Shown here one piece after another: positions 1-64,000 of a stretch of DNA of 64,000 bases. The notes under the pieces are model-generated. The model ran no database searches. It worked only from the letters and a program-made list of their open reading frames with translations, and was not told the origin of the DNA. The translations under genes and the position numbers were made by a program. The DNA is from an uncultured Planctomycetia bacterium (GTDB taxonomy: Bacteria > Omnitrophota > Gorgyraeia > Duberdicusellales > Duberdicusellaceae). The DNA lies in contig CAZWJT010000003.1 of the NCBI GenBank assembly GCA_964634935.1, positions 52,323-116,322 on the forward strand. Direction: 5' to 3'. Positions within the stretch are counted from its first letter, which is position 1. Each line of letters begins with the position of its first letter.

Positions 1-1
1 C

Positions 2-784
2 ATGAATTGTACCGTCTCCACCGGATGTACCGCCGGAACGGATTCACTAGGGTTTTCCTATGAGTTGATCCGCGACGGTAAACAGGATATTATTATTGCC
101 GGAGCTACCGAGGCGCCGGTATGCCCAATCACATTTGGGGCTTTTGATGTTGTTAACGTTTTGGCCAAGAATAACGATGATCCCCATAAGGCAAGTCGGC
201 CATTTGACAATAAGCGCAATGGGTTTGTTATCTCTGAAGCCGCTGGTATTTTGATACTCGAAGAACTTGAACATGCGAAGAAAAGAAAAGCGAAAATTTA
301 TGGAGAGATTGTTGGCTACGGAACAAGTTGTAACGCATACCACATGACCGATCTTCCCGAAGATGGAGAAGCGATGGAACGGTGCATCAATGATGCCATC
401 GTGGATGCCAAGATTGAGAAAGAAGAGATTGATTATATTAATGCCCATGGTTCCTCTACCCGCCAGAACGATGTTTTTGAAACAAACGCGTATAAGGCGG
501 TTTTTGGAAAGCATGCTTATGCCGTTCCTATCAGTTCCGTGAAATCTATGATTGGACATCCTTTGGCCGCCGCGAACGCCGTGGAGAGCGTACTCTGTGC
601 AATGATCTTTCAACGCGGATATCTTCCGCCCACCATTAATCAGGAGGAGTCAGATCCAAAATGTGATTTAGACTATATCCCGAATGTAAAGCGGGAGGGA
701 AGGCCGCGATATATTTTAAAGACAAGCAGTGGTTTTTCAGGCATTCATTCCTCAATCATCTTTAAACGATGGGAGTGCGTATGA
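2..784 (+). CDS. beta-ketoacyl synthase, KS-alpha-like (5' end outside window)
   Basis: C-terminal two thirds of a KAS I/II fold: GCTAGTDSLG, catalytic His motifs INAHGSST and KSMIGHPLAAANAVE; ORF open at window start; stop overlaps next start (ATGA at 781-784). Confidence 0.85.
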   Translation: MNCTVSTGCTAGTDSLGFSYELIRDGKQDIIIAGATEAPVCPITFGAFDVVNVLAKNNDDPHKASRPFDNKRNGFVISEAAGILILEELEHAKKRKAKIYGEIVGYGTSCNAYHMTDLPEDGEAMERCINDAIVDAKIEKEEIDYINAHGSSTRQNDVFETNAYKAVFGKHAYAVPISSVKSMIGHPLAAANAVESVLCAMIFQRGYLPPTINQEESDPKCDLDYIPNVKREGRPRYILKTSSGFSGIHSSIIFKRWECV

Positions 785-2016
785 ACGAACGAGTTGCCAT
801 AACCGGGATGGGGGTAGTTTCGCCCGCTGGTTTAAAAAAAGAAACTGTCTGGGCAAATTTAAAGCGGGGCAGTTCTTTTGTCGATGAGATTACGAGATTT
901 GATGCAACACTTTATCCTTCCCGGATAGCAGGGCAAGTGCATGAGTTGGACTGTTATTCACATCTGCCCAGCCGGCTGGTGAAAAAGATAGATGTATTTT
1001 CGCATCTGGCTTTAGTGGCGAGCGAACAAGCGTTGCAGGATGCCCGCTTAGACCTTGAGGGAATCGATAAGCGCAGAGTGGGAGCTTTTATGGGAAACGC
1101 TTTGGGCGGCTGGCTTTTTGCTGAGACAGAATTGCGCGATCTTTACATTGAGGGCCGTGAGGGTGTGTCTCCATATATGGCATCCGCGTGGTTTGCCGCT
1201 GCCCCACAAGGGCAAATTACGATTTACTATGGGTTTAAGGGATACAGTAAGACAATAGTGGCGGACCGGGCGTCTTCCGCTTTTGCGATCTGGTATGGAG
1301 CCAGGGTTATCCAGGAAAATAAGAATGATTATGTCCTTGCCGGTGGCATGGAGGCGCCAATTACTCCTTATGCTCTGCTCTGTGCAAACACATGCGGTAA
1401 TCTTTCCAAGAACAACCTTACTCCCAAAAAGGCTTATAAACCCTATGATCTGTACCGAGACGGCTTTGTGTTGGCAGAAGGGGCCGGGATTGTTATGTTA
1501 GAGAAAGAAAGTCATGCTAGTGCCCGCAAGGCGCGGAGTTACGGATATATTTCCGGGGTTGGTTTTTCTTCCGACGGACACCACTATATGCGTCCAAGTC
1601 TTTCTTCCGATGCCCTGGAATATGCGATTGAGGAATGTTTGCGAGATTCCGGATGGAACAAAAAGGACATAGATTATATCTGTTTGGATGGAGAGGCAAC
1701 TCCTTTGGGTGATCTGGTGGAGACCAAGGCATTAAAGGCTGTTTTTGGGAAAGAGTTGAGTCACATTGCGTTAAGCGCCCCAAAGAGCATGTATGGGAAT
1801 CTTTTGGGAGCTCAGGCAGCGTTGGATTTAATCACCACGGTTCTTTCCATGAACAACAGTCTTGTGTTGCCCACGGTGAATTACGAAATGCCAGATCCGG
1901 ATTGTGATTTAGATTATACTCCGCTTAAGGCCCGCGAGAAGAAAATTCAGAAATCGTTGATTCTTACGCGCGGTCGTGGCGGAATAAATGTTGTTCTCGC
2001 TCTTGAGCGCGATTAG
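781..2016 (+). CDS. ketosynthase paralog lacking active-site Cys (chain-length-factor / KS-beta-like)
   Basis: Full-length KS fold (ITGMGVVSPAG N-terminus) but the position aligned to TACSS reads DRASS, no Cys; translationally coupled to the upstream KS; start moved to ATG 781 (GGGAG RBS) rather than 769. Confidence 0.72.
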   Translation: MNERVAITGMGVVSPAGLKKETVWANLKRGSSFVDEITRFDATLYPSRIAGQVHELDCYSHLPSRLVKKIDVFSHLALVASEQALQDARLDLEGIDKRRVGAFMGNALGGWLFAETELRDLYIEGREGVSPYMASAWFAAAPQGQITIYYGFKGYSKTIVADRASSAFAIWYGARVIQENKNDYVLAGGMEAPITPYALLCANTCGNLSKNNLTPKKAYKPYDLYRDGFVLAEGAGIVMLEKESHASARKARSYGYISGVGFSSDGHHYMRPSLSSDALEYAIEECLRDSGWNKKDIDYICLDGEATPLGDLVETKALKAVFGKELSHIALSAPKSMYGNLLGAQAALDLITTVLSMNNSLVLPTVNYEMPDPDCDLDYTPLKAREKKIQKSLILTRGRGGINVVLALERD

Positions 2017-2038
2017 AAGTTTGAAAAAGGAGGAAGGT

Positions 2039-2272
2039 ATGGATTTACGCGATGAAGTACTGCAGAAAATTTGCGAGACTCTGGATGTTGATGAAAAAGA
2101 GCTTACCGTGGACAAAAAACTTTACGATTCTATCGGTGTTGATTCAACGGAAATGGTCGAACTCACCGTTGCTTTAAGTAAGCATTTCGGAGTACAGATT
2201 GCGGCCCATGAAATGACTAAGTTTTCAACCCCCCTTGATATTATTGCGCTGATTGGGAAAAAGAGAGCTTAA
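2039..2272 (+). CDS. acyl carrier protein
   Basis: 78 aa, DSIGVDSTEMVEL phosphopantetheine-attachment Ser motif; AAGGAGGAAGG RBS 5 nt upstream of ATG 2039 (ORF-track start 1988 lacks RBS). Confidence 0.8.
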   Translation: MDLRDEVLQKICETLDVDEKELTVDKKLYDSIGVDSTEMVELTVALSKHFGVQIAAHEMTKFSTPLDIIALIGKKRA

Positions 2273-2275
2273 TCG

Positions 2276-3091
2276 ATGACTTTGATTGACTTAAGTCTTC
2301 CGATCGACGAAAAAGCCTTTGAGGTGCACAAAGTTGAGGTTGAGCGTATTTCGCATGGCGATGGAGTTGAGAAATTCAATCGAGTTATCATGGGGAAAAC
2401 TTTTCAAGGGAAACTGGCTTATTGGTTTGGCAAACGCATTATTCAGAAAAAAGATTTACCTGACGGCGAGTTTCTTTCGTTAGAAATCGTGCATGCCCCT
2501 GTGCACGTTGGCACGCATTTAGACTATACATTTCATTACGGTTCCTCTTCAGAAGAGCGGCCGTCAAAAACAGCTGAAGAGATTCCGCTGGAATGGTGCT
2601 ATCAGAGCGGCGTAAAACTCGATTTTACCCACAAAAAGCCGCAAGAGGTCATTACTGCAGGAGATGTGAAGGCAGCGCTTGAAAAGATCCGGTATACACT
2701 CCGGGATTTTGATATCGTTCTTTTTCATACCGGCGCCAGCGCTCTCTATGGCAGCCCAAGGTATTTTTCTGATTACCCAGGGGTTGATATAACTGCTATT
2801 GATTATCTGCTTGACCGGGGTGTTAAAATTTTTGGCGTTGATACGATGGGTATTGACCGGCCTTACAAATTTATGCTGGGAGAGTTTTTGAAGACGAAGG
2901 ATCCAAAACGATTTTATCCCGCTCATTTCTATGGTCGGAAGCGGGCATTCATCCATATTGAGCGCTTGGCATGTTTGGAAAAACTTCCCAGCTTTGGTTT
3001 CAAGATCATTTGTTTTCCGATCAAGATCAAATGTACGGGAGCTGCCTGGGCTCGCGTGGTGGCGCTCTGTGACTCTTCGGCGTGTCTGTAA
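2276..3091 (+). CDS. cyclase-family protein (kynurenine-formamidase-like 'putative cyclase')
   Basis: HAPVHVGTHLDYTFH = HxGTHxD metal-binding motif of the cyclase family; located directly after KS/CLF/ACP. Confidence 0.7.
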   Translation: MTLIDLSLPIDEKAFEVHKVEVERISHGDGVEKFNRVIMGKTFQGKLAYWFGKRIIQKKDLPDGEFLSLEIVHAPVHVGTHLDYTFHYGSSSEERPSKTAEEIPLEWCYQSGVKLDFTHKKPQEVITAGDVKAALEKIRYTLRDFDIVLFHTGASALYGSPRYFSDYPGVDITAIDYLLDRGVKIFGVDTMGIDRPYKFMLGEFLKTKDPKRFYPAHFYGRKRAFIHIERLACLEKLPSFGFKIICFPIKIKCTGAAWARVVALCDSSACL

Positions 3092-3118
3092 AAGAATTGA
3101 AACAAGGAGGAAAAAGTT

Positions 3119-3559
3119 ATGGCTCATACCGTTAATAGAATCGTGATCGATGCGCCCTATGAAAAAGTATTTGCGATGAGCAACGATATTGCTCGCTGGA
3201 AGGATTTTTTTGATGAATATACTGCGTCCGAAGTGCTTTCTCATGAGGGGAACAAGATTCTTTTTAAGCTTACTCATACCAATGGTACCAGTTGGCAATC
3301 CTACCGCCTGCTTTTTCCCGAAGAAAGATTTACCTATGCCGAACGGCTTACTCCCTTGTTCCCTTTTGCGTATATGAAAATTATCTGGCTGTATCGCCAA
3401 ACTTCCTCGGGAGTTGAGATGACCTGGATCCAAGATTTTACAATGGACAAGCAGGCTAAGTTTACGGATACGCAAGTAGAGGAAATGATGAACAAACATT
3501 CCGGAGAAAATCTGAAACGTTTCAAAGAAATTATCGAGAAAGAGGCGAAAGCGCCATAA
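3119..3559 (+). CDS. SRPBCC-superfamily polyketide cyclase/dehydrase-like protein
   Basis: 146 aa, N-terminus IVIDAPYEKVFAMSNDIARWKDFF typical of Polyketide_cyc2/START fold; strong RBS AAGGAGGAAAAAG upstream. Confidence 0.6.
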   Translation: MAHTVNRIVIDAPYEKVFAMSNDIARWKDFFDEYTASEVLSHEGNKILFKLTHTNGTSWQSYRLLFPEERFTYAERLTPLFPFAYMKIIWLYRQTSSGVEMTWIQDFTMDKQAKFTDTQVEEMMNKHSGENLKRFKEIIEKEAKAP

Positions 3560-4686
3560 TGAAAAAAAGCACTTTTCTTCTTCTCTGTATTGAAGGAGCG
3601 GTGTTGTCTTTTAATGTAGCAGCCTGCGTCGCGCTTATCCCCCAGATTGCGTCAACGTTCCAAGTCGAGCAATTCATCGCGGGCAGACTGACCTGGATTT
3701 ATATGCTTCCTTACGGTGTTGCCGCCTTGGTTTATGGTCCGCTGATTCGGATTGTTGACGCAAAAAAAGTAGAGTGTATTTGTATTCTGTTTTTTGCGTG
3801 CAGTAATTTTTTTGCAGCAACCTCCCAGACAATCGAAGCCCTTTTTATCTCTCGGTTTTTCATGGGCTTGTCCGGTGCGTCGGTTATCCCTCTCGGACTT
3901 ATCCTTATTGCTCAGGAAGTAAAGTCGAGAGAGCGAGGGAAGTATGTCGGCTTTTTTTTCAGCGCGACATTTATCGCTTCATTAATTGGTCTTGTGTTAA
4001 GCGGTTTTGTTCCATGGAGAAATCTTTTCCTTATCCCCGCAGTTTCTGGATTTCTACTCTTTTTTGGCATGGTTTCCTGGTTACCAAATTTTGGCGTACT
4101 ACCGGGACAAAAGGTATTCCGCTATTGGCAGAGCTTTCAGCACAAAGGAGTTCGTCTGGTGTTTTTCTATATTTTTTTTATCAGCATGTTTTACCATGGA
4201 GTTCAGCAATGGCTCGGAGTATATTTTTCGCAGGGATACCTTTTCAATCAAATGACAATCAGCTTACTTGTGACCTTAACGAGTTTTAGCGGTATATTTG
4301 GTGAGGCCATTGGAGGGTATCTCTCCGATCTTATCGGCCGGATACCGACGATTAATCTTGGTATTCTCTGCATGATCGCTGGACTTGTTCTTTTACTGGT
4401 ACGCTTGCCGCTTTTTCTGCTTATACTTCCGATGCTCTTGTGGGGTTTTGGCTGGACGTTGAATCACGCCGGCGTTTCTACTGTGCTTACGGATCTACCC
4501 GGAAATCTTGTCCATGAGGCGGCAAGCCTTAACAGCGGTATTCGATTTTTGTCTGGAGGTATTGGTACGGTTATTGGCGGAATTATTTTACAGAAGAGTT
4601 TTTCACTGGGTTTTCTTCTGTTTGGCGTATGCTTGTTGTTCTTATATATGGCGCACGACCATTTTTTACGCATTCAAAAGGCATAA
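3559..4686 (+). CDS. MFS-type membrane transporter
   Basis: 375 aa, about 10-12 hydrophobic helices, Gly-rich inter-helix loops; ATGA overlap with previous gene. Confidence 0.5.
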   Translation: MKKSTFLLLCIEGAVLSFNVAACVALIPQIASTFQVEQFIAGRLTWIYMLPYGVAALVYGPLIRIVDAKKVECICILFFACSNFFAATSQTIEALFISRFFMGLSGASVIPLGLILIAQEVKSRERGKYVGFFFSATFIASLIGLVLSGFVPWRNLFLIPAVSGFLLFFGMVSWLPNFGVLPGQKVFRYWQSFQHKGVRLVFFYIFFISMFYHGVQQWLGVYFSQGYLFNQMTISLLVTLTSFSGIFGEAIGGYLSDLIGRIPTINLGILCMIAGLVLLLVRLPLFLLILPMLLWGFGWTLNHAGVSTVLTDLPGNLVHEAASLNSGIRFLSGGIGTVIGGIILQKSFSLGFLLFGVCLLFLYMAHDHFLRIQKA

Positions 4687-4704
4687 GCATAATAAGGAGG
4701 GGCT

Positions 4705-5478
4705 ATGGATGAATTACGAGGGAAAGTAGCGATTGTTACCGGAGCAAGCCGCGGCATCGGTAAAGCGCTCGCGTCGACTGCCGCGAGTCTTGGTATTACC
4801 CTAAGTATTGCCGCGCGGCAGGAAAGTCCTCTTCGGGATACCGCAGAAGAAATTTCCAAAAAACATAAGGTGAAAGTGCTTCCTGTTGTCTGCGATGTGA
4901 CCAAGCTTGAGGACTTGGAAAACCTGGTTGCTAAAACCAAAGCAGAGTTCGGCAGGGTTGACATTTTAATCAATAATGCCGGCGTATCAAGCCAATACCC
5001 GTTTCCTCAGCAGCCCCTTGCTGATTTTGAGAAGCTTGCCCACACGAACTATTTAGGATATGTGCGCCTGATCCGTTTAGTTATTGAAGAGATGATTGAG
5101 AGAAAATCTGGCGCGATTATTAATATGGTTTCTGGTTCAACGCTTTGTGATCCTGTTCCCAGGAATTTTATTGTGTATAGCTCTCTCAAAGTGGGTTTAC
5201 GCGCTTTCAGCAAAGGGTTATTCTGGGAATTGCGCGACTGCGGTATCAAAGTAACTTCCATTCTACCTGGGGTTACCGATACGGATCTTACGGGAAAATT
5301 GCAAGAAATAACGGCTGATACAAGCCGTTTGATGACTACAGAAGCGATTGAGAATGCGCTTCGTTTTGCATTGACTGTTCCGGCAAATGTTTGTCCTCTC
5401 GAGATTGCGGTTATTAATCAGCAGACACCTTGGACAAAGCCGGTTATTCCTTATACACAGGCGCATCCAAAACAATAA
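4705..5478 (+). CDS. SDR-family oxidoreductase (ketoreductase-like)
   Basis: TGASRGIGKA Rossmann motif, NNAG, YSSLK catalytic YxxxK. Confidence 0.85.
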   Translation: MDELRGKVAIVTGASRGIGKALASTAASLGITLSIAARQESPLRDTAEEISKKHKVKVLPVVCDVTKLEDLENLVAKTKAEFGRVDILINNAGVSSQYPFPQQPLADFEKLAHTNYLGYVRLIRLVIEEMIERKSGAIINMVSGSTLCDPVPRNFIVYSSLKVGLRAFSKGLFWELRDCGIKVTSILPGVTDTDLTGKLQEITADTSRLMTTEAIENALRFALTVPANVCPLEIAVINQQTPWTKPVIPYTQAHPKQ

Positions 5479-5505
5479 CCAGTTATTCCGAAAATGGAGG
5501 AAGAA

Positions 5506-6966
5506 ATGAAAATTCTATTTGTCATGCCAAAAGTCGGTGCCTGGGCTACTCATGGACAACATCGGGCTCCAAATCAGCTCTACGCACAGTGGGCAGCCTA
5601 TGTGCGAGAAAAAGGATACGATAATCTGGAAGTGCTTGATTGTCGAGCTTTAAATATTTCTCCAGAAGAAATGGTTGAGAAGGTAAAAGCAGCAAAGCCA
5701 ACGATTGTAGTTCTCGGTGACATGCTCCATTCGTACGGCGGCTACGCGATTGTTTGGTATTTTAACGATACTGCGCGGCGAATCAAACAAGCGCTCCCCC
5801 AGGTAACCATTATTATGGGCGGATTATGGTATTCAGCAACACCGCAACAGACTATGGAGGAGAATCCGGCGGTTGACTTTGTGGTTATGGGCGAAGAGGA
5901 ATCATTCTATGATCTGCTTGCGGCTTTGGACAAAAAGAAGAACCTGAAAGATGTGGCAGGGGTGAGCTCCCGGATAGAAGGAAAAGTTTTTCTGGGCCCT
6001 CATAAACCGCTGCTTATGGATTTGAATAGTTTACCGCTTCCAGCTTATGATTTATTCCCGATGGATACTTACGTGGGACACACTCACTGGAAGCCGTTTG
6101 TAGAAATGGTGACTTCCCGGGGTTGCCCTTCTGCGTGTACATTTTGCTACGAATGGGATCAATACGACCCGCGTCATCCGGAAGACTTTCTTAAGTGGCG
6201 GGCTAAATCTCCAGAGCGCGTGATCGAAGAGCTCGAATTACTCCACAAAAAATTCGGCACAAAAGTGGTTGTTATTCAAGATGACAACTTTAACGTAGAT
6301 GCGAAAAGAGTCGAGCGCTTCTGTTTGTTGAAGAAAGAAAAAAATAATCCGATTAAATGGGTTTCGCTCGGTCGGGCGGTTGATTGGATTAACTGTGAAC
6401 AGATTTTGCCACTGATGAAAGAAACAGGCTTATTCACTGGTGTGTTTGGTATTGAAGTTACCACCGAGGAAGAGTTAAAGAAGATTGCAAAAGGGATTAC
6501 CATCGCCCAAATCAAGAAAACCGTAGAAATTTTACGAAAGAATAATGTTGCGGTTGTCGCTGATATCATGATGGGGTTTGACTACGACAATGAACAAATC
6601 ATTAAGCAACGTTTTGAATTTACCGATGAAGTCGATCCAGACATCCTTTGGATTGGGTATGTTACGCCAGCCCCGAATTCTCCAATGTGGAGGATTGGCC
6701 TGAAGAAGGGGTGGATTGATCCGAAGAAGATCGATTTTCTGAAATGGGATTTTTTACATCCAGTAACCCCGACCGACTACCTCTCAACCGAAGATTTGGG
6801 CAGGCTTGGGGCGTGGTGTATGCGGGAATTTTTCTCAAAGCCGGGGAGAATCCAAAGGATTATGACCAGCAATTTTGATCCGCTGGCAAAACTTTGTTTC
6901 CAGGATGTTATGCAGGGAGTGAGCGCCTGGGAAGAAGGAGCAGTCAAAGGAAAAAAACATATCTAG
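5506..6966 (+). CDS. B12-binding-domain radical SAM enzyme
   Basis: N-terminal cobalamin-binding-like domain followed by CPSACTFC (CxxxCxxC) radical SAM cluster motif; GGAGGA RBS favours ATG 5506 over 5494. Confidence 0.8.
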   Translation: MKILFVMPKVGAWATHGQHRAPNQLYAQWAAYVREKGYDNLEVLDCRALNISPEEMVEKVKAAKPTIVVLGDMLHSYGGYAIVWYFNDTARRIKQALPQVTIIMGGLWYSATPQQTMEENPAVDFVVMGEEESFYDLLAALDKKKNLKDVAGVSSRIEGKVFLGPHKPLLMDLNSLPLPAYDLFPMDTYVGHTHWKPFVEMVTSRGCPSACTFCYEWDQYDPRHPEDFLKWRAKSPERVIEELELLHKKFGTKVVVIQDDNFNVDAKRVERFCLLKKEKNNPIKWVSLGRAVDWINCEQILPLMKETGLFTGVFGIEVTTEEELKKIAKGITIAQIKKTVEILRKNNVAVVADIMMGFDYDNEQIIKQRFEFTDEVDPDILWIGYVTPAPNSPMWRIGLKKGWIDPKKIDFLKWDFLHPVTPTDYLSTEDLGRLGAWCMREFFSKPGRIQRIMTSNFDPLAKLCFQDVMQGVSAWEEGAVKGKKHI

Positions 6967-7003
6967 TCAGACAAGAACATATTGATTCAGAGGAACTTTA
7001 TCT

Positions 7004-7918
7004 ATGATTTGTGATTTTCACATACATTTTATTCCTCAGGTTATCGCTGAGCACACATCTTTCTTCCGGGGTGTTTGGTCGGATAAAGCCAGGCTCCTTG
7101 ATTTTTTACGGACGAATAACATCGGGAAAGCTCATCTTGTGTATCCGGCGACGGATGCCCATAGAACACTTGGGGCTGTTGAACTTTGTAAAATTTATAA
7201 CGAAGAGGTGCTGCGCTTTGCCTGCGAAACCGGGGGAGTCGTTCTTCCTTCCGGTATTGTGGATGTTTCACAGGGCGAAGATAAAATTATTTCTGCCATT
7301 GACGAACTCAAGAAGCAAGGTTTTCGAAGCATCTCGCTCGCATCGAGCTATGAAGGGAAATACATCACGGAAAAATTAAAGCTTATTTGTCGCAGGATAG
7401 CCGAACACAACCTTACGCTTTTTGTACATCCCCAGGTTGCCAATCCTGTCGGATTTGATCGGGTACAAGATCCATTGCTCATGCCGGTTCTGGAATATAG
7501 TTTCGATGTTTCCTTGTGTTTTGGCTTATGTATGGTTTCAGGCATTTTTTCCGAAGAACAGAATCCGAAAATAGTTTTTTCTTCGTTAGGCGGAGTCATT
7601 CCATTCTTGCGTGATCGTTTCGACAGCGTCTATATGATGCTCCGCGGCCGGAATATGGTTGAGGATCTAGGAGCGCTTCCTTCGCAGCTCTTAAAGAAAG
7701 CGTATATCGATATTGCGGGCGTGCAGTCTCGCGATATCCTGGCATGTGCGCTCAATCTTTTTTCCGAGGACCACATTCTGTTTGCTTCGGATTATCCAGC
7801 TCAACAAAATATCATGGGCCAGCTGGAGTCTTTCTCTGGACTTTCTCAGGTCGCGCGCGAGAAAATATTAAGCAGAAATTTCTTAAAGTTATTATGCGAT
7901 GATGAAGCTGTACTCTAA
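7004..7918 (+). CDS. amidohydrolase-2 family TIM-barrel metal-dependent hydrolase/decarboxylase
   Basis: N-terminal CDFHIHFIP metal-ligand motif typical of amidohydrolase_2 (ACMSD-like) proteins; about 300 aa. Confidence 0.5.
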   Translation: MICDFHIHFIPQVIAEHTSFFRGVWSDKARLLDFLRTNNIGKAHLVYPATDAHRTLGAVELCKIYNEEVLRFACETGGVVLPSGIVDVSQGEDKIISAIDELKKQGFRSISLASSYEGKYITEKLKLICRRIAEHNLTLFVHPQVANPVGFDRVQDPLLMPVLEYSFDVSLCFGLCMVSGIFSEEQNPKIVFSSLGGVIPFLRDRFDSVYMMLRGRNMVEDLGALPSQLLKKAYIDIAGVQSRDILACALNLFSEDHILFASDYPAQQNIMGQLESFSGLSQVAREKILSRNFLKLLCDDEAVL

Positions 7919-8723
7919 CGGATCTTTTTCCTCCGAAGGCAACCCTAAAGAGCTGCTGGAACCAGGTTTTTTGTTTGGTTGGGGAGTTTTTGAAACCATC
8001 CGCGTTTATCAGCGAAAGCCAGCTTTTCTTTCCGAGCATGTTCAGCGTTTGGAAAAAAGTTGTCGTAAGTTATTCTTGGAGTTTCCTGATTGTTGTATTC
8101 CCTCGATTTTGGAAAAGCTGCTTGATGAAAATCAGCTCGACGACGCGTATTGCCGGGTTACTGTCTATAAAAGACGGGAAGGGGCGGGTATCCTTATTCA
8201 TGTTGCCCCGTTCGCCTATTATCAATCCGGTGAATCTGACCAGGGAGTAAGCGCAGTTATCGCGCCTTTTCGCAGATACTCGGCAAATCCATTCTTAGGG
8301 CTTAAATTGATCAGCTATTGCGAGAACCGGATTGCTTGGAGAATCGCCCAGGATAAAAAGGCTGAAGAGGCACTGATGCTCAACGAGAATGATTTTCTGA
8401 CAGGAGGATCCCGGAGCAGCATATTCTTTGTCAAAGATGGGGTATTATGTACGCCATCTCTTGCCTGCGGGGTATTCCCCGGAATTACCCGGGAGCGCGT
8501 ATTGGCGATCAGTAAAAGAATCGGGCTCTTTTGTAAAGAAGGAGAATTTAAGCCCGAAGATTTAACGAAGGCCCAGGAAGTATTTCTTACGAGTTCTTTG
8601 ATGGAAATTATGCCTCTGGTGTATATCCAAGGCTGCGCTTTTACAGCAAAAAACCCAGGTATTTGGACAAAAAAACTACACTCTTTATATTTGGAAGAAA
8701 TAAACAATGCCCACGCAGTTTAG
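7899..8723 (+). CDS. class IV aminotransferase-fold protein, aminodeoxychorismate-lyase-like
   Basis: 274 aa, GxGVFETIRV N-terminal motif and overall length typical of PabC/ADC lyase rather than BCAT. Confidence 0.6.
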   Translation: MMKLYSNGSFSSEGNPKELLEPGFLFGWGVFETIRVYQRKPAFLSEHVQRLEKSCRKLFLEFPDCCIPSILEKLLDENQLDDAYCRVTVYKRREGAGILIHVAPFAYYQSGESDQGVSAVIAPFRRYSANPFLGLKLISYCENRIAWRIAQDKKAEEALMLNENDFLTGGSRSSIFFVKDGVLCTPSLACGVFPGITRERVLAISKRIGLFCKEGEFKPEDLTKAQEVFLTSSLMEIMPLVYIQGCAFTAKNPGIWTKKLHSLYLEEINNAHAV

Positions 8724-9615
8724 AAGCCCGCTTTTATTTCCGGTTTCAATGAGTCAGGGGATCATCAAGGTGCTTGATGAAACCAAGCTGCCTTTTATCG
8801 AAGAGTACACATGTGTTAAAACCCTTTCTGAGGCTCTGACAGTGCTTGGTTCGATGAAAACTCGTTCCTTGGGACAAGTTCTTCTTTTTTTCTATGCGTG
8901 CGTTGTGCTTGCTGACGCTGATGCGCGGAAGATCGCGCAAGAATTTCATGCAACGCGTCCGACTTTTGACTTTATGACTCTTGCGGAAATTCTTGAGCAA
9001 ATTGAACAAAAGACAAAAAGCCGCCAGAAAGCAGTAGAGTTATTCCTGCACAAGTTCGATCAAGCACGCAAGACGCGGGCGGAGCGGCTTGCCTTTAAAT
9101 TACCAAATCCAGCGAAAGTTTTGACAATTTGCAATATTAACGGAGAGCTGCTCTACCTCGAGCAGGCATTGCGTGCCCAAGGAAAAGAATCCATTTTTTA
9201 TGTTGCAGAAACCAGACCATACTTGCAGGGTAGTCGGCTTTCTTTCTGGGAACTTACGAAAGCTTGCGTTCCTTGTCGTCTTCTCTGCGATAACCAAATT
9301 GCCTGGTGTATGAAGGAGAAAATGGTAAATTGTGTTGTGAGTGGTGCGGACCGAGCCTCCCGGCAAGGCGGAATTGTGAATAAAACCGGGACCTATGCTC
9401 TTGCCGTACTCAGTAAGCATTTTGGCATTCCCTTTTACGCATTCACTCAGTATCCCAAGGATATTGATATCAGTAAGGTGGAAATCGAGGAACGCAACAG
9501 CGAGGAGATTTTTATGTTTTGTGGGGATCTCAAAGTTTCCGATGGGATCTATCCCGCGTTCGATATCATTCCGGGTGAATACGTTACCGAACAGATAATT
9601 CTGGAGGGATTATGA
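8707..9615 (+). CDS. eIF-2B/MtnA-family sugar-phosphate isomerase (methylthioribose-1-P / 5-deoxyribose-1-P isomerase-like)
   Basis: VSGADRASRQGGIVNKTGTYALAVLSKHFGIPFYAF and PAFDIIP C-terminal signature of MtnA/eIF2B family. Confidence 0.75.
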   Translation: MPTQFRSPLLFPVSMSQGIIKVLDETKLPFIEEYTCVKTLSEALTVLGSMKTRSLGQVLLFFYACVVLADADARKIAQEFHATRPTFDFMTLAEILEQIEQKTKSRQKAVELFLHKFDQARKTRAERLAFKLPNPAKVLTICNINGELLYLEQALRAQGKESIFYVAETRPYLQGSRLSFWELTKACVPCRLLCDNQIAWCMKEKMVNCVVSGADRASRQGGIVNKTGTYALAVLSKHFGIPFYAFTQYPKDIDISKVEIEERNSEEIFMFCGDLKVSDGIYPAFDIIPGEYVTEQIILEGL

Positions 9616-10088
9616 AACTAAGAGATCTTCATAATGGAATTATTATTTGGGGCGTGCCCGGGGAAGAGTTATTCCTTTTTTTGGAAACTTGTTCTGGCCT
9701 CTGCATTCTTCCGGAGATGCGCCCTTCCGGTATTGGATTACGGATTAATAGAGAGATATGCAACATCCGGAATATCCCATTCTGCGTTTGTACCGACAAC
9801 ATGCTTGGTAATCTTTTCTTTCAGAAAAAAATAAAGCAGGTAGTCGTGTTTTCTATGAAGGAGGAGAAAGAAAATATTGTTTGTTTTCCGGGTACATTTA
9901 CCCTTTTGATGCTGGCAAGATTGCATTCCGTTCCAGTGAAATTGCTTCCGGCAGGATTGTTTCAAAAAGATGTCCTTATCGATAAAGATGCGCAGACTAT
10001 TTCCGGCAAGCCTCTGGTAGAACAATTGAAGCAGGAGTTTCTTTTTTCTCAGGAATCTGAGATAATATCCCGAAAGGAGTTTGCATGA
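9612..10088 (+). CDS. degenerate eIF-2B/MtnA-like C-terminal domain protein
   Basis: 158 aa; VVVFSMKEEKENIVCFPGTFTLLMLARLHSVPV aligns by eye to the VVVSGADRA...GTYALAVLSKHFGIPF block of the upstream gene but lacks the Asp; ATGA-coupled. Confidence 0.35.
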   Translation: MKLRDLHNGIIIWGVPGEELFLFLETCSGLCILPEMRPSGIGLRINREICNIRNIPFCVCTDNMLGNLFFQKKIKQVVVFSMKEEKENIVCFPGTFTLLMLARLHSVPVKLLPAGLFQKDVLIDKDAQTISGKPLVEQLKQEFLFSQESEIISRKEFA

Positions 10089-11074
10089 AGTTTTCCGAGC
10101 AAAGGAAAGAGTTTATTTTCTGGGCAAAACTTTTAAATGAAAGAGGTTTTGTCACTGCCCGCAGCGGCAATATTTCGTATCGGGTGGGCTCAAATGAATT
10201 GTTAATAACGTCGCACAATAGTTATTTAGGGAGTTTAGCCAACGAGGATATTCTGCTTACGGATATATCCGGAAATCTTCTGGAGGGTCAAGGTGAACCA
10301 ACTTCAGAAAAAGAATTGCACCTTACCCTCTACAGGGTTTTTCCGGATACCCAGGTTGTGTTGCATGCCCATTCCCCTTTTTCTACGGCGTTTTTCTACT
10401 ACCATAAACTTCTTCCTGTATTTTCATTCGAAGCAGAGTTTTATCTCGGGAAAATTCCGGTTGTCGACCAAATAACTCCCACTGTGACAGAACTTACTCC
10501 GGTGCTACAGGCTTTCGGAAAAAATAATATCATTGTATTACGCCGCCATGGGGTTGTAGCAAAAGGGTCAACGTTTCGGGAGGCATTTTCGCTCATTGAG
10601 CTCTTGGAAGAGCAAGCCCGAGTCGGGTTGATGATTTATGCCAGCCGTTCTGGCGTTTTTCCTGATTCATCTCAACCGGCTCAGCAGAGAGAGAAAAAAA
10701 CCTATGTATTATTATCGCAGGAACATATCCAGAAGCTCACGGAGATCATTAATTCGGACAGCGAAGCGCAAGCGCTGGGGAGAAAGTATAATTTAACCAT
10801 GACGTTTGCGATTAAGAATCAGGATACCGGGCAGAGCGCCGGGTTTACCTATGACCAAGGTAAGATTACCAAGACTAGCAGTGGAGAGGATGCCGAGTTT
10901 ATGATTATTGGTTCGGCTGATATTCTGCGCAAAGTATTTAATAGAGAATTAGATCCATTCGTCGCACTCACGCAGGGTAAGGTTCGGTCAAAAGGCGATT
11001 TTTCTAAGATGAGCAAGTGGTATCCAGTGATGGTGCGGACATTCCAGCTTTGGGAACAAGCGCCAGTCGAATAG
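10085..11074 (+). CDS. class II aldolase/adducin-family protein fused to a C-terminal SCP2 sterol-carrier-like domain
   Basis: N-terminal RSGNISYRV...HAHSPFSTAF (MtnB/FucA-type zinc aldolase fold); C-terminal about 110 aa with GKVRSKGDFSKMSKW typical of SCP2. Confidence 0.7.
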   Translation: MKFSEQRKEFIFWAKLLNERGFVTARSGNISYRVGSNELLITSHNSYLGSLANEDILLTDISGNLLEGQGEPTSEKELHLTLYRVFPDTQVVLHAHSPFSTAFFYYHKLLPVFSFEAEFYLGKIPVVDQITPTVTELTPVLQAFGKNNIIVLRRHGVVAKGSTFREAFSLIELLEEQARVGLMIYASRSGVFPDSSQPAQQREKKTYVLLSQEHIQKLTEIINSDSEAQALGRKYNLTMTFAIKNQDTGQSAGFTYDQGKITKTSSGEDAEFMIIGSADILRKVFNRELDPFVALTQGKVRSKGDFSKMSKWYPVMVRTFQLWEQAPVE

Positions 11075-11092
11075 CGTTCATTCAGGAGGATT

Positions 11093-12529
11093 ATGCGCGA
11101 ATATAAATACTATATGGAAGGAAGATTCTTGGGTTCTTCCGAGAAGAGTCTCGTTTTCGACCCATTCTTAGAAGAACCTTTTGCCGAAATTTCTTACACG
11201 CAGATTTCTCAACTGTCGCAGGCTGTGTTTTGTGCGCGTGAAGCTTATCGGCTGTGGTCAAAAAGGTCTTTTGCCGAACGGGCAAAATTATTGAAGGATA
11301 TTGCTCAGATCATTCTCGAGAATCTCCGTGAGCTTGCAGAACTCGAAACAAAAGAAATCGGAAAACCCTTGAAAGAAAGCCTTTTTGTCGATATTCCCCT
11401 CGCCGCCGAAGTTTTTTCTTATTATGCTTCTTTTTTAGAGCGGCTTGAGGAACGCACTCAGCAAACCGGAAGCACGATCGACATTTTTGAATATAAACCA
11501 TACGGCGTATGCGGGATTTATCTGCCGTATAACGTTCCATTAATGATTTTTGGTTTTACTGCGGCTGCGGCGCTTGCCGCCGGAAATGCAGTCATCATCA
11601 AACCTTCAGAATATGCGTCGTTGTCTCTGCTGCGCCTTACGGAATTACTGGATTTGCTTTCTCTTCCTAAGGGGCTTATTCAAGTGGTGACTGGGAGGGG
11701 CGATGAACTTGGACATGCGTTTGCCGAACAGGATATAGATCTTATTTCTTTTACCGGCTCGCGGGAAACATTGGGAAAGGTTGTCGCGGCGTCAGCAAAA
11801 AATCCTAAAAAGATTATCTGCGAACTCGGCGGGGCTAATTGTACTGTTGTATTTCAAGACGCCGATCTTCTCGAAGCGGAACAGAATATTTTAGGTTCGT
11901 CATTCATGAAACAAGGGCAAATTTGTATTGGGACAAGCATCGCCCTAGTTGAAGAAAATATCTATGATTCATTTGTCCCCCGCCTTGTTGAAAAAACAAA
12001 GAAAATTACCCTGGGCAATCCCTTTGAGCCGGCTGTGGGTTTAGGTCCTCTTGTTTCACAACAGCACCGCAGCAATGTTGAACAAAAGGTTGCGCAACTT
12101 CTCAAAACGCAAGGAAAACTTCTCTGCGGAGGCGTGATCCCGAGACAAAAAGGCTATTTTTATCCAGCTACAATTATTGAATTATCCAGCATGCTCTACG
12201 AAGAGTTTTTCGCTCCAGTTCTACTTGTTTATAAATTCAAAGATTACAACGAAGCGCTCAAAATCGTTTCCCAGAATCCTACAGGGCTTGTTTGTCAAAT
12301 CTGGACAAAAGACCTGGAGAAAGCGCGAACGTTTGCTTCAAGTGCTGAAGCCGGGACTGTCTGGATTAATACCTTTGCCCAAATGTCCGCAAAAACACCT
12401 TTTGGTGGTTTTCGGCAGAGTGGTTTTGGCCGGAATTTGGGGGAGGAAGGATTTTTTGAATATGTGCAAACCAAACATACCGGGATTGGATTTGACAAGA
12501 GTCCAGTTTCTGGCTGGTTCGGGTTATGA
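11093..12529 (+). CDS. NAD(P)-dependent aldehyde dehydrogenase
   Basis: ALDH family: ELGGANCTVV (catalytic Cys region), FTGSRETG, GQICIGTS. Confidence 0.85.
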   Translation: MREYKYYMEGRFLGSSEKSLVFDPFLEEPFAEISYTQISQLSQAVFCAREAYRLWSKRSFAERAKLLKDIAQIILENLRELAELETKEIGKPLKESLFVDIPLAAEVFSYYASFLERLEERTQQTGSTIDIFEYKPYGVCGIYLPYNVPLMIFGFTAAAALAAGNAVIIKPSEYASLSLLRLTELLDLLSLPKGLIQVVTGRGDELGHAFAEQDIDLISFTGSRETLGKVVAASAKNPKKIICELGGANCTVVFQDADLLEAEQNILGSSFMKQGQICIGTSIALVEENIYDSFVPRLVEKTKKITLGNPFEPAVGLGPLVSQQHRSNVEQKVAQLLKTQGKLLCGGVIPRQKGYFYPATIIELSSMLYEEFFAPVLLVYKFKDYNEALKIVSQNPTGLVCQIWTKDLEKARTFASSAEAGTVWINTFAQMSAKTPFGGFRQSGFGRNLGEEGFFEYVQTKHTGIGFDKSPVSGWFGL

Positions 12530-12586
12530 GCGAAAAGAGTTGACAAGATAAGATTATTTCATAAAATCTATACTACTTTCTCATAT

Positions 12587-12662
12587 GGGGACGTCGTTTA
12601 GCCCGGTTCAAGACCCCTGCCTGTCACGCAGGTGATCGTGGGTTCAAATCCCATCGTCCCCG
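12587..12662 (+). tRNA. tRNA-Asp (anticodon GTC)
   Basis: 76-nt cloverleaf: acceptor GGGGACG/CGTCCCC, anticodon stem CCTGC/GCAGG with loop CTGTCAC, T-loop GGTTCAAATCC. Confidence 0.85.
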
Positions 12663-12735
12663 TTTATCCGAGATCGATAGAATCTGATAGACTATGGGTT
12701 CGCCATAAACCGCCTAACAGGACGATAGCTCCTAA

Positions 12736-12873
12736 GACCTCCCGGTGGTGGTTGAGTTCGTTGATACCGAAGAAAACCTTGCCAAACTAATGCCATTTCT
12801 TGATCAAGTCGTTGATGGGGGATTGGGTACGCTTGAAAAAGTCAGGATAGTCAAATATCGACATGCCCAGTAA
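12736..12873 (+). pseudogene. remnant of a DUF190 (PII-like, CrcB-associated) gene: C-terminal about 45 codons only
   Basis: Frame translates DLPVVVEFVDTEENLAKLMPFLDQVVDGGLGTLEKVRIVKYRHAQ*, matching the conserved C-terminus of DUF190 proteins; in-frame stop immediately upstream, no start codon. Confidence 0.5.
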
Positions 12874-13366
12874 CCGCTATTCAAAGAAATCCGTGTGTAC
12901 TTTGTTGGCGAACCACAGATGTATTCTTATTATTTTTTTCCTTTTGTGGAGCGGCTGCCATTCGAGCCACACTTCTTCAGGGAGAGTATGCTTTGGAAAG
13001 AATTGTTTTGTAGTCGAGGTTGCCTCTACGAGTCGTGATCGCGCTCAAGGGCTTATGTTCCGTTCCAGTCTTCCGGAAAATCGTGGCATGCTTTTTGTTT
13101 TTCCCCGCGAAAGCCACCAGGGTTTCTGGATGAAAAATATGAAACTACCACTGGATATTATCTGGCTTGATAGCCAGAAGCGGGTAGTTTCTCTTACTGA
13201 AAATGCTCAACCTTGTTTGGAGAGCGATTGTCCTTCTTTTTATCCGGAGAAGAAAATTCGATATGTTTTGGAAATAAGTTCTGGAATGGCACAAAAGAAA
13301 GGTATTTCCGTGGGGAAAAGCGCTCAGTTCCTGAATATAAAAAATATTGGAAAAAATTCCGAGTAG
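12863..13366 (+). CDS. DUF192-domain protein, probable lipoprotein
   Basis: GLMFRSSLPENRGMLFVFP...MKNMKLPLDIIWLD DUF192 core; N-terminal hydrophobic segment ending LLWSGC (lipobox-like). Confidence 0.6.
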   Translation: MPSNRYSKKSVCTLLANHRCILIIFFLLWSGCHSSHTSSGRVCFGKNCFVVEVASTSRDRAQGLMFRSSLPENRGMLFVFPRESHQGFWMKNMKLPLDIIWLDSQKRVVSLTENAQPCLESDCPSFYPEKKIRYVLEISSGMAQKKGISVGKSAQFLNIKNIGKNSE

Positions 13367-13401
13367 GTATATAATAAAAAACTGATTTTAGAAAGATTGC
13401 G

Positions 13402-13779
13402 ATGAAAAAGGAAAGGGTAAAAACGCTTGAAGAACGTCGGAAATTTCCACGTTTGGATACTTCGGTCGATGTTTCATACTCGTTGCTCGATCGGGTCCCT
13501 AAAAAAGCGACTACTTCAAAAAATATCAGCGCCGGCGGCATTTGTCTTATCGTTTATGAGGATGTTCAGTTAGGCGCTGGAATGTCACTTTTAATTAAAA
13601 TACCAGATGAGCCGGATCAGATTCACGTCAAAGGGAAAGTTGTCTGGAAGAACGAATTTAGCGTAAGCACGGATACGCGAAAGCGATACGAACTGGGGAT
13701 TGAGTTTTCCGAAATGGGAATTTTTGATCAAGAAAGATTGCAGCAGCATATTTTTACGTTTCTTCGGAAAAAACCCTGA
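13402..13779 (+). CDS. stand-alone PilZ-domain (c-di-GMP-binding) protein
   Basis: RRKFPRLD (RxxxR) and NISAGGICL (D/NxSxxG) PilZ motifs. Confidence 0.7.
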   Translation: MKKERVKTLEERRKFPRLDTSVDVSYSLLDRVPKKATTSKNISAGGICLIVYEDVQLGAGMSLLIKIPDEPDQIHVKGKVVWKNEFSVSTDTRKRYELGIEFSEMGIFDQERLQQHIFTFLRKKP

Positions 13780-13811
13780 CGATTCGATTTTCCCATCCTC
13801 TTCAAACGTAC

Positions 13812-14945
13812 ATGGCGGATAAAGTAATAACATTGGCAGGCAAGCCGCGAAAAACCACGCTCTATGATCAACATAGATTGTGTGGCGCGAAGATCGTGGA
13901 TTTTCATGGATGGCTTATGCCGGTTGAATATACCGGCATTCTTGAAGAGGCGAAGGCTGTGCGTTCGACCTGCGGTTTGTTTGATATTTCGCACATGGGG
14001 ACAATAGAAGTACGCGGGGCGGAAGCGTGTCGGTATTTACAGTATATTCTTTCAAACGATATTGCGCAGATCGAAGATGGGCAAGTCCAATATAATCTTT
14101 TTTGTGATGCAGATGGCGGGATTATCGACGACTTGATGGTTACCCGTGTATCCGATAAGTTTTTTTGCGTTGTGAACGCTTCAAACAGTAAAGAAGATTT
14201 TTCCTGGATGCTCAAAAACAAGACGGGATTTGATGTGGAGATTATTGATCAAAGCCAAAAGCGGTCTTTCCTTGCATTACAAGGGCCTTTAGCCGAAGTT
14301 ATTTTGAAGCAGTCTCTCAATATCGACGTTCACGGTTTACCGTATATGCATGCGATGGAATGTTCTTGGCAGGGAGCAAAGATTTTTCTTTCTCGCACCG
14401 GATATACCGGGGAAGATGGGTTCGAGTTTTTTGTGGATCATGCTTCTGCTCAAAAGATTTGGGAAATTCTTTTAAGTTTCCAAAGGCGTTCGGAATTAAA
14501 ATTATGCGGTTTGGGGGCGAGAGATATCCTACGACTCGAAATGGGATATACACTTTATGGGAATGAAATCAGTCTTTCCACGAATCCATTTGAAGCCGGC
14601 CTAGGGTGGGCTGTGGCGATGAAGAAAGGAGCGTTTATCGGCCAGGGTGCGCTCTCTTGTATTTTGAAAAAAGGTTTATCCCGGAAGAGAATCGGATTTT
14701 TTATGGAGGAGCGCGGGATGCCCCGGCAAGGGTATCCTTTTGTATCTGATAGTGGTCTTGCGATCGGGACGGTAACGAGCGGCGGTTTTTCTCCAAATCT
14801 TAATAATTTTATTGGCATGGGATATATTGCAAATGAACACCTGCAAAATAATCAGGAAATTTTTGTCTCAATACGCCAGAAAAATCATCAGATCAAAATA
14901 CGCCAACTGCCTTTCTGGGCTGCTCGTACCAGGCATCACGGGTAG
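13812..14945 (+). CDS. gcvT: glycine cleavage system T protein (aminomethyltransferase)
   Basis: Full-length GcvT fold (HMGTIEVRG, TGYTGEDGFE), first of gcvT-H-PA-PB order. Confidence 0.9.
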   Translation: MADKVITLAGKPRKTTLYDQHRLCGAKIVDFHGWLMPVEYTGILEEAKAVRSTCGLFDISHMGTIEVRGAEACRYLQYILSNDIAQIEDGQVQYNLFCDADGGIIDDLMVTRVSDKFFCVVNASNSKEDFSWMLKNKTGFDVEIIDQSQKRSFLALQGPLAEVILKQSLNIDVHGLPYMHAMECSWQGAKIFLSRTGYTGEDGFEFFVDHASAQKIWEILLSFQRRSELKLCGLGARDILRLEMGYTLYGNEISLSTNPFEAGLGWAVAMKKGAFIGQGALSCILKKGLSRKRIGFFMEERGMPRQGYPFVSDSGLAIGTVTSGGFSPNLNNFIGMGYIANEHLQNNQEIFVSIRQKNHQIKIRQLPFWAARTRHHG

Positions 14946-14982
14946 AGAAGGCTTTTTGAAAGAGAATTGAGAAGGAGGATGT

Positions 14983-15357
14983 ATGGTGGAAGGAAATTTT
15001 AAATTCACCAAGACCCATGAATGGGTTAAGGTGGAAAATGGGGTAGCAATCGCTGGTATTACTGCGCATGCCGTAAAAGAATTGGGCGATATTGTTTTTG
15101 TCGAGACAAAAGAATCCGGAGCAGCACTTTCTGCCTCGAAGCAATTTGGAACCATTGAATCTACCAAGGCCGCAAGCGAGTTGTACGCGCCGGTCAGCGG
15201 AGTGCTTCTTGAAGTAAACCAGGAGGTCATCAGCCATCCGCAACTTATCAATGAAAGTCCTTTCGAGAAGGGGTGGCTTGTGAAGATCAAGATGAGCGAT
15301 GAAAAAGAGATTGAAGAACTTCTGGATTTAAAAGAATACGAAGCTTTGGTGCATTAA
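14983..15357 (+). CDS. gcvH: glycine cleavage system H protein
   Basis: 124 aa, lipoyl-lysine motif ESTKAASELYAP. Confidence 0.9.
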   Translation: MVEGNFKFTKTHEWVKVENGVAIAGITAHAVKELGDIVFVETKESGAALSASKQFGTIESTKAASELYAPVSGVLLEVNQEVISHPQLINESPFEKGWLVKIKMSDEKEIEELLDLKEYEALVH

Positions 15358-16697
15358 TGCCGTATACGCCTCATACCCCAGAACAAGTTCAGGAGATGCT
15401 GCGTGCTATTGGGATAGCGTCAGTCGATGAGCTTTTCTCCGGAATCCCTCAAGGAAAACTCTTAGCCCGGAATCTGCGTCTTCCGAATTTCTTGACCGAA
15501 GATAAAATACTGCGCATCATCGATGCTCTTTGTGCCCAGAACATGACTACAAAAGAACTTAATTCTTTCTTGGGTGCCGGTTGTTACGAGCATTTTATTC
15601 CAAGTTTGGTCGGATATATTACCTCAAAGCCAGAATTTTCGACAGCGTACACACCCTATCAACCGGAAGTAAGCCAAGGGACACTGCAGGCGATTTACGA
15701 GTATCAAAGCTTCATTTGTTTGCTTACCGGTATGGATGTTACCTGTGCGTCTTTGTATGATGGAGCTTCTGCTCTTGCTGAAGCTGTGCTTATGGCTTTG
15801 CGCATTCGCGGGCAGAAGAAAATCTATGTTTCGACGCTTGTCCATCCAGAATACCGGCAGGTGCTCGGTACTTACGGAAAAGGAATACCTCTGAAGCTCA
15901 TCGATATTCCATATCAGACGGATGGGACTTTTGACCATGAATATCTGGCAGGAAAGATTGATAACGATACGGCCGCGGTAATTCTCCAGAGGCCAAATTT
16001 TTTTGGTATTATTGAAGATACTAAAAAAATTGCTGAAATTTGTCATCAGTACGGGGCACTCATGATTGAAGTGGTCAATCCTCTGGCGCTTTCAGTTCTG
16101 GGCTTGCCTCAAGAATACGGCGTTGATATCGTAGTTGGAGATGGGCAACCTTTAGGGCAAGGGCTTCATTTTGGCGGTCCTTCGTTTGGATTCTTGGCGA
16201 CAAAAACCGAATTCGTACGGAAAATTCCCGGTCGCGTAGTCGGTCGCACTATTGATAAGGATGGGAAAGAAGGATTTGTGTTAACCTTGCAGGCGCGAGA
16301 ACAGCATATCCGGCGGCAACACGCAACAAGCAATATTTGTTCTAACCAATCTTTGAACGCGCTGGCTGCCTGCGTTTACTTGGCGTGTCTCGGCGAAGAA
16401 GGATTCCGCAATGTAGGAGAAGCTTGTTTACAGAACGCGCACTATTTGATGAAATCTCTCACGCGGATTCCGGGGATACGACTGCCTTTTTCCGGGCCAT
16501 GTTTCAATGAATTCGTAATTTCTTGTGAACAATCAAATTCAATTTATAAAAAATTACTCAGGCGAGGCGTTTTGTTCGGTTTCCCGCTCAGAAAATTTTA
16601 TCCTGAACTAAAAAACCATTTGCTTCTTTCGGTTACGGAACTGAAAACGCAAGAAGCCATGGATAGCGCAATACATATACTCCAGGAGATTCTGTAA
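15357..16697 (+). CDS. gcvPA: glycine dehydrogenase (decarboxylating) subunit 1
   Basis: GcvPA family, ATGA-coupled to gcvH; TAYTPYQPE motif. Confidence 0.9.
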   Translation: MPYTPHTPEQVQEMLRAIGIASVDELFSGIPQGKLLARNLRLPNFLTEDKILRIIDALCAQNMTTKELNSFLGAGCYEHFIPSLVGYITSKPEFSTAYTPYQPEVSQGTLQAIYEYQSFICLLTGMDVTCASLYDGASALAEAVLMALRIRGQKKIYVSTLVHPEYRQVLGTYGKGIPLKLIDIPYQTDGTFDHEYLAGKIDNDTAAVILQRPNFFGIIEDTKKIAEICHQYGALMIEVVNPLALSVLGLPQEYGVDIVVGDGQPLGQGLHFGGPSFGFLATKTEFVRKIPGRVVGRTIDKDGKEGFVLTLQAREQHIRRQHATSNICSNQSLNALAACVYLACLGEEGFRNVGEACLQNAHYLMKSLTRIPGIRLPFSGPCFNEFVISCEQSNSIYKKLLRRGVLFGFPLRKFYPELKNHLLLSVTELKTQEAMDSAIHILQEIL

Positions 16698-16699
16698 TT

Positions 16700-18142
16700 A
16701 TGGAACGGCTCATCTTTGATAAGTCGGTTCAGTCGCGTCCCGGGGTCCCCGTTCCGCAAACGACCGTACCAAGGGATTCGGTATCGTCTTTTATTCCAGA
16801 AAAATTTCTCCGAAGCCTCCCTTTGAATTTCCCTTCTTTAAGTGAGCTTGATGTTGTCCGGCATTATACTGCTCTGGCTCATGCCAATTTCAGTGTCGAC
16901 GCAAATTTTTACCCACTTGGATCTTGCACGATGAAGTACAATCCAAAGCTCAACGAGCTGGCCGCTCAAAAGCAGGGTTTTTCTGAATTGCATCCTTACG
17001 CTCCGGAGGAGCAGGTACAGGGAGCGTTGAAGCTCTTATCGTGTCTTGAACAATTTCTATGCGAAATTACCGGTATGTCTCGGTTTACTTTCCAGCCGGC
17101 AGCTGGGGCCCATGGGGAACTCTGCGGAATACTTATGATCCGTGCTTACCATCATTCCCGCCGTACGAATAAAACCAAAGTTTTAATACCCGATTCAGCT
17201 CATGGAACGAATCCGGCCAGTTGCGCTATGGCTGGGTACGAAGTGGTTGAAATAAAGAGTGGTCCTGACGGGCTCGTGGATATCGATACCCTGAAGAAAC
17301 ATATCAGTGAAGATACAGCCGCTTTGATGTTGACAAACCCAAATACTGTCGGGCTTTTTGAGAAGAAAATTCTTGAGATTGCGGAAATTGTCCATAGCGC
17401 CGGAGCGCTCCTTTACTACGATGGGGCAAATCTTAATGCATTATTGGGAGTAGTGCGGCCAGCAGACATTGGTTTTGATATTATGCACATCAATCTCCAT
17501 AAAACATGCGCCACTCCTCATGGCGGAGGAGGTCCTGGAGCGGGGCCAGTTGGCGTTGTTTCTGAACTCATGCCGTTCCTCCCGGTTCCTCTGGTTGAGC
17601 AGAAAGCGGAAAAGTATTATCTGAATTACGACCTTCCCTACACGATCGGTAAGATGCGGAGTTTTTACGGCAATTTTTCTGTTTGTATCAAGGCCTACAT
17701 ATATCTTTTAAGTCTGGGACAAGAATATATTCGTGATGTGGCACGCTATTCTGTGTTGAACGCGAACTATATACGGGCAAAACTGAAAGATCTATATGAA
17801 CTTGCTTATGACGCATGCTGCATGCACGAGGTTGTCTTCTCGGCAAAAAAAGAGAAAGCACAAGGGGTTTCTGCGTTGGATATAGCCAAGCGGTTGATTG
17901 ATTTTGGAATACATCCACCCACGGTGTATTTCCCTTTGATTGTGAAAGAAGCCTTGATGATTGAACCCACAGAGACTGAAAGCAAGGAAACGTTAGATCG
18001 TTTTATCGAAGTTATGAGACAGATCGCGCACGAGATCAAAACTGAGCCAGGTCTTCTGAAGAATGCTCCGCTCAAAACCGCTCTTTCCCGTCTTGATGAA
18101 GCAAAAGCCGCACGCGAACTAAACTTGCGATGGCGGCCATAA
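16700..18142 (+). CDS. gcvPB: glycine dehydrogenase (decarboxylating) subunit 2
   Basis: GcvPB family, PLP-lysine region HINLHKTCATPHGGGGPG. Confidence 0.9.
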   Translation: MERLIFDKSVQSRPGVPVPQTTVPRDSVSSFIPEKFLRSLPLNFPSLSELDVVRHYTALAHANFSVDANFYPLGSCTMKYNPKLNELAAQKQGFSELHPYAPEEQVQGALKLLSCLEQFLCEITGMSRFTFQPAAGAHGELCGILMIRAYHHSRRTNKTKVLIPDSAHGTNPASCAMAGYEVVEIKSGPDGLVDIDTLKKHISEDTAALMLTNPNTVGLFEKKILEIAEIVHSAGALLYYDGANLNALLGVVRPADIGFDIMHINLHKTCATPHGGGGPGAGPVGVVSELMPFLPVPLVEQKAEKYYLNYDLPYTIGKMRSFYGNFSVCIKAYIYLLSLGQEYIRDVARYSVLNANYIRAKLKDLYELAYDACCMHEVVFSAKKEKAQGVSALDIAKRLIDFGIHPPTVYFPLIVKEALMIEPTETESKETLDRFIEVMRQIAHEIKTEPGLLKNAPLKTALSRLDEAKAARELNLRWRP

Positions 18143-18951
18143 GAAAGTGGTATTTTCTGGATAGCGGGCTTCTCTCCGGTCCTGAAAATATGGCCTTGGA
18201 CGAAGCTTTATTCCGTAGTTATCGCGAGGGAACCTTGCTCTATCCCATCTTTCGCATTTACGGCTGGAATCCTCCCGCTTTTTCTCTCGGGTATAGCCAG
18301 AACCCAACAGAAGAATTCTTCCTTGAAAGATTCCCGGATTTGTGTTTTGTGCGCCGGATCACCGGCGGAGGGATTATTTACCATGAAAATGAGCTTACGT
18401 ATAGTATCGCTGCCAAGATTGAAGATTTTGGAATTTTTTCCTCAGTGAAAGAATCCTACAAGTATATTTGTGCTTTTTTGGTTGCTTTTTACAAACGTTT
18501 AGGACTCCATCCCGCTTTTGCTTGTGAAACGAAGGCTCAGGAGCGATTCGGAGAATTTTCTCCATTCTGTTTTTCCAAGAAAGAGGCATACGATATTACT
18601 ATTGGCGGCAAGAAAATCGGCGGTAACGCCCAACGACGGAAGAAAAACTTCTTACTGCAGCATGGTTCGATACCGCTTTCCATTCATCGGGAAGCAATCA
18701 AAGAAGTTCTTCGGAGCGGCTCGATAGATCTTACCGGGTGCGTTTCTTTGGATGAACTTTTTGGAAAACGCCTGGAGTATCAACAGACCAAGTATTTTCT
18801 GAAACAGGCGTTCCAGGAGACGTTCGGCATTGAGTTTTTCGAATTGGACCCTACGGTGGTACGACCATTCTGGACGGAGATTCTAGAACAAAAATATTTA
18901 TCTCGGGAATGGAATTATCGTCTTGCCAGCGTTTCATTTACCCATGGTTGA
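18130..18951 (+). CDS. lipoate-protein ligase A family protein (catalytic BPL/LPL domain only)
   Basis: RRITGGGIIYHENELTYSI and GGKKIGGNAQRR lipoyl-AMP-binding Lys motif; 273 aa, no C-terminal accessory domain. Confidence 0.75.
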   Translation: MAAIRKWYFLDSGLLSGPENMALDEALFRSYREGTLLYPIFRIYGWNPPAFSLGYSQNPTEEFFLERFPDLCFVRRITGGGIIYHENELTYSIAAKIEDFGIFSSVKESYKYICAFLVAFYKRLGLHPAFACETKAQERFGEFSPFCFSKKEAYDITIGGKKIGGNAQRRKKNFLLQHGSIPLSIHREAIKEVLRSGSIDLTGCVSLDELFGKRLEYQQTKYFLKQAFQETFGIEFFELDPTVVRPFWTEILEQKYLSREWNYRLASVSFTHG

Positions 18952-19816
18952 GTATCATCTCAGGAAACCGCCCTGGCTTTCAAAAAAGATTGATCTGCGC
19001 GAGTGCGCGCGGGTAGACCGCATTTTACATTCTGAGCGTCTATCAACTATTTGCCGGGATGGATTATGCCCGAATATGTCCGAGTGTTTTTCGCGCGGGC
19101 AAGCGACATTTCTTATTTTGGGGGATATCTGCACGCGGCGGTGCAGTTTTTGTGGGGTTAAGAAGGGAACACCTCGCAATGTAGATCCGAATGAACCGAG
19201 GCGTGTCGCTCAAGCCGCGCGGAAATTAAATTTACGTCACGTCGTGGTAACAAGTGTTACCCGGGATGACCTGGCGGATGGAGGAGCTGCGTTATTTGCT
19301 GAAACCATTGCTTGTCTGCGAGCCGCTTTTTCAGGTAAAGTGGCCGTTGAAATTCTAGTTCCTGATTTTCAACTGAACCCAGAATCCTTGGTGGCCTTGG
19401 CAAAAGAACAACCGGATATTTTCGGGCACAACATAGAAACCATTCCTCGATTGTATCCTGCCGTGCGCAGCACATCGAATTACCAAGTAAGTCTTGCGCT
19501 TCTTCGGACAGCAAAGCAGAAGTTTCCGGGGATCTATACAAAATCAGGAATAATGCTTGGACTCGGGGAAACCGAAGAAGAGGTGCGCGCTGTTTTTAAT
19601 GATTTACGTTCAGTGGAGTGTGATTTTCTAAGTATTGGCCAATATCTGCGTCCCTCGTGTTCGCACTATCCCGTACAGGAGTATGTTCCCCCTGCGCAAT
19701 TCGAAAAGTTAAAGCGCGCTGCTTTAGAGTTTGGATTCCGAGCGGTCGAGAGTGGCCCCTATGTCCGAAGTTCATATCTTGCCGAAAAATATATCGATAA
19801 CATAGTCTCAAGATGA
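18944..19816 (+). CDS. lipA: lipoyl synthase
   Basis: CPNMSEC (auxiliary cluster) and CTRRCSFC radical SAM motifs; ATG 18944 overlaps lplA-like stop. Confidence 0.9.
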   Translation: MVEYHLRKPPWLSKKIDLRECARVDRILHSERLSTICRDGLCPNMSECFSRGQATFLILGDICTRRCSFCGVKKGTPRNVDPNEPRRVAQAARKLNLRHVVVTSVTRDDLADGGAALFAETIACLRAAFSGKVAVEILVPDFQLNPESLVALAKEQPDIFGHNIETIPRLYPAVRSTSNYQVSLALLRTAKQKFPGIYTKSGIMLGLGETEEEVRAVFNDLRSVECDFLSIGQYLRPSCSHYPVQEYVPPAQFEKLKRAALEFGFRAVESGPYVRSSYLAEKYIDNIVSR

Positions 19817-19869
19817 ACCCAGAGTTGACACTTAAAATTTAGTGTGTTATAGTAGAAAAAACAATTTCA

Positions 19870-20661
19870 ATGGCTGAGGAAAAGAAAAAGCCGCAAGAAG
19901 AAGCAAAACCAAAAGTTACCAAAGGGAAGCCTAATTCTCTGTTAGGCATTGTTTTCTTCCTCATTTTTGTCCTGCTCGCCCTTTTCACGCTGGTCACTAT
20001 TTTTATCAAGAAAGAAAAAGAAGAAAATAAACGGATTAGCCTCGAGACAGATCTCGGTAAATCCCAGAAGCTGCTTGAGGAGATCCAGGGAAAATTCAAC
20101 GCGCTTGAAACTGAACTCGCTGACGTAAAAGCCGAACGTGATACCCTGAAAGTGGCAAGCGGAGCAGCCGCCCTAGAGAAGAAAGCGCTGGAGGATAAAG
20201 TCAAGGCGACAGAAACCGAGATCGAGCAGCTTAAAAAAAGTATTGCTGAAAAACAAGATGCCAATACGAGTCTTGAAGGAAAACTCACCCAGCTCAATAC
20301 TACGGTTTTAGAAATGGTTGAAAAAATAAATTCTTTAAAAAAGGAGCTTGTGGCGGCAAGACAGGAGGTCGAAAACAACTTGCCGGTGCAGAAAAAAGAT
20401 CCTCCCAAGAGCGCTCCTCCAGTTGAAGGTTTCATCTGGACCACAAACGAGGTGCATAACTTTGTAGTGATCAGCGTTGGAGAAAAAGATAAGGTGAGCG
20501 AAGGAATGTTGTTTGACGTGCTCGATCAGAATAGCAACACGAAGATCGGTAAGATCGAAATCAAGAATATTCGTGAGAGCATGTCGGTCGCGGATATCGT
20601 CGCTAAGACGCAAAAGATCAAGAAAGGTGACAAAGTCCGCTTAAGTCCAGCCGTTCCGTAA
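19870..20661 (+). CDS. bitopic membrane protein with long coiled-coil and C-terminal beta-rich domain
   Basis: Basic N-terminus, one TM helix (LLGIVFFLIFVLLALFTLVTIFI), about 130 aa heptad-like E/K/L-rich segment, C-terminal about 80 aa of unclear fold. Confidence 0.4.
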   Translation: MAEEKKKPQEEAKPKVTKGKPNSLLGIVFFLIFVLLALFTLVTIFIKKEKEENKRISLETDLGKSQKLLEEIQGKFNALETELADVKAERDTLKVASGAAALEKKALEDKVKATETEIEQLKKSIAEKQDANTSLEGKLTQLNTTVLEMVEKINSLKKELVAARQEVENNLPVQKKDPPKSAPPVEGFIWTTNEVHNFVVISVGEKDKVSEGMLFDVLDQNSNTKIGKIEIKNIRESMSVADIVAKTQKIKKGDKVRLSPAVP

Positions 20662-20668
20662 CCATTCT

Positions 20669-22096
20669 ATGCAGTCTCTTCAAAGGCGCTCCGAAGAACA
20701 CAACCGATCTTTAAACTTATTGCTTCTGCTTATTCTCATCGACTCCTTTTTGATTAACATCGCGGAAGTGATCTCATTTGAAATACGGTTTCAGGGCCTA
20801 CTCCCCGAGTATAATTTCGCTGCGTACCAGAACATGATTCTCTTATTAACAGCGACAAGGCTTTCCTGCCTCTACATTTTTCGTGCGTACCACCACATCA
20901 AAACAAAATCAGCGTTCCAATCATTCGTGGAGATTATTAAGGCGAATACGCTCAGTTCCCTGCTCATTATTGTTGCTGCTTTTTTCTTCGGAAACTTCTC
21001 CTATCCGCGTATCGTCATCGTCTATTCTTGGGTTATTACGACTATCTCTTTGTTCGGTTTACGCATCTTGATCCGCAAAGTTACCGCCGCTTTCTTCAAA
21101 ACGGATTATTTCTTTTCAAAAATGATTATCATCGGCACGAATAAAGAGGCCCAGCGTTTGGGCTTGAATCTTATACAGGACAGCTATGAGCAAATTAAGA
21201 TCGTAGGTTTTATAGCGCTCAACGGCGATGATGTCGCCACTCAAGAAGTACTTTTGAACAATTTCCGGATTTTGGGAAAACTCGATCACATCGAGGATAT
21301 TGTGCGGGATATTAACATCGATGAAATTATCGTTGCTGATCGGAGAATCACGGATCGCCAACTGACATTTCTCTTAAGCCGAGTGAACAAGTATGGAATT
21401 GCCGTACGGATTATTCCGAGTCTCTATGAGATGCTTATTGGCGCTACGGTCCGGCATAATGTTGCTATTCCGCTTGTCAAGCTTACTCTTGAGCCGCTTC
21501 GAGGATGGTATCCGGGATTTAAACGTTTGGCAGATGTACTTTTGGCAATTATTGGGCTTCTTGTTTGTTCGCCGATTTTGCTTCTTGCTTTTTTCGCGCT
21601 CAAGCTCGAAAATATGCCTTCGTCCGCACTGTTTAAGCAGGTTCGGGTTGGTCTCGACGGAAAGGAGTTCGTTCTCTATAAATTAAGGACGATGGTTGAT
21701 GATGCCGAGGAAAAGACCGGACCTGTCTGGGCGGAAAAGAATGATCCGCGAGTTACCCGGGTGGGGAGGCTTCTCCGTATCTCACGGATTGATGAATTAC
21801 CTCAATTGATTAACATTCTGCGCGGAGAAATGAGCCTTATAGGACCTCGGCCTGAGCGGCCATTTTTTATCAAGGAGTTGATCGAAAAGATTCCTTGTTA
21901 CGCCGAGCGGTTTAACGTTAAACCAGGTATTACCGGATGGGCCCAGGTTAACTTTAAGTATGCGTCGAGCATTGCTGATAATCAGGAAAAACTCTTATAC
22001 GACCTTTACTATATCCAAAATATGTCGCCAACCCTTGATTTCTTTATCTTTCTGCGTACCTTGGGTCTTATTTTTGGCAGAATAGAAGTTCATTAA
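20669..22096 (+). CDS. polyprenyl-phosphate sugar-1-phosphate transferase (bacterial sugar transferase, WbaP/PglC large type)
   Basis: N-terminal TM bundle, central Rossmann-like domain, C-terminal LKLRTM...PQLINILRGEMSLIGPRPERP sugar-transferase signature. Confidence 0.8.
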   Translation: MQSLQRRSEEHNRSLNLLLLLILIDSFLINIAEVISFEIRFQGLLPEYNFAAYQNMILLLTATRLSCLYIFRAYHHIKTKSAFQSFVEIIKANTLSSLLIIVAAFFFGNFSYPRIVIVYSWVITTISLFGLRILIRKVTAAFFKTDYFFSKMIIIGTNKEAQRLGLNLIQDSYEQIKIVGFIALNGDDVATQEVLLNNFRILGKLDHIEDIVRDINIDEIIVADRRITDRQLTFLLSRVNKYGIAVRIIPSLYEMLIGATVRHNVAIPLVKLTLEPLRGWYPGFKRLADVLLAIIGLLVCSPILLLAFFALKLENMPSSALFKQVRVGLDGKEFVLYKLRTMVDDAEEKTGPVWAEKNDPRVTRVGRLLRISRIDELPQLINILRGEMSLIGPRPERPFFIKELIEKIPCYAERFNVKPGITGWAQVNFKYASSIADNQEKLLYDLYYIQNMSPTLDFFIFLRTLGLIFGRIEVH

Positions 22097-22213
22097 ATCT
22101 TCTTGAGTGCGTCTTTCCTCCATGGTACAATTCTCTGTATCTCGTCATAGGTTAAAGTACAGAAAATCAACCTTTTCCGTACGTTCCGGGCTGGAGAAGA
22201 AAGCGACTAATAT

Positions 22214-22287
22214 GCGCCCGTAGCTCAATTGGATAGAGCGCCTGGCTACGAACCAGAAGGTTGGGTGTTCAATTCACCCCGGGCGCG
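22214..22287 (+). tRNA. tRNA-Arg (anticodon ACG)
   Basis: Acceptor GCGCCCG/CGGGCGC, D-arm GCTCAATTGGATAGAGC, anticodon loop CTACGAA, T-loop GGGTGTTCAATTCACCC; one C-A mismatch at the base of the anticodon stem. Confidence 0.8.
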
Positions 22288-22382
22288 CTATTAGTCTTTG
22301 CGAGACAATAAGATATGCTCCAAAGGCATTCCGCGCAAAAACAAAATTCCCTCCCTACTTATTCTCGCCTTGTTTGTTGCTC

Positions 22383-22412
22383 TTGAAAAAAGCATAGGAT
22401 ATATTCTATACT
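22383..22412 (+). promoter_or_regulatory. candidate sigma70-type promoter (TTGAAA-18nt-TATACT) upstream of PilZ gene
   Basis: Hexamers at 22383-22388 and 22407-22412; downstream GAGGTG RBS and ATG at 22430. Confidence 0.35.
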
Positions 22413-22429
22413 ATGTTGGGTGAGGTGTA

Positions 22430-22798
22430 ATGGATGAAAGGAGGAAGTTTAGACGGGTAGAGTGTAACGCAAGAGGTCGAGCGGAAAATCTTGAGCAAGG
22501 AATTGAATTTGGAATTGTTACCCGCGATATAACCCCTGAAGGAGTGCGCCTTGTTACTGACTATGGACCAAAAATCGGCGATGTACTTGACTTAAAAATC
22601 ACTATTAACGGAAGCACTGTTCAGTGTACGGCAAAGGTCGTATGGATTGATCATGATCCTTCCCATAATAATCGTGAACGTTTCCAGTGCGGTTTGTCTA
22701 TCACTCACATCCCTTACCGTGATTGGTCTGAGATGATCCATTTTTATAGCAAACAAGTTGGACAGCAGTATTTTTCGAACAATTTTTTACCTTCCTAG
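22430..22798 (+). CDS. stand-alone PilZ-domain protein
   Basis: RRKFRRVE (RxxxR) and TRDITPEGVRL (DxSxxG-like) motifs. Confidence 0.6.
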   Translation: MDERRKFRRVECNARGRAENLEQGIEFGIVTRDITPEGVRLVTDYGPKIGDVLDLKITINGSTVQCTAKVVWIDHDPSHNNRERFQCGLSITHIPYRDWSEMIHFYSKQVGQQYFSNNFLPS

Positions 22799-22887
22799 CC
22801 AGCTTCCCCAAAAGATAGAATAAGCCCGCAAATTATGGTATAATCTTTTCCATAGTTTTAACCCCATGTTTGGCATGGGAAAGCCGT

Positions 22888-24060
22888 ATGGAAATCAAGT
22901 TTTGCGATTTACAAAAACAGCACACTCTTTTACGCTCACAGATTGACCAGCGTCTTCAAAAAGTCATTGCTCATACCCAATTCATCAATGGGCCGGAGAT
23001 CGGCGAGCTTGAAGAGAAGTTAAGGGCTTTTTTAGGGGTAAAACACGCGGTATGTGTTTCATCTGGCACGGACGCGCTTTTTTTAAGCTTGCTTGCTCTC
23101 CAGGTACAGCCCGGCGATTTTGTCATCACCACTCCGTTTACCTTTGTTGCGACCGCTGAAGTGATTTCTCTTCTGGGAGCTTATCCTGTTTTTGTTGATA
23201 TCGAGCCTGATACTTTTAATATTTCGCCGGATAAACTTGAACAATTTCTCAAGTTCCCGAAGCTTCCTTGCATAAAAGGGGCGATTTCTCGAGAAAAGAT
23301 AAAAGCCGTTATAGCCGTAGACCTTTTTGGCCAGTGTGCCGATTATGACCAAATTCTGCAGACAGCCAAACACTATGGGCTTTTGGTGATTGAAGACGGC
23401 GCTCAATCGTTCGGCGCACTCTATAAAGAGAGTAAATCCTGCACGCTCGGGGATATAAGCTGTACCTCATTTTTTCCGGCCAAGCCTTTGGGGTGTTTTG
23501 GCGACGGAGGAGCACTATTCACCAATAATGACCCATGGGCAGAGAGGCTTAAGCTTCTACGCAACCACGGGCAGGAAAAACGTTACAACCATTCGTGCAT
23601 TGGGCTGAATGCCCGCCTGGATACGTTGCAGGCGGCAGTATTGCTTGCTAAGTTCGAAACTTTTCTTTCTCAAGAAACAAAGCTCCGTCAGTCTCTTGCT
23701 GAAAAATACTGCACAGAGCTTGCTCCTTTGGCAAGGCAAGGTTTCCTCGCGCTTCCGGTCGTTAAGCCGTTCAACCGTTCCATCTGGGCGCAGTTTTCGA
23801 TATGCACGGAAGGATCGAGAGACTTGCTGAAAGATTTTTTGCAATCAAAAGGGGTGCCTACGGCCGTACATTATCCAAAACCGTTGCATCTCCAAGATGC
23901 TTTCGCCTATCTTGGTTATACAGCGGGAGATTTTCCTGTTGCTGAAGCTGTCGCGCGGAAAATTATCAGTCTTCCATTTCATCCATATCTCAGCGACGAT
24001 GATTTTGGGTATATCTGTTTGCAGCTCAAGAATCATTATTCTCAAGGCAGTTTGCAGTAA
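22888..24060 (+). CDS. DegT/DnrJ/EryC1/StrS-family PLP-dependent sugar aminotransferase
   Basis: FINGPEIGELE, SSGTDAL, DLFGQ and FFPAKPLGCFGDGGA (Schiff-base Lys region) typical of DegT family. Confidence 0.8.
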   Translation: MEIKFCDLQKQHTLLRSQIDQRLQKVIAHTQFINGPEIGELEEKLRAFLGVKHAVCVSSGTDALFLSLLALQVQPGDFVITTPFTFVATAEVISLLGAYPVFVDIEPDTFNISPDKLEQFLKFPKLPCIKGAISREKIKAVIAVDLFGQCADYDQILQTAKHYGLLVIEDGAQSFGALYKESKSCTLGDISCTSFFPAKPLGCFGDGGALFTNNDPWAERLKLLRNHGQEKRYNHSCIGLNARLDTLQAAVLLAKFETFLSQETKLRQSLAEKYCTELAPLARQGFLALPVVKPFNRSIWAQFSICTEGSRDLLKDFLQSKGVPTAVHYPKPLHLQDAFAYLGYTAGDFPVAEAVARKIISLPFHPYLSDDDFGYICLQLKNHYSQGSLQ

Positions 24061-24094
24061 GCATAGATAAGAGAAAAGGGAGGTGCTGTGCGCC

Positions 24095-25399
24095 ATGAAC
24101 ACTCGTCAGGACGATGATTTTTTGGATATCAGCGTTTTTCTTAAGTTTCTTCTCCGGCAAAAAATTGCCATAGCCGTAACTTGTGCCCTGGTTCTTCTCC
24201 TGGCCCTTCCGGGAATTCTGTTTGAGGAGAAACTGTATCAAGCGCAAGCGTCAATCATGATTATTCCTTCCAAGCTCACTTCAGTATTTTCCCCAACGAA
24301 TATCGTTCTTCAAGCTGACCAGAAGGCGAGTGGAGAGTACGTTGGTCCCAGGCCAACGATTTCAATCTCTTCCCATAAAGAACTTTTGAAATCATCAGTA
24401 GTGTTAGACCGCCTCTTAAAGCGCTGTTTCCAGAGAGAAGAACAAGCAAAAACAAAAGCTTCACCGGCTGTCATACCGGGAAATTTCTCGATACGAGAAA
24501 TACCCGATACGAACATTCTTTTGCTTCAGGTACAATCATCAACCCCGGCAAAAGCCCAGGAGGCAGCCAACGCTTGGGCGGAGATTTACGTGCAGTACAG
24601 TCAAGAGCTCATTGCTGGAGAGATTAAAGGAACGGGTGATTTTATCCAGGAACAGTTTGAATTTACCCAAAAAGAGCTTGTCCATGCCGAGGAGCAGGTG
24701 AAAGAATTTCAAGAACGGAATAAAATAGATATCGCGCAGGCGGATCTTGATCTGAAAAAGTCAAAATATAACGATTATAAAAAGATGTTGATCGAGCTCG
24801 ACGCAGATATCAAAGCGAAAGAGAATCAACTGCAACAATTGAAAAAAGAGATCGCATCACAACCGAAATTTATTGTAGTTTCAAAAGCCATTACCGATGA
24901 CGCCCTCTGGCAATCGGTCTCTAAGAAGGCAGACTTAGGGGCGCTTGCAAATCGTAAACTGCAGAGTGAGATACTTAACCCTATCTATAGCGACCTTGCA
25001 TCTCGAATTGTAAATACAGAAATAGAACTCAACACCTTGCGTCCCAAGATGGAATATATCAGGCGGTTACAGCAGCAAACTAGAAGAGAGATTGACGGGT
25101 TATCGATGGTAATCAGCCAATACCAATTTGAGTTAAAACAATTAAACCGGCAAGTTGAGATTGTGCAGAAAGCTTATAACAATCTTTCAGCGAGAATAGA
25201 AGATACTAAATTTGTGAATTCTGCACAACTTGGAGAAGTGCGTATTGTTTCTCCGGCGACGCTTCCTCAAAATCCAATGAGCGTTTCACGGAAAGCAACA
25301 TTTCTGCAGTATGCTGTGTTGGGAATCATATGCGGCATAGTCATTGCGTTCTTGAAAGAAGCGTTTGAGCGGTACGTAAAAAAGAGAGTTTCCATATAG
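24095..25399 (+). CDS. polysaccharide chain-length determinant (Wzz/GumC-like) protein
   Basis: N-terminal TM, long coiled-coil periplasmic region, C-terminal TM (LQYAVLGIICGIVIAF); AAAGGGAGG RBS before ATG 24095. Confidence 0.55.
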   Translation: MNTRQDDDFLDISVFLKFLLRQKIAIAVTCALVLLLALPGILFEEKLYQAQASIMIIPSKLTSVFSPTNIVLQADQKASGEYVGPRPTISISSHKELLKSSVVLDRLLKRCFQREEQAKTKASPAVIPGNFSIREIPDTNILLLQVQSSTPAKAQEAANAWAEIYVQYSQELIAGEIKGTGDFIQEQFEFTQKELVHAEEQVKEFQERNKIDIAQADLDLKKSKYNDYKKMLIELDADIKAKENQLQQLKKEIASQPKFIVVSKAITDDALWQSVSKKADLGALANRKLQSEILNPIYSDLASRIVNTEIELNTLRPKMEYIRRLQQQTRREIDGLSMVISQYQFELKQLNRQVEIVQKAYNNLSARIEDTKFVNSAQLGEVRIVSPATLPQNPMSVSRKATFLQYAVLGIICGIVIAFLKEAFERYVKKRVSI

Positions 25400-25453
25400 T
25401 GCGGCGCAGTAGAACAAAATAAGATACGTTTGGTTTGTCAATGGGTGGATAGC

Positions 25454-26437
25454 GTGAAACCATACAAAGTTCTCGTCATAGGATGTGGTTCGATTGGAAC
25501 GCGGCATGCGCGTATTCTGAAAAGCATTGTTCCCTGTATTATTTTCGCTTTTCGTCCCGTTCTTCACAGGTCCCGCGCTCATTTTGCAGAGGGAATTTTG
25601 AGTGATTGGGGTAGGGTGCAAAAGGAAAAGATAGATTTTGCGGTTATTGCTAATCCTTCAGCGTTACATATGCGACCAGCATTATCGCTTGCCCAGCTCG
25701 GGATCCCTTTTTTGATTGAAAAACCAGTTTCCACCAGCTTAGAGCATACCAAAAAGTTAGCGGATGCCGTTCATTCGAAGCAAATCCCGGTTCTGGTTGG
25801 TTTTAATCTGCGTTACCATATACTGTATCGAAAATTGAAGCACCTCATCGCATCGAAAACGCTCGGCATACCCCTCTTTTTTTCCGCAGAGACAGGATAT
25901 TTTTTGCCATATTGGCGGAACGACGATTATCGGAAAAGTTATTCTGCCCAGAAACTTCTTGGGGGCGGGGTCATTTTTGATCTTACCCATGAACTGGATA
26001 TGGCGGTTGATTTATTCGGTCCAGTCAGTGCAGTTAGCTGTATGAAAGGAAAAATCTCCAATTTACAAATTCAGACAGAAGATATTGCCGAAATCAGTTT
26101 GCGGCATAAGAATAAAAGATTTTCGCACATTCATGTTGATTATCTCCAGAAAAAGTACACCCGGCGGTTTAAGGTGGTTTGCGAACGGGGAGAGATTGTG
26201 TGGGATTATGCACAGGGATGCATTAATGTTTTTCGCGGGAAAACAACAGGCACGGTGGCACAGCCTGCGGATTATCATCGAGATGAAACATTTTATCGAC
26301 AGGCGAAACACTGGCTTTCTGTTTTTCGGGGAAAGGAAGACCCCGAATGCTCTTTGGCTCAAGGAATTTATGTGTCTGCTGTTGCCATCGCGGCTCATCG
26401 TTCGGCAGAGCAGAAAAAATGGGTAACGGTGTCATGA
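25454..26437 (+). CDS. Gfo/Idh/MocA-family oxidoreductase
   Basis: KVLVIGCGSIGTRHA N-terminal Rossmann motif; probable GTG start at 25454 (ORF-track TTG 25430). Confidence 0.65.
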   Translation: MKPYKVLVIGCGSIGTRHARILKSIVPCIIFAFRPVLHRSRAHFAEGILSDWGRVQKEKIDFAVIANPSALHMRPALSLAQLGIPFLIEKPVSTSLEHTKKLADAVHSKQIPVLVGFNLRYHILYRKLKHLIASKTLGIPLFFSAETGYFLPYWRNDDYRKSYSAQKLLGGGVIFDLTHELDMAVDLFGPVSAVSCMKGKISNLQIQTEDIAEISLRHKNKRFSHIHVDYLQKKYTRRFKVVCERGEIVWDYAQGCINVFRGKTTGTVAQPADYHRDETFYRQAKHWLSVFRGKEDPECSLAQGIYVSAVAIAAHRSAEQKKWVTVS

Positions 26438-27138
26438 TAGAAAAAAAACAGATAATCCTTGGAGTTATTCCTGCCCGGGCCGGTTCAAAGGGGATTAAGA
26501 ATAAAAATTTGCAGAGCATCGCAAATGTACCCTTGATCGCTTATACCATCAGACAAGCATTGCGGTATGCAGGTATCGATAGAGTTATTGTCACAACAGA
26601 CAGCAAGAAGATTGCTTTGGTTGCGGTTCGATATGGGGCGGCGGTTCCTTTTCTCCGTCCAAAACAACTGGGTCGCGATCGAACCCCCATGCTTGCTGTA
26701 CTAAAGCATGCTTTGGTTGAGTGCGAGAAATTCTATGCTTGTCGGGTAAAGGGGGTTGTCCTGCTTGATCCAACAAGCCCCGTGCGCGAACCAAAAGAGA
26801 TGGAGACAATGATAAAAATGTTTGTGCGGCATCAACCGGATTTGCTCGTTGCTGTGACACCAAGTAGACGCAGTCCGTATTTTAATATGCTTGTTAAAGA
26901 AACGAACGGGTATGCGCGGCTGATTTCCAAAAAGAAATTTTTCCGGAGGCAGGACGCGCCTCGGGCTTTTGATATTACCAATACCTGTTGGATCTTTTCC
27001 CGGAAAGCGATTCTTCTTAGGCAAAGAATTCCACGGAGAACAGCAGTGTATGAAATAAAAAATCCTTATATTGATATTGATAGAAAAGCGGATCTTGAAC
27101 GGTTCCGGCAGTATCTCGATTCAGGGAGAATACAATGA
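26434..27138 (+). CDS. acylneuraminate (nonulosonate) cytidylyltransferase, NeuA/LegF-like
   Basis: IILGVIPARAGSKGIKNKNL N-terminal motif of CMP-sialate synthetase family; ATGA-coupled start 26434. Confidence 0.8.
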   Translation: MIEKKQIILGVIPARAGSKGIKNKNLQSIANVPLIAYTIRQALRYAGIDRVIVTTDSKKIALVAVRYGAAVPFLRPKQLGRDRTPMLAVLKHALVECEKFYACRVKGVVLLDPTSPVREPKEMETMIKMFVRHQPDLLVAVTPSRRSPYFNMLVKETNGYARLISKKKFFRRQDAPRAFDITNTCWIFSRKAILLRQRIPRRTAVYEIKNPYIDIDRKADLERFRQYLDSGRIQ

Positions 27139-27983
27139 AAAGAGGATCGTCCGTAAAACCACTTATTTCTGTCACAGACTGTTTTTCATTGGCTGGGAAG
27201 AATATCGTTGTTTTTGGCGGCGGCGGGAAAATGGCAGAATCTTTTTCTCGGACTTTTCTTGAAGCCGGCTGCCGAAAACTGATTTTGGTGGACACAGATT
27301 CCCATCGTTTGTTCATGATTCAAGACAGCTTGGCAAAGAGATTTCCCGGAAGTTCCGTGGAGATCTTTCAGGCAGACGTTACCCAAAAGACCGCTGCCAA
27401 AAAAATCGCCTCTTTTCTCCGAACCAAAATCCGCCTGATCGATATATGTGTCTACGCGGTGATGAACAAGCCGCCTCATTACTACGCCCCCTGCGAGGAT
27501 TATTCTCAGAAAACGTGGGACACGGCGCTCTCGGGAAATTTGAGCGGAGCCTTTTTCCTCGTTCAAAAACTCTTGAATTATTTTGCGAATTCATCCAGCA
27601 TTATTTTTATCAGTTCAATTTATGGGATCATTGCTCCAGATTTGCGTATCTATAAAGGGATTCGAGGTAATATCTACGGCGGAAAATATCCACTTACTGT
27701 ACCGCCGGTCTATTCAGCCTCAAAATCTGGCCTGATCGGATTAGGAAAATATTTGGCAGTGTTGCTTTCCGAGCGTAATATACGCGTGAACATATTGGTG
27801 CCGGGAGGAGTGTATGATGGGCAATCTCACAAGTTCTATAAACGCTACGCAGATAGGGTTCCTTTGCGCCGGATGGCGCATTGGTCTGATTATAACGGCC
27901 CGATGCTTTTTCTGGCTTCGGACGCCTCGCGTTATATGACGGGACAACTTTTAATCGTCGATGGTGGTTTAAGTGTCTGGTAA
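27135..27983 (+). CDS. SDR-family oxidoreductase
   Basis: VVFGGGGKMA Rossmann-like motif and YSASK catalytic YxxxK. Confidence 0.65.
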   Translation: MKRGSSVKPLISVTDCFSLAGKNIVVFGGGGKMAESFSRTFLEAGCRKLILVDTDSHRLFMIQDSLAKRFPGSSVEIFQADVTQKTAAKKIASFLRTKIRLIDICVYAVMNKPPHYYAPCEDYSQKTWDTALSGNLSGAFFLVQKLLNYFANSSSIIFISSIYGIIAPDLRIYKGIRGNIYGGKYPLTVPPVYSASKSGLIGLGKYLAVLLSERNIRVNILVPGGVYDGQSHKFYKRYADRVPLRRMAHWSDYNGPMLFLASDASRYMTGQLLIVDGGLSVW

Positions 27984-29049
27984 AAGGAGTCGCCGCATGG
28001 GGCGAAAAGCGAAATCAAGAAAGTCAGAATTTTCTATCGAAAGGCGTAGGATCGGAGAAAATTTTCCGCCTTTCGTGATCGCTGAGGTTGGGATTAACCA
28101 CGAAGGAGATTATAAAAAAGCATTACGTCTTATTGATGCCGCTGTTTGGGCTAAGGCAGATTGCGTCAAATTTCAATGCCATATTACCGATAAAGAAATG
28201 ATTCCTACCGATATGAAACCCGGGAAGATTTCTTCGGAACGCCTCTGGGATATCATACGGCGATGTGAATTGGACGAAGATACAGAAGAAAGGCTCAAAA
28301 AGTATTGTGAAAAGAAAAAGATTATGTACCTTTCTACCCCGTTTTCCCGAGAAGCGGCAGACCGTCTGGATAAACTAGGGGTGAGCGGGTTTAAGATTGG
28401 TTCGGGAGAATGCAACAACTTTCCGCTTGTAGAACATATCGCTCAGAAGAGAAAACCAGTTATTCTTTCAACTGGGATGAACACGGTAGCTTCAATTATG
28501 CAAAGTGTAAAGATCTTGCGATACTTCAAAGTTCCTTTTTTGCTCATGCATTGTGTTTCTCGGTATCCCACGCCTTATCAAGACTTGCGTCTGGGAGCAA
28601 TTCAAGAACTGCAGGATATATTCCGTGTCCCTGTGGGCTTAAGCGACCATTCACACGGTATCTACACATGTTTAGGCGCCGTTGCTTTGGGCGCTTGTGC
28701 GCTCGAAAAACATTTTACTATTACCCGTTCCTGGCCTGGCCCGGACATTCCTCTTTCTATCGAGCCACACGAACTGCAACAATTGGTCATTGGCTCGCGG
28801 GCTGTCTGGCAAGCGCTTGGAGGACATAAGGGTATTCAGAAAGAGGAAAAACCGGTGATCGATTTTGCCTATGCTTCGGTTGTCACGATACGGAAGATTC
28901 AGCAAGGCGAACCGCTCACCTTGGATAATATCTGGGTAAAAAGGCCTGGTACTGGAGATTTCTTGGCCAAAGATTTTTCTCGGATTCTTGGAAGGAAAGC
29001 AAGGCGTCACCTTGAAGAGTCTGTGCAACTCAAGAAGGGCGATGTCTGA
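27973..29049 (+). CDS. nonulosonic acid synthase (NeuB/LegI/PseI family) with C-terminal SAF domain
   Basis: FVIAEVGINHEGD, KFQ, KIGSGE NeuB motifs plus about 70 aa C-terminal antifreeze-like SAF domain. Confidence 0.85.
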   Translation: MSGKRSRRMGRKAKSRKSEFSIERRRIGENFPPFVIAEVGINHEGDYKKALRLIDAAVWAKADCVKFQCHITDKEMIPTDMKPGKISSERLWDIIRRCELDEDTEERLKKYCEKKKIMYLSTPFSREAADRLDKLGVSGFKIGSGECNNFPLVEHIAQKRKPVILSTGMNTVASIMQSVKILRYFKVPFLLMHCVSRYPTPYQDLRLGAIQELQDIFRVPVGLSDHSHGIYTCLGAVALGACALEKHFTITRSWPGPDIPLSIEPHELQQLVIGSRAVWQALGGHKGIQKEEKPVIDFAYASVVTIRKIQQGEPLTLDNIWVKRPGTGDFLAKDFSRILGRKARRHLEESVQLKKGDV

Positions 29050-29959
29050 CAGAACCTGTGTAGTCATTACTGGCAGTTCTGGTTTTCTCGGCCGGAATTT
29101 TATAGATGAATTAATGAGGAGTTCAGATATCGGCATTTTGGCTCTTGACCAAGTCAATAACCTTCCGGTTACGAATCGTAGCGTGCAATATTTCCGGTGT
29201 GATCTTCTCTCTTCCGGGGATATTTCTAACGTTCTTGATTTTCTTCGCAAATCTCAATATAAAGAAATTTATCTCGTCCATCTTGCTGCCGTTACTCATT
29301 CCTCCTGTTACAGCGAGAAAGAGTTGCGTGAGATGAATGTGCGGTTACTGCAAAATACATTGGCGCTTGCATCCCTCAAAGAGGTAAAGAAGTTCGTCTT
29401 TTCTTCATCCGCCCTTGTTTATGGGACAAAGTATCCAGAATGTATTACTGAAGATTTTGCTCTTGCGCCAGAAAATGCATATGCGCAAGCCAAGCGGGAC
29501 TGCGAAGAATATATCCTCGGAAAAAGCGTGAACTTTCCCCAGAGTATCATTCTGCGGTTTACGAATATTTATGGATTAGGCATGAGTCCCTCCAGTGTAA
29601 TTGCCACAGTTGAAAAACAACTACGGAATAACGAGCTTGCTTTACGTGAATATATGAGTGTTCGGGATTTTCTTTACATCCAAGATGCTATTGCTGCGTT
29701 GCGGTTGTCAGTCTTTTCAGCTTGTTCCTTTCAGATATATAATGTTGGTACTGCGCAAGGTCATTCAATTTATGAGCTTGTAAAACTCATGGCTGGACTG
29801 ACAGGCAAACAAAATTTATTTGGCGCTATCCAGAAACCCCTGCAGCATCATGAGAAACTGGTTGTTTCTCATGATCGTATTACTCATGATCTGCGTTGGA
29901 TGCCAGAATATTCCTTGGAACAGGGATTGCAAAAAATGGTACATTCCGCATATGCCTAG
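29042..29959 (+). CDS. NAD-dependent sugar epimerase/dehydratase-family protein
   Basis: VVITGSSGFLGRNF and YAQAK; ATG 29042 overlaps NeuB stop. Confidence 0.7.
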   Translation: MSDRTCVVITGSSGFLGRNFIDELMRSSDIGILALDQVNNLPVTNRSVQYFRCDLLSSGDISNVLDFLRKSQYKEIYLVHLAAVTHSSCYSEKELREMNVRLLQNTLALASLKEVKKFVFSSSALVYGTKYPECITEDFALAPENAYAQAKRDCEEYILGKSVNFPQSIILRFTNIYGLGMSPSSVIATVEKQLRNNELALREYMSVRDFLYIQDAIAALRLSVFSACSFQIYNVGTAQGHSIYELVKLMAGLTGKQNLFGAIQKPLQHHEKLVVSHDRITHDLRWMPEYSLEQGLQKMVHSAYA

Positions 29960-31139
29960 ACGAAAGATAGCAATTTTTACTGGTAACCGCGCTGAGTATG
30001 GGTTGCAATTTCCGATTATCAAAGCGATTTCTCAGAGCAGCAGATTACGTTATTTTCTGTTAGTTTCCGGGGCGCATCTTGATGAAAAATTCGGGTATAC
30101 CAAGCGCGAGATAGAAAAAGATGGATTTTTGGTATATCGTGAAGTACGGGCAGAAGTAAGGGCTGATGATCTTTATTCAGCTACCCAAGCAGTCGGGCAG
30201 ATTATTTTAAGTTTGAGCCGAGTTCTTGCCGAAATCAAGCCGGATATACTCATTGTTTATGCGGATCGTTTTGAAGGATTAGCTGCGGTCGTTGCAGGCA
30301 GCCAGATGGGCATTCCTGTTGCGCATATCGAAGGAGGGGATATTACTGAGGGGGGGGCGCTCGATGATTACGTGAGACATGCGATGACCAAGCTTTCACA
30401 TCTGCATTTTACGACAAACATCCAAGCGGCAGAGCGAATCGCTCGATTAGGAGAAGAAAAATGGAGGATTTTCAATGTGGGTTTTCCGGTAATTGACCTT
30501 ATTCGTCAGAAAAAATTTGCCGCTCCCCAAGAAATTACTGAACGATTTTCCATTATTCCAGAAAAGCCAACAGTACTTTTTACCCAGCATTCAGTTACCA
30601 CAGAACTTGACCAAGTCACCCAACAAATAAGGCCTTCCCTGGATGCGCTTTGTTTCTGGGCACAGAAAGGAATTCAAGTGGTGATAACGTATCCGAATAA
30701 TGATGCCGGTGGCAGGCGCATTATCCATGAGTTAGAAGGGCTTAAGAGGAAAAATATCCCTACGCTCAAAATATATCCACATTTGGGACGTTATTATTAT
30801 CATGGTATACTATATCTCTGCGGTAAAGAAGGCCTTGGGGTTTGTGTCGGTAATTCTTCGAGCGGGATAAAAGAAACCCCGGCATTTGGCTGTCCGTTTG
30901 TTAATATTGGAAGCCGGCAGCAAGGGCGGTTACGTTCGACAAATGTACTTGATGTGGCGTATAGCTCTGCACAGATTAGAAAAGCAATCGGGAAAAGCAT
31001 TTTCGATAAAGAATTTCGTAAAAACTGTGCTCGGTGTAAAAATCCATACGGTACGGGGCATGCTGGAGAGAAAATAACCAACGTGCTGGCGCAGATTTCT
31101 TTAGGCAGGCGATTATTGCAGAAGAAGATTACCTACTAA
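29952..31139 (+). CDS. UDP/GDP-N-acetylglucosamine 2-epimerase (hydrolysing), NeuC/LegG-like
   Basis: KIAIFTGNRAEYGL start, HIEGGD, NIGSRQQGR motifs of NeuC family; start moved to ATG 29952. Confidence 0.8.
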   Translation: MPRRKIAIFTGNRAEYGLQFPIIKAISQSSRLRYFLLVSGAHLDEKFGYTKREIEKDGFLVYREVRAEVRADDLYSATQAVGQIILSLSRVLAEIKPDILIVYADRFEGLAAVVAGSQMGIPVAHIEGGDITEGGALDDYVRHAMTKLSHLHFTTNIQAAERIARLGEEKWRIFNVGFPVIDLIRQKKFAAPQEITERFSIIPEKPTVLFTQHSVTTELDQVTQQIRPSLDALCFWAQKGIQVVITYPNNDAGGRRIIHELEGLKRKNIPTLKIYPHLGRYYYHGILYLCGKEGLGVCVGNSSSGIKETPAFGCPFVNIGSRQQGRLRSTNVLDVAYSSAQIRKAIGKSIFDKEFRKNCARCKNPYGTGHAGEKITNVLAQISLGRRLLQKKITY

Positions 31140-31143
31140 CTCC

Positions 31144-32214
31144 ATGATTCGGATAGAAAAGATTGCGAAATTTATTGTGCGTGAAGATGCTTCTTTACGG
31201 GAAGCCCTCAGGGTCATTGACCAAAATAAAGAAGGGATTGTTCTTGTGGTTGACGCAAAAAACCGTCTCTGTGGGATTATTACTGATGGCGATGTCCGTC
31301 GGTTTATCTTAAAGAACGGGGATATTTCCACGCGGTGTGATACGATTATGAACAAAGAGTACTTTTATAGTACGCATGGTTCGCCCGAAGAAGCGAAAAA
31401 ACTCATGACCCGGCAAAGGATTCGTCATATACCTTATCTGGGTAAAGATAAAAAACTACTTTCACTCTTTATTTCCGATACGATTTATGAATTAAAAGAA
31501 AGCGTAGCCGCCGTGGTGATGGCGGGCGGGGAAGGTGCCAGAGTGCGTGAAATTTCGCAAGGCATTCCTAAGCCGCTGCTGAAAATTAAAGAAAAACCAA
31601 TTCTTGAAGAGGTTTTACTTGGCTTCAAACGGCATCATATCAATCGAATCTTTCTTGCGCTCAACTATCGGGCCAAAGACTTCAAAGATTATTTCCGCGA
31701 TGGGTCATCGCTCGGTTTAGATATTACCTATCTTGAAGAAAAGAAAAAGCTTGGAACAGCAGGGGCTCTTTCGCTGTTACCGAAAGCGTTACCCTATGAA
31801 ACCCTTTTAGTGATGAACGCAGATGTGCTGACTGCAACGAATCTCACAAGTCTTATCCAGTTTTATCGCGACCACCATCTTTTAATGTGTGTTGCGGCCA
31901 AGGAGTATGTTTTTGATATTCCTTTCGGAATTTTTGAAGTAGCGAATGGGCACCTCGTGGGTTTAAAAGAAAAACCTTCTGAGCGGTTTTTTTGTAATGC
32001 AGGTATCTATGTGCTGGATAAACAGGTTCTTGAGTTTATCCCAAAAAATAAACGATATGACATGACAGATTTAATCAAGTTGCTTCTGGGGAAATCGTTA
32101 CCCATTGGTGCTTTCCCGCTCTACGAGTATTGGATTGATATCGGCAACAAGGGAGATTTCCACCGCGCGGGAAATGAATATGACAAAATTTTTAAACGCC
32201 GGGAATATGAGTAA
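31144..32214 (+). CDS. CBS-domain-containing sugar-phosphate nucleotidyltransferase (PtmE-like)
   Basis: Two N-terminal CBS repeats followed by AVVMAGGEGARVREISQGIPKPLL nucleotidyltransferase motif. Confidence 0.75.
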   Translation: MIRIEKIAKFIVREDASLREALRVIDQNKEGIVLVVDAKNRLCGIITDGDVRRFILKNGDISTRCDTIMNKEYFYSTHGSPEEAKKLMTRQRIRHIPYLGKDKKLLSLFISDTIYELKESVAAVVMAGGEGARVREISQGIPKPLLKIKEKPILEEVLLGFKRHHINRIFLALNYRAKDFKDYFRDGSSLGLDITYLEEKKKLGTAGALSLLPKALPYETLLVMNADVLTATNLTSLIQFYRDHHLLMCVAAKEYVFDIPFGIFEVANGHLVGLKEKPSERFFCNAGIYVLDKQVLEFIPKNKRYDMTDLIKLLLGKSLPIGAFPLYEYWIDIGNKGDFHRAGNEYDKIFKRREYE

Positions 32215-33205
32215 CTTTTGGAAAAAAAAGAAAGTTTTTGTTACCGGAGCGGATGGATTTATCGGCTCGCATCTTGTTGAGCGGCTCGTCCAGAATGGTG
32301 CTTCTGTGCGTGCTTTTGTTTTGTATAATTCATTTGGTAACTGGGGTTGGCTGGAATCTTTCCAAAAAAGATGTCTTCAGAAAATTGATGTTTATCCTGG
32401 AGACGTTCGCGACGCAGCTTCACTGGATAAGGCCCTCGGCGGTTCAGAGATCGTTTTCCATCTCGCAAGCTTAATCGCGATTCCTTATAGTTATTCTGCT
32501 CCGGAAAGTTACCTCGATACGAATGTCAAGGGAACTCTGAATATCCTGCAAGCGGTTCGTAAACACGGAGTGCGGCGGGTTATCCATACGTCGACGAGCG
32601 AAGTATATGGGACTGCGCAGTACGTGCCGATTGATGAGCAGCATCCGCTGAATCCCCAGTCTCCCTATGCAGCATCCAAGAGCGCCGCTGACGCGCTTGC
32701 GTTGAGTTTTTATCATTCTTTTGGTGTCCCGGTAGTCATTGCGCGGCCATTCAATACTTTTGGTCCCAGACAATCAGCGCGCGCTGTTATTCCCGCAATT
32801 ATTTCCCAGATTTACGCTGGGAAGAAAACAATTGAACTTGGAAGCCTTGCTCCTACCCGGGATTTCAATTATATTGCTAATACGGTTGATGCGTTTCTCG
32901 CCTTGGGAGAGGCGTCGGCTGGTTTTGGCGAGGTATTCAATATCGGGAGCGGGGGAGAGATATCGATAGGCACCCTTGTATCTCTCATTCAAAATATTAC
33001 CGGTTCCAGAGTCAATATACGTCAGACAAATATGCGCAAGCGCCCTGTGGCGAGTGAAGTCCAGCGCTTGCTTTGTAATGCTGACAAGATAAAAAACTAT
33101 TGCGGTTGGCAGCCAGAGGTGGCGCTCAAAGAAGGACTTACGCGTACCTGCAAGTGGATTCAGCAGAATAGAGAGAAGTTTAAACCGGAAATTTACCATA
33201 CATGA
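32207..33205 (+). CDS. NAD-dependent nucleotide-sugar dehydratase/epimerase
   Basis: VFVTGADGFIGSHL, YAASK; ATG 32207 overlaps previous stop. Confidence 0.75.
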   Translation: MSNFWKKKKVFVTGADGFIGSHLVERLVQNGASVRAFVLYNSFGNWGWLESFQKRCLQKIDVYPGDVRDAASLDKALGGSEIVFHLASLIAIPYSYSAPESYLDTNVKGTLNILQAVRKHGVRRVIHTSTSEVYGTAQYVPIDEQHPLNPQSPYAASKSAADALALSFYHSFGVPVVIARPFNTFGPRQSARAVIPAIISQIYAGKKTIELGSLAPTRDFNYIANTVDAFLALGEASAGFGEVFNIGSGGEISIGTLVSLIQNITGSRVNIRQTNMRKRPVASEVQRLLCNADKIKNYCGWQPEVALKEGLTRTCKWIQQNREKFKPEIYHT

Positions 33206-34758
33206 ACGCGATTATTTTTACTCAATCGGGAACATTGCGCATGTTTTATCCTTTAGCCCTCCGTTTACAACGGGAGAAAGTTCTTGATACGGTTGGTTTT
33301 TATGTAACCAATTCGCTGTATTTCGAGAATTTTTCGCGCGATAATCCAGAGTTTTTGCAGTTTCCGCTACTCAAGGAATGGGAAATTATTCGACACGGGA
33401 AAAGTAAGAAAGTGGATGTAAAGACGCTGCGTATGTATGAGAAGAAATACGGCGATCCTTTCTTGGCAAGCGCCATTGTTGCTGACCGGCGTTTGTATTT
33501 AGGAAAATTCAATAATCTTTACCACGATGAGAAACAAACGTTTACTGATGGTGAACGTATGGGTATCTTGCAGGAATCGCTCGAGCGCCTTGAATCTTTT
33601 TTTGACCAGATAAAACCAAATTTCATATTGAGTTTTATCTGTGTTACCATCGGAGAATACTTAGGTTATAGGATTGCGGCCCAAAGGAAAATCCAGTTTC
33701 TCAATCTTCGTCCTACTCGAATCAAGAATTACATCTACGCAGCAGACACTATTTATGAACCGCCCGCTTCATTCTCGGCTGGGTATGAACGTTTTCGCCT
33801 GAGTGATTGCGCGGTTGAGGTAAAAAAAGAGGCCGAGGATTTTATGAGAGAATTTCAAGTACGAGAAACATTGTATGAAGGAGTAAGTGGTTCCCAGGGC
33901 AAGCCAAAAAGAAGAAAACGATGGTTTCGCGGTCTCAAGAATAAATTCTTGGGATGCGCGCGGCTTTTGAGGAAAGAATTTCATTACCGCTTGGGAAGAT
34001 ACCAGAGCGATACCCACGTGAAAGGATTTATTTTCCCCGCGCTCTATAAGAATATTTTCGTTCCTTTGAGGATATGTAAGATTCACTCTCTCTTGAAAGA
34101 CCGCTATATTCAGGAAGAAAATCTTGCGGATAATCAGTATGCATTTTATCCTTTGCATAAAGAACCCGAAGTAACTCTGCAAGTTTATAATCGGTATTAT
34201 TTGAACCAGATAGAAGTGATCCGGAATATCGCCCAAAGTCTGCCTTGTGGCATGAGGCTATTTGTAAAAGAACATCCTGTGAGCGTCGGGTATCGCGATA
34301 GCGGCTATTATCAAAAGATTCTGTCGATTCCCAACGTTTCTCTTATTCATCCGCAGGTAAAGAGCAGAATCGTCATTGAAAATGCGCAGCTTGTAGTCGT
34401 GCTCGGCGGTACTGTCGGGTTTGAAGCTTTGCTTTTGAAGAAACCGGTTATTGTTTTGGGGAATGCGCTCTATGGATTAATGCGCACTTCCTCGTTACGA
34501 AAAGTAGAGTCCCCAACCGCTTTAAGCAGCGCCATAGTATCACTTTTGGAAACATACCAATATGACCAGCAAGAACTCCTGCGTTACATTTGTTATATCA
34601 TGCATCATGCTACGAGGGTTGATCTCTATGCAAGATTATTGCACAGAAGCGATGCTGCCGCCCCCGACAATAATGAGAACTTTGCAGAACAGATCCAACG
34701 TTTGGCCGGTTACCTTACAGGCAAACTATTGGGGAATAAAGTTTTTATCGGTGGATAG
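33202..34758 (+). CDS. capsule-polysaccharide-biosynthesis (KpsS/KpsC-type) family transferase
   Basis: C-terminal half (YPLHKEPE...LFVKEHP...VVVLGGTVGFEALLLKKPVIVLG) resembles the Capsule_synth family of beta-Kdo transferases. Confidence 0.55.
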   Translation: MNAIIFTQSGTLRMFYPLALRLQREKVLDTVGFYVTNSLYFENFSRDNPEFLQFPLLKEWEIIRHGKSKKVDVKTLRMYEKKYGDPFLASAIVADRRLYLGKFNNLYHDEKQTFTDGERMGILQESLERLESFFDQIKPNFILSFICVTIGEYLGYRIAAQRKIQFLNLRPTRIKNYIYAADTIYEPPASFSAGYERFRLSDCAVEVKKEAEDFMREFQVRETLYEGVSGSQGKPKRRKRWFRGLKNKFLGCARLLRKEFHYRLGRYQSDTHVKGFIFPALYKNIFVPLRICKIHSLLKDRYIQEENLADNQYAFYPLHKEPEVTLQVYNRYYLNQIEVIRNIAQSLPCGMRLFVKEHPVSVGYRDSGYYQKILSIPNVSLIHPQVKSRIVIENAQLVVVLGGTVGFEALLLKKPVIVLGNALYGLMRTSSLRKVESPTALSSAIVSLLETYQYDQQELLRYICYIMHHATRVDLYARLLHRSDAAAPDNNENFAEQIQRLAGYLTGKLLGNKVFIGG

Positions 34759-34765
34759 AGTATCT

Positions 34766-35941
34766 ATGAAAAAGATAGCGATAGTAGTAACATCACGAGC
34801 GAGCTACGCGCGCATCAAGAGCGTGCTCGCAGCGATTAGGGAAAACAAAGATCTCGAGCTTTTTTTAATCGGAGCCGCGTCACTCATACTCGATAAATAC
34901 GGAAATGCTGCGGAGATTGTTGAGCGAGACGGTTTTACTATTCATCAGAAGGTGTATTTGATTATCGAAGGAGAAAACCCCACGACTATGGCAAAAAGCG
35001 TTGGAGTTGGGGTGATGGAGCTTGCTACACTTTTCGACAATGTGAAGCCAAACATTGTTATTTCAATCGCTGACCGGTTCGAAACTATCTGTACCGCTAT
35101 TGCCGCGGCTTATCTCAATATTCCAGTTGCTCACATCCAGGGTGGAGAGCTTTCAGGATCGATTGATGAAAAAGTGCGCCATGCCGTCACAAAATTTTCT
35201 TCCGCCCATTTCGTTGCCAATCAAACAGCCAAACGAAGATTGCAGATGATGGGAGAAGCGGAAAATTCAATATTTATCACCGGTTGTCCCTCGATAGATT
35301 TAGCAAAAGACATACAGAAGAAGCATGCGTATATGACAACGGACTATTTATTTTCAAAGTATGGCGGTTTAGGCGACCAGGTGAATATCGCGGATAATTT
35401 TGTTGTTGTTCTGCAACATCCGGTTACCACGGAAGTTGCGGATGGCTACGAGCAAATGAATCAGACCTTGTACGCGGTGCAGCAAACAGGAATTCCTGCT
35501 ATTATCCTTTGGCCAAACGTTGATGCTGGTTCTGATGCAGTATCCAAGGCAATCCGTAGTTTCCGCGAGCGTGTAAAGCCAAGAAACATGCATTTTTTCA
35601 GGAATCTTACTCCTGAAGATTTTCTTGCCCTCCTGATGCAATCAAGCTGTCTTCTGGGAAATTCCTCGGTGGGAATACGTGAATGTTCTTTCTTGGGTGT
35701 TCCGGTTATCAACATTGGGAGTCGCCAGAGAGACCGCGAGCGAGGCCCGAATGTGATTGATGTGGAGCATAATAAAGATGAGATCATCGAAGCCTTGAAG
35801 AAACAGTTACTCTGCCGAAAGCCGTATTCCCCAGCGTTCATCTATGGAGAGGGTTGCGCCGGGAAAAAGATTGCGCAGATTTTAGCTACTCAAGATTTCG
35901 CAATTGAAAAAAGATTCGTTGATCATATCTGCGGAGAATGA
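34766..35941 (+). CDS. nucleotide-GlcNAc 2-epimerase (hydrolysing), second NeuC-like copy
   Basis: KIAIVVTSRASYARIKSVL, HIQGGE, NIGSRQRDR; start moved to ATG 34766. Confidence 0.8.
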   Translation: MKKIAIVVTSRASYARIKSVLAAIRENKDLELFLIGAASLILDKYGNAAEIVERDGFTIHQKVYLIIEGENPTTMAKSVGVGVMELATLFDNVKPNIVISIADRFETICTAIAAAYLNIPVAHIQGGELSGSIDEKVRHAVTKFSSAHFVANQTAKRRLQMMGEAENSIFITGCPSIDLAKDIQKKHAYMTTDYLFSKYGGLGDQVNIADNFVVVLQHPVTTEVADGYEQMNQTLYAVQQTGIPAIILWPNVDAGSDAVSKAIRSFRERVKPRNMHFFRNLTPEDFLALLMQSSCLLGNSSVGIRECSFLGVPVINIGSRQRDRERGPNVIDVEHNKDEIIEALKKQLLCRKPYSPAFIYGEGCAGKKIAQILATQDFAIEKRFVDHICGE

Positions 35942-35988
35942 CCAAGTTGGCACGAGGTTTTACGGGTAAGGAGATTTTCTAATACAAT

Positions 35989-36720
35989 ATGCAAATTCCC
36001 AAAAATATTCTTGCGATTATCCCGGCGCGCAAAGGCTCAAGAGGTTTGAAGGATAAAAATCTGTCTTTACTGGATAAGCATCCTTTGGTTGTCCATACCT
36101 TTGCTGCAGCAAGATCCTCAAAGTTGCTTACCAGGATGATTATGTCAACCGACGATTGTCGCATCGCTCAATTGGCATTACGACATGGGATAGAAGTTCC
36201 GTTTCTTCGCCCCAAATATCTGGCGTCTGACCGGGCAAAAAGCACAGATGTGGCGTTGCACGCGCTTATGCATGTGCAAAAGCATGAAGATTATTCTCCG
36301 GATCTGATTGTTTTGCTTCAGCCAACAGCACCGCTACGCACAGGAGCGCACATTGATGACGCAATACGGAAATTATGCGCACGCCGGGGCGATTCACTAG
36401 TCAGTCTTTGCAGATTATCCGAGCCGCACCCCTATAAGCTGAAACGCTTGAAAAACGGATTTGTTGTTCCATTCTTGACAGGAACCGACAGCACCGTCCC
36501 TCGCCAGCAGTTGCCAGAGGTGTACCGGCTGAATGGCGCAATTTATATTGTTACCCGCGAGGTTTTGCTCAAAGAGAAAAGTTTTTTTGGCACAAGAGTA
36601 ATCCCGTATTTTATGGAGGAAGATTTTTCCGTGAACATTGATTCCGGTTTTGATTTGCTTCTTGCTGAGGCAATATTAAAAAAAAGAAAGCAACGCCATG
36701 GAAAAAGCGTTTCGGTGTGA
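35989..36720 (+). CDS. nonulosonate cytidylyltransferase, second NeuA-like copy
   Basis: ILAIIPARKGSRGLKDKNL motif. Confidence 0.8.
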   Translation: MQIPKNILAIIPARKGSRGLKDKNLSLLDKHPLVVHTFAAARSSKLLTRMIMSTDDCRIAQLALRHGIEVPFLRPKYLASDRAKSTDVALHALMHVQKHEDYSPDLIVLLQPTAPLRTGAHIDDAIRKLCARRGDSLVSLCRLSEPHPYKLKRLKNGFVVPFLTGTDSTVPRQQLPEVYRLNGAIYIVTREVLLKEKSFFGTRVIPYFMEEDFSVNIDSGFDLLLAEAILKKRKQRHGKSVSV

Positions 36721-37531
36721 AATTATAGCCGAAGTTGCCTCGAATCATTCAGGAAACTTAGCTATTGCCAAAAAATTTATACAGGTTTCTGCGCGCTTGG
36801 GAGTTGATTATGTCAAATTTCAATCTTCTCGCTATGAAGATTTAGTGCGCAAGAACGATCCGCAGGCAGAATGGATAAAACGGACGTCACTCTCCGAGGA
36901 AGATCATCTATTTTTAATAGATGTTTGCAGGCGATCGGGGGTCTCTTTTTTGACAACCTGTTTTAGCTTAAGCAGAGTTTCTTTTCTCGGTTCGCTTGGC
37001 TTACGCGCTATTAAGGTAGCAAGCCCAGATCTTTTAAGCTTTGCGATGATTGAAAAATTGGCGCAATTCTTTCCCCGAATTTTTATTTCAACCGGCATGC
37101 ATTCAATCAAAGAAATCAAAGCCGCTATTAAATTTTTGTTAACCAATAAAATACCCGCAGTGCTTTTGTATACAGTATCCTTGTACCCTACCCCTTTGGA
37201 AAAATGTTTTATGCGTAAATTTCTTTGGCTGAAAGACCACTATCCTTTGGTCGGTTACAGCAACCATACAGCAACCATAACCCCGGCAAAATTTGCCATG
37301 GACCATGGCGCAAGCGTCATTGAAGCGCATATGAAACTCAGTGATTCTGGTCCTGGCAGGGTGACCCCGTGGGATATCAGTCCATCCGATTTTTCCGAGA
37401 TTATCAAGTACCGCGCCATGTTGCGTGAGTTTCTCGGCAATGCGCAGTGGCTTGCCAGTGAAAATTATCTTTTTCCGGAAGAGAGAAAAGCGAAACGGCG
37501 TTTTGTCGGGCGCTGGGGGGATAATGTCTAA
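36698..37531 (+). CDS. NeuB-family synthase lacking the C-terminal SAF domain
   Basis: IIAEVASNHSGN, KFQ, TIM-barrel body only (277 aa vs 358 aa for the upstream NeuB). Confidence 0.6.
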   Translation: MEKAFRCEIIAEVASNHSGNLAIAKKFIQVSARLGVDYVKFQSSRYEDLVRKNDPQAEWIKRTSLSEEDHLFLIDVCRRSGVSFLTTCFSLSRVSFLGSLGLRAIKVASPDLLSFAMIEKLAQFFPRIFISTGMHSIKEIKAAIKFLLTNKIPAVLLYTVSLYPTPLEKCFMRKFLWLKDHYPLVGYSNHTATITPAKFAMDHGASVIEAHMKLSDSGPGRVTPWDISPSDFSEIIKYRAMLREFLGNAQWLASENYLFPEERKAKRRFVGRWGDNV

Positions 37532-37533
37532 CT

Positions 37534-38373
37534 ATGGATTTATCAGATATCCAGAAAGAGCAACAGTTCAGCAGTTTTTCTTTCAGCGCATATCCTGCAA
37601 AAACACGATATCATGGAGATACCGCTGCACACTACAATATCCGCCGGGAGAAAAATCCTAAGTGGCGGAGAGAATTCGCAGCGCTTCGCAATATTCTTTC
37701 CGCCTGTCGTTCCGATTCGTCAATTTTGGACATCCCCGTGGGCACGGGACGTTTCATTCCGCTCTACAACAGCGGTTTTAGGAAAGTTTTCGGTTTTGAT
37801 GTATCTTTGGATATGGTGCGGCAGGCAATCGCTGGATACCCTGCTGGGAAAGTTTATTTCGGGGTAGGGGAAGCAGAAAAGATACCTTTCTGTGATAAAT
37901 CAATAGATTATCTTGTTTCCATCCGTTTCCTAAACTGGATTTCCACGGAGCATCTTCGGCACATCCTGCAGGAATATACACGGGTGGCTCGTCTAGGAAT
38001 TATTGTAAGCATCCGCGTTGAAGAAGCGTCAAAGGGAATAAGTGTTCTTTTCTGGTCTATCTACAATCTGATCCCCGCGGTTGTTCATGGAATTTTTCAG
38101 TTTCGGAAAACATTGTCGCGCTTCAAGAGTAGATTGCGAAAAATGAAATCTGCAGAGGTTTCTTGGGCATCTCAAGAAAACACGAAAATATCAAATGGAT
38201 ACGCGGTCCACAAGGGAGCAGATATTTTAGATATATTTTCTGCCTTGCAGCTTACTATCGAACGAGTTATCGACGTAGATGTTCCTTTTTCATATCGCAC
38301 GCGGACAATAAAACCATATCGATTTTATTTTTTGAAGTTTTCTGATGGTAAAAATTGTTCTTCATTAACATGA
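37534..38373 (+). CDS. class I SAM-dependent methyltransferase
   Basis: ILDIPVGTGRF motif I. Confidence 0.6.
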   Translation: MDLSDIQKEQQFSSFSFSAYPAKTRYHGDTAAHYNIRREKNPKWRREFAALRNILSACRSDSSILDIPVGTGRFIPLYNSGFRKVFGFDVSLDMVRQAIAGYPAGKVYFGVGEAEKIPFCDKSIDYLVSIRFLNWISTEHLRHILQEYTRVARLGIIVSIRVEEASKGISVLFWSIYNLIPAVVHGIFQFRKTLSRFKSRLRKMKSAEVSWASQENTKISNGYAVHKGADILDIFSALQLTIERVIDVDVPFSYRTRTIKPYRFYFLKFSDGKNCSSLT

Positions 38374-39164
38374 TTATTGAGCTTGCGGGTTTGTCCGGAG
38401 CCGGGAAGACAACGGCGTGCCAGATCATTGCTAGGACTCATGCGACAAGCAAGTTTATTCTAACCGCGCAATGGTACCGTTGGCTAAAGAAATTCAAAAT
38501 GGACAAGATTTTTTTAATTTTAACCACGGTTTATTTTCGTAAGATTGTACGGATTTTTTATCTCTACTCGCAACGCATACATCACAAGACTTTTTTTCAG
38601 TGGATTATCCATGTATTCAAAATATGCTTTCGGGCGCGCGCGGACCGTTATCAAAATCAAGCAGAGCCAGTTGCCGATATTCTCTTGCTGCTCAACAGAA
38701 TCATCGTTATCTACAGCATCGGATCATTAGAGACTTTTTTTCGCGGAAAACCTTTGCTGATCGATGATGGATTCATCCAACGAAGCGCAAGCATCTGGTT
38801 GCGTACCCCGCAAGAATTACAATCCGGAGTGCTTTCGGTTTATCGCGACTGTTTGCCATCCAAGATACGCTGTATTTTGATGGATTGTGATCCGGCTGAA
38901 GCCTTACAGAGGTCGAGGATCAGAGGGGACGAGCGCGCAGTCTTTAAGAGTTTCTCACAGAATTTTGAAAAGAAAGATTTATTTGATTCCTATAATGATA
39001 TGGCAGCGGTATTAAACTCATTGCAGACAGCTCGGCGGTTCCGGAACATCTCCCGTATATCGGTAGCAAACTCCGATAGTCCGCAGGTTCAAGCTGAGCT
39101 TGTGTGGAAAGTCGCCCAGCAACTTTCTGGAAACAATGACCTTCTTTGCTGGGCTTGTTGTTGA
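38370..39164 (+). CDS. P-loop NTPase-fold protein (kinase- or sulfotransferase-like), function unknown
   Basis: ELAGLSGAGKTT Walker A near N-terminus; ATGA-coupled start 38370. Confidence 0.35.
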   Translation: MIIELAGLSGAGKTTACQIIARTHATSKFILTAQWYRWLKKFKMDKIFLILTTVYFRKIVRIFYLYSQRIHHKTFFQWIIHVFKICFRARADRYQNQAEPVADILLLLNRIIVIYSIGSLETFFRGKPLLIDDGFIQRSASIWLRTPQELQSGVLSVYRDCLPSKIRCILMDCDPAEALQRSRIRGDERAVFKSFSQNFEKKDLFDSYNDMAAVLNSLQTARRFRNISRISVANSDSPQVQAELVWKVAQQLSGNNDLLCWACC

Positions 39165-39219
39165 CAGGCAGAGATCCGTACCAATGAGTAGCCGTGCATA
39201 GAGAGAAAGGCAATGCATT

Positions 39220-40092
39220 ATGGAACAGTTGCAGACAGTCAGCGTGATTATCCCGACCTTTCACCGTTACAAATATCTGGGGGATCTTCTCACGATGTTA
39301 TCAGATCAGACGGTCAAGCCTCTGGAAATAATTATTGTAGATCAGACGCCGGAGCAGGAGCGTCCAAAAGACTTTTATGAGCAATTTCAGGGGCATCTGC
39401 CGATCCGGAGAATTGATATCCAAAAGGCATCTCTTACGTATCCCAGGAATTTGGCGGCTCTCAGAGCGCTCGGTGCGTTTCTTTTATTTCTCGATGATGA
39501 TATCGTTATCGGGAAAGATTTTATTGAGGCGCATTTGAAGGTTATGAGAGAACAAAACGTTGATGTAGTAAATGGAGCGGTAACCCGAAAAGATCAGTTA
39601 CCTAAGGGTTATCCTTGGAATGTCAATGTACTTGACCCGGTGCGCTTTTTTCTTGCTGCTCCTAACTATCAGTGGGAGGGAATGATGCTAGGAGTTTCTT
39701 CATGCAATGTACTTATCAAGAAAGATTCCTTTCTCGCGGTCGGAGGATTTGATGAATATCTTCCACGGATGGTCGATTTTGAGTTGGGGTATCGTTTATT
39801 CCGGCATGGAGCAAAGATCTATTTTAGCTATAAGCCATTTGCCCGCCATCTGCGCGGGGAAGGGGGAAGCCGAAAGAATCCCAAGCACTATAATAAATTA
39901 GTTTCGGCTTTCTACATCCATTACAAGCATTTTCCTGGCTGGATCACTACGCAGTTTATGCTGAAACATATTATGACCTGGAAAATTTTCTTTAAGCCGT
40001 GGTTTCTGGTTATTCTTTGGATGGCTATGCGGCGGGCCAGGGTGCTCTTGAGGAGTTCAAAGGCCAAAAGAATAGCGGATTTGCATGGTTAA
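39220..40092 (+). CDS. family 2 glycosyltransferase
   Basis: VSVIIPTFHRYKYL and FLDDDI (DxD). Confidence 0.8.
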   Translation: MEQLQTVSVIIPTFHRYKYLGDLLTMLSDQTVKPLEIIIVDQTPEQERPKDFYEQFQGHLPIRRIDIQKASLTYPRNLAALRALGAFLLFLDDDIVIGKDFIEAHLKVMREQNVDVVNGAVTRKDQLPKGYPWNVNVLDPVRFFLAAPNYQWEGMMLGVSSCNVLIKKDSFLAVGGFDEYLPRMVDFELGYRLFRHGAKIYFSYKPFARHLRGEGGSRKNPKHYNKLVSAFYIHYKHFPGWITTQFMLKHIMTWKIFFKPWFLVILWMAMRRARVLLRSSKAKRIADLHG

Positions 40093-41533
40093 GAGCCCTC
40101 AGAAAACAATTCTCATTGCTACGCATCAAGGGTTTACCACGCGGTATCTTCTTCAGACGGATATTTTTCGGTTCCTGAAAAGCTATGGGAATCGAGTGGT
40201 GATTCTTTCTCCGAATAGCACAGATGAGAGTTTTCGCGCTGATTATGGCTCAGCCCAAGTGTCGATAGAACAATTCAATTATGAGGCAATCAACAAGGTT
40301 AGACAAAAGAAGCTTTACGCATTTTTTATTCAAATCAAGCGGTTTATCTTTCCCGGTGGTTGTGATTGTGCTACGCTGCATGATAAAGAAAGAGTCATCC
40401 GTTATCGCGTCAAGCATTTGCCTTGGATAAATCGTATTGGGGCGCTTATGCCTCTTTGGATTGCTTTTTTGTTGCGTAAGAGCGGAATGCTCCGGAAGAT
40501 ATTTCTTGGGCTCGAATCACTCGTTTTTTTTAAAGAATACCATGCAGCAGTATTCAATCGATATAAACCAGATATGCTTATTCTTGCTGATTTAGGAACT
40601 ATCGATATCAGCAATTTCCTCATGTATGAAGCACGGAAAAGGCGCATTCCGATTTTATCAATGATCTTAAGTTGGGATAATCTTACTGCAAAAGGCATAG
40701 GGAGTTTTAAGCCGGATTATGCCGTAGCCTGGAACGCAAACATGCGGCAGGAGCTTATTGCGTATCATGGAGTTTCTCCTCAGAATATTTTTGTTGGAGG
40801 CGTTCCTCATTTCGATGGGTACTTTCGTAAAGACGGTGTTATGCCAGAAGAAAATTTTCGTGAAATTTTCTCTCTCCACAAGACAGAAAAAATCATTTTC
40901 TACGGGACCGCCTCTCCTTCTAGTTTCAAAGAGAATGAGCGGATGGTTTTACTTTTGGCGGACGGCATCAGAAATAAAAAGTTTTCTTTTCCAGCCAAGC
41001 TGATCGTTCGCTTGCATCCGGCATATTTTATGAGAAAAAAAAATGCGCACAATGATGAGTTTGCTTCGATCGAGAAGATTTCACGGGAGCATAGCGACAT
41101 AGTTCGTTTGAATTTTCCCAAACTTATTCCTCGTACGGTGGGGTTTGAGTTACCCATCCAGGACCAGTATCTGTTAGGGTCGATCTTGCGATACTCGAAT
41201 ATTCTTATCACGCAATTTTCAACGCTTATGTTGGAAGCCGCTATTTTTGATACTCCGATTGTGAATATCGGGTTCGATAATTTTAGGAACATCGAAATGA
41301 AAAGTTCGGAGCTCTATTGGCGGAATCACCTGCGAAGAGTCCTCGAAACCGGTTTTGCCCGTACGGCAGAAACCGAAAAAGAGCTTATCGACCTTATCAA
41401 TCTATACGTAAGAGACCCGCAGCTTGACAGCGAAAAGCGTAAATTGATTTGTGAGCAGGAATGCAGCGTTTATGCGGGTAAAGCGGGGGAGACGATTGCT
41501 TCGTATATACAGCTGCTTCTGTCAGAAATGTAA
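40085..41533 (+). CDS. large GT-B-like transferase of uncertain family (TagF/glycerophosphotransferase-like?)
   Basis: 482 aa, no TM; weak resemblance to CDP-glycerol glycerophosphotransferase C-terminal region. Confidence 0.3.
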   Translation: MVKSPQKTILIATHQGFTTRYLLQTDIFRFLKSYGNRVVILSPNSTDESFRADYGSAQVSIEQFNYEAINKVRQKKLYAFFIQIKRFIFPGGCDCATLHDKERVIRYRVKHLPWINRIGALMPLWIAFLLRKSGMLRKIFLGLESLVFFKEYHAAVFNRYKPDMLILADLGTIDISNFLMYEARKRRIPILSMILSWDNLTAKGIGSFKPDYAVAWNANMRQELIAYHGVSPQNIFVGGVPHFDGYFRKDGVMPEENFREIFSLHKTEKIIFYGTASPSSFKENERMVLLLADGIRNKKFSFPAKLIVRLHPAYFMRKKNAHNDEFASIEKISREHSDIVRLNFPKLIPRTVGFELPIQDQYLLGSILRYSNILITQFSTLMLEAAIFDTPIVNIGFDNFRNIEMKSSELYWRNHLRRVLETGFARTAETEKELIDLINLYVRDPQLDSEKRKLICEQECSVYAGKAGETIASYIQLLLSEM

Positions 41534-41544
41534 ACTCGGAAGCC

Positions 41545-42132
41545 ATGGAAAGATTTCTGAATCATTCATACGATACAAAAAAAAGGCTATTTTCTTATTG
41601 GCATCAGATGGATGAAATAGAAAAAACGCAGCCTGAGAGTGTTCTTGAGATAGGCATAGGCAGTGGTTTTTTAAAGAAGTACTTGGATGGAAAATACAAG
41701 TATCATACGCTTGATATCGCGCAAGATCTCCATCCTGATTGTGTCGGATCAGTTCTTCATTTGCCGTTTCTTAGCCAGAGTTTTTCGGTTGTTCTGTGCT
41801 GTGAAGTGTTGGAGCACTTGTCCTTTGATCTTTTTCCTTCTTCGTTGCAAGAATTACGCCGGGTAGCGCGGAAAAGAATTATACTCTCTCTGCCTGACCG
41901 GCGTCCATTCCTTTCTCTACAGCTGCCACTTTTGGGAAAACAGGCCATTTACTCCCCATTCTTTACTCCTCCGCACACTGTTTCCATCCGTGAGCATCAG
42001 TGGGAAGTCAATACGCGGAAGGTTTCACTACAAGATATCATCGTATGTTTCGAGCAGGCGCGCCTGAAGCTGATAAGAACCTACCAGGTATTTGAAAATT
42101 ACAAACATAGGTTTTTTATATTGGAAACGTAG
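41545..42132 (+). CDS. class I SAM-dependent methyltransferase
   Basis: VLEIGIGSGFL motif I, Methyltransf_11-like length. Confidence 0.65.
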   Translation: MERFLNHSYDTKKRLFSYWHQMDEIEKTQPESVLEIGIGSGFLKKYLDGKYKYHTLDIAQDLHPDCVGSVLHLPFLSQSFSVVLCCEVLEHLSFDLFPSSLQELRRVARKRIILSLPDRRPFLSLQLPLLGKQAIYSPFFTPPHTVSIREHQWEVNTRKVSLQDIIVCFEQARLKLIRTYQVFENYKHRFFILET

Positions 42133-42148
42133 CGCTCCCAAAGAGTCT

Positions 42149-43492
42149 ATGAATATCATTTTTTTTATCAGAAGGTTTAACGACATCGATCATATTGTTC
42201 CCATTGTCTATCGGATTGCGAAGGATCGTTCCGCAATTCCGTATGTATTTTCGCTCAATCCCGCACTCGATATCGAGCATGATTTTCGGCTACGGTTTTT
42301 ACAAGATCAATATCAGGTCAAGGTTGATTTTGTCTACAATGCGTATCGGGATAGTTTTTGCTATGCGCTTGGGTCATTTTTAGTATCGAGCCGGTTTGTC
42401 CGGATGCGCATGGCGGATTGGTCAATGTGTCTGAAAAAAATATTTATAAAGCAATGTTTAGATTCTTATTTTAAAAATTTATTTTTCATATTTCTCTTCC
42501 CTTGCTGGTTGTTATACAACAAGACGCTGTATCCTTTTTTCTGCAGGCAGGGGCTTACAAGAATCTTTTCTGGAAACTGGGGCATAAAAATTCTCAAGAA
42601 GTACCAGCCCAAAGTTCTTGTTTTTGATCGGGTTAAGAAAGAACAGTATGTGACACAGTCTCTTGTCGATGCCGCAAAAAAATTAAAAATTCCTCTGATT
42701 GCCGTTCCGCATGGCTTAAATCTTATTGTCAACCTCCTGCAGCGGGATAGCGATGTCCAGAGAAACGAACCGACTGACTATGGCGAGAAATCAGGATTTT
42801 TTGATTTTCTTATTGTTCAATTTGCTGCTTACAAGAATTTGCTTGTTCAGGCAGGGATTGATCCGCAAAGAATAAAAGTATTGGGTAGTACGCGTTTTTG
42901 CCGCGAGTGGAGGAAAGTATATCATAGCATCGCCCCGGCATATGAAAATGTTCTTCCTTCTTCTCCGGGAAAACTGAAGGTCGTATTTATGGAGTACCCG
43001 TACATGTATCGTATCCATAAAGACGTGGTTGCTGAGACCATGCTTTCTGTATCAAAGCTGCCATTTATCCATCTCGTCATAAAACCACACACCCGCTCAA
43101 ATAAACTCTATGCGCAGGAATTTGAGTCAGGCGGTAAGATAACGATTGCTTACGATATTCCTTCCGTTACGCTGTGCACATGGGCTGATGTGGTGGTTGG
43201 TACTACCTCAAGTATTTTGTTAGAGCCCTTGTTAAATAATAAAGTTTTGTTGTATCCAAAGTTTTTTCATGAGAATATAATGTTGTTTGAAAAGATGAGA
43301 GCTTGTTGGGTTGTTCAGACGGCTCAGGAACTGCTCCAGGCACTCAAGGAGCTCTCTCGGGATTCGCGCCAACGCCCCTACTTACAAACAGACGTTGATT
43401 CGTTCATTACCGAGGTTGTGTACGGCGGGGTACAAAAGCGGGATGTTTTGGGTGAGTATGTGGATTTTATCCGGGCTGTCGCAGAACCGTAG
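42149..43492 (+). CDS. hypothetical protein, possible GT-B-like transferase
   Basis: About 448 aa; C-terminal region (VVVGTTSSILLEPLLNNKVLLY) resembles GT-B C-domains; start uncertain (42092 or 42149). Confidence 0.3.
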   Translation: MNIIFFIRRFNDIDHIVPIVYRIAKDRSAIPYVFSLNPALDIEHDFRLRFLQDQYQVKVDFVYNAYRDSFCYALGSFLVSSRFVRMRMADWSMCLKKIFIKQCLDSYFKNLFFIFLFPCWLLYNKTLYPFFCRQGLTRIFSGNWGIKILKKYQPKVLVFDRVKKEQYVTQSLVDAAKKLKIPLIAVPHGLNLIVNLLQRDSDVQRNEPTDYGEKSGFFDFLIVQFAAYKNLLVQAGIDPQRIKVLGSTRFCREWRKVYHSIAPAYENVLPSSPGKLKVVFMEYPYMYRIHKDVVAETMLSVSKLPFIHLVIKPHTRSNKLYAQEFESGGKITIAYDIPSVTLCTWADVVVGTTSSILLEPLLNNKVLLYPKFFHENIMLFEKMRACWVVQTAQELLQALKELSRDSRQRPYLQTDVDSFITEVVYGGVQKRDVLGEYVDFIRAVAEP

Positions 43493-43503
43493 AGCAGAGG
43501 AGG

Positions 43504-44292
43504 ATGATGATGAAAGTAGTAATTCTTTGCGGAGGATTGGGGACTCGCCTTCGAGAAGAAACAGAATTCCGTCCTAAGCCGATGATAGAGATAGGCGGGA
43601 AACCGATTCTTTGGCATATTATGCGCATCTATAGCCATTTTGGCTTTAAGGAGTTTATCCTCTGCTTGGGGTATAAAGGCGAGATGATCAAAGAGTACTT
43701 TTATAACTATGAGATTTTGAGCAACGATTTTACGATTGAACTTGGGAAAAGAGAAAGCATCGAGATGCATGCTGCGTCACGCGAGGTGGGATGGAAGATT
43801 ACCTTTGCCGATACAGGAGACGCAGCATTGAAGGGGGCTCGGTTAAAGCGCATTGAAAAATATATCACCGGTGATACGTTTATGGTTACCTATGGAGATG
43901 GTCTTGCGGATGTCGATATCCCTGGGCTTCTTAAATTTCACAAACGGCATAAGAAGATTGCTACAGTGACCGGCGTAAATGCGGCTGCCCGTTTTGGAGA
44001 ACTTAAAATTCAGAACGGCCGTGTTGCGAAATTCTTTGAGAAACGCACTGCGCATAAAGAATTTATCAATGGTGGTTTTTTTGTATTCGATAAAAGAATA
44101 TTCCGGTATCTTGAAGATAAAGATTCTTGCGATCTCGAGTACGGCATTCTTGAACAACTTGCCGCTCGGCAGGAACTAGTCGCTTATTTACACCGTGGTT
44201 TCTGGGCATGTATGGATACCTTGCGAGACGTGGAATATCTGAATCAGTTATGGCATAAGAATCGAGCTGACTGGAAAGTATGGGATGGGTAA
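43504..44292 (+). CDS. rfbF: glucose-1-phosphate cytidylyltransferase
   Basis: KVVILCGGLGTRLREETEFRPKPMIEIGGKPILWHIM classic RfbF/DdhA N-terminus. Confidence 0.9.
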   Translation: MMMKVVILCGGLGTRLREETEFRPKPMIEIGGKPILWHIMRIYSHFGFKEFILCLGYKGEMIKEYFYNYEILSNDFTIELGKRESIEMHAASREVGWKITFADTGDAALKGARLKRIEKYITGDTFMVTYGDGLADVDIPGLLKFHKRHKKIATVTGVNAAARFGELKIQNGRVAKFFEKRTAHKEFINGGFFVFDKRIFRYLEDKDSCDLEYGILEQLAARQELVAYLHRGFWACMDTLRDVEYLNQLWHKNRADWKVWDG

Positions 44293-45368
44293 TGGAGCAT
44301 TTAGCGGCTTTTTATCGGGGCAGGCGCGTTCTCATTACTGGGCATACTGGTTTTAAGGGGGCTTGGCTTTCATTCTTGCTAAAGCATTTGAAAGCCGAAG
44401 TCATCGGGTATGCGCTTCCTCCCCCAACAAATCCAAATTTATTCTCCATTCTTCATTTGGAAGGTAAGATGCATTCAGTTCTCGGAGACGTCTGCGACTG
44501 TAAAAATCTTTTCAAGATGATCAGGCGATATAAGCCGGAATTAATCTTTCATATGGCGGCGCAGTCATTAGTCAAACGGTCATATCTTGCGCCACGCGCA
44601 ACTTTCGCGACAAATATTATGGGCACTGTCCATGTCTGTGAAGCGGTGCGTATGTATCAGTTTATTCGCGCCCTTGTGGTAGTGACAAGCGATAAATGTT
44701 ATGAGCAATCTTCCGGTAAAAAAATATTTTCTGAAGAGGATTCTATGGGTGGATTTGATCCCTATAGTTCAAGCAAAGGTTGTGCCGAACTTGTTGTACG
44801 AGCTTATGAGCGTTCTTATTTTTCAAAGGTTTCCACAGTTTCTGGAGCAATAGCTTCAGCGCGTGCCGGAAATGTTATAGGCGGCGGAGACTGGGCCGTC
44901 GATCGGATTATTCCAGATTGCGTCCGAGCGTTTCTCAAGAACAAACCCATTGTCGTTCGGTGTCCTGATTCTGTGCGTCCCTGGCAGCATGTGTTCGATC
45001 CTCTTTATGGATATCTTCTTCTTGGGAAAAACCTTCTTGAATCTGGAAAGAAGTTTAGCGGGGGATGGAATTTTGGGCCCTGTGAAGGCCGGAAAACCGT
45101 CAAGTGGCTTGTTACATATATGATACGCTTGTGGGGTAGAACCAGCGGCTGGATACCAGATAAAACAACACATCCCCATGAAGCGGAATATCTGCGGCTT
45201 AATTGTCAAAAAGCAAACAAAAAATTACGTTGGTTTGCATCGTGGAACATTACCAGAGCCGTGCGAGAGACGATGGCATGGTACAAGGCTTATTATGCCA
45301 AGGTTGATATGTGGGATTTCTCGTTGGGACAGTTGAGCCAATATATCGCAGGAAGGGTGAAGCGATGA
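44292..45368 (+). CDS. rfbG: CDP-glucose 4,6-dehydratase
   Basis: FYRGRRVLITGHTGFKGAWL, YSSSK; TAATG overlap with rfbF. Confidence 0.85.
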   Translation: MEHLAAFYRGRRVLITGHTGFKGAWLSFLLKHLKAEVIGYALPPPTNPNLFSILHLEGKMHSVLGDVCDCKNLFKMIRRYKPELIFHMAAQSLVKRSYLAPRATFATNIMGTVHVCEAVRMYQFIRALVVVTSDKCYEQSSGKKIFSEEDSMGGFDPYSSSKGCAELVVRAYERSYFSKVSTVSGAIASARAGNVIGGGDWAVDRIIPDCVRAFLKNKPIVVRCPDSVRPWQHVFDPLYGYLLLGKNLLESGKKFSGGWNFGPCEGRKTVKWLVTYMIRLWGRTSGWIPDKTTHPHEAEYLRLNCQKANKKLRWFASWNITRAVRETMAWYKAYYAKVDMWDFSLGQLSQYIAGRVKR

Positions 45369-46588
45369 ATTGCAGGTTTTGTGATACTCCATTGAACTTT
45401 CTTTTTATTTCTTTAGGTTTTTCCCCACTCGCCAATGCGTATCTCTCTGAAGAAGATCTCGGGCGCAAAGAATCATTCTATCCGCTGGATGTTTATATCT
45501 GCCACAACTGTTTTCTTGTCCAATTAGCTGAGTTTGAGGATCCGCAAGCGATCTTCCGCACGTACGCCTATTTTTCTTCGTATGCTGATGCCTGGCTTGA
45601 GCATGCAAAGATGTATGTTGATTCGATAGTCCCTTTTTTAGGCTTGCGTCCGTCTTCCTGTGTCGTTGAGATCGCCAGTAACGATGGCTATCTTCTGCAG
45701 TATTTTGTAGAGAAAAACATACCGGTATTAGGAATAGAACCAGCAGAAAATATTGCCAAGGTTGCACAAGAAAAAGGCATACCTACGGAGATTGCTTTTT
45801 TTGGAAGTTCCTATGCTCAAAGGCTTGTTGAACAGGGGAAATCTGCTGATCTTATCGTGGGGAATAATGTTCTTGCTCATGTTCCCAAATTGAATGATTT
45901 TGTTTGCGGCCTTAAGATTCTTCTGAAACCCCGCGGGGTTATTACTATGGAATTTCCTCATCTTCTGAAGCTCATTGAGGGGCTGCAGTTTGATACTATC
46001 TATCACGAGCATTTTTCTTATTTTTCTTTTTCGACAGTGCGTCGTATTTTCGATACCGCAGGACTTAAGATTTTCCGCGTGGAAGAAATTCCCACCCACG
46101 GGGGATCGTTACGTATTTACGCCGCGCATAAGGAGAATCAAGAGCGGTCCATAGAACGATCCGTTGAACTTTTAAACGAAAAAGAACTTTTAAATGGATA
46201 TCATGAAGTTAAGAAATACCTTCTTTTTGCTGAACAGGTAAGGGCATTAAAATACGCTTCGCTGCAATTTTTCATCGAGGCAAAACGGCAAGGGAAGAAA
46301 ATCGTAGGTTATGGGGCTGCTGCCAAGGGCAATACTTTTCTTAATTACTGCGGCATCGGACGAGATTTTCTCGATTATACCGTCGATAAAAATATGTATA
46401 AACAGGGGAAATTTCTTCCGGGAACTCATGTTCCGATTGTAGCTCCGGAAATGTTAAAAAAGACAAAACCAGATTATATTTTTATACTAGCCTGGAATTT
46501 GAAAGAAGAAATTATCAAGCAGCTTGGTTATGTGCGTTCATGGGGCGGTAAATTTGTAACGGCAGTTCCTTCAATGACGGTTCTCTAG
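45365..46588 (+). CDS. TylC3-type NDP-hexose C-methyltransferase family protein
   Basis: N-terminal CRFC...CHNC zinc-ribbon, VVEIASNDGYL SAM motif, C-terminal C-methyltransferase-type domain. Confidence 0.65.
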   Translation: MNCRFCDTPLNFLFISLGFSPLANAYLSEEDLGRKESFYPLDVYICHNCFLVQLAEFEDPQAIFRTYAYFSSYADAWLEHAKMYVDSIVPFLGLRPSSCVVEIASNDGYLLQYFVEKNIPVLGIEPAENIAKVAQEKGIPTEIAFFGSSYAQRLVEQGKSADLIVGNNVLAHVPKLNDFVCGLKILLKPRGVITMEFPHLLKLIEGLQFDTIYHEHFSYFSFSTVRRIFDTAGLKIFRVEEIPTHGGSLRIYAAHKENQERSIERSVELLNEKELLNGYHEVKKYLLFAEQVRALKYASLQFFIEAKRQGKKIVGYGAAAKGNTFLNYCGIGRDFLDYTVDKNMYKQGKFLPGTHVPIVAPEMLKKTKPDYIFILAWNLKEEIIKQLGYVRSWGGKFVTAVPSMTVL

Positions 46589-46589
46589 T

Positions 46590-47126
46590 ATGAAGTTTCT
46601 TCCGTCCACAATCCCCGGCGTGTTCTCGATTGAAAAAGAAGCTTTTCAAGACGAGAGGGGTTTTTTCTTAAGAACGTTCTGTCAGGAAGAATTTCGGAAG
46701 CATCACATTGATTTTACGGTTCGGCAAACGAACCTGTCTTATAATCGGATCAAGGGAACCTTGAGGGGTTTACATTACCAAAGAGAGCCGTTTCAAGAAG
46801 ACAAGCTTGTTGAATGTATCCGTGGTTCTTTTTATGATGTAATTCTTGATTTGCGGAGAGATTCTCCCGCGTACGGTACCTGGGTTGCTTTTTCGCTTAC
46901 CTGCTGTAAGCCAACAATGATTTATGTTCCGCGCGGATGCGCACACGGCTTTCAAACACTCGAAAACGAAACTTTTCTTTTATACCATATGTCCGAGTTT
47001 TATCATTCGCAGCACGCAACCGGTATCCGATGGAATGATCCTTTTTTCCGTATTTCTTGGCCGCTTCCGAATCCTTTGGTATCTGATCGCGACTCGCAAT
47101 ACCCAGATTTTGAAAGATCAACATGA
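46590..47126 (+). CDS. NDP-4-keto-6-deoxyhexose 3,5-epimerase (cupin, RfbC-like)
   Basis: 178 aa cupin with RGLHYQ and HGFQTLE motifs of RmlC family. Confidence 0.8.
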   Translation: MKFLPSTIPGVFSIEKEAFQDERGFFLRTFCQEEFRKHHIDFTVRQTNLSYNRIKGTLRGLHYQREPFQEDKLVECIRGSFYDVILDLRRDSPAYGTWVAFSLTCCKPTMIYVPRGCAHGFQTLENETFLLYHMSEFYHSQHATGIRWNDPFFRISWPLPNPLVSDRDSQYPDFERST

Positions 47127-48043
47127 ATAAAACGGTGTTGGTGAGCGGAGCGAATGGTTTTATCGGCCGGCACACGCTCCCTCTTTTATTGGAGCGGGGA
47201 TATAATGTGCATGCGCTTCTGTATCCTTCCTGTGACAATTCTCTTAAGGTTTTCCCTTGTCAGTACCATGTATGTGATCTTTTCGATTTTGCGGCACAGA
47301 AAAAAATATTTGAGCAAATCCGTCCTGTGTATCTTATACATTTTGCCTGGATTACAACTCCAAAAATTTATTGGACATCGTTCGATAATTTTCGTTGGGT
47401 TCAGGCGAGTCTCGAGCTTTTCCGGAATTTTATAGAATGTGGGGGTAAACGCATTCTCTGCAGCGGCACTTGCGCTGAATATGACTGGGTAAATGAGCGC
47501 TTATCAGAAACCACTTCTTCTCTGGTTCCTCGTACGTTTTATGGAATATGTAAACGCAGCCTTTCCGAGTTACTTTTTGCCGTTAGCCGGCAAACCAAGG
47601 TTAGCAGCGCCTGGGGGAGGATTTTTTTTGTCTATGGTCCGCATGAACATAAAGAACGGCTCGTCCCTTCTGCGATCCACGCGCTCTTAGGCGGGAACAA
47701 TTTTCGCTGTTTTTCTGGAGAACAAAAGCGGGACTTCCTTTTCGTAGAAGACGTCGCCGCTGCTTTTGTTGCTTTATTGGAAAGTCAGGTTGAAGGAGCG
47801 GTGAATATCGCATCGGGTGCCGCAATTCCTATTCGGGAGTTACTGGAGACACTCAGGCGCACGATTGCTACGACGGGAGTTATCGAGTTTTTCCAGGAAT
47901 CAAAGAATAATCAAGAACCACCGGCGTTGGTTGCCGACATAAAACGGTTAGAACAAGAAGTGCATTGGCGTCCGCGATGGACAATTGAAGAGGGATTAAG
48001 AAAAACTGTTCAATGGCACAGAGAGGTTTTTGGTAATCTATGA
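47123..48043 (+). CDS. NAD(P)-dependent NDP-sugar reductase/epimerase
   Basis: VLVSGANGFIGRH, YGICK. Confidence 0.7.
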   Translation: MNKTVLVSGANGFIGRHTLPLLLERGYNVHALLYPSCDNSLKVFPCQYHVCDLFDFAAQKKIFEQIRPVYLIHFAWITTPKIYWTSFDNFRWVQASLELFRNFIECGGKRILCSGTCAEYDWVNERLSETTSSLVPRTFYGICKRSLSELLFAVSRQTKVSSAWGRIFFVYGPHEHKERLVPSAIHALLGGNNFRCFSGEQKRDFLFVEDVAAAFVALLESQVEGAVNIASGAAIPIRELLETLRRTIATTGVIEFFQESKNNQEPPALVADIKRLEQEVHWRPRWTIEEGLRKTVQWHREVFGNL

Positions 48044-49185
48044 AATGTCCTGTTTGTTCTGCGCATACCACCACACGATTCTTGGTAAGATCAAACATTC
48101 CCGTGCACCAGAATCTTCTCTATAGGAGCCTGAAAGCTGCGCAGCAGGCCGTTCGGGGAGATCTGGTTTTAAGAAGATGCCCGCATTGCGATTTTGTTTT
48201 TAACAGTTCGTTTAATCAGTCGTTGCTTTCCTACGGGAGCGATTATGAGAATACACAAATGCACTCAAAATATTTTGCCCGGCATATCCAATCGCTTCTT
48301 AGATATTTTGTGGGAAAAAGGCAAGCTACCCATAAGCGTATCGTAGAGGTAGGGTGCGGGGAAGGATATTTCTTAAGACTACTCTGCACACAGGGTAAAA
48401 ACGTTGGCGTGGGTTTTGATCCAGCCTATCAAGGACCTTTGTCTGTGGCTGATGGCAGGATTATTTTTCATCGTTCCTTCTTTAATCCGCGCTTGCTTCA
48501 GGAAGTCCCAGATGTCATTGTCTGCCGGCATCTCATAGAGCACATTATCTCTCCTCGAAAGTTTTTAGAGGAGCTGAAGACTATTTCCAAGCAATTCTCA
48601 GGTTGGATGTTTTTTGAAACCCCTTCTCTTGAATGGATTCTACAGCACCATGCCTTCTGGGATTTTTTCTATGAACACAGCTCGTATTTTTGTCAAAGGT
48701 CCTTGGAGGTTTTGTTCGCCGAAGCTGGTTTTCGAGTTATGAGTTGTCAAAGCGTTTTTGGGGGCCAGTATTTTTGGATAGAAATAGCGGGGGCACAGGG
48801 CATATCAAACGAAAGTAAACATAAACGCATTCCGAATGCGTGGTTTGCAAGTTACCAAGACAAAGAGAATGAGCTTGTGCGGTATTGGAGAGAGCGTATT
48901 GAAAAAATAAAGAAAAATGGTAGAGTAGCTCTCTGGGGAGCTGCGGCAAAGGGTACGACTTTTGTCAATCTTATCGACCCTGATAGGGTGCTGATTGATT
49001 GTATTGTTGATCTCAACCCTCGCAAGCAAGGGATGTTTATCCCGGGAACCGGCCATCGTATTATTTCATACGCAGAACTACTGAAGCAGGGTGGAATACA
49101 ATCCGTTTTTGTTATGAACAGGAACTATTATCGAGAAATAAAAGATCTCACAAGGCGAAGTAAACTCAAGCTTTTCTGCTTATGA
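48040..49185 (+). CDS. second TylC3-type C-methyltransferase family protein
   Basis: CPVC...CPHC zinc-ribbon, IVEVGCGEGYF SAM motif, C-terminal domain similar to 45365-46588. Confidence 0.6.
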   Translation: MKCPVCSAHTTTRFLVRSNIPVHQNLLYRSLKAAQQAVRGDLVLRRCPHCDFVFNSSFNQSLLSYGSDYENTQMHSKYFARHIQSLLRYFVGKRQATHKRIVEVGCGEGYFLRLLCTQGKNVGVGFDPAYQGPLSVADGRIIFHRSFFNPRLLQEVPDVIVCRHLIEHIISPRKFLEELKTISKQFSGWMFFETPSLEWILQHHAFWDFFYEHSSYFCQRSLEVLFAEAGFRVMSCQSVFGGQYFWIEIAGAQGISNESKHKRIPNAWFASYQDKENELVRYWRERIEKIKKNGRVALWGAAAKGTTFVNLIDPDRVLIDCIVDLNPRKQGMFIPGTGHRIISYAELLKQGGIQSVFVMNRNYYREIKDLTRRSKLKLFCL

Positions 49186-49195
49186 GAGGTATAAG

Positions 49196-49963
49196 ATGAA
49201 ACTGGTAATTGATACAAAAAAGGAAATTTTAGTAAAAGAAGAAAATGGGAAAAGGGCAGTTTTCAACCTTTACTCGCCCAAGGCATTTGAGATACTGAGT
49301 CAGCAGTGGCTTAAGGTTGGATGGGACCAGAAATATTCTTATTCCTATACTTGGTTGAACCGCCCGGTTATCCAATTGCCTGATGATCTACTCCGGATGC
49401 AGGAAGTTTTATGTACGGTGCGGCCAACCGTGGTTATTGAGACCGGCATTGCGCATGGAGGATCCCTTATTTTTTACGCGAGTATCTTAACGCTTCTGGG
49501 TGAGGGCAGAGTCATAGGCATCGATATTGCAATTAAACCACCTAACCGCAAGGCCATAGAAGCTCATAAGCTTTCTTCGAGAATTTCATTAGTAGAAGGA
49601 AGTTCTACCGAAATTTCGGTGCGGAAAGCAGTCGAACAGATGATAAAGAAGAACGACAGAGTGTTGGTGGTTTTAGACTCATGCCATACAAAAAGGCATG
49701 TTGAAGAAGAGCTTAACGCATACTATAAGCTTGTTACAAAAGGTTCCTATCTTGTCGCTACCGACGGCATTATGAAGGATTTATCAGATACTCCCCGGGG
49801 GAAAAAAGAATGGATTTTTGATAATCCTGTTTGCGCAGTAAGAAAATTTTTAAAGCAACATCCTGAATTTCGGCTGGAACGCCCACCCAGGATTTTTAAT
49901 GAAAGTAAGTTGCCCAAAGATATCACTTATTGGCCGAGCGCGTACCTGAAGCGTATTTCATAA
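49196..49963 (+). CDS. CmcI/cephalosporin-hydroxylase-family methyltransferase (sugar O-methyltransferase-like)
   Basis: WLNRPVIQLPDDLLRMQE...VVIETGIAHGGSL typical of CmcI family. Confidence 0.65.
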   Translation: MKLVIDTKKEILVKEENGKRAVFNLYSPKAFEILSQQWLKVGWDQKYSYSYTWLNRPVIQLPDDLLRMQEVLCTVRPTVVIETGIAHGGSLIFYASILTLLGEGRVIGIDIAIKPPNRKAIEAHKLSSRISLVEGSSTEISVRKAVEQMIKKNDRVLVVLDSCHTKRHVEEELNAYYKLVTKGSYLVATDGIMKDLSDTPRGKKEWIFDNPVCAVRKFLKQHPEFRLERPPRIFNESKLPKDITYWPSAYLKRIS

Positions 49964-49974
49964 TAATCTGCTCT

Positions 49975-51006
49975 ATGCCGACAGTGACTCTTACAAATCA
50001 AGCCCTCAGTTTTCTCACCCCGTATTTGGAGTATTTTGAAAGTGTTTCCTGCCCTCTTTGCAAAAAAGACGACGCAACTGTCATTGGGAGAAATAGTCGA
50101 GGCGGCATTCAGATTAATACCGTAATCTGTAATACCTGCACGCTTATTTATCTCAACCCGCGCCTTTCGCAAAAGAAATATAAAGAGTTTTACGCAACGG
50201 GGGATTATTTAAAATTTTTACAAGTTGTGAAAGGCAGAAAGTCAGAAGAGAGTGATTCAAAAGAAGAAAGCGATCATAAATTCTTGCGGCGTAAAGAAGC
50301 CGGCTGTTTTATCGCTAAGAAATATTTTAAAGATTTTTTGTCTACCCGGGATATTTATTTTGATATTGGATGTGGTTTTGGGGGCATACTCGCAGGCGTT
50401 CGGGATGTTTGTCAATGTGAGATTGCCGGGAATGAGCCGGCGCTTTTTTGTGCCGAGTATGCTCAAAAAAGATTAAACGCGCCTATTGTACAGTGTGCCG
50501 TTGAAGATTTAGAGCAAAAAGAAGGGGAAGCTTATTGGCATAAATGTAAACTCGTTTCGATCTTGAGTACATTGCGGCATGTGGACAATCCTTGTTTGTG
50601 TCTTATGGTTGCAAATAAGTTATTGATGGAAGGCGGGTATCTTTATATTGAGGTCGCCGATCTCATACGGAAAATGGCATTAACAGGAAAAACTCTCGAG
50701 AGTTTTTCCACTATTGATCACCCGTACAATTATCATAACTATAACTTGCAATACTTACTGAGTATGTGTGGGTTTAGCGTAGTCCGGTTTACGTACAAAA
50801 GCAAAACATCCAGCATGATGGAGGTGTTGGCCCGAAAGGAAAAAGGGATAAGCACCAGCATAGGCTGTGGCCCAGCGCAAATCATTGCACAAATTATTTC
50901 TTTAGATACCAGTATACGGACAGCAAGGAGAAGTAATTGGTTTTCGGTTGTGAAATTCTTCCATTGGGCAAAAAAAATGAAGAGTAGATTGTGTCGTGCA
51001 TGGTAA
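49975..51006 (+). CDS. class I SAM-dependent methyltransferase with N-terminal Cys-rich region
   Basis: CPLC...CNTC then YFDIGCGFGG motif I. Confidence 0.55.
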   Translation: MPTVTLTNQALSFLTPYLEYFESVSCPLCKKDDATVIGRNSRGGIQINTVICNTCTLIYLNPRLSQKKYKEFYATGDYLKFLQVVKGRKSEESDSKEESDHKFLRRKEAGCFIAKKYFKDFLSTRDIYFDIGCGFGGILAGVRDVCQCEIAGNEPALFCAEYAQKRLNAPIVQCAVEDLEQKEGEAYWHKCKLVSILSTLRHVDNPCLCLMVANKLLMEGGYLYIEVADLIRKMALTGKTLESFSTIDHPYNYHNYNLQYLLSMCGFSVVRFTYKSKTSSMMEVLARKEKGISTSIGCGPAQIIAQIISLDTSIRTARRSNWFSVVKFFHWAKKMKSRLCRAW

Positions 51007-51031
51007 GATTGAGCAATAACGCGGAAGAAAT

Positions 51032-51913
51032 ATGGAAAAAGTAAGCATTGGATTACCTGTTTATAATGGGCAGGCATACTTAAAATACGCTCTCGAAGCT
51101 CTTTTGCGTCAAGATTATTCCAATATTGAGCTGATCATTTCCGATAATGCCTCTACAGATGATACTCCAGCAATCTGTCATGAATATAGCATGCGTCATA
51201 GCAGATTGCGATACGAAAGAAATGCTACAACTACGAATGTTTTTCTTAATTTCCGCAAAGTCTTCGAGCTTTCTACGGGTGAATACTTTATGTGGGCAAG
51301 TTCAGATGACCTATGGGCGAATAACTATGTTTCAGCGCTTGTTGAACTTTTGCAGGCATATTCTCATGCGGTTTTAGCTTTTTCTCCGGTACAGAGGATT
51401 GACCAATTTGGCAGACAATTGGGGAAACCTACGCAAGCCAGGAGTGATCATCCGAGGACGAACGCCGTTGGAAGGGTGATAAAGAATCTCCAGCGTAACT
51501 CCTGCAGTATTTTTTATGGTTTATTCCGGCGGCAGATACTTGAGAAAACTTCAGTCTTTCCGGAGCTAGGAATTCCGCCAGACCTTGCTTTATTAGCAGA
51601 GATTTCTTGTTACGGTTCGTTCGCTGGAACGAGCAAGACGATTTTTTATCGCCGGAAACACACTCAACAGGTAAATCGGCTGAGAGATGACGTTGAGCAT
51701 AACCAAGCTATCGTATTAAAATGGTGTTTGGATAGGAGAACCCAGCAATGGATCAATTCTTTGTATCTTTCAGGACCAGAAAGGAAGAAAGTCGAGAGGG
51801 TTCTTGCCAAGGAGATTTTCCTCCATAATAAAGGAGGGTCTTTTGTGCGAAAAGCAGTACGCGCGTTGAAACGAAAAAAGCAATTTTTCATGAAACCTTC
51901 ATTTATTTCTTAA
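51032..51913 (+). CDS. family 2 glycosyltransferase
   Basis: VSIGLPVYNGQAYL, ISDNASTD. Confidence 0.8.
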   Translation: MEKVSIGLPVYNGQAYLKYALEALLRQDYSNIELIISDNASTDDTPAICHEYSMRHSRLRYERNATTTNVFLNFRKVFELSTGEYFMWASSDDLWANNYVSALVELLQAYSHAVLAFSPVQRIDQFGRQLGKPTQARSDHPRTNAVGRVIKNLQRNSCSIFYGLFRRQILEKTSVFPELGIPPDLALLAEISCYGSFAGTSKTIFYRRKHTQQVNRLRDDVEHNQAIVLKWCLDRRTQQWINSLYLSGPERKKVERVLAKEIFLHNKGGSFVRKAVRALKRKKQFFMKPSFIS

Positions 51914-52014
51914 GCGAACCCGATTTTCAGCCTAAAAAAACACTATCTCCAAGTAAACAGCTAGCGTATAATATATGATACTGAGTAAATGATATTTTTG
52001 AAGGAGTGGAGGAT

Positions 52015-52776
52015 ATGCGACACAATACACTGAAGCAATCGATGTTTCGGCGTCGCTATACGGTCGGCTCTTGGATCACCCAGGCTGAACCCTCGATAGC
52101 GGAAATTATGGTAGACGCTGGATTTGAATGGTTGGTCGTTGATATGGAGCATTCAGCGATTACTTTTGCACAAGCCCAGGATCTCGTACGGGTTATTTCT
52201 CGAGCCGGGAGCATACCTCTTGTGCGGGTAGGTGAGAATAGCCAAAATTTTATCAAGCGAGCAATGGATATAGGAGCATATGGAGTAGTGGTGCCGATGG
52301 TTAATACTGCTTCTGATGCCCAACGTGCAGTCGAATCGGTAAAATATCCTCCGTGGGGGAAGCGAGGGGTTGGGCTTGCTCGGGCTCAAGGTTATGGGTT
52401 AAGTTTTGAAACGTACAAACGATGGGTAAACAAAGAAACCGTTGTTATTGCGCAAATCGAACATATTGAGGCTGTTCGGAATCTGGAAGAAATTTTATCA
52501 ATTCGCGGAATTGACGGAACTATCATCGGACCATATGATCTTTCTGCTTCTCTGGGGGTTCCCGGTGATTTTCAGCACCCAGAATTTACAAAAGCCGTGT
52601 CCCATTATGAGAGTACTTGTAGAACGATGAAAAAACCAGCAGGATTCCATGTAGTCAGACCGGATGTGCTCCAAGTGCGGCTGCGCCGCAAACATGGATA
52701 CTGTTTTATAGCCGTTGGATTAGATACGCTTTATTTAGGAGAAAAATGCCGAGAAATTCTACGAAAGATCCGTTAA
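52015..52776 (+). CDS. HpcH/HpaI-family class II pyruvate (2-keto-3-deoxy acid) aldolase
   Basis: WLVVDMEHS, PLVRV, VVPMVNTASDA motifs; AAGGAG RBS 8 nt before ATG 52015. Confidence 0.75.
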   Translation: MRHNTLKQSMFRRRYTVGSWITQAEPSIAEIMVDAGFEWLVVDMEHSAITFAQAQDLVRVISRAGSIPLVRVGENSQNFIKRAMDIGAYGVVVPMVNTASDAQRAVESVKYPPWGKRGVGLARAQGYGLSFETYKRWVNKETVVIAQIEHIEAVRNLEEILSIRGIDGTIIGPYDLSASLGVPGDFQHPEFTKAVSHYESTCRTMKKPAGFHVVRPDVLQVRLRRKHGYCFIAVGLDTLYLGEKCREILRKIR

Positions 52777-53759
52777 ATAATTATGATGCCATGCGTCCGC
52801 AAGACCTTTATGCTGAAGTGTTGCGTCAGCGGGAAACTGATGGGCAAGCTTTTTTTGCTCTCTACCACGATAAATTTGTGGAGGTTGCGTGTCCCGTATG
52901 CGGGAATAATGGCATATTCTCCTTTGTAAAGTATGGTTTTTTACATCGGACCTGCGGTGAATGTCATACTTTGTTTTGTTCCCCTCGACCCCCGGAAGAC
53001 TTACTCTCTTTATATTATACCCAGTATAAAGCTCCCCAACTCTGGACGGAGCTTGTTATAAAAACAGATGCTCTCCGCAAATCCGTTCAATATCTACCCC
53101 GAGTTGAAGCAATTCTGGCGATTATAAAACAGCAAGGTGTTTCTCAGGGCGGACGGGCATTAGACATAGGAGCGGGGAGCGGGGCTTTTTCCCTTTGTCT
53201 TAAAAATACAAAATTTTTCCACCAGGTTATTGCGCTTGATATTTCCGAACCATGCGTACACGCCTGCCAGTCGCAGGGGTTAGAAGCACAATTGGGAACC
53301 ATTTTTGACATAGCCGACGATTCTTTTGATTTTGTTTGCACAAATGATTTTATTGAGCATTTATTCGATCCGGGTATTTTTTTAGAACAATGCTTCCGGA
53401 TTTTGCGCAAAGGCGGTTATTTATCAATAGCAACCCCGAACGGCGAGGGTTTCGATTTCAAGATTTTGAGAGAAAAAACCAACAATATTACTCCTCCAGA
53501 GCATCTTACCTATTTGAACCCCGTTTCCTTAAGTTTTCTGCTCAAGCGCACAGGTTTTTCTCCGGTTAGTATTCTGACTCCCGGAAAGCTGGATGTTGAG
53601 ATTATACAGAAAGAAAAAGCATCAGGGTATCCTCTCGCGGATAAAAATCAATACATAGATTATCTTTTAGGTCTGGACGAGCAAACTGTATGTAATTTCC
53701 AGAAATTTCTTGTAGAAAACGGGCTTTCAAGTCACATGGTGGCTGTTGCTCATAAATAA
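52746..53759 (+). CDS. class I SAM-dependent methyltransferase with N-terminal zinc-ribbon
   Basis: CPVCGNNG...CGEC and ALDIGAGSGAF motif I. Confidence 0.6.
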   Translation: MPRNSTKDPLNNYDAMRPQDLYAEVLRQRETDGQAFFALYHDKFVEVACPVCGNNGIFSFVKYGFLHRTCGECHTLFCSPRPPEDLLSLYYTQYKAPQLWTELVIKTDALRKSVQYLPRVEAILAIIKQQGVSQGGRALDIGAGSGAFSLCLKNTKFFHQVIALDISEPCVHACQSQGLEAQLGTIFDIADDSFDFVCTNDFIEHLFDPGIFLEQCFRILRKGGYLSIATPNGEGFDFKILREKTNNITPPEHLTYLNPVSLSFLLKRTGFSPVSILTPGKLDVEIIQKEKASGYPLADKNQYIDYLLGLDEQTVCNFQKFLVENGLSSHMVAVAHK

Positions 53760-53768
53760 GGAGAAATC

Positions 53769-54554
53769 ATGAATATTGTCGGTATTATTCCTGCCCGGAT
53801 GGGATCCAGTCGGTTCCCCGGTAAACCTTTAATGCCCATATGCGGGATACCGATGATTGGTCATGTATATTTACGAAGTAAAATGTGTAAGGCGCTCTCT
53901 GCGGTCTATGTTGCTACCTGTGATACCGAAATAGAACAGTATCTTCATTCAATCAATGGAAACGTGATTATGACTTCTTCAGCTCATGAGCGAGCCTCAG
54001 ATAGAACAGCAGAAGCTCTTTTAAAGATTGAGGAAACTCGGAAAGAAAAAATAGACATAGTCGTTATGATTCAAGGCGATGAACCTATGCTTGTGCCTGA
54101 AATGATTGAGCAGGCAGTGAGACCTCTGTATGAAGATCAGTCATGCCATGTCGTTAATCTTATGGCTTGTTTAACCTCAGAAGATGAACAAAAAGACCAG
54201 AATGAAATAAAAGTTGTGGTGGATCTCAAGAATTTCGCTCTCTATTTTTCTCGTAGCCCAATTCCCTATCGGAAAAAAGACGCTCCGCCCACCCCTGTTT
54301 ATAAGCAGGTATGTATTATTCCGTTCCGGAGAAATTTTCTTCTCGAATACAATAATCTTGCAACCACCCCTCTAGAGAAGGCAGAATCGATTGACATGTT
54401 GCGTGTTCTTGAGCATGGTCATAAAGTGAAGATGGTTTTGACTTCCTTTGTGACCTACAGCGTTGATACGCCTGATGATCTTCGGGAGGTTGAAGAAGTG
54501 ATGAAGGGGGATTCTTTGATTTCTTCATATCAAAAGGGCGCGGCAAAAAGATGA
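53769..54554 (+). CDS. KdsB-type 3-deoxy-ulosonate cytidylyltransferase
   Basis: IVGIIPARMGSSRFPGKPL...GIPMIGHV is the KdsB (CMP-Kdo synthetase) N-terminal signature, distinct from the two NeuA-type genes. Confidence 0.8.
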   Translation: MNIVGIIPARMGSSRFPGKPLMPICGIPMIGHVYLRSKMCKALSAVYVATCDTEIEQYLHSINGNVIMTSSAHERASDRTAEALLKIEETRKEKIDIVVMIQGDEPMLVPEMIEQAVRPLYEDQSCHVVNLMACLTSEDEQKDQNEIKVVVDLKNFALYFSRSPIPYRKKDAPPTPVYKQVCIIPFRRNFLLEYNNLATTPLEKAESIDMLRVLEHGHKVKMVLTSFVTYSVDTPDDLREVEEVMKGDSLISSYQKGAAKR

Positions 54555-55471
54555 AGATAGCCATCACAACGACATCATTCGGCGTGCACGATGATGCGCC
54601 GCTTGCGAAGCTGCGCGCCAAGAATTGTGAAGTTGTTTTGAATCCTTACAAGCGCACCATCACCACCCAGGAACTCATCCAGCTGGCCTCTGATGTCGAA
54701 GGTTTGATTGCTGGTACTGAGCCGATTACAGAAGAAGCGCTTGAGCAAATGCGGAATTTGCGGGTCATTTCCCGTTGCGGTGTTGGTGTTGATTCTATCG
54801 ATGTCATCGCGGCTTCAACAAAGGGAATAGCGGTATTGAATACCCCCCAAGCTCCGACCGTTGCCGTAGCTGAATTGACCGTTGGATTTATGATCATGCT
54901 TCTTCGGCGCGTCGCAACGATGAACCAAAACATACGCCAGGGTATTTGGAATAAGATGATGGGGAATCTTCTTTGCCGCAAACGGGTGGGGATAGTGGGT
55001 TTTGGAAACATAGGAAAGAAAGTAGCTACTCTGCTAGGGTCGTTTGGAGTTGAAATAAGATACTACGATCTTTCCAAGAGCCAGGTTAATCCAGGTTGCC
55101 AATTTATGGATTTTGATCCTTTGCTCCAATGGGCGGATATTATTACCATACATGCATCGAGCAAGAATAAAAAAATGATCCTTGGAGCGCGTGAATTTGC
55201 TTTGATGAGGCAAGGAGCATGGCTCGTCAACGTTTCTCGGGGCGGGTTAGTAGATGAAGATGCTCTCTATGCTGCGGTGGCAAACAAGCATCTTGCTGGT
55301 GCAGCGTGCGATGTATTTATGCAAGAACCGTATACGGGGCCTTTGGCTAGGCTGGATAATATTATTCTTACTCCCCATATCGGTTCTTATGCTGTTGAAG
55401 CGAGAATAGCTATGGAAATGCAGGCAGTTGATAATCTCCTTGAAGTATTGGAACACAATAAAAGTAAGTAA
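54551..55471 (+). CDS. D-isomer-specific 2-hydroxyacid dehydrogenase
   Basis: VGIVGFGNIGKKVA NAD motif, catalytic domain layout of PGDH/GDH-like family. Confidence 0.85.
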   Translation: MKIAITTTSFGVHDDAPLAKLRAKNCEVVLNPYKRTITTQELIQLASDVEGLIAGTEPITEEALEQMRNLRVISRCGVGVDSIDVIAASTKGIAVLNTPQAPTVAVAELTVGFMIMLLRRVATMNQNIRQGIWNKMMGNLLCRKRVGIVGFGNIGKKVATLLGSFGVEIRYYDLSKSQVNPGCQFMDFDPLLQWADIITIHASSKNKKMILGAREFALMRQGAWLVNVSRGGLVDEDALYAAVANKHLAGAACDVFMQEPYTGPLARLDNIILTPHIGSYAVEARIAMEMQAVDNLLEVLEHNKSK

Positions 55472-55484
55472 TTTGGTAATTCCC

Positions 55485-56174
55485 ATGACTGTCTATCTGT
55501 CGCATGTGTTAACTCGGCACATTCCTGTGTATGGGGTTCCTAGACAGCGATTGAGCATCAAGAAAACTGAACGGGGTAGTCGCAATAATTTCTGCCAGAC
55601 ACATTGGTTTGGCATGGAAAATCATTGGGGAACTCATGTTGATTGTCCGGCCCATTTTTTCCGTCGGGGACAATGTGTCGCAGATTATCCGTCTGATTTC
55701 TGGTTTTTTCAACATCCTCAAGTACTGCATCTGGATCTTGCTCTTGGCCAGATTCTTCGGCAGCAGGATATTCCGGGCAGGGTAGATATGAGTACGGATT
55801 TGCTACTTCTTTGTTCTGGCTTAAGTCGATTGCGTGGAAGTACAGCGTATAGCCGCAATAATCCTGGATTACATCCCGAGATTGGTTTTTGGTTACGAAA
55901 ACACTATCCCAACTTGCGAGCAATAGGAATTGATTGGATATCGATTTCTTCTTTTCAGCAGCGGGATTTAGGTAAAAAGGCACATCAGGCATTCTTAAAT
56001 CCTAAGGCTCCGGGTCATCCGATTTTGATCGTGGAAGACATGAATCTTTCCGGTGGCTTAAAACAGCTTAAGCAAGCGTTGATCATTCCATTAATCATAG
56101 AGGGCATCGATAGCGCTCCCTGTACGGCAATCGGCGTTTTAAAGCGGAGAAGCGCTTCAATGAAGGAGGGATAG
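55485..56174 (+). CDS. cyclase-family (kynurenine-formamidase-like) protein
   Basis: NHWGTHVDCPAHF HxGTHxD motif; start set to ATG 55485 after upstream stop. Confidence 0.5.
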   Translation: MTVYLSHVLTRHIPVYGVPRQRLSIKKTERGSRNNFCQTHWFGMENHWGTHVDCPAHFFRRGQCVADYPSDFWFFQHPQVLHLDLALGQILRQQDIPGRVDMSTDLLLLCSGLSRLRGSTAYSRNNPGLHPEIGFWLRKHYPNLRAIGIDWISISSFQQRDLGKKAHQAFLNPKAPGHPILIVEDMNLSGGLKQLKQALIIPLIIEGIDSAPCTAIGVLKRRSASMKEG

Positions 56175-56178
56175 TTTC

Positions 56179-57096
56179 ATGAAAGCAATAGTTTTTGGTG
56201 GTTCTGGATTCCTGGGCAGCCATGTTGCTGATGCGCTTACTGAGCGAGGATTTTCTGTTACTATTTACGATCGCAATCCATCAGCGTATCGCCGGGATAC
56301 CCAGAAGATGATTATCGGGGATATCCTTGACGTGAAATCCGTCAGCACTGCAATACAGGGGAACGCCTATGTCTATAATTTTGCTGGAATCGCCGATATA
56401 AAAGAGGCGTGTACTGATCCGCGAAAGACGGTAGAAGTGAATATTCTCGGGAGTACAAATATTTTGGAAGCGTGCCGCTTACACCAGGTAAAAAGGTACA
56501 TTTTTGCAAGCTCAATCTACGTGTACAGCGATATAGCGCCATTTTACCGGAGCAGTAAGCAGTCTTGTGAGTTTATTACTGAGGATTATTACAATCTTTT
56601 CGGGCTAGACTATACAATTCTGCGCTATGGATCGCTTTACGGGAAAAGAGCAAATCAGTTTAATTTTATCTACCGGACGATACAGGAAGCAATCGTAACG
56701 GGAAAGATTACACGGAAAGGCGACGGAGAAGAAATTCGCGATTATATCAATGTGCTTGATGCTGCCAGATGCAGCGTGGATATTTTGTCTGAAGAATACA
56801 AGAACCAGTATGTTTTGTTGACCGGGGCCCAATCAGTCAAAGTAAAAGATCTTTTAATTATGATTCAGGAGATTTTTCAGGGCAAGATTAAAATCGAATA
56901 TCATTCTGAGTCTGACAAGGATCATTATGAAATTACCCCTTATGCTTTTCGCCCTCGCCCGGCAAAAAAGATTGCGCTTAAGGAATATTATGATTTAGGG
57001 CAAGGGATTCTTGATGTCATCTACGAAGTATATTCGAACTCTGCTGACGCCACAAAAGAACTATCTTTTCTCAAGAAAATCTTCGATACGCCGTGA
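56179..57096 (+). CDS. NAD-dependent sugar epimerase/dehydratase
   Basis: AIVFGGSGFLGSHV, YRSSK. Confidence 0.75.
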   Translation: MKAIVFGGSGFLGSHVADALTERGFSVTIYDRNPSAYRRDTQKMIIGDILDVKSVSTAIQGNAYVYNFAGIADIKEACTDPRKTVEVNILGSTNILEACRLHQVKRYIFASSIYVYSDIAPFYRSSKQSCEFITEDYYNLFGLDYTILRYGSLYGKRANQFNFIYRTIQEAIVTGKITRKGDGEEIRDYINVLDAARCSVDILSEEYKNQYVLLTGAQSVKVKDLLIMIQEIFQGKIKIEYHSESDKDHYEITPYAFRPRPAKKIALKEYYDLGQGILDVIYEVYSNSADATKELSFLKKIFDTP

Positions 57097-57740
57097 TTAT
57101 GCGAAGGCCAAGGGTTTTGCTCCTCGATTTCGACGGGGTTATCCTAGAAACAGTCGGCCTTAAAGGGCTGGTGTTTCGGGAGCTTTTTGCCAAATATCCA
57201 GAACACGTAGAAAAAATTGTCGCTTATCATCTTGCCAACGGAGGCATATCGCGGTTTCAAAAATTTCGCTCGATTTACAAACACATTCTTGAGAAACCTC
57301 TTTCAACAAGCGAGTTTAATTCTCTTTGCAATCGGTTCTCAAAGCTCGCATACCGAAAAGTGCTCAACGCCGATTTCGTTCCCGGAGCGAAGGAATTTCT
57401 GGAAAGTACCTATACGCATACTCCTTTGTTTATTGTTTCCGGAACTCCAGAGGATGAAATACGGAGGATTGTGAAACAACGGAAGCTTGCACGGTACTTT
57501 CACGGCGTTTTTGGAGCTCCTCGGAGTAAATCTTTTTTAATCAGGAAGATTCTTCGTCAATGGAGGTTTTCAGCAAAAGAAGCAATCTTTGTCGGCGATG
57601 CGATGAGCGACTGGGACGCTGCACAAAGAACAGGGATCCGTTTTATCGCCAGAGTAACAGAGCAAGATATTTTTAAGAAAGTAAAGGTATACAAAAAAAT
57701 GAACGATCTTTTCGCGCTGCGAAAAATCTTTCAAGGATAA
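57093..57740 (+). CDS. HAD-superfamily phosphatase
   Basis: LLLDFDGVI (DxDG motif I), GDAMSD motif IV. Confidence 0.7.
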   Translation: MIMRRPRVLLLDFDGVILETVGLKGLVFRELFAKYPEHVEKIVAYHLANGGISRFQKFRSIYKHILEKPLSTSEFNSLCNRFSKLAYRKVLNADFVPGAKEFLESTYTHTPLFIVSGTPEDEIRRIVKQRKLARYFHGVFGAPRSKSFLIRKILRQWRFSAKEAIFVGDAMSDWDAAQRTGIRFIARVTEQDIFKKVKVYKKMNDLFALRKIFQG

Positions 57741-57751
57741 TCCAGACTATC

Positions 57752-59491
57752 ATGAGATACTTTTGGCATTTTCTCCGCAATTATAAAAAAGAGACGACGG
57801 TTCTTTTTTTCTTCGTTATGCTCAATACCGCTGCAGAGAGCATCGGTTTAGGGATGCTGCTACCTTTTTTCCAGACAGTATTTTCTGCTTCTCTACCCCA
57901 AGAAAAAGCTTCTGTTTTTTTAAAACCATTCCTAGATTTTTTCCCCGCAGAGCACCAGATTTATATCATTGGGGGAGGTATTTTGGCATTGTTAATTTTT
58001 AAAAGTCTCTTTACTCTTGTCCAAACTGCCTATGCCGCACACTTTGAATGGAGAGTGCTTCGTGAATGGTCTACGGGCATTATGGAGCGATATATGCGTT
58101 CTCCATACTCATTCGTCATTTCCCGTACGCAGGGTTTGTTGCTTAACAATGTTATCGCTGAACCACCCAACGCGATTAAATTTATAGAAGTTGCCCTGTT
58201 ACTCACGTCTCGGTTATTGCTTATGCTCGGGTTGTATCTAATTCTTTTTCTTGTTCATTGGCAGATGACAGTCGCTATAAGCATTATCGCAATTATTATC
58301 GTGATGCTTGTTTATCGGATAACGCGCACAATAGCAACGACATATGGCACGATCAAGCTCCAATGGAATCAGCAACTCCACGCAAACGCTGCCGAAAATA
58401 TCAGTGCGGTACGTCAGATAAAAACATTCTCTCTCGAAGAGCGCGTATGCAAGCGATTCGGCGGTATTTTAGCTAACATCTCCAAACTCGTGATACGCTT
58501 CAAGATTATCCAAGTGTTTCCTGACATGCTCGCAGAAATACCGATAGCTTTTTTTTCAATAGGAGCAATCATATATCTTTTTACCAGCCAAGGCCCGAAA
58601 GCATTGTCGTATGTTCCGACTATTGCGCTTTTTGCGGTTATTGGGTTACGATTATTCAGCTGCGCCTCAATCATCATAAAGAACCGGCTTTTATTCTTCT
58701 CATTACTTGCTTCATTGAAAGTTATCTTCGAGAATACAACAAGAAAGGCTGAGTTTGAAATTCTTGATAAAGGTATTTCTGTGGGTAATCTTGAAACAGA
58801 TATTGTTGTTGAAAACTTAAGCTTTTCTTACGGTGCCAGGAAAGCATTATTCAACAATCTGAATATGCGGATACCTTTTCAAAAAGCAACTGCGATCATC
58901 GGCGGCTCTGGATCCGGGAAGTCCACGTTCGCAGACTTACTTATTGGCTTATACCAGCCGGATGCAGGGAAAATTCTTATTAATCATCAAGATCTCCAGA
59001 CTCTCCAACTGAGTTCCTGGCGGAAACAAGTTGGTTTTGTAAGCCAAGATACACTGTTATTTCATGCGAGCATCAGAGAAAATATTTTAGCGGGTAAACC
59101 TGAGGCATCTGATGAAGAAGTAATCGCGGCGGCGAAGAAGGCGAGAGCCCACGAGTTTATTCAACATTTTCCGAGAGGATATGAAACTATCGTTGGGGAT
59201 AGGGGTTTGGCTCTTTCAGGGGGCCAGCGGCAACGTATTGCTATTGCGCGGGCGATGATCCGTAACCCTCACTTTTTCATCTTTGATGAAGCGACAAGTT
59301 CTTTAGACTATGAAACCGAGAAGCTCATTCAGCAGACAATAATGTCCTTTGCGGAAGAGAAAACAGTTTTGATTATTACCCATCGCCTGCTCAGTATTGC
59401 AAATGTGGAACTGATCTATAGATTAGAGAACGGGATCATTGTACAATCGGGGACAGCTAAAGAAATTTTTAAACAGGGTTTTTCAGATTAA
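57752..59491 (+). CDS. ABC exporter, fused permease/ATPase (MsbA/PglK-like)
   Basis: Six N-terminal TM helices; GGSGSGKST Walker A, LSGGQRQR signature, IFDEATSSLD Walker B. Confidence 0.85.
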   Translation: MRYFWHFLRNYKKETTVLFFFVMLNTAAESIGLGMLLPFFQTVFSASLPQEKASVFLKPFLDFFPAEHQIYIIGGGILALLIFKSLFTLVQTAYAAHFEWRVLREWSTGIMERYMRSPYSFVISRTQGLLLNNVIAEPPNAIKFIEVALLLTSRLLLMLGLYLILFLVHWQMTVAISIIAIIIVMLVYRITRTIATTYGTIKLQWNQQLHANAAENISAVRQIKTFSLEERVCKRFGGILANISKLVIRFKIIQVFPDMLAEIPIAFFSIGAIIYLFTSQGPKALSYVPTIALFAVIGLRLFSCASIIIKNRLLFFSLLASLKVIFENTTRKAEFEILDKGISVGNLETDIVVENLSFSYGARKALFNNLNMRIPFQKATAIIGGSGSGKSTFADLLIGLYQPDAGKILINHQDLQTLQLSSWRKQVGFVSQDTLLFHASIRENILAGKPEASDEEVIAAAKKARAHEFIQHFPRGYETIVGDRGLALSGGQRQRIAIARAMIRNPHFFIFDEATSSLDYETEKLIQQTIMSFAEEKTVLIITHRLLSIANVELIYRLENGIIVQSGTAKEIFKQGFSD

Positions 59492-59564
59492 GCATAAGCC
59501 GATTGTTAAAAACTGAGATGAATATGTCTGCGGCTGTGAATCGTAACCACACCTAAAGGAACGG

Positions 59565-60836
59565 ATGTATCCTATTGACAAGATTCTTGTATGGTTTTTT
59601 ATTATTGGTGATCTTTCTGCCTCTGCGTTACAAAAAAAAGTTCCGGCGCCAACGGTTACCGGCTTTAGGTTTTTCGCTGAAGCATGCCTTGGTATTTTGC
59701 TTGGTATTGTATGCTATAGATTTTTACTCAAAAAATATATTTATCCAAAACGCATTCTCATCGGCCTTGTAGGAATACTTTTTCTCACGATGCTACAGAA
59801 ATTCTTCCTGCATCTTGAAACAAAGGATCTGATTTATGGTTTAAGGAGTTACCTGAAATATCCTCTCTTTTTTCTTGTGTTAGTGAACGTATTCCTGTCT
59901 TACAAAGACTATCGGGTCATTTTTATCTTTTTTCGCTGGCTTATTCTTTTTTCGATACCGCTTACAGTTTTTGAATATTTTTTTCTTCAATGGGGATCAG
60001 ATCAAGCAGGAGGAATTTTTTCTTCCGGGGAAGTGGCAGTGTTCGGTGTATTTATGTTTTTCTTGGAATTATCACTCGGGGTATTGACCAGGAAGGTCGA
60101 ACATTTTTTCATGCTTTTGGGTATTCTTCTTATTTTTCTTACCGCTGAAACTAAAGTCAGCTTTTTTCTGGTTCCTGCAGGGTTAGTGTTTTTGCTTTTT
60201 AGAATAAGAACAAAACTGGCTTTTGGAGTGATAGGCTGTGCATTTTTCGCGATTATCTGTGGGGTTTTACTTTCGGATACTTTTGTTCAGAGAAGCGATC
60301 TGAAGGGGCTATTTTTATATCCTTCAAAAGCAGTTCACTATCTTATTTCCGACAAATGTGTTGCAACTAAAAATTTATTTAGCCCCCGGGAATATTCTCT
60401 CTGTGTCGAAAAAAACAACGCGGGAAAATTAAACCGAATTCCGAGTATTCTCTTTGCCTGGCATGAGATTAAGCAGACTTTATTTTCATCATTTTTGGGT
60501 AAAGGTATAGGGGTGGCAACGGAGTATGCGCAGAAAGATAACAAGTATTTACAGCTGCATCTTCAAAGTACGCAGCTCAGTAAAGGCCTCATTGAGCTTG
60601 GGTTACTCGGTTTCTTTCTATATCTTTTGTTTATCGTACACCAAATTAAATTTCCCGTTTTTTTGAATAAGAGCATGACCCACCCATTGGATCAAGCGAT
60701 GATTTTTTTGCTTCTTCCAGTAACCGCCTGTTACTTCGCGGCGGTTATTTATAACCAGGTTTTTTATGTCAGCAGCAGTGCGATATTCTTCTGGTCGCTT
60801 ATTGGATATGGCAATAAGATTCAAGAATCTGGATAA
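59565..60836 (+). CDS. O-antigen polymerase/ligase-family (Wzy/WaaL-like) polytopic membrane protein
   Basis: 423 aa, about 10-12 TM helices with a larger loop near the C-terminal third. Confidence 0.5.
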   Translation: MYPIDKILVWFFIIGDLSASALQKKVPAPTVTGFRFFAEACLGILLGIVCYRFLLKKYIYPKRILIGLVGILFLTMLQKFFLHLETKDLIYGLRSYLKYPLFFLVLVNVFLSYKDYRVIFIFFRWLILFSIPLTVFEYFFLQWGSDQAGGIFSSGEVAVFGVFMFFLELSLGVLTRKVEHFFMLLGILLIFLTAETKVSFFLVPAGLVFLLFRIRTKLAFGVIGCAFFAIICGVLLSDTFVQRSDLKGLFLYPSKAVHYLISDKCVATKNLFSPREYSLCVEKNNAGKLNRIPSILFAWHEIKQTLFSSFLGKGIGVATEYAQKDNKYLQLHLQSTQLSKGLIELGLLGFFLYLLFIVHQIKFPVFLNKSMTHPLDQAMIFLLLPVTACYFAAVIYNQVFYVSSSAIFFWSLIGYGNKIQESG

Positions 60837-60860
60837 AAATTTGCTTCTTTGTATTCCCAT

Positions 60861-60889
60861 TTCTCATAAGTTGGTAAAATTGCTATAAT
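60861..60889 (+). promoter_or_regulatory. candidate promoter (TTCTCA-17nt-TATAAT) ahead of 60980 gene
   Basis: Perfect -10 hexamer at 60884-60889 in 143-nt intergenic gap; weak -35. Confidence 0.3.
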
Positions 60890-60979
60890 ATTACAAGAAA
60901 GATGAATGAGCCTCATGATTTATACAGACAAAAATAAGGGACCATTGCAACTCATTGTGGAAAACCGTCTTTTCGGTGA

Positions 60980-62164
60980 ATGAGTATTTTAGGCAAGATT
61001 TCTCAGGTAGATCTTTTGGAATGGTTAGGAAAACTGCGCTCTGGAGAGAAGAGCGCAGGCTATAAGTTTAGTGCATCCCAAGGTGCGACAGCCTTTAGCG
61101 CTTGTTTTGCTTTATTTTTAATCGATTTGTTTCGGGGAGTTGAAAAGTTTACGCAGCAGGAGCGGGAAGAATGGATTTCTTATATCCAAAGCTTCCAGAA
61201 TAAAGAATACGGCTATTTTGAGCCAGGAGATTATTTTCTCGGAGAGCAAGAAAGAACCCGATACCAGCTTACAAGCTTTTGTTTAAGCGCGTTTCGTATC
61301 CTATCCGCTTCTCCAAAATATCCATTACAATTTGTGCGGCAATGGCAGACGCCTCACGATATTCAAAAATATTTATACCAAGAGGGATGCCATATTGGAA
61401 GGGGTGGTTCAGGAAATAAGGCTATGTTTTTAGCTATCTTTCTCACCCACGAATATGAACGGACTAAGGATCAAGAATTTTTGCAGCTTTTAGACGCTTG
61501 GTTTGCATTCCATGACCAGGCACAAAATCAAGCGGGCTTCTGGGGGCGTTATTATTCCGCTTATCACTACAAAGGTTTCCAAAACGGGTTTCATCAATTG
61601 CTGGTTTATTTTTATTGGCGCAAAAAAGTAAATAAATTTGAACGTATCGTTGATTTACTTTTAAAAATTCAGAATAAGAACGGATCTTTTACCCCGAGTC
61701 CATTTTGCGGCATGTGTTGGGAATACGATGCAGCGCATATTTTGCTCAACGCTTTCTCCCGGTTGGATTATCGGCGGGATGAGATCAAAAAAAGCCTGCA
61801 GCAAATATCTTTTGCGATCCGCAGTCGATATAAGAAAGGTGAAGGATTTTGTCAATCTCGATATTATCCGAGAAATCTTGAGGGGATTTGCCAAAGCCTT
61901 TCCTGTTTGATCGGTGGCTTCGGTGGCCCAGTCTGGTTTTATAGACTTAAAGATATCCTGAGTTATATACTCAAAAAGCGCGATATGGTTTTAACCAGCT
62001 GGACAAAAACTCCAAGGCGTCTTGATGAGGCGAATCTATGGGATACATGGCTTGCTTGTTTAACTTTGGCGGAGATTTCCACATTCGTACATACTGGATT
62101 TGATTTTCCATCTGAGAATATTCGGTTTCACGAGCATATCGGCATTGGATATTTTAACCCTTAA
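60980..62164 (+). CDS. hypothetical soluble protein, 394 aa
   Basis: Long ORF with good coding look, aromatic-rich, no TM, no recognisable catalytic motif. Confidence 0.3.
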   Translation: MSILGKISQVDLLEWLGKLRSGEKSAGYKFSASQGATAFSACFALFLIDLFRGVEKFTQQEREEWISYIQSFQNKEYGYFEPGDYFLGEQERTRYQLTSFCLSAFRILSASPKYPLQFVRQWQTPHDIQKYLYQEGCHIGRGGSGNKAMFLAIFLTHEYERTKDQEFLQLLDAWFAFHDQAQNQAGFWGRYYSAYHYKGFQNGFHQLLVYFYWRKKVNKFERIVDLLLKIQNKNGSFTPSPFCGMCWEYDAAHILLNAFSRLDYRRDEIKKSLQQISFAIRSRYKKGEGFCQSRYYPRNLEGICQSLSCLIGGFGGPVWFYRLKDILSYILKKRDMVLTSWTKTPRRLDEANLWDTWLACLTLAEISTFVHTGFDFPSENIRFHEHIGIGYFNP

Positions 62165-62172
62165 GCAAACAA

Positions 62173-62844
62173 ATGAATGCATGGAGCAGGGAACAAGTAA
62201 AAGCGTATATTGCGAGCGAAGATTGGTACCAGGATATTTCTCTGAGTAATGGACTTCGGACTGCCGGTAAGAATGCTTGTTCGAAGCGGCTTGTTTTTCT
62301 GCCGCAGGAAGAAATGGAAAATAGCTCCGTTCTTGATATTGGATGTAATTCTGGATTTTATTGTCTCTGGGCAAAAAGGAATGGGGCACGCTGTGTGTAT
62401 GGTATCGATATTGATGAACAACGGATTCAGCAAGCAAAGACCTTAAGTATGTTTGAAAATCTAACCATTGAATATCAAAAGAAGAGTCTTTTTGAACTTG
62501 ACAGTACTCAGCGTTTTGATGTCGTATTCTGCTTCGCTGTATTAACCGAGATTCAGAATTTGCTTGGCGCGCTTGCGGTTATCAAGAACATTATCGGAAA
62601 GAAAGCCTACATAGAGCTTGCTCTGGCAAGAAGATTTTTTTACTTTTCTTTTTCCAGAAGGTACCTGAAAGATCTTCTGGCGCGCCGGACTTTTTCCAAT
62701 ATAGGGGAAATCCGGCATACGGATGCCGGTTGGATGTTCGTTCCTAGTTTATCGGTTATTCGGGATATTTTTGGACCAAATTTTATTATCCGTGATCTCG
62801 GAAGAGGCCTAAAATATCAAATGATTTTGATTGAAAGAAAGTAA
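62173..62844 (+). CDS. class I SAM-dependent methyltransferase
   Basis: VLDIGCNSGFY motif I. Confidence 0.6.
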   Translation: MNAWSREQVKAYIASEDWYQDISLSNGLRTAGKNACSKRLVFLPQEEMENSSVLDIGCNSGFYCLWAKRNGARCVYGIDIDEQRIQQAKTLSMFENLTIEYQKKSLFELDSTQRFDVVFCFAVLTEIQNLLGALAVIKNIIGKKAYIELALARRFFYFSFSRRYLKDLLARRTFSNIGEIRHTDAGWMFVPSLSVIRDIFGPNFIIRDLGRGLKYQMILIERK

Positions 62845-63472
62845 GAGGCGCATGACAAATCTTTTATGCTTGTTGCTCCGAACCAGCTTAACCAGCATAC
62901 CAATTTCTTTGATGACAACAGAAGCTACCACGGTTTCCAAAGACGAAGGCTGGGGCGGTAAAAGTATCCACTATTTTCCGCCGTATATTTTTTATTCGCT
63001 CTATCAAGATGGGAAAAGAGACCACGCCCATGAGCTTATGCTGGAATGGTATTACAACCGGTTTATGAAGAATAAGCTCTACAGCGTTTCTAAAAGAATA
63101 GGGGGGATGAAAAATGGTTCTTTGTTTCGGCTGGTGCGGACTATGCATCGGGCCTCGGGGATCATTCTATGCGACGACTTGAGTAATGCAGATACAAACT
63201 TAATCTTAGAAGGTATCCGGACCAGGGTCAAAGAGCGTTTTCAACTCTTTGAAGCTATCCAGGGGAAGCAGTACGATGATTCCATTAATTTTATCTCACT
63301 CAAGAAAGATAAAGATCATTTTAGTATCGTTGATGGACATCATCGAATTGCCGCTTTCGCGCTTTGCGGTTATTCAGCAGTATCAGGAGTATTAATAAAT
63401 AATTCTGCAAAATTTTTATTGCGGGTTTATTCTATCGTACGAAAGCATGGGTTTTGCTGTGCCTCTCAATAG
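62831..63472 (+). CDS. ParB/Srx-fold (DGHHR motif) protein
   Basis: IVDGHHRIAAFALCG resembles the ParB/sulfiredoxin-fold nucleotide-binding motif. Confidence 0.4.
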   Translation: MKESKRRMTNLLCLLLRTSLTSIPISLMTTEATTVSKDEGWGGKSIHYFPPYIFYSLYQDGKRDHAHELMLEWYYNRFMKNKLYSVSKRIGGMKNGSLFRLVRTMHRASGIILCDDLSNADTNLILEGIRTRVKERFQLFEAIQGKQYDDSINFISLKKDKDHFSIVDGHHRIAAFALCGYSAVSGVLINNSAKFLLRVYSIVRKHGFCCASQ

Positions 63473-63518
63473 AATATGGGTGATTTACGAAGACGGTAAG
63501 TTTCAGTAGAGAAAATTT

Positions 63519-64000
63519 ATGAAAATATGCTGTCCTGTTTTTGCTGTTTTCCCGAGTCGCTCGGCACATGCGGTAAATATTCTTGAAATGTGCGATGCTT
63601 TCGCGACCCATGGTCATTCCGTTGTTTGCCTTACTCCTTTTCTTGCCGGTACTCAAGCTGAAATTTTACGTCTCTATGGGGTCGAGGGAAATTTTCTCAT
63701 ACACCAATTGCCTTGGAAGATTCCCTTTCGCGGAAAATATTTTTTTTCTTTGCCGTTTGTTTCCTATATGAAGCGTTCTTTGTGTCCGGATATTGTATAT
63801 ACTCGGTTTCTCAGCATTGCCTTTTGGTCTGTTGTCCAAAAGATGCCCGTTTTCTTAGAAATGCATCGTCCCGTAGAATCTATCGTAGAGCGAGAGCGGT
63901 TGAAATTCTTCTTAAACAGTAAATATTGTTTAGGCTTAATCGTTATCAGTAAATATTTGGAGGGATTCTACCGGCGATATACGGAGAAAGTTTTTCTGCT
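63519..64000 (+). CDS. family 4 glycosyltransferase (3' end outside window)
   Basis: ORF with no stop to window end; SAHAVNILEMCDAFATHGHSVVCL matches GT4 N-terminal domain start; not listed in ORF track because unterminated. Confidence 0.6.
   Translation, partial: MKICCPVFAVFPSRSAHAVNILEMCDAFATHGHSVVCLTPFLAGTQAEILRLYGVEGNFLIHQLPWKIPFRGKYFFSLPFVSYMKRSLCPDIVYTRFLSIAFWSVVQKMPVFLEMHRPVESIVERERLKFFLNSKYCLGLIVISKYLEGFYRRYTEKVFL

Follow-up and report, generated by a model that had tools for sequence, protein, structure and literature searches.

Which sugar is made by the nonulosonic acid genes of this uncultured Planctomycetia bacterium? A sequence-only reading of the window (the whole stretch of 64 kb that was analyzed) had placed a pathway resembling the GDP-linked legionaminic acid (ptm/leg) route between positions 22888 and 33205. 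We reexamined gene content, protein families, synthase phylogeny and the recurrence of the gene set in other genomes.

Gene content and organization of the locus

All nine enzyme families named in that reading gave strong HMM scores and are encoded on the + strand, and its two ends matched public gene-call boundaries exactly (DegT start at 22888, dehydratase stop at 33205). The interval also holds a tenth, Wzz-like gene (24095 to 25399), absent from the earlier list, which splits the DegT gene from the others. A Wzz-like gene also lies immediately upstream of the related cassette in locus L171. The genes are as follows.

22888 to 24060, +, DegT aminotransferase of the WbpE/QdtB (C3) type (PF01041, 338.6 bits)
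24095 to 25399, +, chain-length determinant, GNVR/Wzz-like and PEP-CTERM ChnLen-like (PF13807 GNVR, 39.3 bits; TIGR03007, 81.5 bits, below cutoff)
25445 to 26437, +, Gfo/Idh/MocA oxidoreductase in a PtmF/ElaA-like position, accessory (PF01408, PF02894, PF22725)
26434 to 27138, +, putative CMP-nonulosonate synthetase (CTP_transf_3), core (PF02348, 76.2 bits)
27135 to 27983, +, classical SDR, PtmA/ElaC-like, accessory (PF13561, 120.5 bits)
27997 to 29049, +, putative nonulosonic acid synthase with SAF domain (NeuB1), core (PF03102, 261.6 bits, plus SAF)
29042 to 29959, +, extended-SDR epimerase/reductase (Epi), accessory (PF01370, 91 bits)
29952 to 31139, +, putative hydrolyzing NDP-HexNAc 2-epimerase of the NeuC/LegG type (NeuC1), core (TIGR03568, 376 bits, cutoff 235.9)
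31144 to 32214, +, CBS-domain sugar-1-phosphate nucleotidyltransferase with PtmE-like architecture, core (PF00571 and PF00483)
32207 to 33205, +, predicted LegB-family NAD-dependent NDP-GlcNAc 4,6-dehydratase, core (TIGR04180, 470.1 bits, cutoff 475)
33202 to 34758, +, Capsule_synth protein (KpsC/KpsS-like), core, just beyond the interval first noted (PF05159, 44.6 bits, cutoff 20)

In the public gene calls, start and stop codons overlap or nearly abut from the Gfo gene through the Capsule_synth gene, and the coupled block extends past 33205. The region from 25445 to 34758 is a single translationally coupled cassette within a large exopolysaccharide locus, and this cassette is an operon predicted to serve a sialic-acid-like nine-carbon surface sugar. 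The start of the Capsule_synth gene overlaps the stop codon of the LegB-like gene by 4 bp, and its product is a candidate transferase for the CMP-activated sugar. Orthologs of this protein (36 to 43% identity) are encoded directly after LegB in L084, L086, L088, L091, L098, L169, and L171. Among 23 loci whose synthase is less than 57% identical to NeuB1, most of them compact NeuA-NeuB-NeuC loci, none encodes a Capsule_synth protein of at least 35% identity.

A front end of the legionaminic type

The front end of the cassette is Leg/Ptm-like, as had been proposed. The CBS-nucleotidyltransferase has the domain architecture found in canonical LegB loci and shares its family with the nucleotidyltransferases encoded in 55 LegB loci. 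Its top models are the archaeal GlmU N-terminal domain, Man-1-P guanylyltransferase, and HddC, a GDP specificity not being readable from the sequence. The dehydratase scored 5 bits under the LegB cutoff, is 53 to 63% identical to the LegBs of both canonical (LegC-adjacent) and cassette loci, is intermixed with them in the neighbor-joining (NJ) tree, and keeps the STSEVYG dehydratase motif. It is thus a predicted member of the LegB family of the ptm/leg pathway.

Aminotransferase and acetyltransferase functions missing from the window

Legionaminic acid is defined by its 7-amino group, which is N-acetylated. The DegT protein did not live up to the role of LegC, since it scored 198 bits on the LegC model (TIGR04181) against a cutoff of 420 and is WbpE-like; on the PseC model it reached 222 bits (cutoff 423). 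Its best PDB match was WbpE (3NYU, 345 bits), with the C3-aminotransferases QdtB and DesV also among its best solved relatives, while the C4 enzymes PglE and PseC gave only 83 to 89 bits. Its identity to the LegCs of canonical loci was 27 to 38%, with the sole exception of L032 (45%). This gene encodes the only DegT aminotransferase in the 64 kb; it lies outside the coupled operon, at a distance of 1.4 kb upstream, and none of the syntenic cassettes L084, L086, L087, L088, L169, and L171 includes a counterpart. It is probably a neighbor and not a member of the nonulosonic acid cassette. No gene in the 64-kb window qualified as LegC, the aminotransferase that works at C4 of the 4-keto-6-deoxy intermediate.

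A hexapeptide N-acetyltransferase had not been seen in the interval, and its absence extends to the whole window: 31 NeuD/PglD-like acetyltransferases from canonical LegB loci gave no tblastn hit (E<1e-3) in the 64 kb as LegH candidates, and Pfam scans of 11 to 63 kb and 0 to 11 kb revealed no member of the hexapeptide family. With neither LegC nor LegH in the window, the 7-amino and N-acetylation steps are therefore left without identifiable enzymes here. In Campylobacter jejuni, legH is encoded apart from the other leg genes, and both LegC and LegH could be encoded beyond the 64-kb window.

A synthase close to the Neu5Ac type

The synthase was not of the LegI type that a ptm/leg route implies. 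It grouped with the Neu5Ac synthase of Neisseria meningitidis (NmNeuB), a placement that the sequence-only reading had itself named as speaking against its proposal. NeuB1 is 46.3% identical to NmNeuB and on average 36.8% (range, 33 to 40%) identical to 27 synthases of LegB-LegC-LegH loci. The grouping of NeuB1 with NmNeuB was recovered in 299 of 300 NJ bootstraps, in a tree whose references were one characterized Neu5Ac synthase and a "canonical LegI" set delimited by gene context rather than biochemistry. On this phylogeny, NeuB1 belongs to a sister clade of the true Neu5Ac synthase, and more than 100 environmental homologs are 65 to 73% identical to it. Its score on the NeuB equivalog model (TIGR03569) was 365 bits, below the cutoff of 399.65, and that on the PseI model was 243 bits (cutoff 340). 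In the active-site loop assigned to C4-C6 recognition by a published analysis, NeuB1 and NmNeuB have P72, G73, R85, and C86 in common, and the canonical LegI differs. G131 and F288, outside the loop, are also common to both proteins, and NeuB1 has clade-invariant changes of its own within the loop.

The epimerase NeuC1 passed the NeuC equivalog cutoff. Its best PDB match was the GDP/UDP-diNAcBac 2-epimerase (LegG) of Acinetobacter baumannii (5XVS, 220 bits), followed by human GNE (176). It is 54 to 70% identical to its cassette orthologs and 30 to 42% identical to the LegGs of canonical loci; the NeuC1 sequences did not form a robust clade (41 of 200).

The Gfo-cytidylyltransferase-SDR triad and the extended SDR

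The order Gfo, CMP-transferase, SDR agrees with PtmF-LegF-PtmA and with ElaA-ElaB-ElaC, in line with the sequence-only reading. The stop and start codons of the three genes overlap (by 4 bp between the Gfo stop codon and the cytidylyltransferase gene), and the first and third genes are of the PtmF/PtmA (ElaA/ElaC) type at the level of family and synteny. The Gfo protein is without a close solved structure, 3EZY being among its PDB matches; orthologs with 39 to 54% identity occupy the same position in L084, L086, L087, and L088, and the gene is absent from the cassettes L169, L171, and L091. The best PDB match of the cytidylyltransferase was 6IFD (92 bits), and its score on the PseF model (119 bits) was below the cutoff of 205.7. 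The classical SDR scored 156.6 bits on the NCBIfam model PRK09186 (cutoff 255) and 96 bits on the PtmA model NF050062 (cutoff 350); 6UH2 was its only PDB match below 1e-20. The triad is dispensable among related cassettes, since L171 and L091 have neither Gfo nor SDR and L169 has the SDR only.

The extended SDR (Epi) is not a dehydratase by its motifs: the GxxGxxG and YxxxK motifs are present, and the Glu of the LegB motif STSEVYG is missing (SSSALVYG). It belongs to no specific NCBIfam family, its closest database homolog is merely 29% identical, and its best PDB matches are 6- and 4-epimerases, not ketoreductases. Fifteen of the 22 cassettes compared have an equivalent SDR after NeuB, and Epi is a fast-evolving accessory member. 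Its co-occurrence with a LegC-like aminotransferase in L170 and L097 shows that it does not simply stand in for transamination.

Distribution of the cassette

Uncultured Omnitrophota, Planctomycetota, Elusimicrobia, and Deltaproteobacteria also carry this cassette, the recurring set being the CMP-transferase, NeuB, NeuC, the nucleotidyltransferase, LegB, and the KpsC/S-like transferase. It is a recurrent, uncharacterized type of uncultured environmental bacteria. Nineteen of the 22 cassettes had no linked aminotransferase; the remaining three were L170 and L097, where it is LegC-like, and L110, where it perhaps is. The NeuB1 clade is thus not strictly tied to nonaminated substrates. LegH was found in or next to only 1 of the 22. 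In contrast, a LegC-type aminotransferase was present in 55 of the 76 loci fetched with LegB and LegH in 31, and in canonical loci the aminotransferase directly follows LegB. In an Omnitrophota genome of 1.8 Mb (CP070807.1), housekeeping genes flank the cassette, which stands alone as an operon without an aminotransferase.

Synthases with at least roughly 57 to 59% identity to NeuB1 co-occur with the NeuC1-type epimerase, LegB, the CBS-nucleotidyltransferase, and Capsule_synth; those below this level are mostly found in compact NeuA-NeuB-NeuC loci. A LegB of at least 48% identity was lacking from all 23 loci that had enough flanking sequence and a more distant synthase.

Proposed product and alternative pathways

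Of the legionaminic reading, the front end and the Gfo triad stood, and LegC and a LegI-type synthase did not, nor was a LegH found in the window. The lack there of the two Leg-defining enzymes, together with a sialic-acid-type synthase, suggests that the sugar is probably an undescribed 9-deoxy relative. More specifically, the gene families would fit a CMP-activated 9-deoxy nonulosonic acid without a 7-acetamido group, an assignment that we favor tentatively and hold at a little under an even chance.

In the pathway that we infer, all chemical steps, the nucleotide used, the fate of C4 and C7, and the roles of the Gfo enzyme, the SDR, and Epi are proposals. The CBS-nucleotidyltransferase would form NDP-GlcNAc, GDP being assumed by analogy with PtmE, and LegB would dehydrate it to NDP-4-keto-6-deoxy-GlcNAc. 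C4 would be neither transaminated nor N-acetylated, and the keto group would presumably be reduced, for which the extended SDR at 29042, the classical SDR, the Gfo enzyme, and LegB itself are candidates. L171 and L091, which are minimal cassettes, retain the nucleotidyltransferase and LegB and encode no reductase, which leaves the fate of the 4-keto group in them unexplained. NeuC1 would then remove the nucleotide and invert C2, and the Neu5Ac-synthase-like NeuB1 would join the 6-deoxy-HexNAc to PEP. The predicted product is 5-acetamido-3,5,9-trideoxy-non-2-ulosonic acid, a 9-deoxy, 7-hydroxy relative of sialic and legionaminic acids. Once activated by the cytidylyltransferase, the CMP-sugar may have a side-chain carbinol inverted by the Gfo/SDR pair, as proposed for ElaA/ElaC, and the KpsC/S-like protein would transfer the sugar onto a polymer.

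An ordinary legionaminic (5,7-diamino) pathway would instead obtain its 4-aminotransferase and N-acetyltransferase in trans, or use the WbpE-like DegT protein (22888) as LegC and a housekeeping acetyltransferase as LegH. LegB, the CBS-nucleotidyltransferase, a NeuC nearest to the LegG 5XVS, and the Gfo-CMP-transferase-SDR order are all Leg-associated, the DegT gene is only 1.4 kb away, the legH of C. jejuni is unlinked, and two or three cassettes do carry a LegC-like aminotransferase. We nevertheless consider this pathway unlikely, given a DegT protein that falls far short on the LegC model, sides with the C3-aminotransferases, and is missing from the closest syntenic cassettes, the lack of a LegH homolog in the 64 kb, the 19 of 22 cassettes without the aminotransferase that canonical loci have directly after LegB, and a synthase placed with NmNeuB, at only 33 to 40% identity to those of LegB-LegC-LegH loci. 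Less likely still, two pathways may be interleaved and feed the same polymer: NeuC1, NeuB1, and the cytidylyltransferase would yield CMP-Neu5Ac from UDP-GlcNAc, and the nucleotidyltransferase, LegB, and the extended SDR an NDP-6-deoxy-HexNAc of the QuiNAc or FucNAc type. With NeuC1 above the NeuC cutoff, NeuB1 sister to the Neu5Ac synthase, and a cytidylyltransferase present, the NeuABC set is formally complete, and so is a 6-deoxy-HexNAc route made of the nucleotidyltransferase, LegB, and a nondehydratase SDR; moreover, several genomes (e.g., L004, L014, L026, and L040) have LegB and the CBS-nucleotidyltransferase without NeuB or NeuC. Yet the NeuB1 and NeuC1 subtypes covary with LegB and the nucleotidyltransferase, as the 23 distant-synthase loci illustrate, the two gene sets alternate and are translationally coupled, and NeuB1 is under the NeuB cutoff with its own invariant loop changes. 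Furthermore, the 6-deoxy-HexNAc branch would be incomplete in L171 and L091, which have no reductase.

A pure Neu5Ac pathway does not fit, since the NeuB equivalog cutoff was missed and the operon has LegB and a dedicated nucleotidyltransferase covarying with the synthase subtype. A pseudaminic acid pathway does not fit either, in view of the PseI score (243 versus 340), the 60 bits of the dehydratase on the PseB model, and the finding of no PseG or PseH families.

Returning to the 9-deoxy sugar without a 7-acetamido group, it is possible, and we say so with some more reserve, that the cassette makes a biosynthetically undescribed class of bacterial nonulosonic acid. This would be a 5-acetamido-3,5,9-trideoxy (7-hydroxy or 7-keto) sugar, built with LegB at the front end and a synthase of the Neu type, tailored as the CMP-sugar by Gfo/SDR enzymes, and transferred by KpsC/KpsS-like PF05159 proteins. 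Uncultured Omnitrophota, Planctomycetota, Elusimicrobia, and Desulfobacterota-like bacteria would widely carry it on their surfaces.

Comparison with known systems

The GDP-linked CMP-Leg pathway of C. jejuni consists of PtmE, LegB, LegC, LegH, LegG, LegI, and LegF, plus PtmF and PtmA. It has in common with the cassette a CBS-nucleotidyltransferase, a LegB-family dehydratase, a hydrolyzing 2-epimerase, a PEP-condensing synthase, and a cytidylyltransferase, and the order of the Gfo, cytidylyltransferase, and SDR genes is that of ptmF-legF-ptmA. Unlike C. jejuni, the cassette has no LegC-grade aminotransferase and no LegH, its synthase groups with the Neu5Ac synthase, and it carries an additional extended SDR between synthase and epimerase and an operon-coupled KpsC/S-like transferase.

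The ElaA-ElaB-ElaC module leads to 8-epi-legionaminic acid in A. baumannii KL49 and in the nab cluster of Vibrio vulnificus; ElaA and ElaC are proposed to oxidize a carbinol and then reduce it face selectively on the side chain of the CMP-sugar, and the molecular-replacement models were 3EZY for ElaA, 6IFD for ElaB, and 6UH2 for ElaC (PMC13656337). The likeness of the cassette to this module lies in its adjacent Gfo, CMP-transferase, and classical SDR genes and in matches to the same three structures, that is, in structure matches and gene order, and by analogy the mechanism may be carried over to its Gfo/SDR pair. In KL49, a complete lgaA-F legionaminic set precedes the Ela module, whereas the cassette is without LegC and LegH.

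The NeuC-NeuB-NeuA core resembles the SiaA/SiaC/SiaB type of N. meningitidis, with a synthase that is a 46% identical sister of NmNeuB and a NeuC1 above the NeuC cutoff. Unlike the Neu5Ac route, which needs neither, the cassette has a 4,6-dehydratase and a dedicated nucleotidyltransferase. Finally, structures by Vinogradov reportedly include a trideoxy "fusaminic-type" nonulosonic acid of Fusobacterium nucleatum, 9-deoxy, with nitrogen at C5 only and of L-gluco configuration. To our knowledge, this sugar is known as a structure only, with no biosynthetic genes assigned. It is not a homolog of the present system; it provides the chemical precedent for 9-deoxy nonulosonic acids with nitrogen at C5 only.

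Organization of the polysaccharide locus

The window has a G+C content of ~44%, and its long open reading frames (ORFs) lie nearly all on the plus strand. Housekeeping genes (fatty-acid synthesis, glycine cleavage, and lipoate) extend up to ~19.8 kb, followed by a single very large surface-polysaccharide locus from ~19.9 kb to beyond 63 kb. Gene boundaries were taken from public gene calls on an identical contig (Logan SRR12133403). The features of its first part are as follows.

Early genes of the polysaccharide locus and the LegB cassette
20669-22096: polyprenyl glycosylphosphotransferase, at the head of the locus (TIGR03025, 387 bits)
22430-22798: stand-alone PilZ protein, between the priming glycosylphosphotransferase and the DegT gene
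22888-24060: DegT aminotransferase
24095-25399: GNVR/Wzz chain-length determinant
25445-34758, plus strand: cassette of Gfo oxidoreductase, CMP-transferase (cytidylyltransferase), SDR (27135-27983), synthase NeuB1 (27997-29049), extended SDR (29042-29959), hydrolysing 2-epimerase NeuC1 (29952-31139), CBS-domain nucleotidyltransferase, dehydratase LegB (32207-33205), and Capsule_synth

From the Gfo gene (25445) to the Capsule_synth stop codon (34758), consecutive genes overlap by 4 to 8 bp or are separated by 4 to 14 bp. This tight packing makes 25445-34758 the functional unit, rather than the interval 22888-33205 proposed in the sequence-only reading, which omitted the GNVR/Wzz gene; all the families listed there were recovered in place by Pfam and NCBIfam scans. 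The cassette proteins are all singletons at 90% identity. The PilZ protein hints at an exopolysaccharide locus under c-di-GMP control. A promoter and terminator scan of 19.5 to 38.5 kb gave match counts equal to the shuffled expectation and no operon boundaries, so that its best promoter-like match (19825-19853; 11/12, extended -10 TG), just upstream of the ORF that begins the polysaccharide locus (19870), is taken as no more than a hint.

A LegB front end with a Neu-type synthase

The dehydratase scored 470.1 bits against TIGR04180, the NCBI LegB family, 5 below the cutoff of 475, and its sequence identifies it as LegB. Its relatives number in the thousands, several of them named LegB by NCBI, the closest being 64 to 66% identical; the best LegB in a scan of species-representative genomes was 60% identical. 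A distinct subfamily of cassette LegBs was rejected, since they are intermixed in the tree with those of canonical (LegB-LegC-LegH) loci, and the front end is therefore the ordinary one. In seven genome loci (L004, L014, L026, L028, L030, L040, and L047), LegB homologs (55 to 60% identity) are accompanied by a CBS-type nucleotidyltransferase, and neither NeuB nor NeuC occurs within 10 kb; sugars other than nonulosonic acids are evidently also made through the LegB front end.

The legionaminic reading did not hold for the aminotransferase: DegT reached 198 bits against the LegC family model, whose cutoff is 420, and among solved structures it matched WbpE best (345 bits), then QdtB and DesV, with PglE and PseC at 83 to 89 bits. 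WbpE, QdtB, and DesV are C3-aminotransferases, while PglE and PseC are C4 enzymes. By its sequence, the window DegT is thus classed outside LegC. Its closeness to Pseudomonas aeruginosa WbpE is about that usual for orthologs; neither a WbpB/WlbA-type 3-dehydrogenase nor a WbpD-type acetyltransferase was visible in the 64 kb, and the DegT protein may conceivably act in partnership with the Gfo oxidoreductase at 25445. The earlier failure to see a LegH-like acetyltransferase was borne out, as the NeuD/PglD-like family of canonical LegB loci had no match anywhere in the window.

The closest solved relative of NeuB1 is the Neisseria meningitidis Neu5Ac synthase (NmNeuB; 333 bits, against 151 for PseI). 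In a neighbor-joining tree of 75 synthases, NeuB1 and its clade (296/300 bootstraps) were sister to NmNeuB (299/300) and separate from the synthases of loci carrying LegB, LegC, and LegH, which tells against the earlier view of a legionaminic-type enzyme. NeuB1 is 46.3% identical to NmNeuB and 36.8% (range, 32.8 to 40.3%) to 27 LegIs defined by gene context. A published structural comparison assigned C4-C6 recognition to NmNeuB positions 70 to 85. In this loop the NeuB1 clade and NmNeuB have P72, G73, R85, and C86 in common, unlike the LegIs, and outside it G131 and F288 are also common to both; traits of the clade's own are an invariant two-residue deletion and K74, S75, E77, L79, and W80. 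These features are compatible with a substrate similar, but not identical, to ManNAc. The published discriminator positions 132 and 184 could not be carried over cleanly to the context-defined sets and were therefore left out of the evidence. The best solved relative of NeuC1 is the Acinetobacter baumannii GDP/UDP-diNAcBac 2-epimerase (220 bits; human GNE, 176); a separate robust NeuC1 clade was unsupported (bootstrap 41/200).

Recurrence of the cassette

Scanning species-representative genomes with a LegB alignment yielded 80 loci, whose neighborhoods were defined by ORF clustering. They contained LegB (76), DegT directly after LegB (55), NeuC (56), NeuB (53), CBS-nucleotidyltransferase (55), cytidylyltransferase (34), and NeuD/PglD-like acetyltransferase (31). 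Synteny with the window was found in only one, L005, which has no DegT. Environmental relatives of the window synthase at 65 to 73% identity number more than 100, and their contexts repeat the cassette with variation; a metagenome scan with the synthase alignment added 80 further loci.

Gene order in representative cassettes
L084 / L005, Deltaproteobacteria MAG: Gfo - CMP - SDR - MTase - NeuB - SDR - NeuC - NTase - LegB - Capsule_synth
L086, metagenome: full cassette minus the extended SDR after NeuB
L087, MAG: Gfo - CMP - SDR - NeuB - SDR - NeuC - NTase - LegB
L169, Omnitrophota complete genome: CMP - SDR - MTase - NeuB - SDR - NeuC - NTase - LegB - Capsule_synth, flanked by housekeeping genes
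L171, Planctomycetota: Wzz - CMP - MTase - NeuB - NeuC - NTase - LegB - Capsule_synth (minimal; no Gfo, SDR, or extended SDR)
L170, Elusimicrobia: formyltransferase - LegB - MTase - LegC-like DegT - CMP - NeuB - SDR - NeuC (aminated variant)

Synthases at or above ~57 to 59% identity co-occur with NeuC1-type epimerases (54 to 70%), LegB (48 to 63%), CBS-nucleotidyltransferase, and Capsule_synth. For more distant synthases, compact NeuA-NeuB-NeuC loci are the usual setting; in the 23 cases with enough flanking sequence, no LegB reached 48% identity. A LegC-like gene was found in or beside 3 of 22 cassettes (L097, L170, and L110), a LegH-like gene in or beside one (L110), and an extended SDR 3' of NeuB in 15. 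The aminated L170 cassette (MAG JACRDN010000023.1, 4709-13042) encodes a LegC-like DegT of 465 amino acids together with a NeuB1-type synthase, and its product is probably a 7-N-formyl sugar.

Variable oxidoreductases

Solved relatives of the Gfo, cytidylyltransferase, and SDR proteins are all distant, and include the search models for ElaA, ElaB, and ElaC (3EZY, 6IFD, and 6UH2). When the ElaA, ElaB, and ElaC structures were sought in the PDB copy, these molecular-replacement models alone appeared, so the homology to ElaABC is indirect. The ElaABC work (PMC13656337) proposed that the Gfo enzyme oxidizes, and the SDR re-reduces, C8 of CMP-Leg5,7Ac2.

The extended SDRs 3' of NeuB are highly divergent (22 to 32% identity to the window counterpart). 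GxxGxxG and YxxxK are conserved throughout, and the Glu found in the STSEVYG motif of LegB is missing from every one, which argues for epimerases or reductases rather than dehydratases. An acidic residue follows strand β2 in about half of them and an RR motif in about half, suggesting mixed NAD/NADP use. A homolog search with this extra SDR gave five relatives in all, at ≤29% identity, with uninformative contexts (L002 and L003), and its best solved matches are epimerases. Its candidacy as a 4-ketoreductase replacing LegC was downgraded: close relatives (L086 and L171) do without it, and it is no simple LegC substitute because it coexists with LegC-like aminotransferase genes in L170 and L097.

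Other sugar modules

Further gene sets follow the cassette.

34766-39164: second nonulosonic-acid-like set, directly 3' of the cassette; NeuC (TIGR03568, 371 bits), cytidylyltransferase, 277-aa NeuB without SAF (TIGR03569, only 166 bits), methyltransferase, P-loop (AAA_18-like) protein
40085-41533: TagF-like (Glyphos_transf) protein; weakly similar to the glycosyltransferase family BFO_1060 (47.6 bits; cutoff, 200)
43504-51006: NDP-6-deoxyhexose tailoring block; nucleotidyltransferase, 4,6-dehydratase-like SDR, C-methyltransferase (Methyltransf_13/14), RmlC-like 3,5-epimerase, reductase/epimerase, second C-methyltransferase-like protein, CmcI-type O-methyltransferase, another methyltransferase
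52006-57740: third CMP-sugar module, followed by an ABC exporter; in order, HpcH/HpaI-family aldolase, methyltransferase, KdsB-like cytidylyltransferase (PRK13368, 303 bits; cutoff, 255), D-2-hydroxyacid dehydrogenase, cyclase-family protein, extended SDR, HAD phosphatase

L084 and L107 likewise have a second NeuB/NeuC set 3' of the cassette, and two different nine-carbon acids may therefore be present in the polymer. The TagF-like protein, with a homolog (34% identity) 3' of the cassette in L005, is a second candidate transferase for a CMP-activated sugar. Judging from the tailoring block, the same polymer may also contain a deoxysugar that is branched or heavily methylated. The third module does not look like standard Kdo synthesis; its genes would suit a route to another CMP-activated keto-acid sugar by way of an aldolase.

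Proposed pathway and alternatives

Our preferred, still tentative, reading is that the cassette makes a CMP-activated 9-deoxy, non-aminated nonulosonic acid. The nucleotidyltransferase and LegB would produce NDP-4-keto-6-deoxy-GlcNAc, as in the Leg route; C4 would escape amination and presumably be reduced; NeuC1 and the Neu-type synthase would then give a 5-acetamido-3,5,9-trideoxy-nonulosonic acid, to be activated with CMP. The Gfo/SDR pair may epimerize the CMP-sugar, by analogy with ElaA/ElaC, and the KpsC/S-like enzyme would transfer it. What the sequences show directly is the gene content, its packing, the family placements, and the recurrence of the cassette; the chemical steps are all inferred. 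The reading is weakest on what happens to the 4-keto group, as the minimal cassettes encode no reductase.

A canonical Leg pathway, with LegC and LegH unlinked or the WbpE-like DegT used instead, seems unlikely: it accommodates LegB and the few cassettes with a LegC-like gene, and has against it the placement of NeuB1 beside NmNeuB. Still less probable are two interleaved independent pathways, one to Neu5Ac and one to an NDP-6-deoxy-HexNAc, which would suit the Neu-type synthase and the LegB loci devoid of NeuB and NeuC, and sit poorly with the recurrent pairing of NeuB1-type synthases with LegB.

Gene-content rules are in wide use for predicting the sialic-acid-like sugar displayed. The near-cutoff LegB score and the Neu-type synthase would steer annotators to legionaminic or sialic acid, and our results suggest that neither call is safe; the product of a cassette widespread in uncultured phyla would thus be mislabelled by current rules. 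Full-text searches, in which much of the subscription literature was not included, found no account of a LegB cassette without LegC and LegH, nor of a biosynthetic route to 9-deoxy or trideoxy non-aminated nonulosonic acids; a trideoxy fusaminic-type sugar is already known, as a structure. If the preferred reading is true, a 9-deoxy, non-aminated branch joins the known Neu/Leg/Pse scheme, trideoxy nonulosonic acids gain a testable biosynthetic route, and KpsC/S-like proteins are indicated as transferases for such sugars. The variation of Gfo, SDR, and extended-SDR genes among otherwise identical cassettes is a natural experiment on the long-debated PtmF/PtmA-type enzymes.

Comparison with known pathways

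The cassette resembles the GDP-linked Leg pathway of Campylobacter jejuni in its front end and Ptm-type triad, and to this extent the sequence-only assignment to that route stands; it fails on three defining features of the Leg pathway, LegC, LegH, and a LegI-clade synthase. The SugarBase preprint describes a Kuenenia cluster to which the aminated L170 cassette is similar. With the Neu5Ac pathway the window cassette has the type of synthase in common, as though it were a hybrid of that pathway and the Leg route, but it differs from the Neu5Ac pathway in that NeuB1 falls below the NeuB equivalog cutoff and LegB is present.

Follow-up and report, generated by a model that had tools for sequence, protein, structure and literature searches.

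The window, by which we mean the whole 64,000-nucleotide stretch of contig CAZWJT010000003.1 that was analysed, contains a surface-polysaccharide locus of ~39 kb (20.7-59.5 kb of the window) that carries two nonulosonic-acid (NulO) gene sets, referred to here as set 1 and set 2. The principal features of the locus are as follows.

26419-27138, + strand: NeuA1, set 1 cytidylyltransferase (TIGR03584, 119 bits, below cutoff).
27973-29049, + strand: NeuB1, set 1 canonical synthase, with its SAF domain coded at 28813-29046 (PF03102, 261.6 bits; PF08666).
29952-31139, + strand: NeuC1, set 1 LegG-like hydrolysing 2-epimerase (TIGR03568, 363 bits).
31144-32214, + strand: PtmE-like CBS-nucleotidyltransferase, set 1 (CBS and NTP_transferase domains).
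32207-33205, + strand: LegB-type 4,6-dehydratase, set 1 (TIGR04180 LegB, 470.1 bits; cutoff 475).
33202-34758, + strand: Capsule_synth (KpsC/KpsS-like) protein of 518 aa (PF05159, E 1.7e-11).
34766-35941, + strand: NeuC2, hydrolysing UDP-GlcNAc 2-epimerase type, 391 aa (TIGR03568, PF02350).
35989-36720, + strand: NeuA2, CMP-nonulosonate synthetase (cytidylyltransferase), 243 aa (PF02348).
36698-37531, + strand: NeuB2, SAF-less NeuB-family synthase, 277 aa (PF03102 only).
37502-37525, + strand: codons for the C-terminal motif F269-V-G-R272-W-G-D-N276 of NeuB2, a motif found clade-wide.
37534-38373, + strand: class I SAM methyltransferase, 279 aa (PF13649, PF08241).
38370-39164, + strand: P-loop NTPase / kinase-like protein (sub-threshold matches to AAA_18, Thymidylate_kin and AAA_33 only).
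40085-41533, + strand: TagB/TagF-like GT-B protein, 482 aa (PF04464, E 1.4e-11).

It had originally been predicted that a second, paralogous NeuC/NeuA/NeuB set follows the first, and the three ORFs of set 2 bear this out: identities between the paralogs are 28% for NeuB, 31% for NeuC and 34% for NeuA, and both of the peptides quoted to illustrate their divergence are present in the translations. The genes of set 2 are tightly packed, with NeuA2 and NeuB2 overlapping by 23 nt and the methyltransferase gene starting 3 nt past the NeuB2 stop; scanning 33.0-39.5 kb for promoters and terminators gave counts equal to the shuffled expectation. An identical NeuB2 protein occurs in an independent assembly of sequencing run SRR12133403.

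NeuB2 matches PF03102 at 150.6 bits (cutoff 22.1) over model positions 2-239 of 241 and has no match to the SAF profile PF08666, while NeuB1 carries both domains, as had been claimed for the first synthase. Against the equivalog models NeuB2 scores below cutoff (166.3 vs 399.65 for TIGR03569, NeuB; 114.5 vs 340.25 for TIGR03586, PseI). We note that NeuB1, which matches the Neisseria meningitidis enzyme (NmNeuB, 1XUU) with 333 bits, also falls slightly under the NeuB_NnaB cutoff of 399.65, with 365.3. When the SAF domains of NeuB1 and NmNeuB were used as tblastn queries against the whole window, the only match was that of NeuB1 itself at 28813-29046, and the three frames read 3' of 37531 contain the methyltransferase and no SAF. 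The claim that NeuB2 lacks a SAF (antifreeze-like) domain is thereby upheld, and a check for a frameshift uncovers no SAF-encoding segment hidden downstream of the gene. NeuB2 is without this domain and so has no R314-bearing domain of the sort that, in NmNeuB, caps the active site of the partner subunit.

The AF2 monomer model of NeuB2 has a pLDDT of 93.9, and a Foldseek search with this model placed 6NCS and NmNeuB on top (TMq 0.82-0.83), with NeuB, PseI and SpsE enzymes spanning TMq 0.76-0.83 at 21-26% identity. DAHP synthases and KDO8P synthases rank from 13 onward (TMq 0.56-0.69, identity 11-14%). The concern that the short protein might come from an unrelated PEP-utilising family is settled in favour of NeuB by fold and sequence alike. 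Specifically, NeuB2 shares with NmNeuB (SiaC; 1XUU, 1XUZ) the TIM-barrel fold (TMq 0.83), the metal-binding His pair and the PEP/sugar-binding Glu, Lys, Ser, Thr, Gln and Tyr residues, and it conserves the equivalents of NmNeuB E25, K53, Q55, T110, F112, K129, S132, S154, Y186, S213, H215, E234 and H236. NeuC and NeuA genes accompany both synthases. Across 20 clade members the His pair H190/H211 and residues E12, E209, K40, K106, Q42, T87, F89, S109, S131, Y163 and S188 of NeuB2 are invariant or nearly so. The two enzymes differ in that they are only ~26% identical and in three pocket positions: E134 of NmNeuB is conservatively replaced by D111 (in nearly all clade members), N184 is replaced by S161, and the position of D247 is variable. 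The substrate specificity of NeuB2 may therefore differ from that of NmNeuB.

Contrary to the statement that NeuB2 ends right after the TIM barrel, the protein continues for ~30 residues past the last barrel helix, and these form two short helices followed by the terminal motif F269-VGRWGDN-276. Of 74 related loci, 72 encode a protein with a motif of the form (F/Y)xG(R/K)(W/F/L)GxN at its very C-terminus, and the remaining two are cut by contig ends. This GRWGDN-type tail is absent from the canonical enzymes. The counterpart assigned to the tail differs between two alignment methods: hhalign, in a global and collinear alignment, sets it on the linker and first SAF strand of canonical NeuB, whereas MAFFT sets R272 of NeuB2 on R314 of NmNeuB (FVGRWGDN against WVKRPGNG). 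The NmNeuB sequence used for tblastn, MAFFT and hhalign agrees with PDB alignments over residues 22-276 save at one residue (2WQP) and has the expected residue at every numbered position, F288 and R314 included. We read the homology of the tail from the collinear hhalign alignment and take the equivalence of R272 and R314 as a functional hypothesis only. On this reading the SAF domain would have been reduced, in the SAF-less clade, to a stub of ~30 residues ending in the motif, and the invariant basic residue of the tail (R272) may replace the SAF arginine (R314 in NmNeuB) in closing the sugar pocket. Two earlier studies describe the SAF arginine as essential in canonical enzymes (PMC7591256, PMC8208679).

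SAF-less NeuB proteins were already known. In a 2021 survey (Microb Genom, PMC8208679), ~30% of 7,714 NeuB-like sequences are without SAF, forming whole branches from environmental organisms and often carrying E134D, a description that NeuB2 fits; the accessible part of the survey does not define the present clade, its terminal motif or its NeuC/NeuA/TagF-like neighbourhood, and reports no biochemical test. One such protein has been crystallised, the 'N-acetylneuraminic acid synthetase' of Leptospira borgpetersenii (6NCS, a 290-residue chain), which is a barrel without SAF and is the best solved match of NeuB2 in both sequence and fold, although the two are only ~25% identical. The 6NCS protein appears to be without the clade motif, because its profile alignment ends 12 positions before the terminal motif of the clade, and a related synthase of L. 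interrogans has a different C-terminal domain, phosphatase- or endonuclease-like (PMC3438082). Our literature searches returned no published activity for the 6NCS protein. They also covered assayed SAF-less NeuBs and the NulOs of Omnitrophota, Patescibacteria or Saccharibacteria, and on these the 2021 survey was all that they returned.

What extends beyond a single locus is that NeuB2 belongs to a conserved and widespread clade. We define this clade as proteins of ~265-290 aa that consist of the NeuB domain only and carry the motif no more than ~5 residues from the C-terminus, and NeuB2 fits this definition. Confirmed matches, counted with one genome per species, place the clade in at least 392 species genomes from many phyla, including Omnitrophota, Planctomycetota, Patescibacteria and DPANN archaea. 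Nearly all of 95 homologs are 249-291 aa long with the NeuB domain alone. Of ~5,000 NeuB-family clusters formed at 50% identity, the 150 best include ~45 short forms in which the match spans the tail. The short NeuB2 is a member of this conserved clade and not a truncation product.

The neighbourhood of the short NeuB is likewise conserved. Among 41 well-flanked loci (at least 5 kb on each side; all neighbour counts refer to the flanks of the locus and not to the rest of those genomes), 37 encode a NeuC2-type epimerase no more than 5 kb from the short NeuB, NeuC and NeuA are both nearby in 31, a TagF-like gene in 18, a DegT aminotransferase in 2 and a full-length NeuB in only 4; with the distance set at 8 kb, a full-length NeuB is found in 10 of 74 loci and a TagB/TagF-like homolog in 33 of 74. 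Because the short NeuB so regularly has a NeuC2-type partner, most often NeuA as well, and so rarely a full-length NeuB, the trio of set 2 appears to be a self-sufficient cassette. Complete or near-complete genomes that have it include CP070806.1 (Phycisphaerales), JAXGYF010000001.1 and CPR genomes. Synteny is closest with L002, an Omnitrophota MAG, which also has orthologs of the methyltransferase and, alone among the loci, of the P-loop NTPase / kinase-like ORF. In 29 of 74 loci the gene next to the short NeuB codes for a methyltransferase of a different and unrelated family. The KpsC/KpsS-like gene adjoins the cassette in L002, L004, L007-L009 and L060, which are the closest relatives. Between NeuC and NeuB the closest relatives have a gene for a 2-hydroxyacid dehydrogenase, which stands outside the pathway steps proposed below.

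Comparison with solved structures separates the two sets. NeuC2 matches TIGR03568 (NeuC_NnaA) with 371 bits (cutoff 235.9) over model positions 1-365 of 365, and its closest solved structure is the epimerase domain of human GNE (4ZHT, 235 bits, against 184 bits for LegG, 5ZLR). For NeuC1 the closest solved structure is the GDP/UDP-diNAcBac 2-epimerase 5XVS (204 bits, against 170 bits for GNE). NeuA2 matches PF02348 (E 3.6e-19) and, under the cutoff of 205.7, TIGR03584 PseF (122.8 bits); its closest solved structure is the N. meningitidis CMP-Neu5Ac synthetase 1EYR (136 bits), and that of NeuA1 is 6IFD (92 bits). Set 1 comprises a LegC/PseC-type aminotransferase, a PtmF-like oxidoreductase, NeuA1, a PtmA-like SDR, NeuB1, NeuC1, PtmE and LegB, and equals the Campylobacter jejuni legionaminic pathway (LegB, LegC, LegG, LegI, LegF, PtmE, PtmA, PtmF) gene for gene, save for the acetyltransferase: the locus ORFs of at least 150 aa include no LegH-type hexapeptide acetyltransferase. 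Given the reciprocal pattern of best solved matches (NeuC1 with LegG, NeuC2 with GNE, NeuA2 with CMP-Neu5Ac synthetase), set 1 is, as judged by these comparisons, a legionaminic-acid-type pathway, and the product of set 2 is most likely a neuraminic-type acid. The suggestion that the locus makes two different NulOs is likely on the same grounds, together with the LegB, PtmE-like, LegC/PseC-type and PtmA-like members of set 1.

We therefore consider as the best overall explanation, with a probability of about 0.6, that the locus encodes two independent NulO pathways and that set 2 (34766-37531) is a self-contained NeuC2/NeuB2/NeuA2 cassette, independent of the set 1 pathway, in which a conserved SAF-less NeuB2 uses R272 of its tail in place of the SAF arginine. 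In such a pathway NeuC2 would hydrolyse and epimerise UDP-GlcNAc to give ManNAc, NeuB2 would form a neuraminic-type acid by condensing ManNAc with phosphoenolpyruvate in its metal-dependent TIM barrel, and NeuA2 would activate this acid with CTP. The KpsC/S-like and TagB/F-like proteins that flank the cassette are the likely users of the resulting CMP-sugar, and the neighbouring methyltransferase may modify the sugar. The 518-aa KpsC/KpsS-like protein, with a weak match to the KpsC structures 8FUW and 6MGC, is a candidate CMP-ulosonate-dependent transferase. The 482-aa TagB/TagF-like protein is a candidate nonulosonate transferase: it has a partial match to the BFO_1060-family glycosyltransferase domain (NF046086, E 1.2e-12, 47.6 bits; cutoff 200), and it shares this domain and PF04464 with the TagB-like Pse/Leg transferases of Tannerella forsythia (Tanf_01245, BFO_1060), which are documented genetically (PMC5420450).

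Set 2 might instead draw on set 1, taking its 2,4-diacetamido-6-deoxy-sugar nucleotide and converting it to a legionaminic stereoisomer such as epi-Leg, so that the locus would make two di-N-acetylated NulOs. The cassette does adjoin a Leg-type set, both here and at four other loci (L002, L027, L061 and L067), the match of NeuC2 to LegG is still substantial in bits, and the pocket substitutions of NeuB2 leave its specificity open. However, at most loci the cassette stands without a 4,6-dehydratase or an aminotransferase, LegB-like proteins (at least 55% identity) being found in only 2 and DegT proteins being as scarce as stated above, and NeuC2 is clearly nearer to GNE than to LegG, the opposite being true of NeuC1. 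We regard this as unlikely, though it survives better than the other alternatives.

Somewhat less probable again is that NeuB2 is a Neu5Ac-9-phosphate synthase of the animal or archaeal style that acts on ManNAc-6-phosphate, with a kinase step before it and a phosphatase step after it. The 2021 survey (PMC8208679) links E134D with eukaryotic and archaeal synthases and places the residue near the phosphate site of ManNAc-6-P. The substitution is nearly invariant in our clade, the best solved relative of NeuC2 is the human GNE epimerase domain, the P-loop kinase-like ORF lies two genes 3' of NeuB2, and a HAD hydrolase gene is present at 57093-57740. Against this, the 74 loci show no conserved kinase or phosphatase beside the cassette, the P-loop ORF is found again only in the closest syntenic MAG and its family assignment is under every Pfam threshold, and the HAD gene is 20 kb off in a separate module.

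A further alternative is that the short NeuB does not act autonomously, either because a full-length NeuB such as NeuB1 pairs with it as a heterodimer and supplies the SAF domain in trans, or because it is a regulatory or inactive paralog. Both forms of NeuB are indeed encoded in the window, 8 kb apart, but a SAF profile search of 80 related loci found a stand-alone SAF ORF in none of them, its matches being full-length NeuBs only. This absence, the scarcity of full-length NeuBs beside the short form, the invariant catalytic residues and the clade's own C-terminal motif argue for an active, self-sufficient enzyme, and we judge dependence on a partner to be improbable, slightly more so than the phosphate pathway.

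That the 277-aa ORF is an artefact, whether a pseudogene or a NeuB shortened by truncation or a frameshift, is suggested by its length, characterised NeuB, PseI and LegI being ~70-80 residues longer, but is refuted by the data in hand: no SAF-like coding lies in any downstream frame or elsewhere in the window other than in NeuB1, hundreds of genomes, drawn from many phyla, encode proteins of this length with this C-terminus, an intact methyltransferase gene follows immediately, and the identical protein comes from an independent assembly.

Returning to the self-contained cassette, we advance a broader proposal only tentatively, as one that is possible but doubtful. The nonulosonate synthases of the SAF-less clade may form a minimal class of their own, with an arginine tail standing in for the whole SAF domain. 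Its cassette (a methyltransferase or 2-hydroxyacid dehydrogenase, short NeuB, NeuC, NeuA and a TagB/F-like transferase) might then make a sialic-acid-like sugar that is new to science and may be methylated, and this sugar would be the principal NulO in Omnitrophota, Planctomycetota, Patescibacteria and DPANN archaea.

Sugars of the sialic-acid type influence the make-up of cell surfaces and the way in which cells are recognised. To our knowledge, all that is understood of the mechanism of NulO synthases comes from two-domain enzymes, in which the SAF arginine is essential. The conserved clade described here works, or on the evidence of its sequences seems to work, without a SAF domain and does so in little-known lineages with small genomes, from which it would follow that the catalytic minimum of the family is smaller than has been assumed. 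The compact three-gene cassette could, moreover, serve in the prediction or engineering of sialic-acid-type sugar production.

Set 2 is, at a probability of about 0.6, an autonomous cassette for a CMP-neuraminic-type sugar, with a synthase that would use a short arginine tail instead of the C-terminal antifreeze-like (SAF) domain. The set consists of three closely packed open reading frames (ORFs), listed here with the upstream synthase paralog:

NeuC2, 34766–35941, plus strand: 391 aa, NeuC_NnaA equivalog (371 bits, cutoff 235.9)
NeuA2, 35989–36720, plus strand: 243 aa, CTP_transf_3 cytidylyltransferase domain
NeuB2, 36698–37531, plus strand: 277 aa, NeuB domain (PF03102, 150.6 bits) and no other domain
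NeuB1 (upstream paralog), 27973–29049, plus strand: NeuB and SAF domains

NeuA2 and NeuB2 share a 23-nt overlap; 3 nt past the NeuB2 stop begins a methyltransferase gene. The paralogs of sets 1 and 2 are only 28% (NeuB), 31% (NeuC) and 34% (NeuA) identical, which indicates old paralogs and excludes a recent duplication. The ORFs, domain matches and paralog identities thus bear out the original prediction of a second NeuC-NeuA-NeuB set.

Closest to the AlphaFold2 model of NeuB2 (mean pLDDT 93.9, pTM 0.89) are the SAF-less Leptospira structure 6NCS and meningococcal NeuB (TMq 0.82–0.83); PseI, SpsE and 3G8R score 0.76–0.81. DAHP and KDO8P synthases appear only from rank 13 (TMq ~0.56–0.69, 11–14% identity), which rules out an unrelated PEP-utilising family. 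NeuB2 and 20 clade members keep, in the numbering of N. meningitidis NeuB (NmNeuB), residues E25, N29, H30, K53, Q55, T110, F112, K129, S132, S154, Y186, S213, H215, E234 and H236. E134 is replaced by Asp in 19 of the 20 clade members, the D247 position is variable in the clade, and N184 is Ser in NeuB2, as it is in NeuB1.

Judged by its gene content, set 1 is legionaminic-type: it includes a LegB-type dehydratase (470.1 bits on TIGR04180, cutoff 475), a PtmE-like CBS-nucleotidyltransferase, a PseC/LegC-type aminotransferase, a PtmA-like SDR and a Gfo/Idh/MocA oxidoreductase. The ORFs of 150 aa or more in the locus (20669–59491) include no LegH/PglD-like hexapeptide N-acetyltransferase; the acetyltransferase aside, set 1 resembles a complete legionaminic-acid pathway. 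The closest solved match of NeuC1 is LegG (5XVS, 204 bits, versus 170 for human UDP-GlcNAc 2-epimerase, GNE), whereas that of NeuC2 is human GNE (4ZHT, 235 bits, versus 184 for LegG). NeuA2 is closest to N. meningitidis CMP-Neu5Ac synthetase (1EYR, 136 bits), and NeuA1 to 6IFD (92 bits, versus 64 for 1EYR). These reciprocal matches, and the fact that the cassette also occurs on its own, favour a route in which UDP-GlcNAc would be converted to ManNAc, ManNAc to a neuraminic-type acid, and this acid to its CMP ester. Along with the set 1 genes, they support the expectation that the locus makes two different nonulosonic acids (NulOs). In view of the E134D change, the variability at D247 and the accessory genes, the set 2 product could also be a different or modified one; that it is an epimeric legionaminic acid seems unlikely given the GNE match, and a route through ManNAc-6-P seems less likely still.

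ORFs were called in 80 related loci and matched against the proteins of the window. In a first count, of genes lying no more than 8 kb from the short NeuB (74 loci), NeuC2-type genes occurred in 57 loci, NeuA2-type in 47, TagF-like in 33, full-length NeuB in 10, Capsule_synth in 6 and DegT aminotransferase in 2. When only the 41 loci flanked on each side by at least 5 kb were considered, and only genes within 5 kb counted, NeuC2-type genes were found in 37, NeuC and NeuA together in 31, TagF-like in 18 and full-length NeuB in only 4, a rarity that makes a dependence of NeuB2 on NeuB1 quite improbable. A stand-alone SAF ORF was present in none of the 80 loci. Taken with the neighbour counts, this indicates that the trio is a recurrent cassette, independent of a nearby canonical synthase or diamino-sugar genes.

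Two more genes turn up repeatedly in these loci. In 29 of the 74, mostly from Patescibacteria and DPANN, the cassette comes with a class I SAM methyltransferase of ~275 aa, which lies directly upstream of the short NeuB in L049, L062, L052, L033, L060 and 24 others; sugar methylation may be a recurring theme. The window's methyltransferases at 37534–38373 and 41545–42132 are not orthologous to it. A D-2-hydroxyacid dehydrogenase, required by no standard NulO pathway step, lies inside the cassette in ~20 loci; in L003 (at 9043–9999), L004 and L006–L008, which are the closest relatives, it separates NeuC from the short NeuB, at a position where the window carries NeuA2. The most syntenic relative, L002 (Omnitrophota MAG JAHJGZ010000140.1), has a sulfotransferase ORF (PF13469, E 1.4e-26) that directly follows its short NeuB and precedes its methyltransferase; the window lacks an equivalent at this place and keeps a P-loop ORF of unclear family (38370–39164).

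The absence of the SAF domain, as originally predicted, was confirmed. A tblastn search of the window with the SAF parts of NeuB1 and NmNeuB found SAF coding only at 28813–29046, which is NeuB1 itself, and the three reading frames past 37531 contain methyltransferase only. Among 95 database homologs, all those at least 34% identical to NeuB2 consist of the NeuB domain alone, nearly all at 249–291 aa with a few shorter fragments; SAF-bearing proteins occur only at 33% identity or below. An independent assembly of run SRR12133403 gave the identical protein in unchanged gene order. In view of the typical length, the lack of downstream SAF coding and this second assembly, an artefactual short ORF can be dismissed. 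Scanning a single genome for each species yielded 392 confirmed matches, from Omnitrophota, Planctomycetota, Thermodesulfobacteriota, Verrucomicrobiota, many Patescibacteria (including Saccharibacteria), and DPANN and other archaea. An exhaustive profile search gave 5,148 NeuB-family clusters (50% identity) at E ≤ 1e-30, and ~45 of the best 150, by our count, are short forms matching to the profile end. NCBI labels clade members 'N-acetylneuraminate synthase family protein'. Fusions of the short-NeuB-type domain to other domains also occur, as in the proteins P0111 (963 aa) and P0193 (495 aa), locus L070 (5447–7090, 547 aa) and others.

NeuB2 does not, as had been supposed, end right after the barrel. 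In the model, two short helices (residues 249–253 and 260–269) follow, then F269-V-G-R-W-G-D-N276. Of 74 related loci, 72 have the motif (F/Y)xG(R/K)(W/F/L)GxN at the extreme C-terminus; contig ends cut off the remaining two. Global profile-profile alignment places the tail on the inter-domain linker and first SAF strand (NmNeuB 282–297), and deletion of the SAF domain after that strand would be the more parsimonious origin. In the MAFFT alignment, FVGRWGDN lies opposite the WVKR314PGNG loop instead, which is no more than a hint that the basic residue conserved in the tail may do the job of R314. This SAF arginine is reported essential in canonical enzymes, both in a 2021 survey (PMC8208679) and elsewhere (PMC7591256).

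Two proteins are reasonable candidates for CMP-sugar transferases, by analogy, because both enzyme types take CMP-linked donors. A 518-aa protein just upstream of set 2 carries a KpsC/KpsS Capsule_synth domain, a family that transfers Kdo from CMP-Kdo. A 482-aa protein (40085–41533) has a TagB/TagF domain and a partial match to the NCBIfam BFO_1060 family, whose Tannerella forsythia members are required to add Pse/Leg derivatives to the O-glycan (PMC5420450).

At one end of the wider polysaccharide locus are an initiating sugar transferase (20669) and a Wzz-like protein (24083), at the other an ABC transporter (57752); the locus as a whole has eight or more methyltransferase genes. Two C-methyltransferases and several O-methyltransferases belong to its CDP/dTDP-deoxysugar branch. 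This branch (43504–51006), unusually rich in sugar methylation functions, encodes a nucleotidyltransferase, a 4,6-dehydratase, a 3,5-epimerase, a reductase-like SDR, two C-methyltransferase-type proteins (PF08484), a CmcI/rhamnosyl O-methyltransferase and one further methyltransferase. In a possible third ulosonic-acid module (52006–57740) are encoded an HpcH/HpaI class II aldolase, a methyltransferase, a KdsB-like CMP-transferase (NF009905, 303 bits, above the cutoff of 255), a D-2-hydroxyacid dehydrogenase, a cyclase-family protein, an SDR epimerase and a HAD hydrolase, with no KdsA nearby; this content points to synthesis of a 3-deoxy-2-ulosonic acid by a pyruvate aldolase, followed by CMP activation. 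A PilZ-domain ORF (22430–22798, 122 aa; PF07238, E 4.9e-11) between the initiating sugar transferase and an aminotransferase may place the locus under c-di-GMP control. Three ORFs within or beside the locus, 42092–43492 (466 aa), 19870–20661 (263 aa) and 59565–60836 (423 aa), have no Pfam match at E ≤ 1e-4 or 1e-5.

According to the 2021 survey (PMC8208679), ~30% of 7,714 NeuB-like sequences lack SAF, forming whole branches from environmental organisms with frequent E134D, and their function is left open there. The Leptospira protein 6NCS, SAF-less like NeuB2, has been crystallised, and our literature search found no published activity for it; a related L. interrogans synthase carries another type of C-terminal domain (PMC3438082). 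The same search found no paper assaying a SAF-less NeuB or describing NulOs in Omnitrophota or Patescibacteria. SAF-less NeuBs are therefore already known as sequences, uncharacterised, and their existence is no surprise to a specialist; new here are the motif at the C-terminus, the conservation of the cassette, and the legionaminic versus neuraminic assignment of the two sets. The SAF-less clade is widespread.

Follow-up and report, generated by a model that had tools for sequence, protein, structure and literature searches.

A widespread seven-gene cassette predicted to make a CDP-activated, 3-C-methyl-branched 6-deoxy sugar for a surface glycan

CDP-vinelose (CDP-6-deoxy-3-C-methyl-2-O-methyl-L-talose) from Azotobacter vinelandii was reportedly described in the 1960s (Okuda and Suzuki), and we are aware of no gene assignment for it. 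In pathways of the dTDP-L-mycarose type, an NDP-4-keto-6-deoxyhexose is methylated at C3 with SAM by a C-3 methyltransferase (TylC3, EryBIII or MtmC), then 5-epimerised (TylK, EryBVII) and then reduced at C4 by a 4-ketoreductase (TylC2, EryBIV). Noviose, also made on dTDP, receives a single C-methylation, at C5, and depends on the 3-epimerase NovW, the C5-methyltransferase NovU and the reductase NovS. NovU-type C5 methyltransferases belong to the same family as TylC3, and a 4-keto sugar has only two enolisable carbons, C3 and C5. The CDP-3,6-dideoxyhexoses abequose, tyvelose, paratose and ascarylose, together with yersiniose, draw on RfbF (DdhA) and RfbG (DdhB). In Coxiella burnetii, the TylCIII-like protein CBU_0691 is assigned to GDP-virenose, for an LPS sugar whose proposed carrier is GDP-mannose or dTDP, in a pathway predicted in silico; the methylation site of TylCIII-type enzymes is C3 of NDP-4-keto-6-deoxyhexoses (PMC3539893). 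Finally, SMb21416-18 on pSymB of Sinorhizobium meliloti are annotated as ddhA, ddhB and NDP-hexose 3-C-methyltransferase (PMC4053727).

The window analysed here is a stretch of 64,000 nucleotides from an uncultured Planctomycetia bacterium. Seven genes on the + strand occupy positions 43504-49963, and neighbours overlap or lie 1-13 bases apart (Table 1). All seven had been listed by a first-pass annotation and were found in place, including its epimerase, its reductase candidate and its CmcI-family gene. Because the reading frames overlap or abut, the seven genes would be co-translated, and they are read here, with moderate confidence in the explanation as a whole, as one translationally coupled sugar-nucleotide cassette within a surface-glycan locus of about 40 kb.

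Table 1. Genes of the cassette and of its downstream flank in the window, with family matches
Gene product	Position	Strand	Family match or motif
RfbF, glucose-1-phosphate cytidylyltransferase	43504..44292	+	TIGR02623, PF00483
RfbG, CDP-glucose 4,6-dehydratase	44280..45368	+	TIGR02622
MT1, TylC3/MtmC/TcaB9/KijD1-type sugar methyltransferase	45365..46588	+	PF08421 + PF13489 + PF08484
RmlC-type 3,5-epimerase	46590..47126	+	PF00908, TIGR01221
Extended SDR, putative 4-ketoreductase	47123..48043	+	PF01370
MT2, diverged MT1 paralogue	48040..49185	+	PF13489 + PF08484, N-terminal CxxC...CxxC
CmcI/RMNT-family methyltransferase	49196..49963	+	PF04989 RMNT_CmcI
MT3, class I methyltransferase, N-terminal CxxC...CxxC	49975..51006	+	PF13489
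GT2 glycosyltransferase	51032..51913	+	PF00535

A scan of GTDB species genomes returned 522 relatives of MT2; the best 80 loci were examined, and 61 of these 80 had enough flanking sequence. In 45 of these 61 the full set of seven fits within 8 kb on a single strand, which argues that the grouping is not due to chance. Among the related loci, the gene order of the window is found in 25, and the RmlC-type gene precedes MT1 in 13. Carriers come from numerous bacterial phyla, from four lineages of archaea and from Azotobacter chroococcum, where the cassette is found in strain DSM 2286 (L087). Besides that strain, the cultured carriers include Rheinheimera marina, Chitinolyticbacter albus and Bacillus sp. 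OK048. The RmlC-type gene is kept in 56 of the 61 cassettes that also hold MT2 and the SDR in 58 of the 61 loci, and the CmcI-family gene adjoins MT2 in 56/61. The SDR, MT2 and CmcI-family genes adjoin nucleotide-sugar genes across phyla, while the remainder of each glycan locus differs. In addition, rfbF and rfbG followed by a TylC3-like methyltransferase are found on Bacillus cereus plasmids (pRML01) and in Leisingera. The arrangement had been expected to be unusual, a view that these loci, together with the S. meliloti genes, do not bear out; the cassette is apparently a widespread orphan, common in genomes and unstudied.

The CDP carrier is indicated by the two entry enzymes. RfbF scores 341.5 bits against the NCBIfam equivalog TIGR02623 (cut-off 300.25) and RfbG 455.2 bits against TIGR02622 (cut-off 278.45), and the competing dTDP, UDP and GDP models fail, RfbG reaching 114 bits against the dTDP-glucose dehydratase model (cut-off 365) and RfbF falling far under the cut-offs of the GalU and GlmU models; the CDP scaffold recognised at first pass is thus upheld. 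Identity of the nucleotidyltransferase as a dTDP-type RmlA was ruled out (56 bits against rmlA_long, cut-off 320). On the basis of these equivalog-level matches, RfbF would form CDP-D-glucose and RfbG would yield CDP-4-keto-6-deoxy-D-glucose. In distant phyla, too, the first gene of the cassette encodes a cytidylyltransferase; this protein scores above the cut-off in the related loci of A. chroococcum, Microcoleus and one JGI metagenome contig. The dehydratase of many related loci is of a diverged type, under the TIGR02622 cut-off.

MT1 is 407 amino acids long, its start ATG overlaps the stop of rfbG, and the resulting protein matches database gene call P0001 exactly. Pfam resolves three domains, a zinc ribbon (PF08421, 77 bits), whose four cysteines are visible in the sequence as CxxC...CxxC, a class I SAM domain (PF13489) and PF08484 (207 bits). 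The best solved relative is MtmC (4rv9, E 1.4e-75, residues 2-403), and KijD1 (E 1.4e-63) and TcaB9 (E 3.2e-57) also match over the full length. The IYHEH motif is conserved in all three matches; IYHEH of MT1 aligns to IYHEH of MtmC, the Tyr-x-Glu-His catalytic motif being kept, and MT1 groups with MtmC and TcaB9 in a neighbour-joining tree that has no bootstrap and only these two characterised references. On these relationships MT1 is, as had been proposed, a genuine TylC3-type NDP-hexose C-methyltransferase. Its strong orthology with the solved C-3' methyltransferases suggests that, with SAM, it would place a methyl group onto the C3 enolate of CDP-4-keto-6-deoxy-D-glucose; homology alone does not separate C3 from C5.

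The RmlC-type protein matches PF00908 with 203 bits and TIGR01221 with 168.1 bits (cut-off 155.75). Its solved relatives are of the cupin fold: RmlC structures match with E 3e-42, and there are further matches to NovW and to EvaD-type entries. The enzyme would invert C5 of the C3-methylated 4-keto sugar, leading to the L series, since C5 is the only epimerisable centre left after C3 methylation. The SDR (PF01370, 131 bits) shows GxxGxxG and YxxxK motifs and matches no NCBIfam equivalog; among solved structures it comes closest to epimerases and decarboxylases of UDP-sugars and to the GDP-4-keto-6-deoxymannose reductase 2pk3. Its genomic context alone makes it the candidate for reduction at C4. 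It could instead be an epimerase. The CmcI-family protein scores 231 bits against PF04989 (cut-off 23.2), 70 bits against the rhamnosyl O-methyltransferase equivalog NF045824 (cut-off 400) and E 4e-6 against solved CmcI (2bm8), and is regarded as a PF04989 member and putative O-methyltransferase.

MT2 contains PF13489 and PF08484 (48.9 bits), and PF08421 was not detected in it by Pfam. It is 27% identical to MT1 and 18-20% identical to MtmC, TcaB9 and KijD1. The AF2 model has a pLDDT of 91.9, and the top 18 Foldseek matches, which span about 400 columns with TMq of 0.74-0.82, belong without exception to MtmC, TcaB9 or KijD1, nothing else in the PDB exceeding TM 0.37; MT2 is confidently modelled with the same three-domain fold as these enzymes. 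Its C-terminal motifs WGAAAKG and KQG..PGT align to MT1 and MtmC. Residues C3, C6, C47, C50, Y69, H168, E212 and H213 are invariant among 30 MT2 homologues, the last four being the equivalents of TcaB9 Tyr76, His181, Glu224 and His225, and the position of TcaB9 Tyr222 is an invariant Phe210. These five TcaB9 residues we take, from papers of the Holden laboratory, to be catalytic; TcaB9 mutant names appear in PDB titles. The four equivalents kept in MT2 would equally fit enolate chemistry, that is, a C-methyltransferase, which counts against O-methylation.

In the same tree, with no bootstrap and two references, the midpoint root separates MT2 from MT1 and from the solved C-3 enzymes, and MT2 lies outside the clade of experimentally characterised C-methyltransferases. 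The first-pass claim that both proteins are TylC3-type C-methyltransferases is not supported for MT2, given this position and its low identity to MT1. As judged from sequence, MT2 is a separate, uncharacterised clade of the TylC3 fold, deeply diverged from MT1. Because the nucleotide-sugar-binding C-terminal domain of that fold is kept, MT2 should methylate the CDP-sugar itself, with oxygen a more likely acceptor than C5. Two further methyl groups would thus come from MT2 and the CmcI-family enzyme, in all probability on hydroxyls.

Downstream of the cassette, MT3 (PF13489, 27.3 bits) has no solved relative and no BLASTP similarity to MT2, and a homologue is absent from all 80 related loci (E 1e-10, 60% coverage). 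It is local to this genome and outside the conserved cassette. The GT2 gene that follows (PF00535, 86.8 bits) has homologues of 30-42% identity directly after the CmcI-family gene in L003, L015, L031, L032, L034, L041, L052, L081 and others. With more than 10 loci showing this arrangement, the functional unit probably reaches as far as this gene, whose product is the likely transferase of the cassette's sugar. Other methyltransferase genes in the same locus lie at 37534-38373, 41545-42132, 52746-53759 and 62173-62844.

The most likely product of the cassette is a 6-deoxy sugar, activated with CDP, branched by a 3-C-methyl group and methylated further, that would go into a surface glycan. It is predicted, as part of the explanation offered with moderate confidence, to be a CDP-6-deoxy-3-C-methyl-L-hexose with one or two O-methyl groups; sequence gives neither the C4 stereochemistry nor the positions of methylation. 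The doubly C-methylated sugar suggested at first pass, in which MT1 acts at C3 and MT2 at C5 to give a mycarose-noviose hybrid with a 3-C-methyl and a 5,5-gem-dimethyl group, O-methylated by the CmcI-family enzyme, is improbable. MT2 does have the complete NDP-sugar C-methyltransferase fold and resembles nothing else in the PDB, its invariant Glu212-His213 dyad, Tyr69 and His168 align to the TcaB9 residues, and C5 is the one enolisable carbon besides C3. However, a Glu-His dyad is just as typical of O-methyltransferases, MT2 stands outside the characterised clade with Phe in place of Tyr222, and a quaternary C3 together with a gem-dimethyl C5 would leave the epimerase without stereochemical effect on the product. 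Methylation at both carbons is thus chemically hard to square with the conservation of RmlC.

It is also unlikely that the cassette yields only the 3-C-methyl-6-deoxy-L-hexose nucleotide, with MT2, the CmcI-family enzyme or both (and MT3) acting at a subsequent stage, on the glycan once it is lipid-linked or complete, or on another of its residues. The family description of PF04989 names characterised members with non-nucleotide substrates (glycolipid rhamnose, cephalosporin), and the locus holds many further methyltransferases; yet MT2 keeps, in a fold match of about 400 columns, the domain that binds nucleotide-sugar in TcaB9, KijD1 and MtmC, and SDR, MT2 and CmcI stay beside nucleotide-sugar genes where the rest of the glycan locus varies. 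That the carrier is not CDP, or that the genes simply sit side by side in a crowded glycan locus and do not form one pathway, is very hard to believe. Scores of the RmlC-type protein above the dTDP-4-dehydrorhamnose epimerase equivalog cut-off and the diverged dehydratases elsewhere would fit such a reading, but RfbF and RfbG pass the CDP-specific cut-offs where the other models fail, and both the leading cytidylyltransferase and the seven-gene synteny recur in distant genomes.

The predicted O-methylated 3-C-methyl-L-hexose may resemble CDP-vinelose, with which it would share the CDP carrier, the 3-C-methyl branch, the 6-deoxy L-series and O-methylation at the nucleotide stage. This reported precedent, a CDP-linked 3-C-methyl sugar, speaks against the first-pass view that the arrangement would be unusual. 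Each of its six needs (CDP activation, 4,6-dehydration, C-methyl branch, L-configuration, C4 reduction and O-methylation) has a candidate gene in the cassette, which speaks to capability only, and the cassette is found in the congener A. chroococcum; however, two methylations suffice for vinelose, one fewer than the number of methyltransferases (three) in the cassette. No A. vinelandii protein was found among the 120 best relatives of A. chroococcum MT2. The order of C3 methylation, 5-epimerisation and C4 reduction would be that of dTDP-L-mycarose-type pathways, but the carrier is CDP, the setting is a surface-glycan locus rather than an antibiotic cluster, two methyltransferases are added, one of which belongs to a new clade of the TylC3 fold, and genes for a 2,3-dehydratase or a 3-reductase are missing, so that C2 would keep its oxygen. 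With noviose the cassette has in common an RmlC homologue, a TylC3-family methyltransferase and a 4-ketoreductase candidate for a 4-keto-6-deoxyhexose, NovW being among the solved relatives of the epimerase; noviose differs in its dTDP carrier and in its single C-methylation, at C5. The predicted virenose pathway likewise pairs a TylCIII-type C-3 methyltransferase for an LPS sugar with a carrier other than dTDP (PMC3539893), but lacks an MT2 or CmcI partner. The pathways of the CDP-3,6-dideoxyhexoses and yersiniose have RfbF and RfbG in common with the cassette, which lacks E1/E3 (DdhC/DdhD) 3-deoxygenation genes and would form its branch by a SAM methyltransferase, not by ThDP-dependent two-carbon transfer.

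A bolder proposal, which must be called distinctly unlikely, is that MT2 opens a branch of the TylC3 fold with a new function, either as a second C-methyltransferase, acting at C5, or as the first O-methyltransferase on that scaffold. In the former case the product would be a 3,5-di-C-methyl CDP-hexose, for which no natural precedent is known. In either case the seven-gene cassette would supply the genetic basis, long missing, for sugars of the CDP-vinelose type, and the surface glycans of bacteria and archaea would contain branched methyl sugars far more often than structural chemistry records.

The cassette consists of seven genes whose frames all lie on the plus strand, neighbours either overlapping by 4-13 bases or sitting 1-10 bases apart, as the first-pass annotation had placed them. 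MT1 begins at an ATG that overlaps the rfbG stop, and the gene call of the public collection encodes exactly the same protein. RfbF and RfbG score above the cut-offs of the CDP-specific equivalog models, whereas the thymidylyl-, uridylyl- and guanylyl-transferase models and that for dTDP-glucose dehydratase fall far under theirs. The carrier is therefore assigned as CDP, in agreement with the scaffold first proposed; no RmlA was found hidden behind the RfbF assignment, and a dTDP carrier was rejected on the same scores.

Features of the window, with their positions and the matches or gene content that define them
Feature	Position	Strand	Match or content
Co-directional cluster upstream of glycine-cleavage genes	769-12529		Ketoacyl synthase, cyclase, MFS transporter, SDR, B12-binding radical SAM enzyme, amidohydrolase, class IV aminotransferase, IF-2B/MtnA-like isomerase, class II aldolase-SCP2 fusion, aldehyde dehydrogenase
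Start of glycan locus	~20669		Bac_transf phosphoglycosyltransferase
Nonulosonic-acid module	25430-33205		NeuC-type 2-epimerase, NeuB-type synthase, CMP-transferase; also CBS-domain nucleotidyltransferase and 4,6-dehydratase
Nonulosonic-acid module	34562-37531		NeuC-type 2-epimerase, NeuB-type synthase, CMP-transferase
447-aa protein immediately upstream of rfbF	42149-43492
Cassette, seven genes	43504-49963	+
RfbF, glucose-1-phosphate cytidylyltransferase	43504-44292	+	TIGR02623 equivalog, 341.5 bits (cut-off 300.25)
RfbG, CDP-glucose 4,6-dehydratase	44280-45368	+	TIGR02622, 455 bits (cut-off 278)
MT1, 407 aa	45365-46588	+	PF08421, PF13489, PF08484 (Pfam)
RmlC-family protein	after MT1	+	TIGR01221, 168 bits (cut-off 155.75)
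Extended SDR	after RmlC	+	GxxGxxG and YxxxK motifs
MT2	48040-49185	+	PF13489, weaker PF08484 match
CmcI/RMNT protein	last cassette gene	+	PF04989, 231 bits
MT3, class I methyltransferase	49975-51006		Own N-terminal CxxC...CxxC (zinc ribbon)
GT2	51032-51913
Seven-gene module	52006-57740		HpcH/HpaI aldolase, methyltransferase, CTP_transf_3 cytidylyltransferase, D-2-hydroxyacid dehydrogenase, cyclase-family protein, SDR, HAD phosphatase
ABC exporter	57752-59491

MT1 shows full-length matches to the sugar C-3 methyltransferases of solved structure, MtmC (E 1.4e-75), KijD1 (1.4e-63) and TcaB9 (3.2e-57), and the IYHEH motif is conserved when it is aligned to these relatives. MT2 shares 27% identity with MT1; its single sequence matches MtmC at E 4e-10, and a profile built from 30 homologues does so at 7e-24. 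The AlphaFold model of MT2 is confident (pLDDT 91.9, pTM 0.89). In a Foldseek comparison with the PDB, each of its best 18 matches is to MtmC, TcaB9 or KijD1, over about 400 columns with TMq of 0.74-0.82, whereas the remaining matches cover the Rossmann core only (TM of 0.37 or less), so that in the model MT2 is a complete three-domain fold. A four-cysteine ribbon (C3, C6, C47, C50), missed by Pfam, is invariant across the 30 homologues, and the WGAAAKG and KQG..PGT motifs of the C-terminal domain align with MT1 and MtmC. Y69, H168, E212 and H213 are also invariant and align with Tyr76, His181, Glu224 and His225 of TcaB9, which together with Tyr222 we take to be its catalytic residues; the position of Tyr222 is occupied in MT2 by an invariant Phe.

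In the neighbour-joining tree the midpoint root divides two groups: MT1-like proteins cluster with MtmC and TcaB9 on one side, and on the other lies a distinct clade of MT2-like proteins that also takes in paralogues from Leisingera and S. meliloti. The two MT2-like paralogues of these genera pair between the genera. The tree carries no bootstrap and contains two characterised references (MtmC and TcaB9, copied from the PDB alignments), and therefore shows the separation of MT1 from MT2, not function. The initial description of two TylC3-type C-methyltransferases is thus supported for MT1, by the strength of its matches, and not for MT2, by its low identity and separate clade; MT2 apparently represents a new, uncharacterised clade of the C-methyltransferase fold. 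MT3, downstream of the cassette, shows no similarity to MT2, no solved relative and no counterpart in any of 80 related loci; the idea of a third paralogue was rejected on the first two grounds.

Homologues of MT1 (60-64% identity) and MT2 (42-48%) are abundant in metagenomes, and three contigs reached through MT2 homologues, one of them from a Chlamydiota genome, contain the same gene run. Among GTDB genomes, scanned at one per species, 522 relatives of MT2 were found, with a range that includes Microcoleus, Trichodesmium, Nitrosarchaeum and Methanomicrobiales. The best 80 of these 522 loci, among which the window genome itself does not appear, are distributed amongst Acidobacteriota, Planctomycetota, Chloroflexota, Cyanobacteria (Microcoleus, Trichodesmium and Okeania), Bacillota, Myxococcota, Gemmatimonadota and Proteobacteria, and four archaeal lineages (a Euryarchaeota MAG, Micrarchaeia, Nitrosarchaeum and Methanomicrobiales). 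The window proteins were placed on these 80 loci by tblastn, and counts were made on the 61 loci whose sequence extends 5.6 kb or more upstream of MT2. RfbF, RfbG, MT1, RmlC, SDR, MT2 and CmcI all lie on one strand within 8 kb in 45 of the 61; the exact gene order of the window is found in 25 of these 45, and RmlC precedes MT1 in 13. SDR, MT2 and CmcI are almost always adjacent, and a GT2 homologous to that of the window follows the cassette in more than 10 loci. The gene that opens the cassette scores as a cytidylyltransferase, above the equivalog cut-off, in Azotobacter chroococcum, Microcoleus and a JGI metagenome contig. About half of the related cassettes, including loci L054 and L002 and many others, possess a 4,6-dehydratase only about 30% identical to the RfbG of the window. 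These dehydratases score 205-215 bits, under the TIGR02622 cut-off of 278, and the cytidylyltransferase beside them is still canonical, which points to a putative second dehydratase lineage acting on CDP-glucose.

Simpler and variant arrangements are also encountered. B. cereus pRML01 carries a TylC3-like gene after rfbF and rfbG, and Leisingera has, besides rfbF and rfbG, three methyltransferases of the MT1/MT2 superfamily in a row. The Leisingera caerulea plasmid (L007, 8865-14330) and S. meliloti 1021 pSymB (L006, unannotated in the plasmid table and therefore positioned by tblastn only) each have rfbF, rfbG, one MT1-like and two MT2-like genes, and no homologue of the RmlC or SDR of the window was found within the stretch examined. 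The rfbF, rfbG and TylC3-like genes of pSymB have been listed as ddhA, ddhB and NDP-hexose 3-C-methyltransferase (PMC4053727). On the Brachyspira hyodysenteriae plasmid pBHZ755 (L089, 4530-12415), a radical SAM protein replaces rfbG after rfbF and is followed by RmlC-like, MT1-like (52.6% identity), aminotransferase, acetyltransferase, SDR and distant MT2-like (23%) genes. Since the cassette is widespread and simpler versions exist, genome data do not support the view that SAM C-methyltransferases are unusual on a CDP scaffold. The window copy is one ordinary example of a common module, and the interest lies in the family, a widespread, conserved and apparently uncharacterised CDP cassette.

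Formation of CDP-glucose by RfbF and of CDP-4-keto-6-deoxyglucose by RfbG is supported by their equivalog-level matches. TylCIII-type enzymes use SAM to methylate NDP-4-keto-6-deoxyhexoses at C3 (PMC3539893). MT1, as a close homologue, would methylate C3 of the CDP-4-keto sugar. The RmlC-type enzyme would then invert C5, to which it would be limited because C3 is quaternary after methylation, and the SDR, judged from its context, may be the 4-ketoreductase. MT2 is expected to act on the CDP-sugar as well, since it retains the nucleotide-sugar-binding domain; methylation at a late stage, on the glycan, seems doubtful.

The enolisable carbons of a 4-keto sugar are C3 and C5 only. The Glu-His dyad of MT2 fits C- or O-methylation, and would also suit a di-C-methyl sugar, methylated at both carbons. 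In that case the epimerase would leave the product unchanged. RmlC is nevertheless retained in 56 of the 61 cassettes, which makes such a sugar quite improbable. By this indirect argument C5 likely keeps its hydrogen, and MT2 is more likely an O-methyltransferase than a C-methyltransferase. We thus favour as the probable product a CDP-6-deoxy-3-C-methyl-L-hexose with one or two O-methyl groups. The idea of the pathway originally envisaged is sound for a single C-methyl branch, while its double C-methylation is unlikely.

The cassette follows the logic of the dTDP-mycarose family, transferred in the window to CDP and to a surface-glycan locus. CDP-vinelose (CDP-6-deoxy-3-C-methyl-2-O-methyl-L-talose) from Azotobacter vinelandii, an orphan nucleotide sugar described decades ago, is to our knowledge the closest chemical precedent for the predicted product, although the cassette encodes one methyltransferase more than vinelose requires. 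The cassette is present in A. chroococcum (L087); the best 120 listed relatives of its MT2 include no A. vinelandii entry, and the closest, some of them betaproteobacterial, stand at 76%. In the literature collection searched, which covers few subscription journals, no paper on vinelose was found, and on C-methyltransferases with CDP sugars there were only a gene table of Sinorhizobium, an in-silico study of Coxiella and work on flagellin glycosylation. The same collection gave no paper with genes or a product for the cassette, so that absence is not proven.

All of the approximately 60 genes of the 64 kb are on the plus strand, and almost all 2-kb intervals show a positive GC skew. The glycan locus that houses the cassette starts downstream of glycine-cleavage and lipoate genes and contains a DegT aminotransferase, a Wzz-like GNVR protein, two separate nonulosonic-acid modules, a KpsS/C-like protein, a TagF-like glycerophosphotransferase, several more methyltransferases and glycosyltransferases, and an ABC exporter. 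The seven-gene module downstream of GT2 looks like one for a CMP-activated acidic sugar, unlike the NeuB-type routes of the same locus. Neither Pfam nor NCBIfam gives a match for the protein immediately upstream of rfbF, which is also absent from the related loci. Proteins identical to those of the window are confined to one NCBI contig of 192 kb and one Logan assembly. The housekeeping glycine-cleavage proteins of the window are singletons at 90% identity, and the source lineage is poorly sampled.

The cassette gives specific candidate genes for an orphan nucleotide sugar known for decades, and is predicted to supply a CDP-specific C-methyltransferase; the sister clade formed by MT2 may be useful for glyco-engineering. 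A recent review of glycan structures describes 3-C-methyl-branched monosaccharides as "quite uncommon" (PMC9912281), in contrast to the 522 relatives of MT2 across GTDB species. If the prediction is true, an entire class of 6-deoxy sugars, branched and heavily methylated, would have been overlooked in environmental bacteria and archaea.
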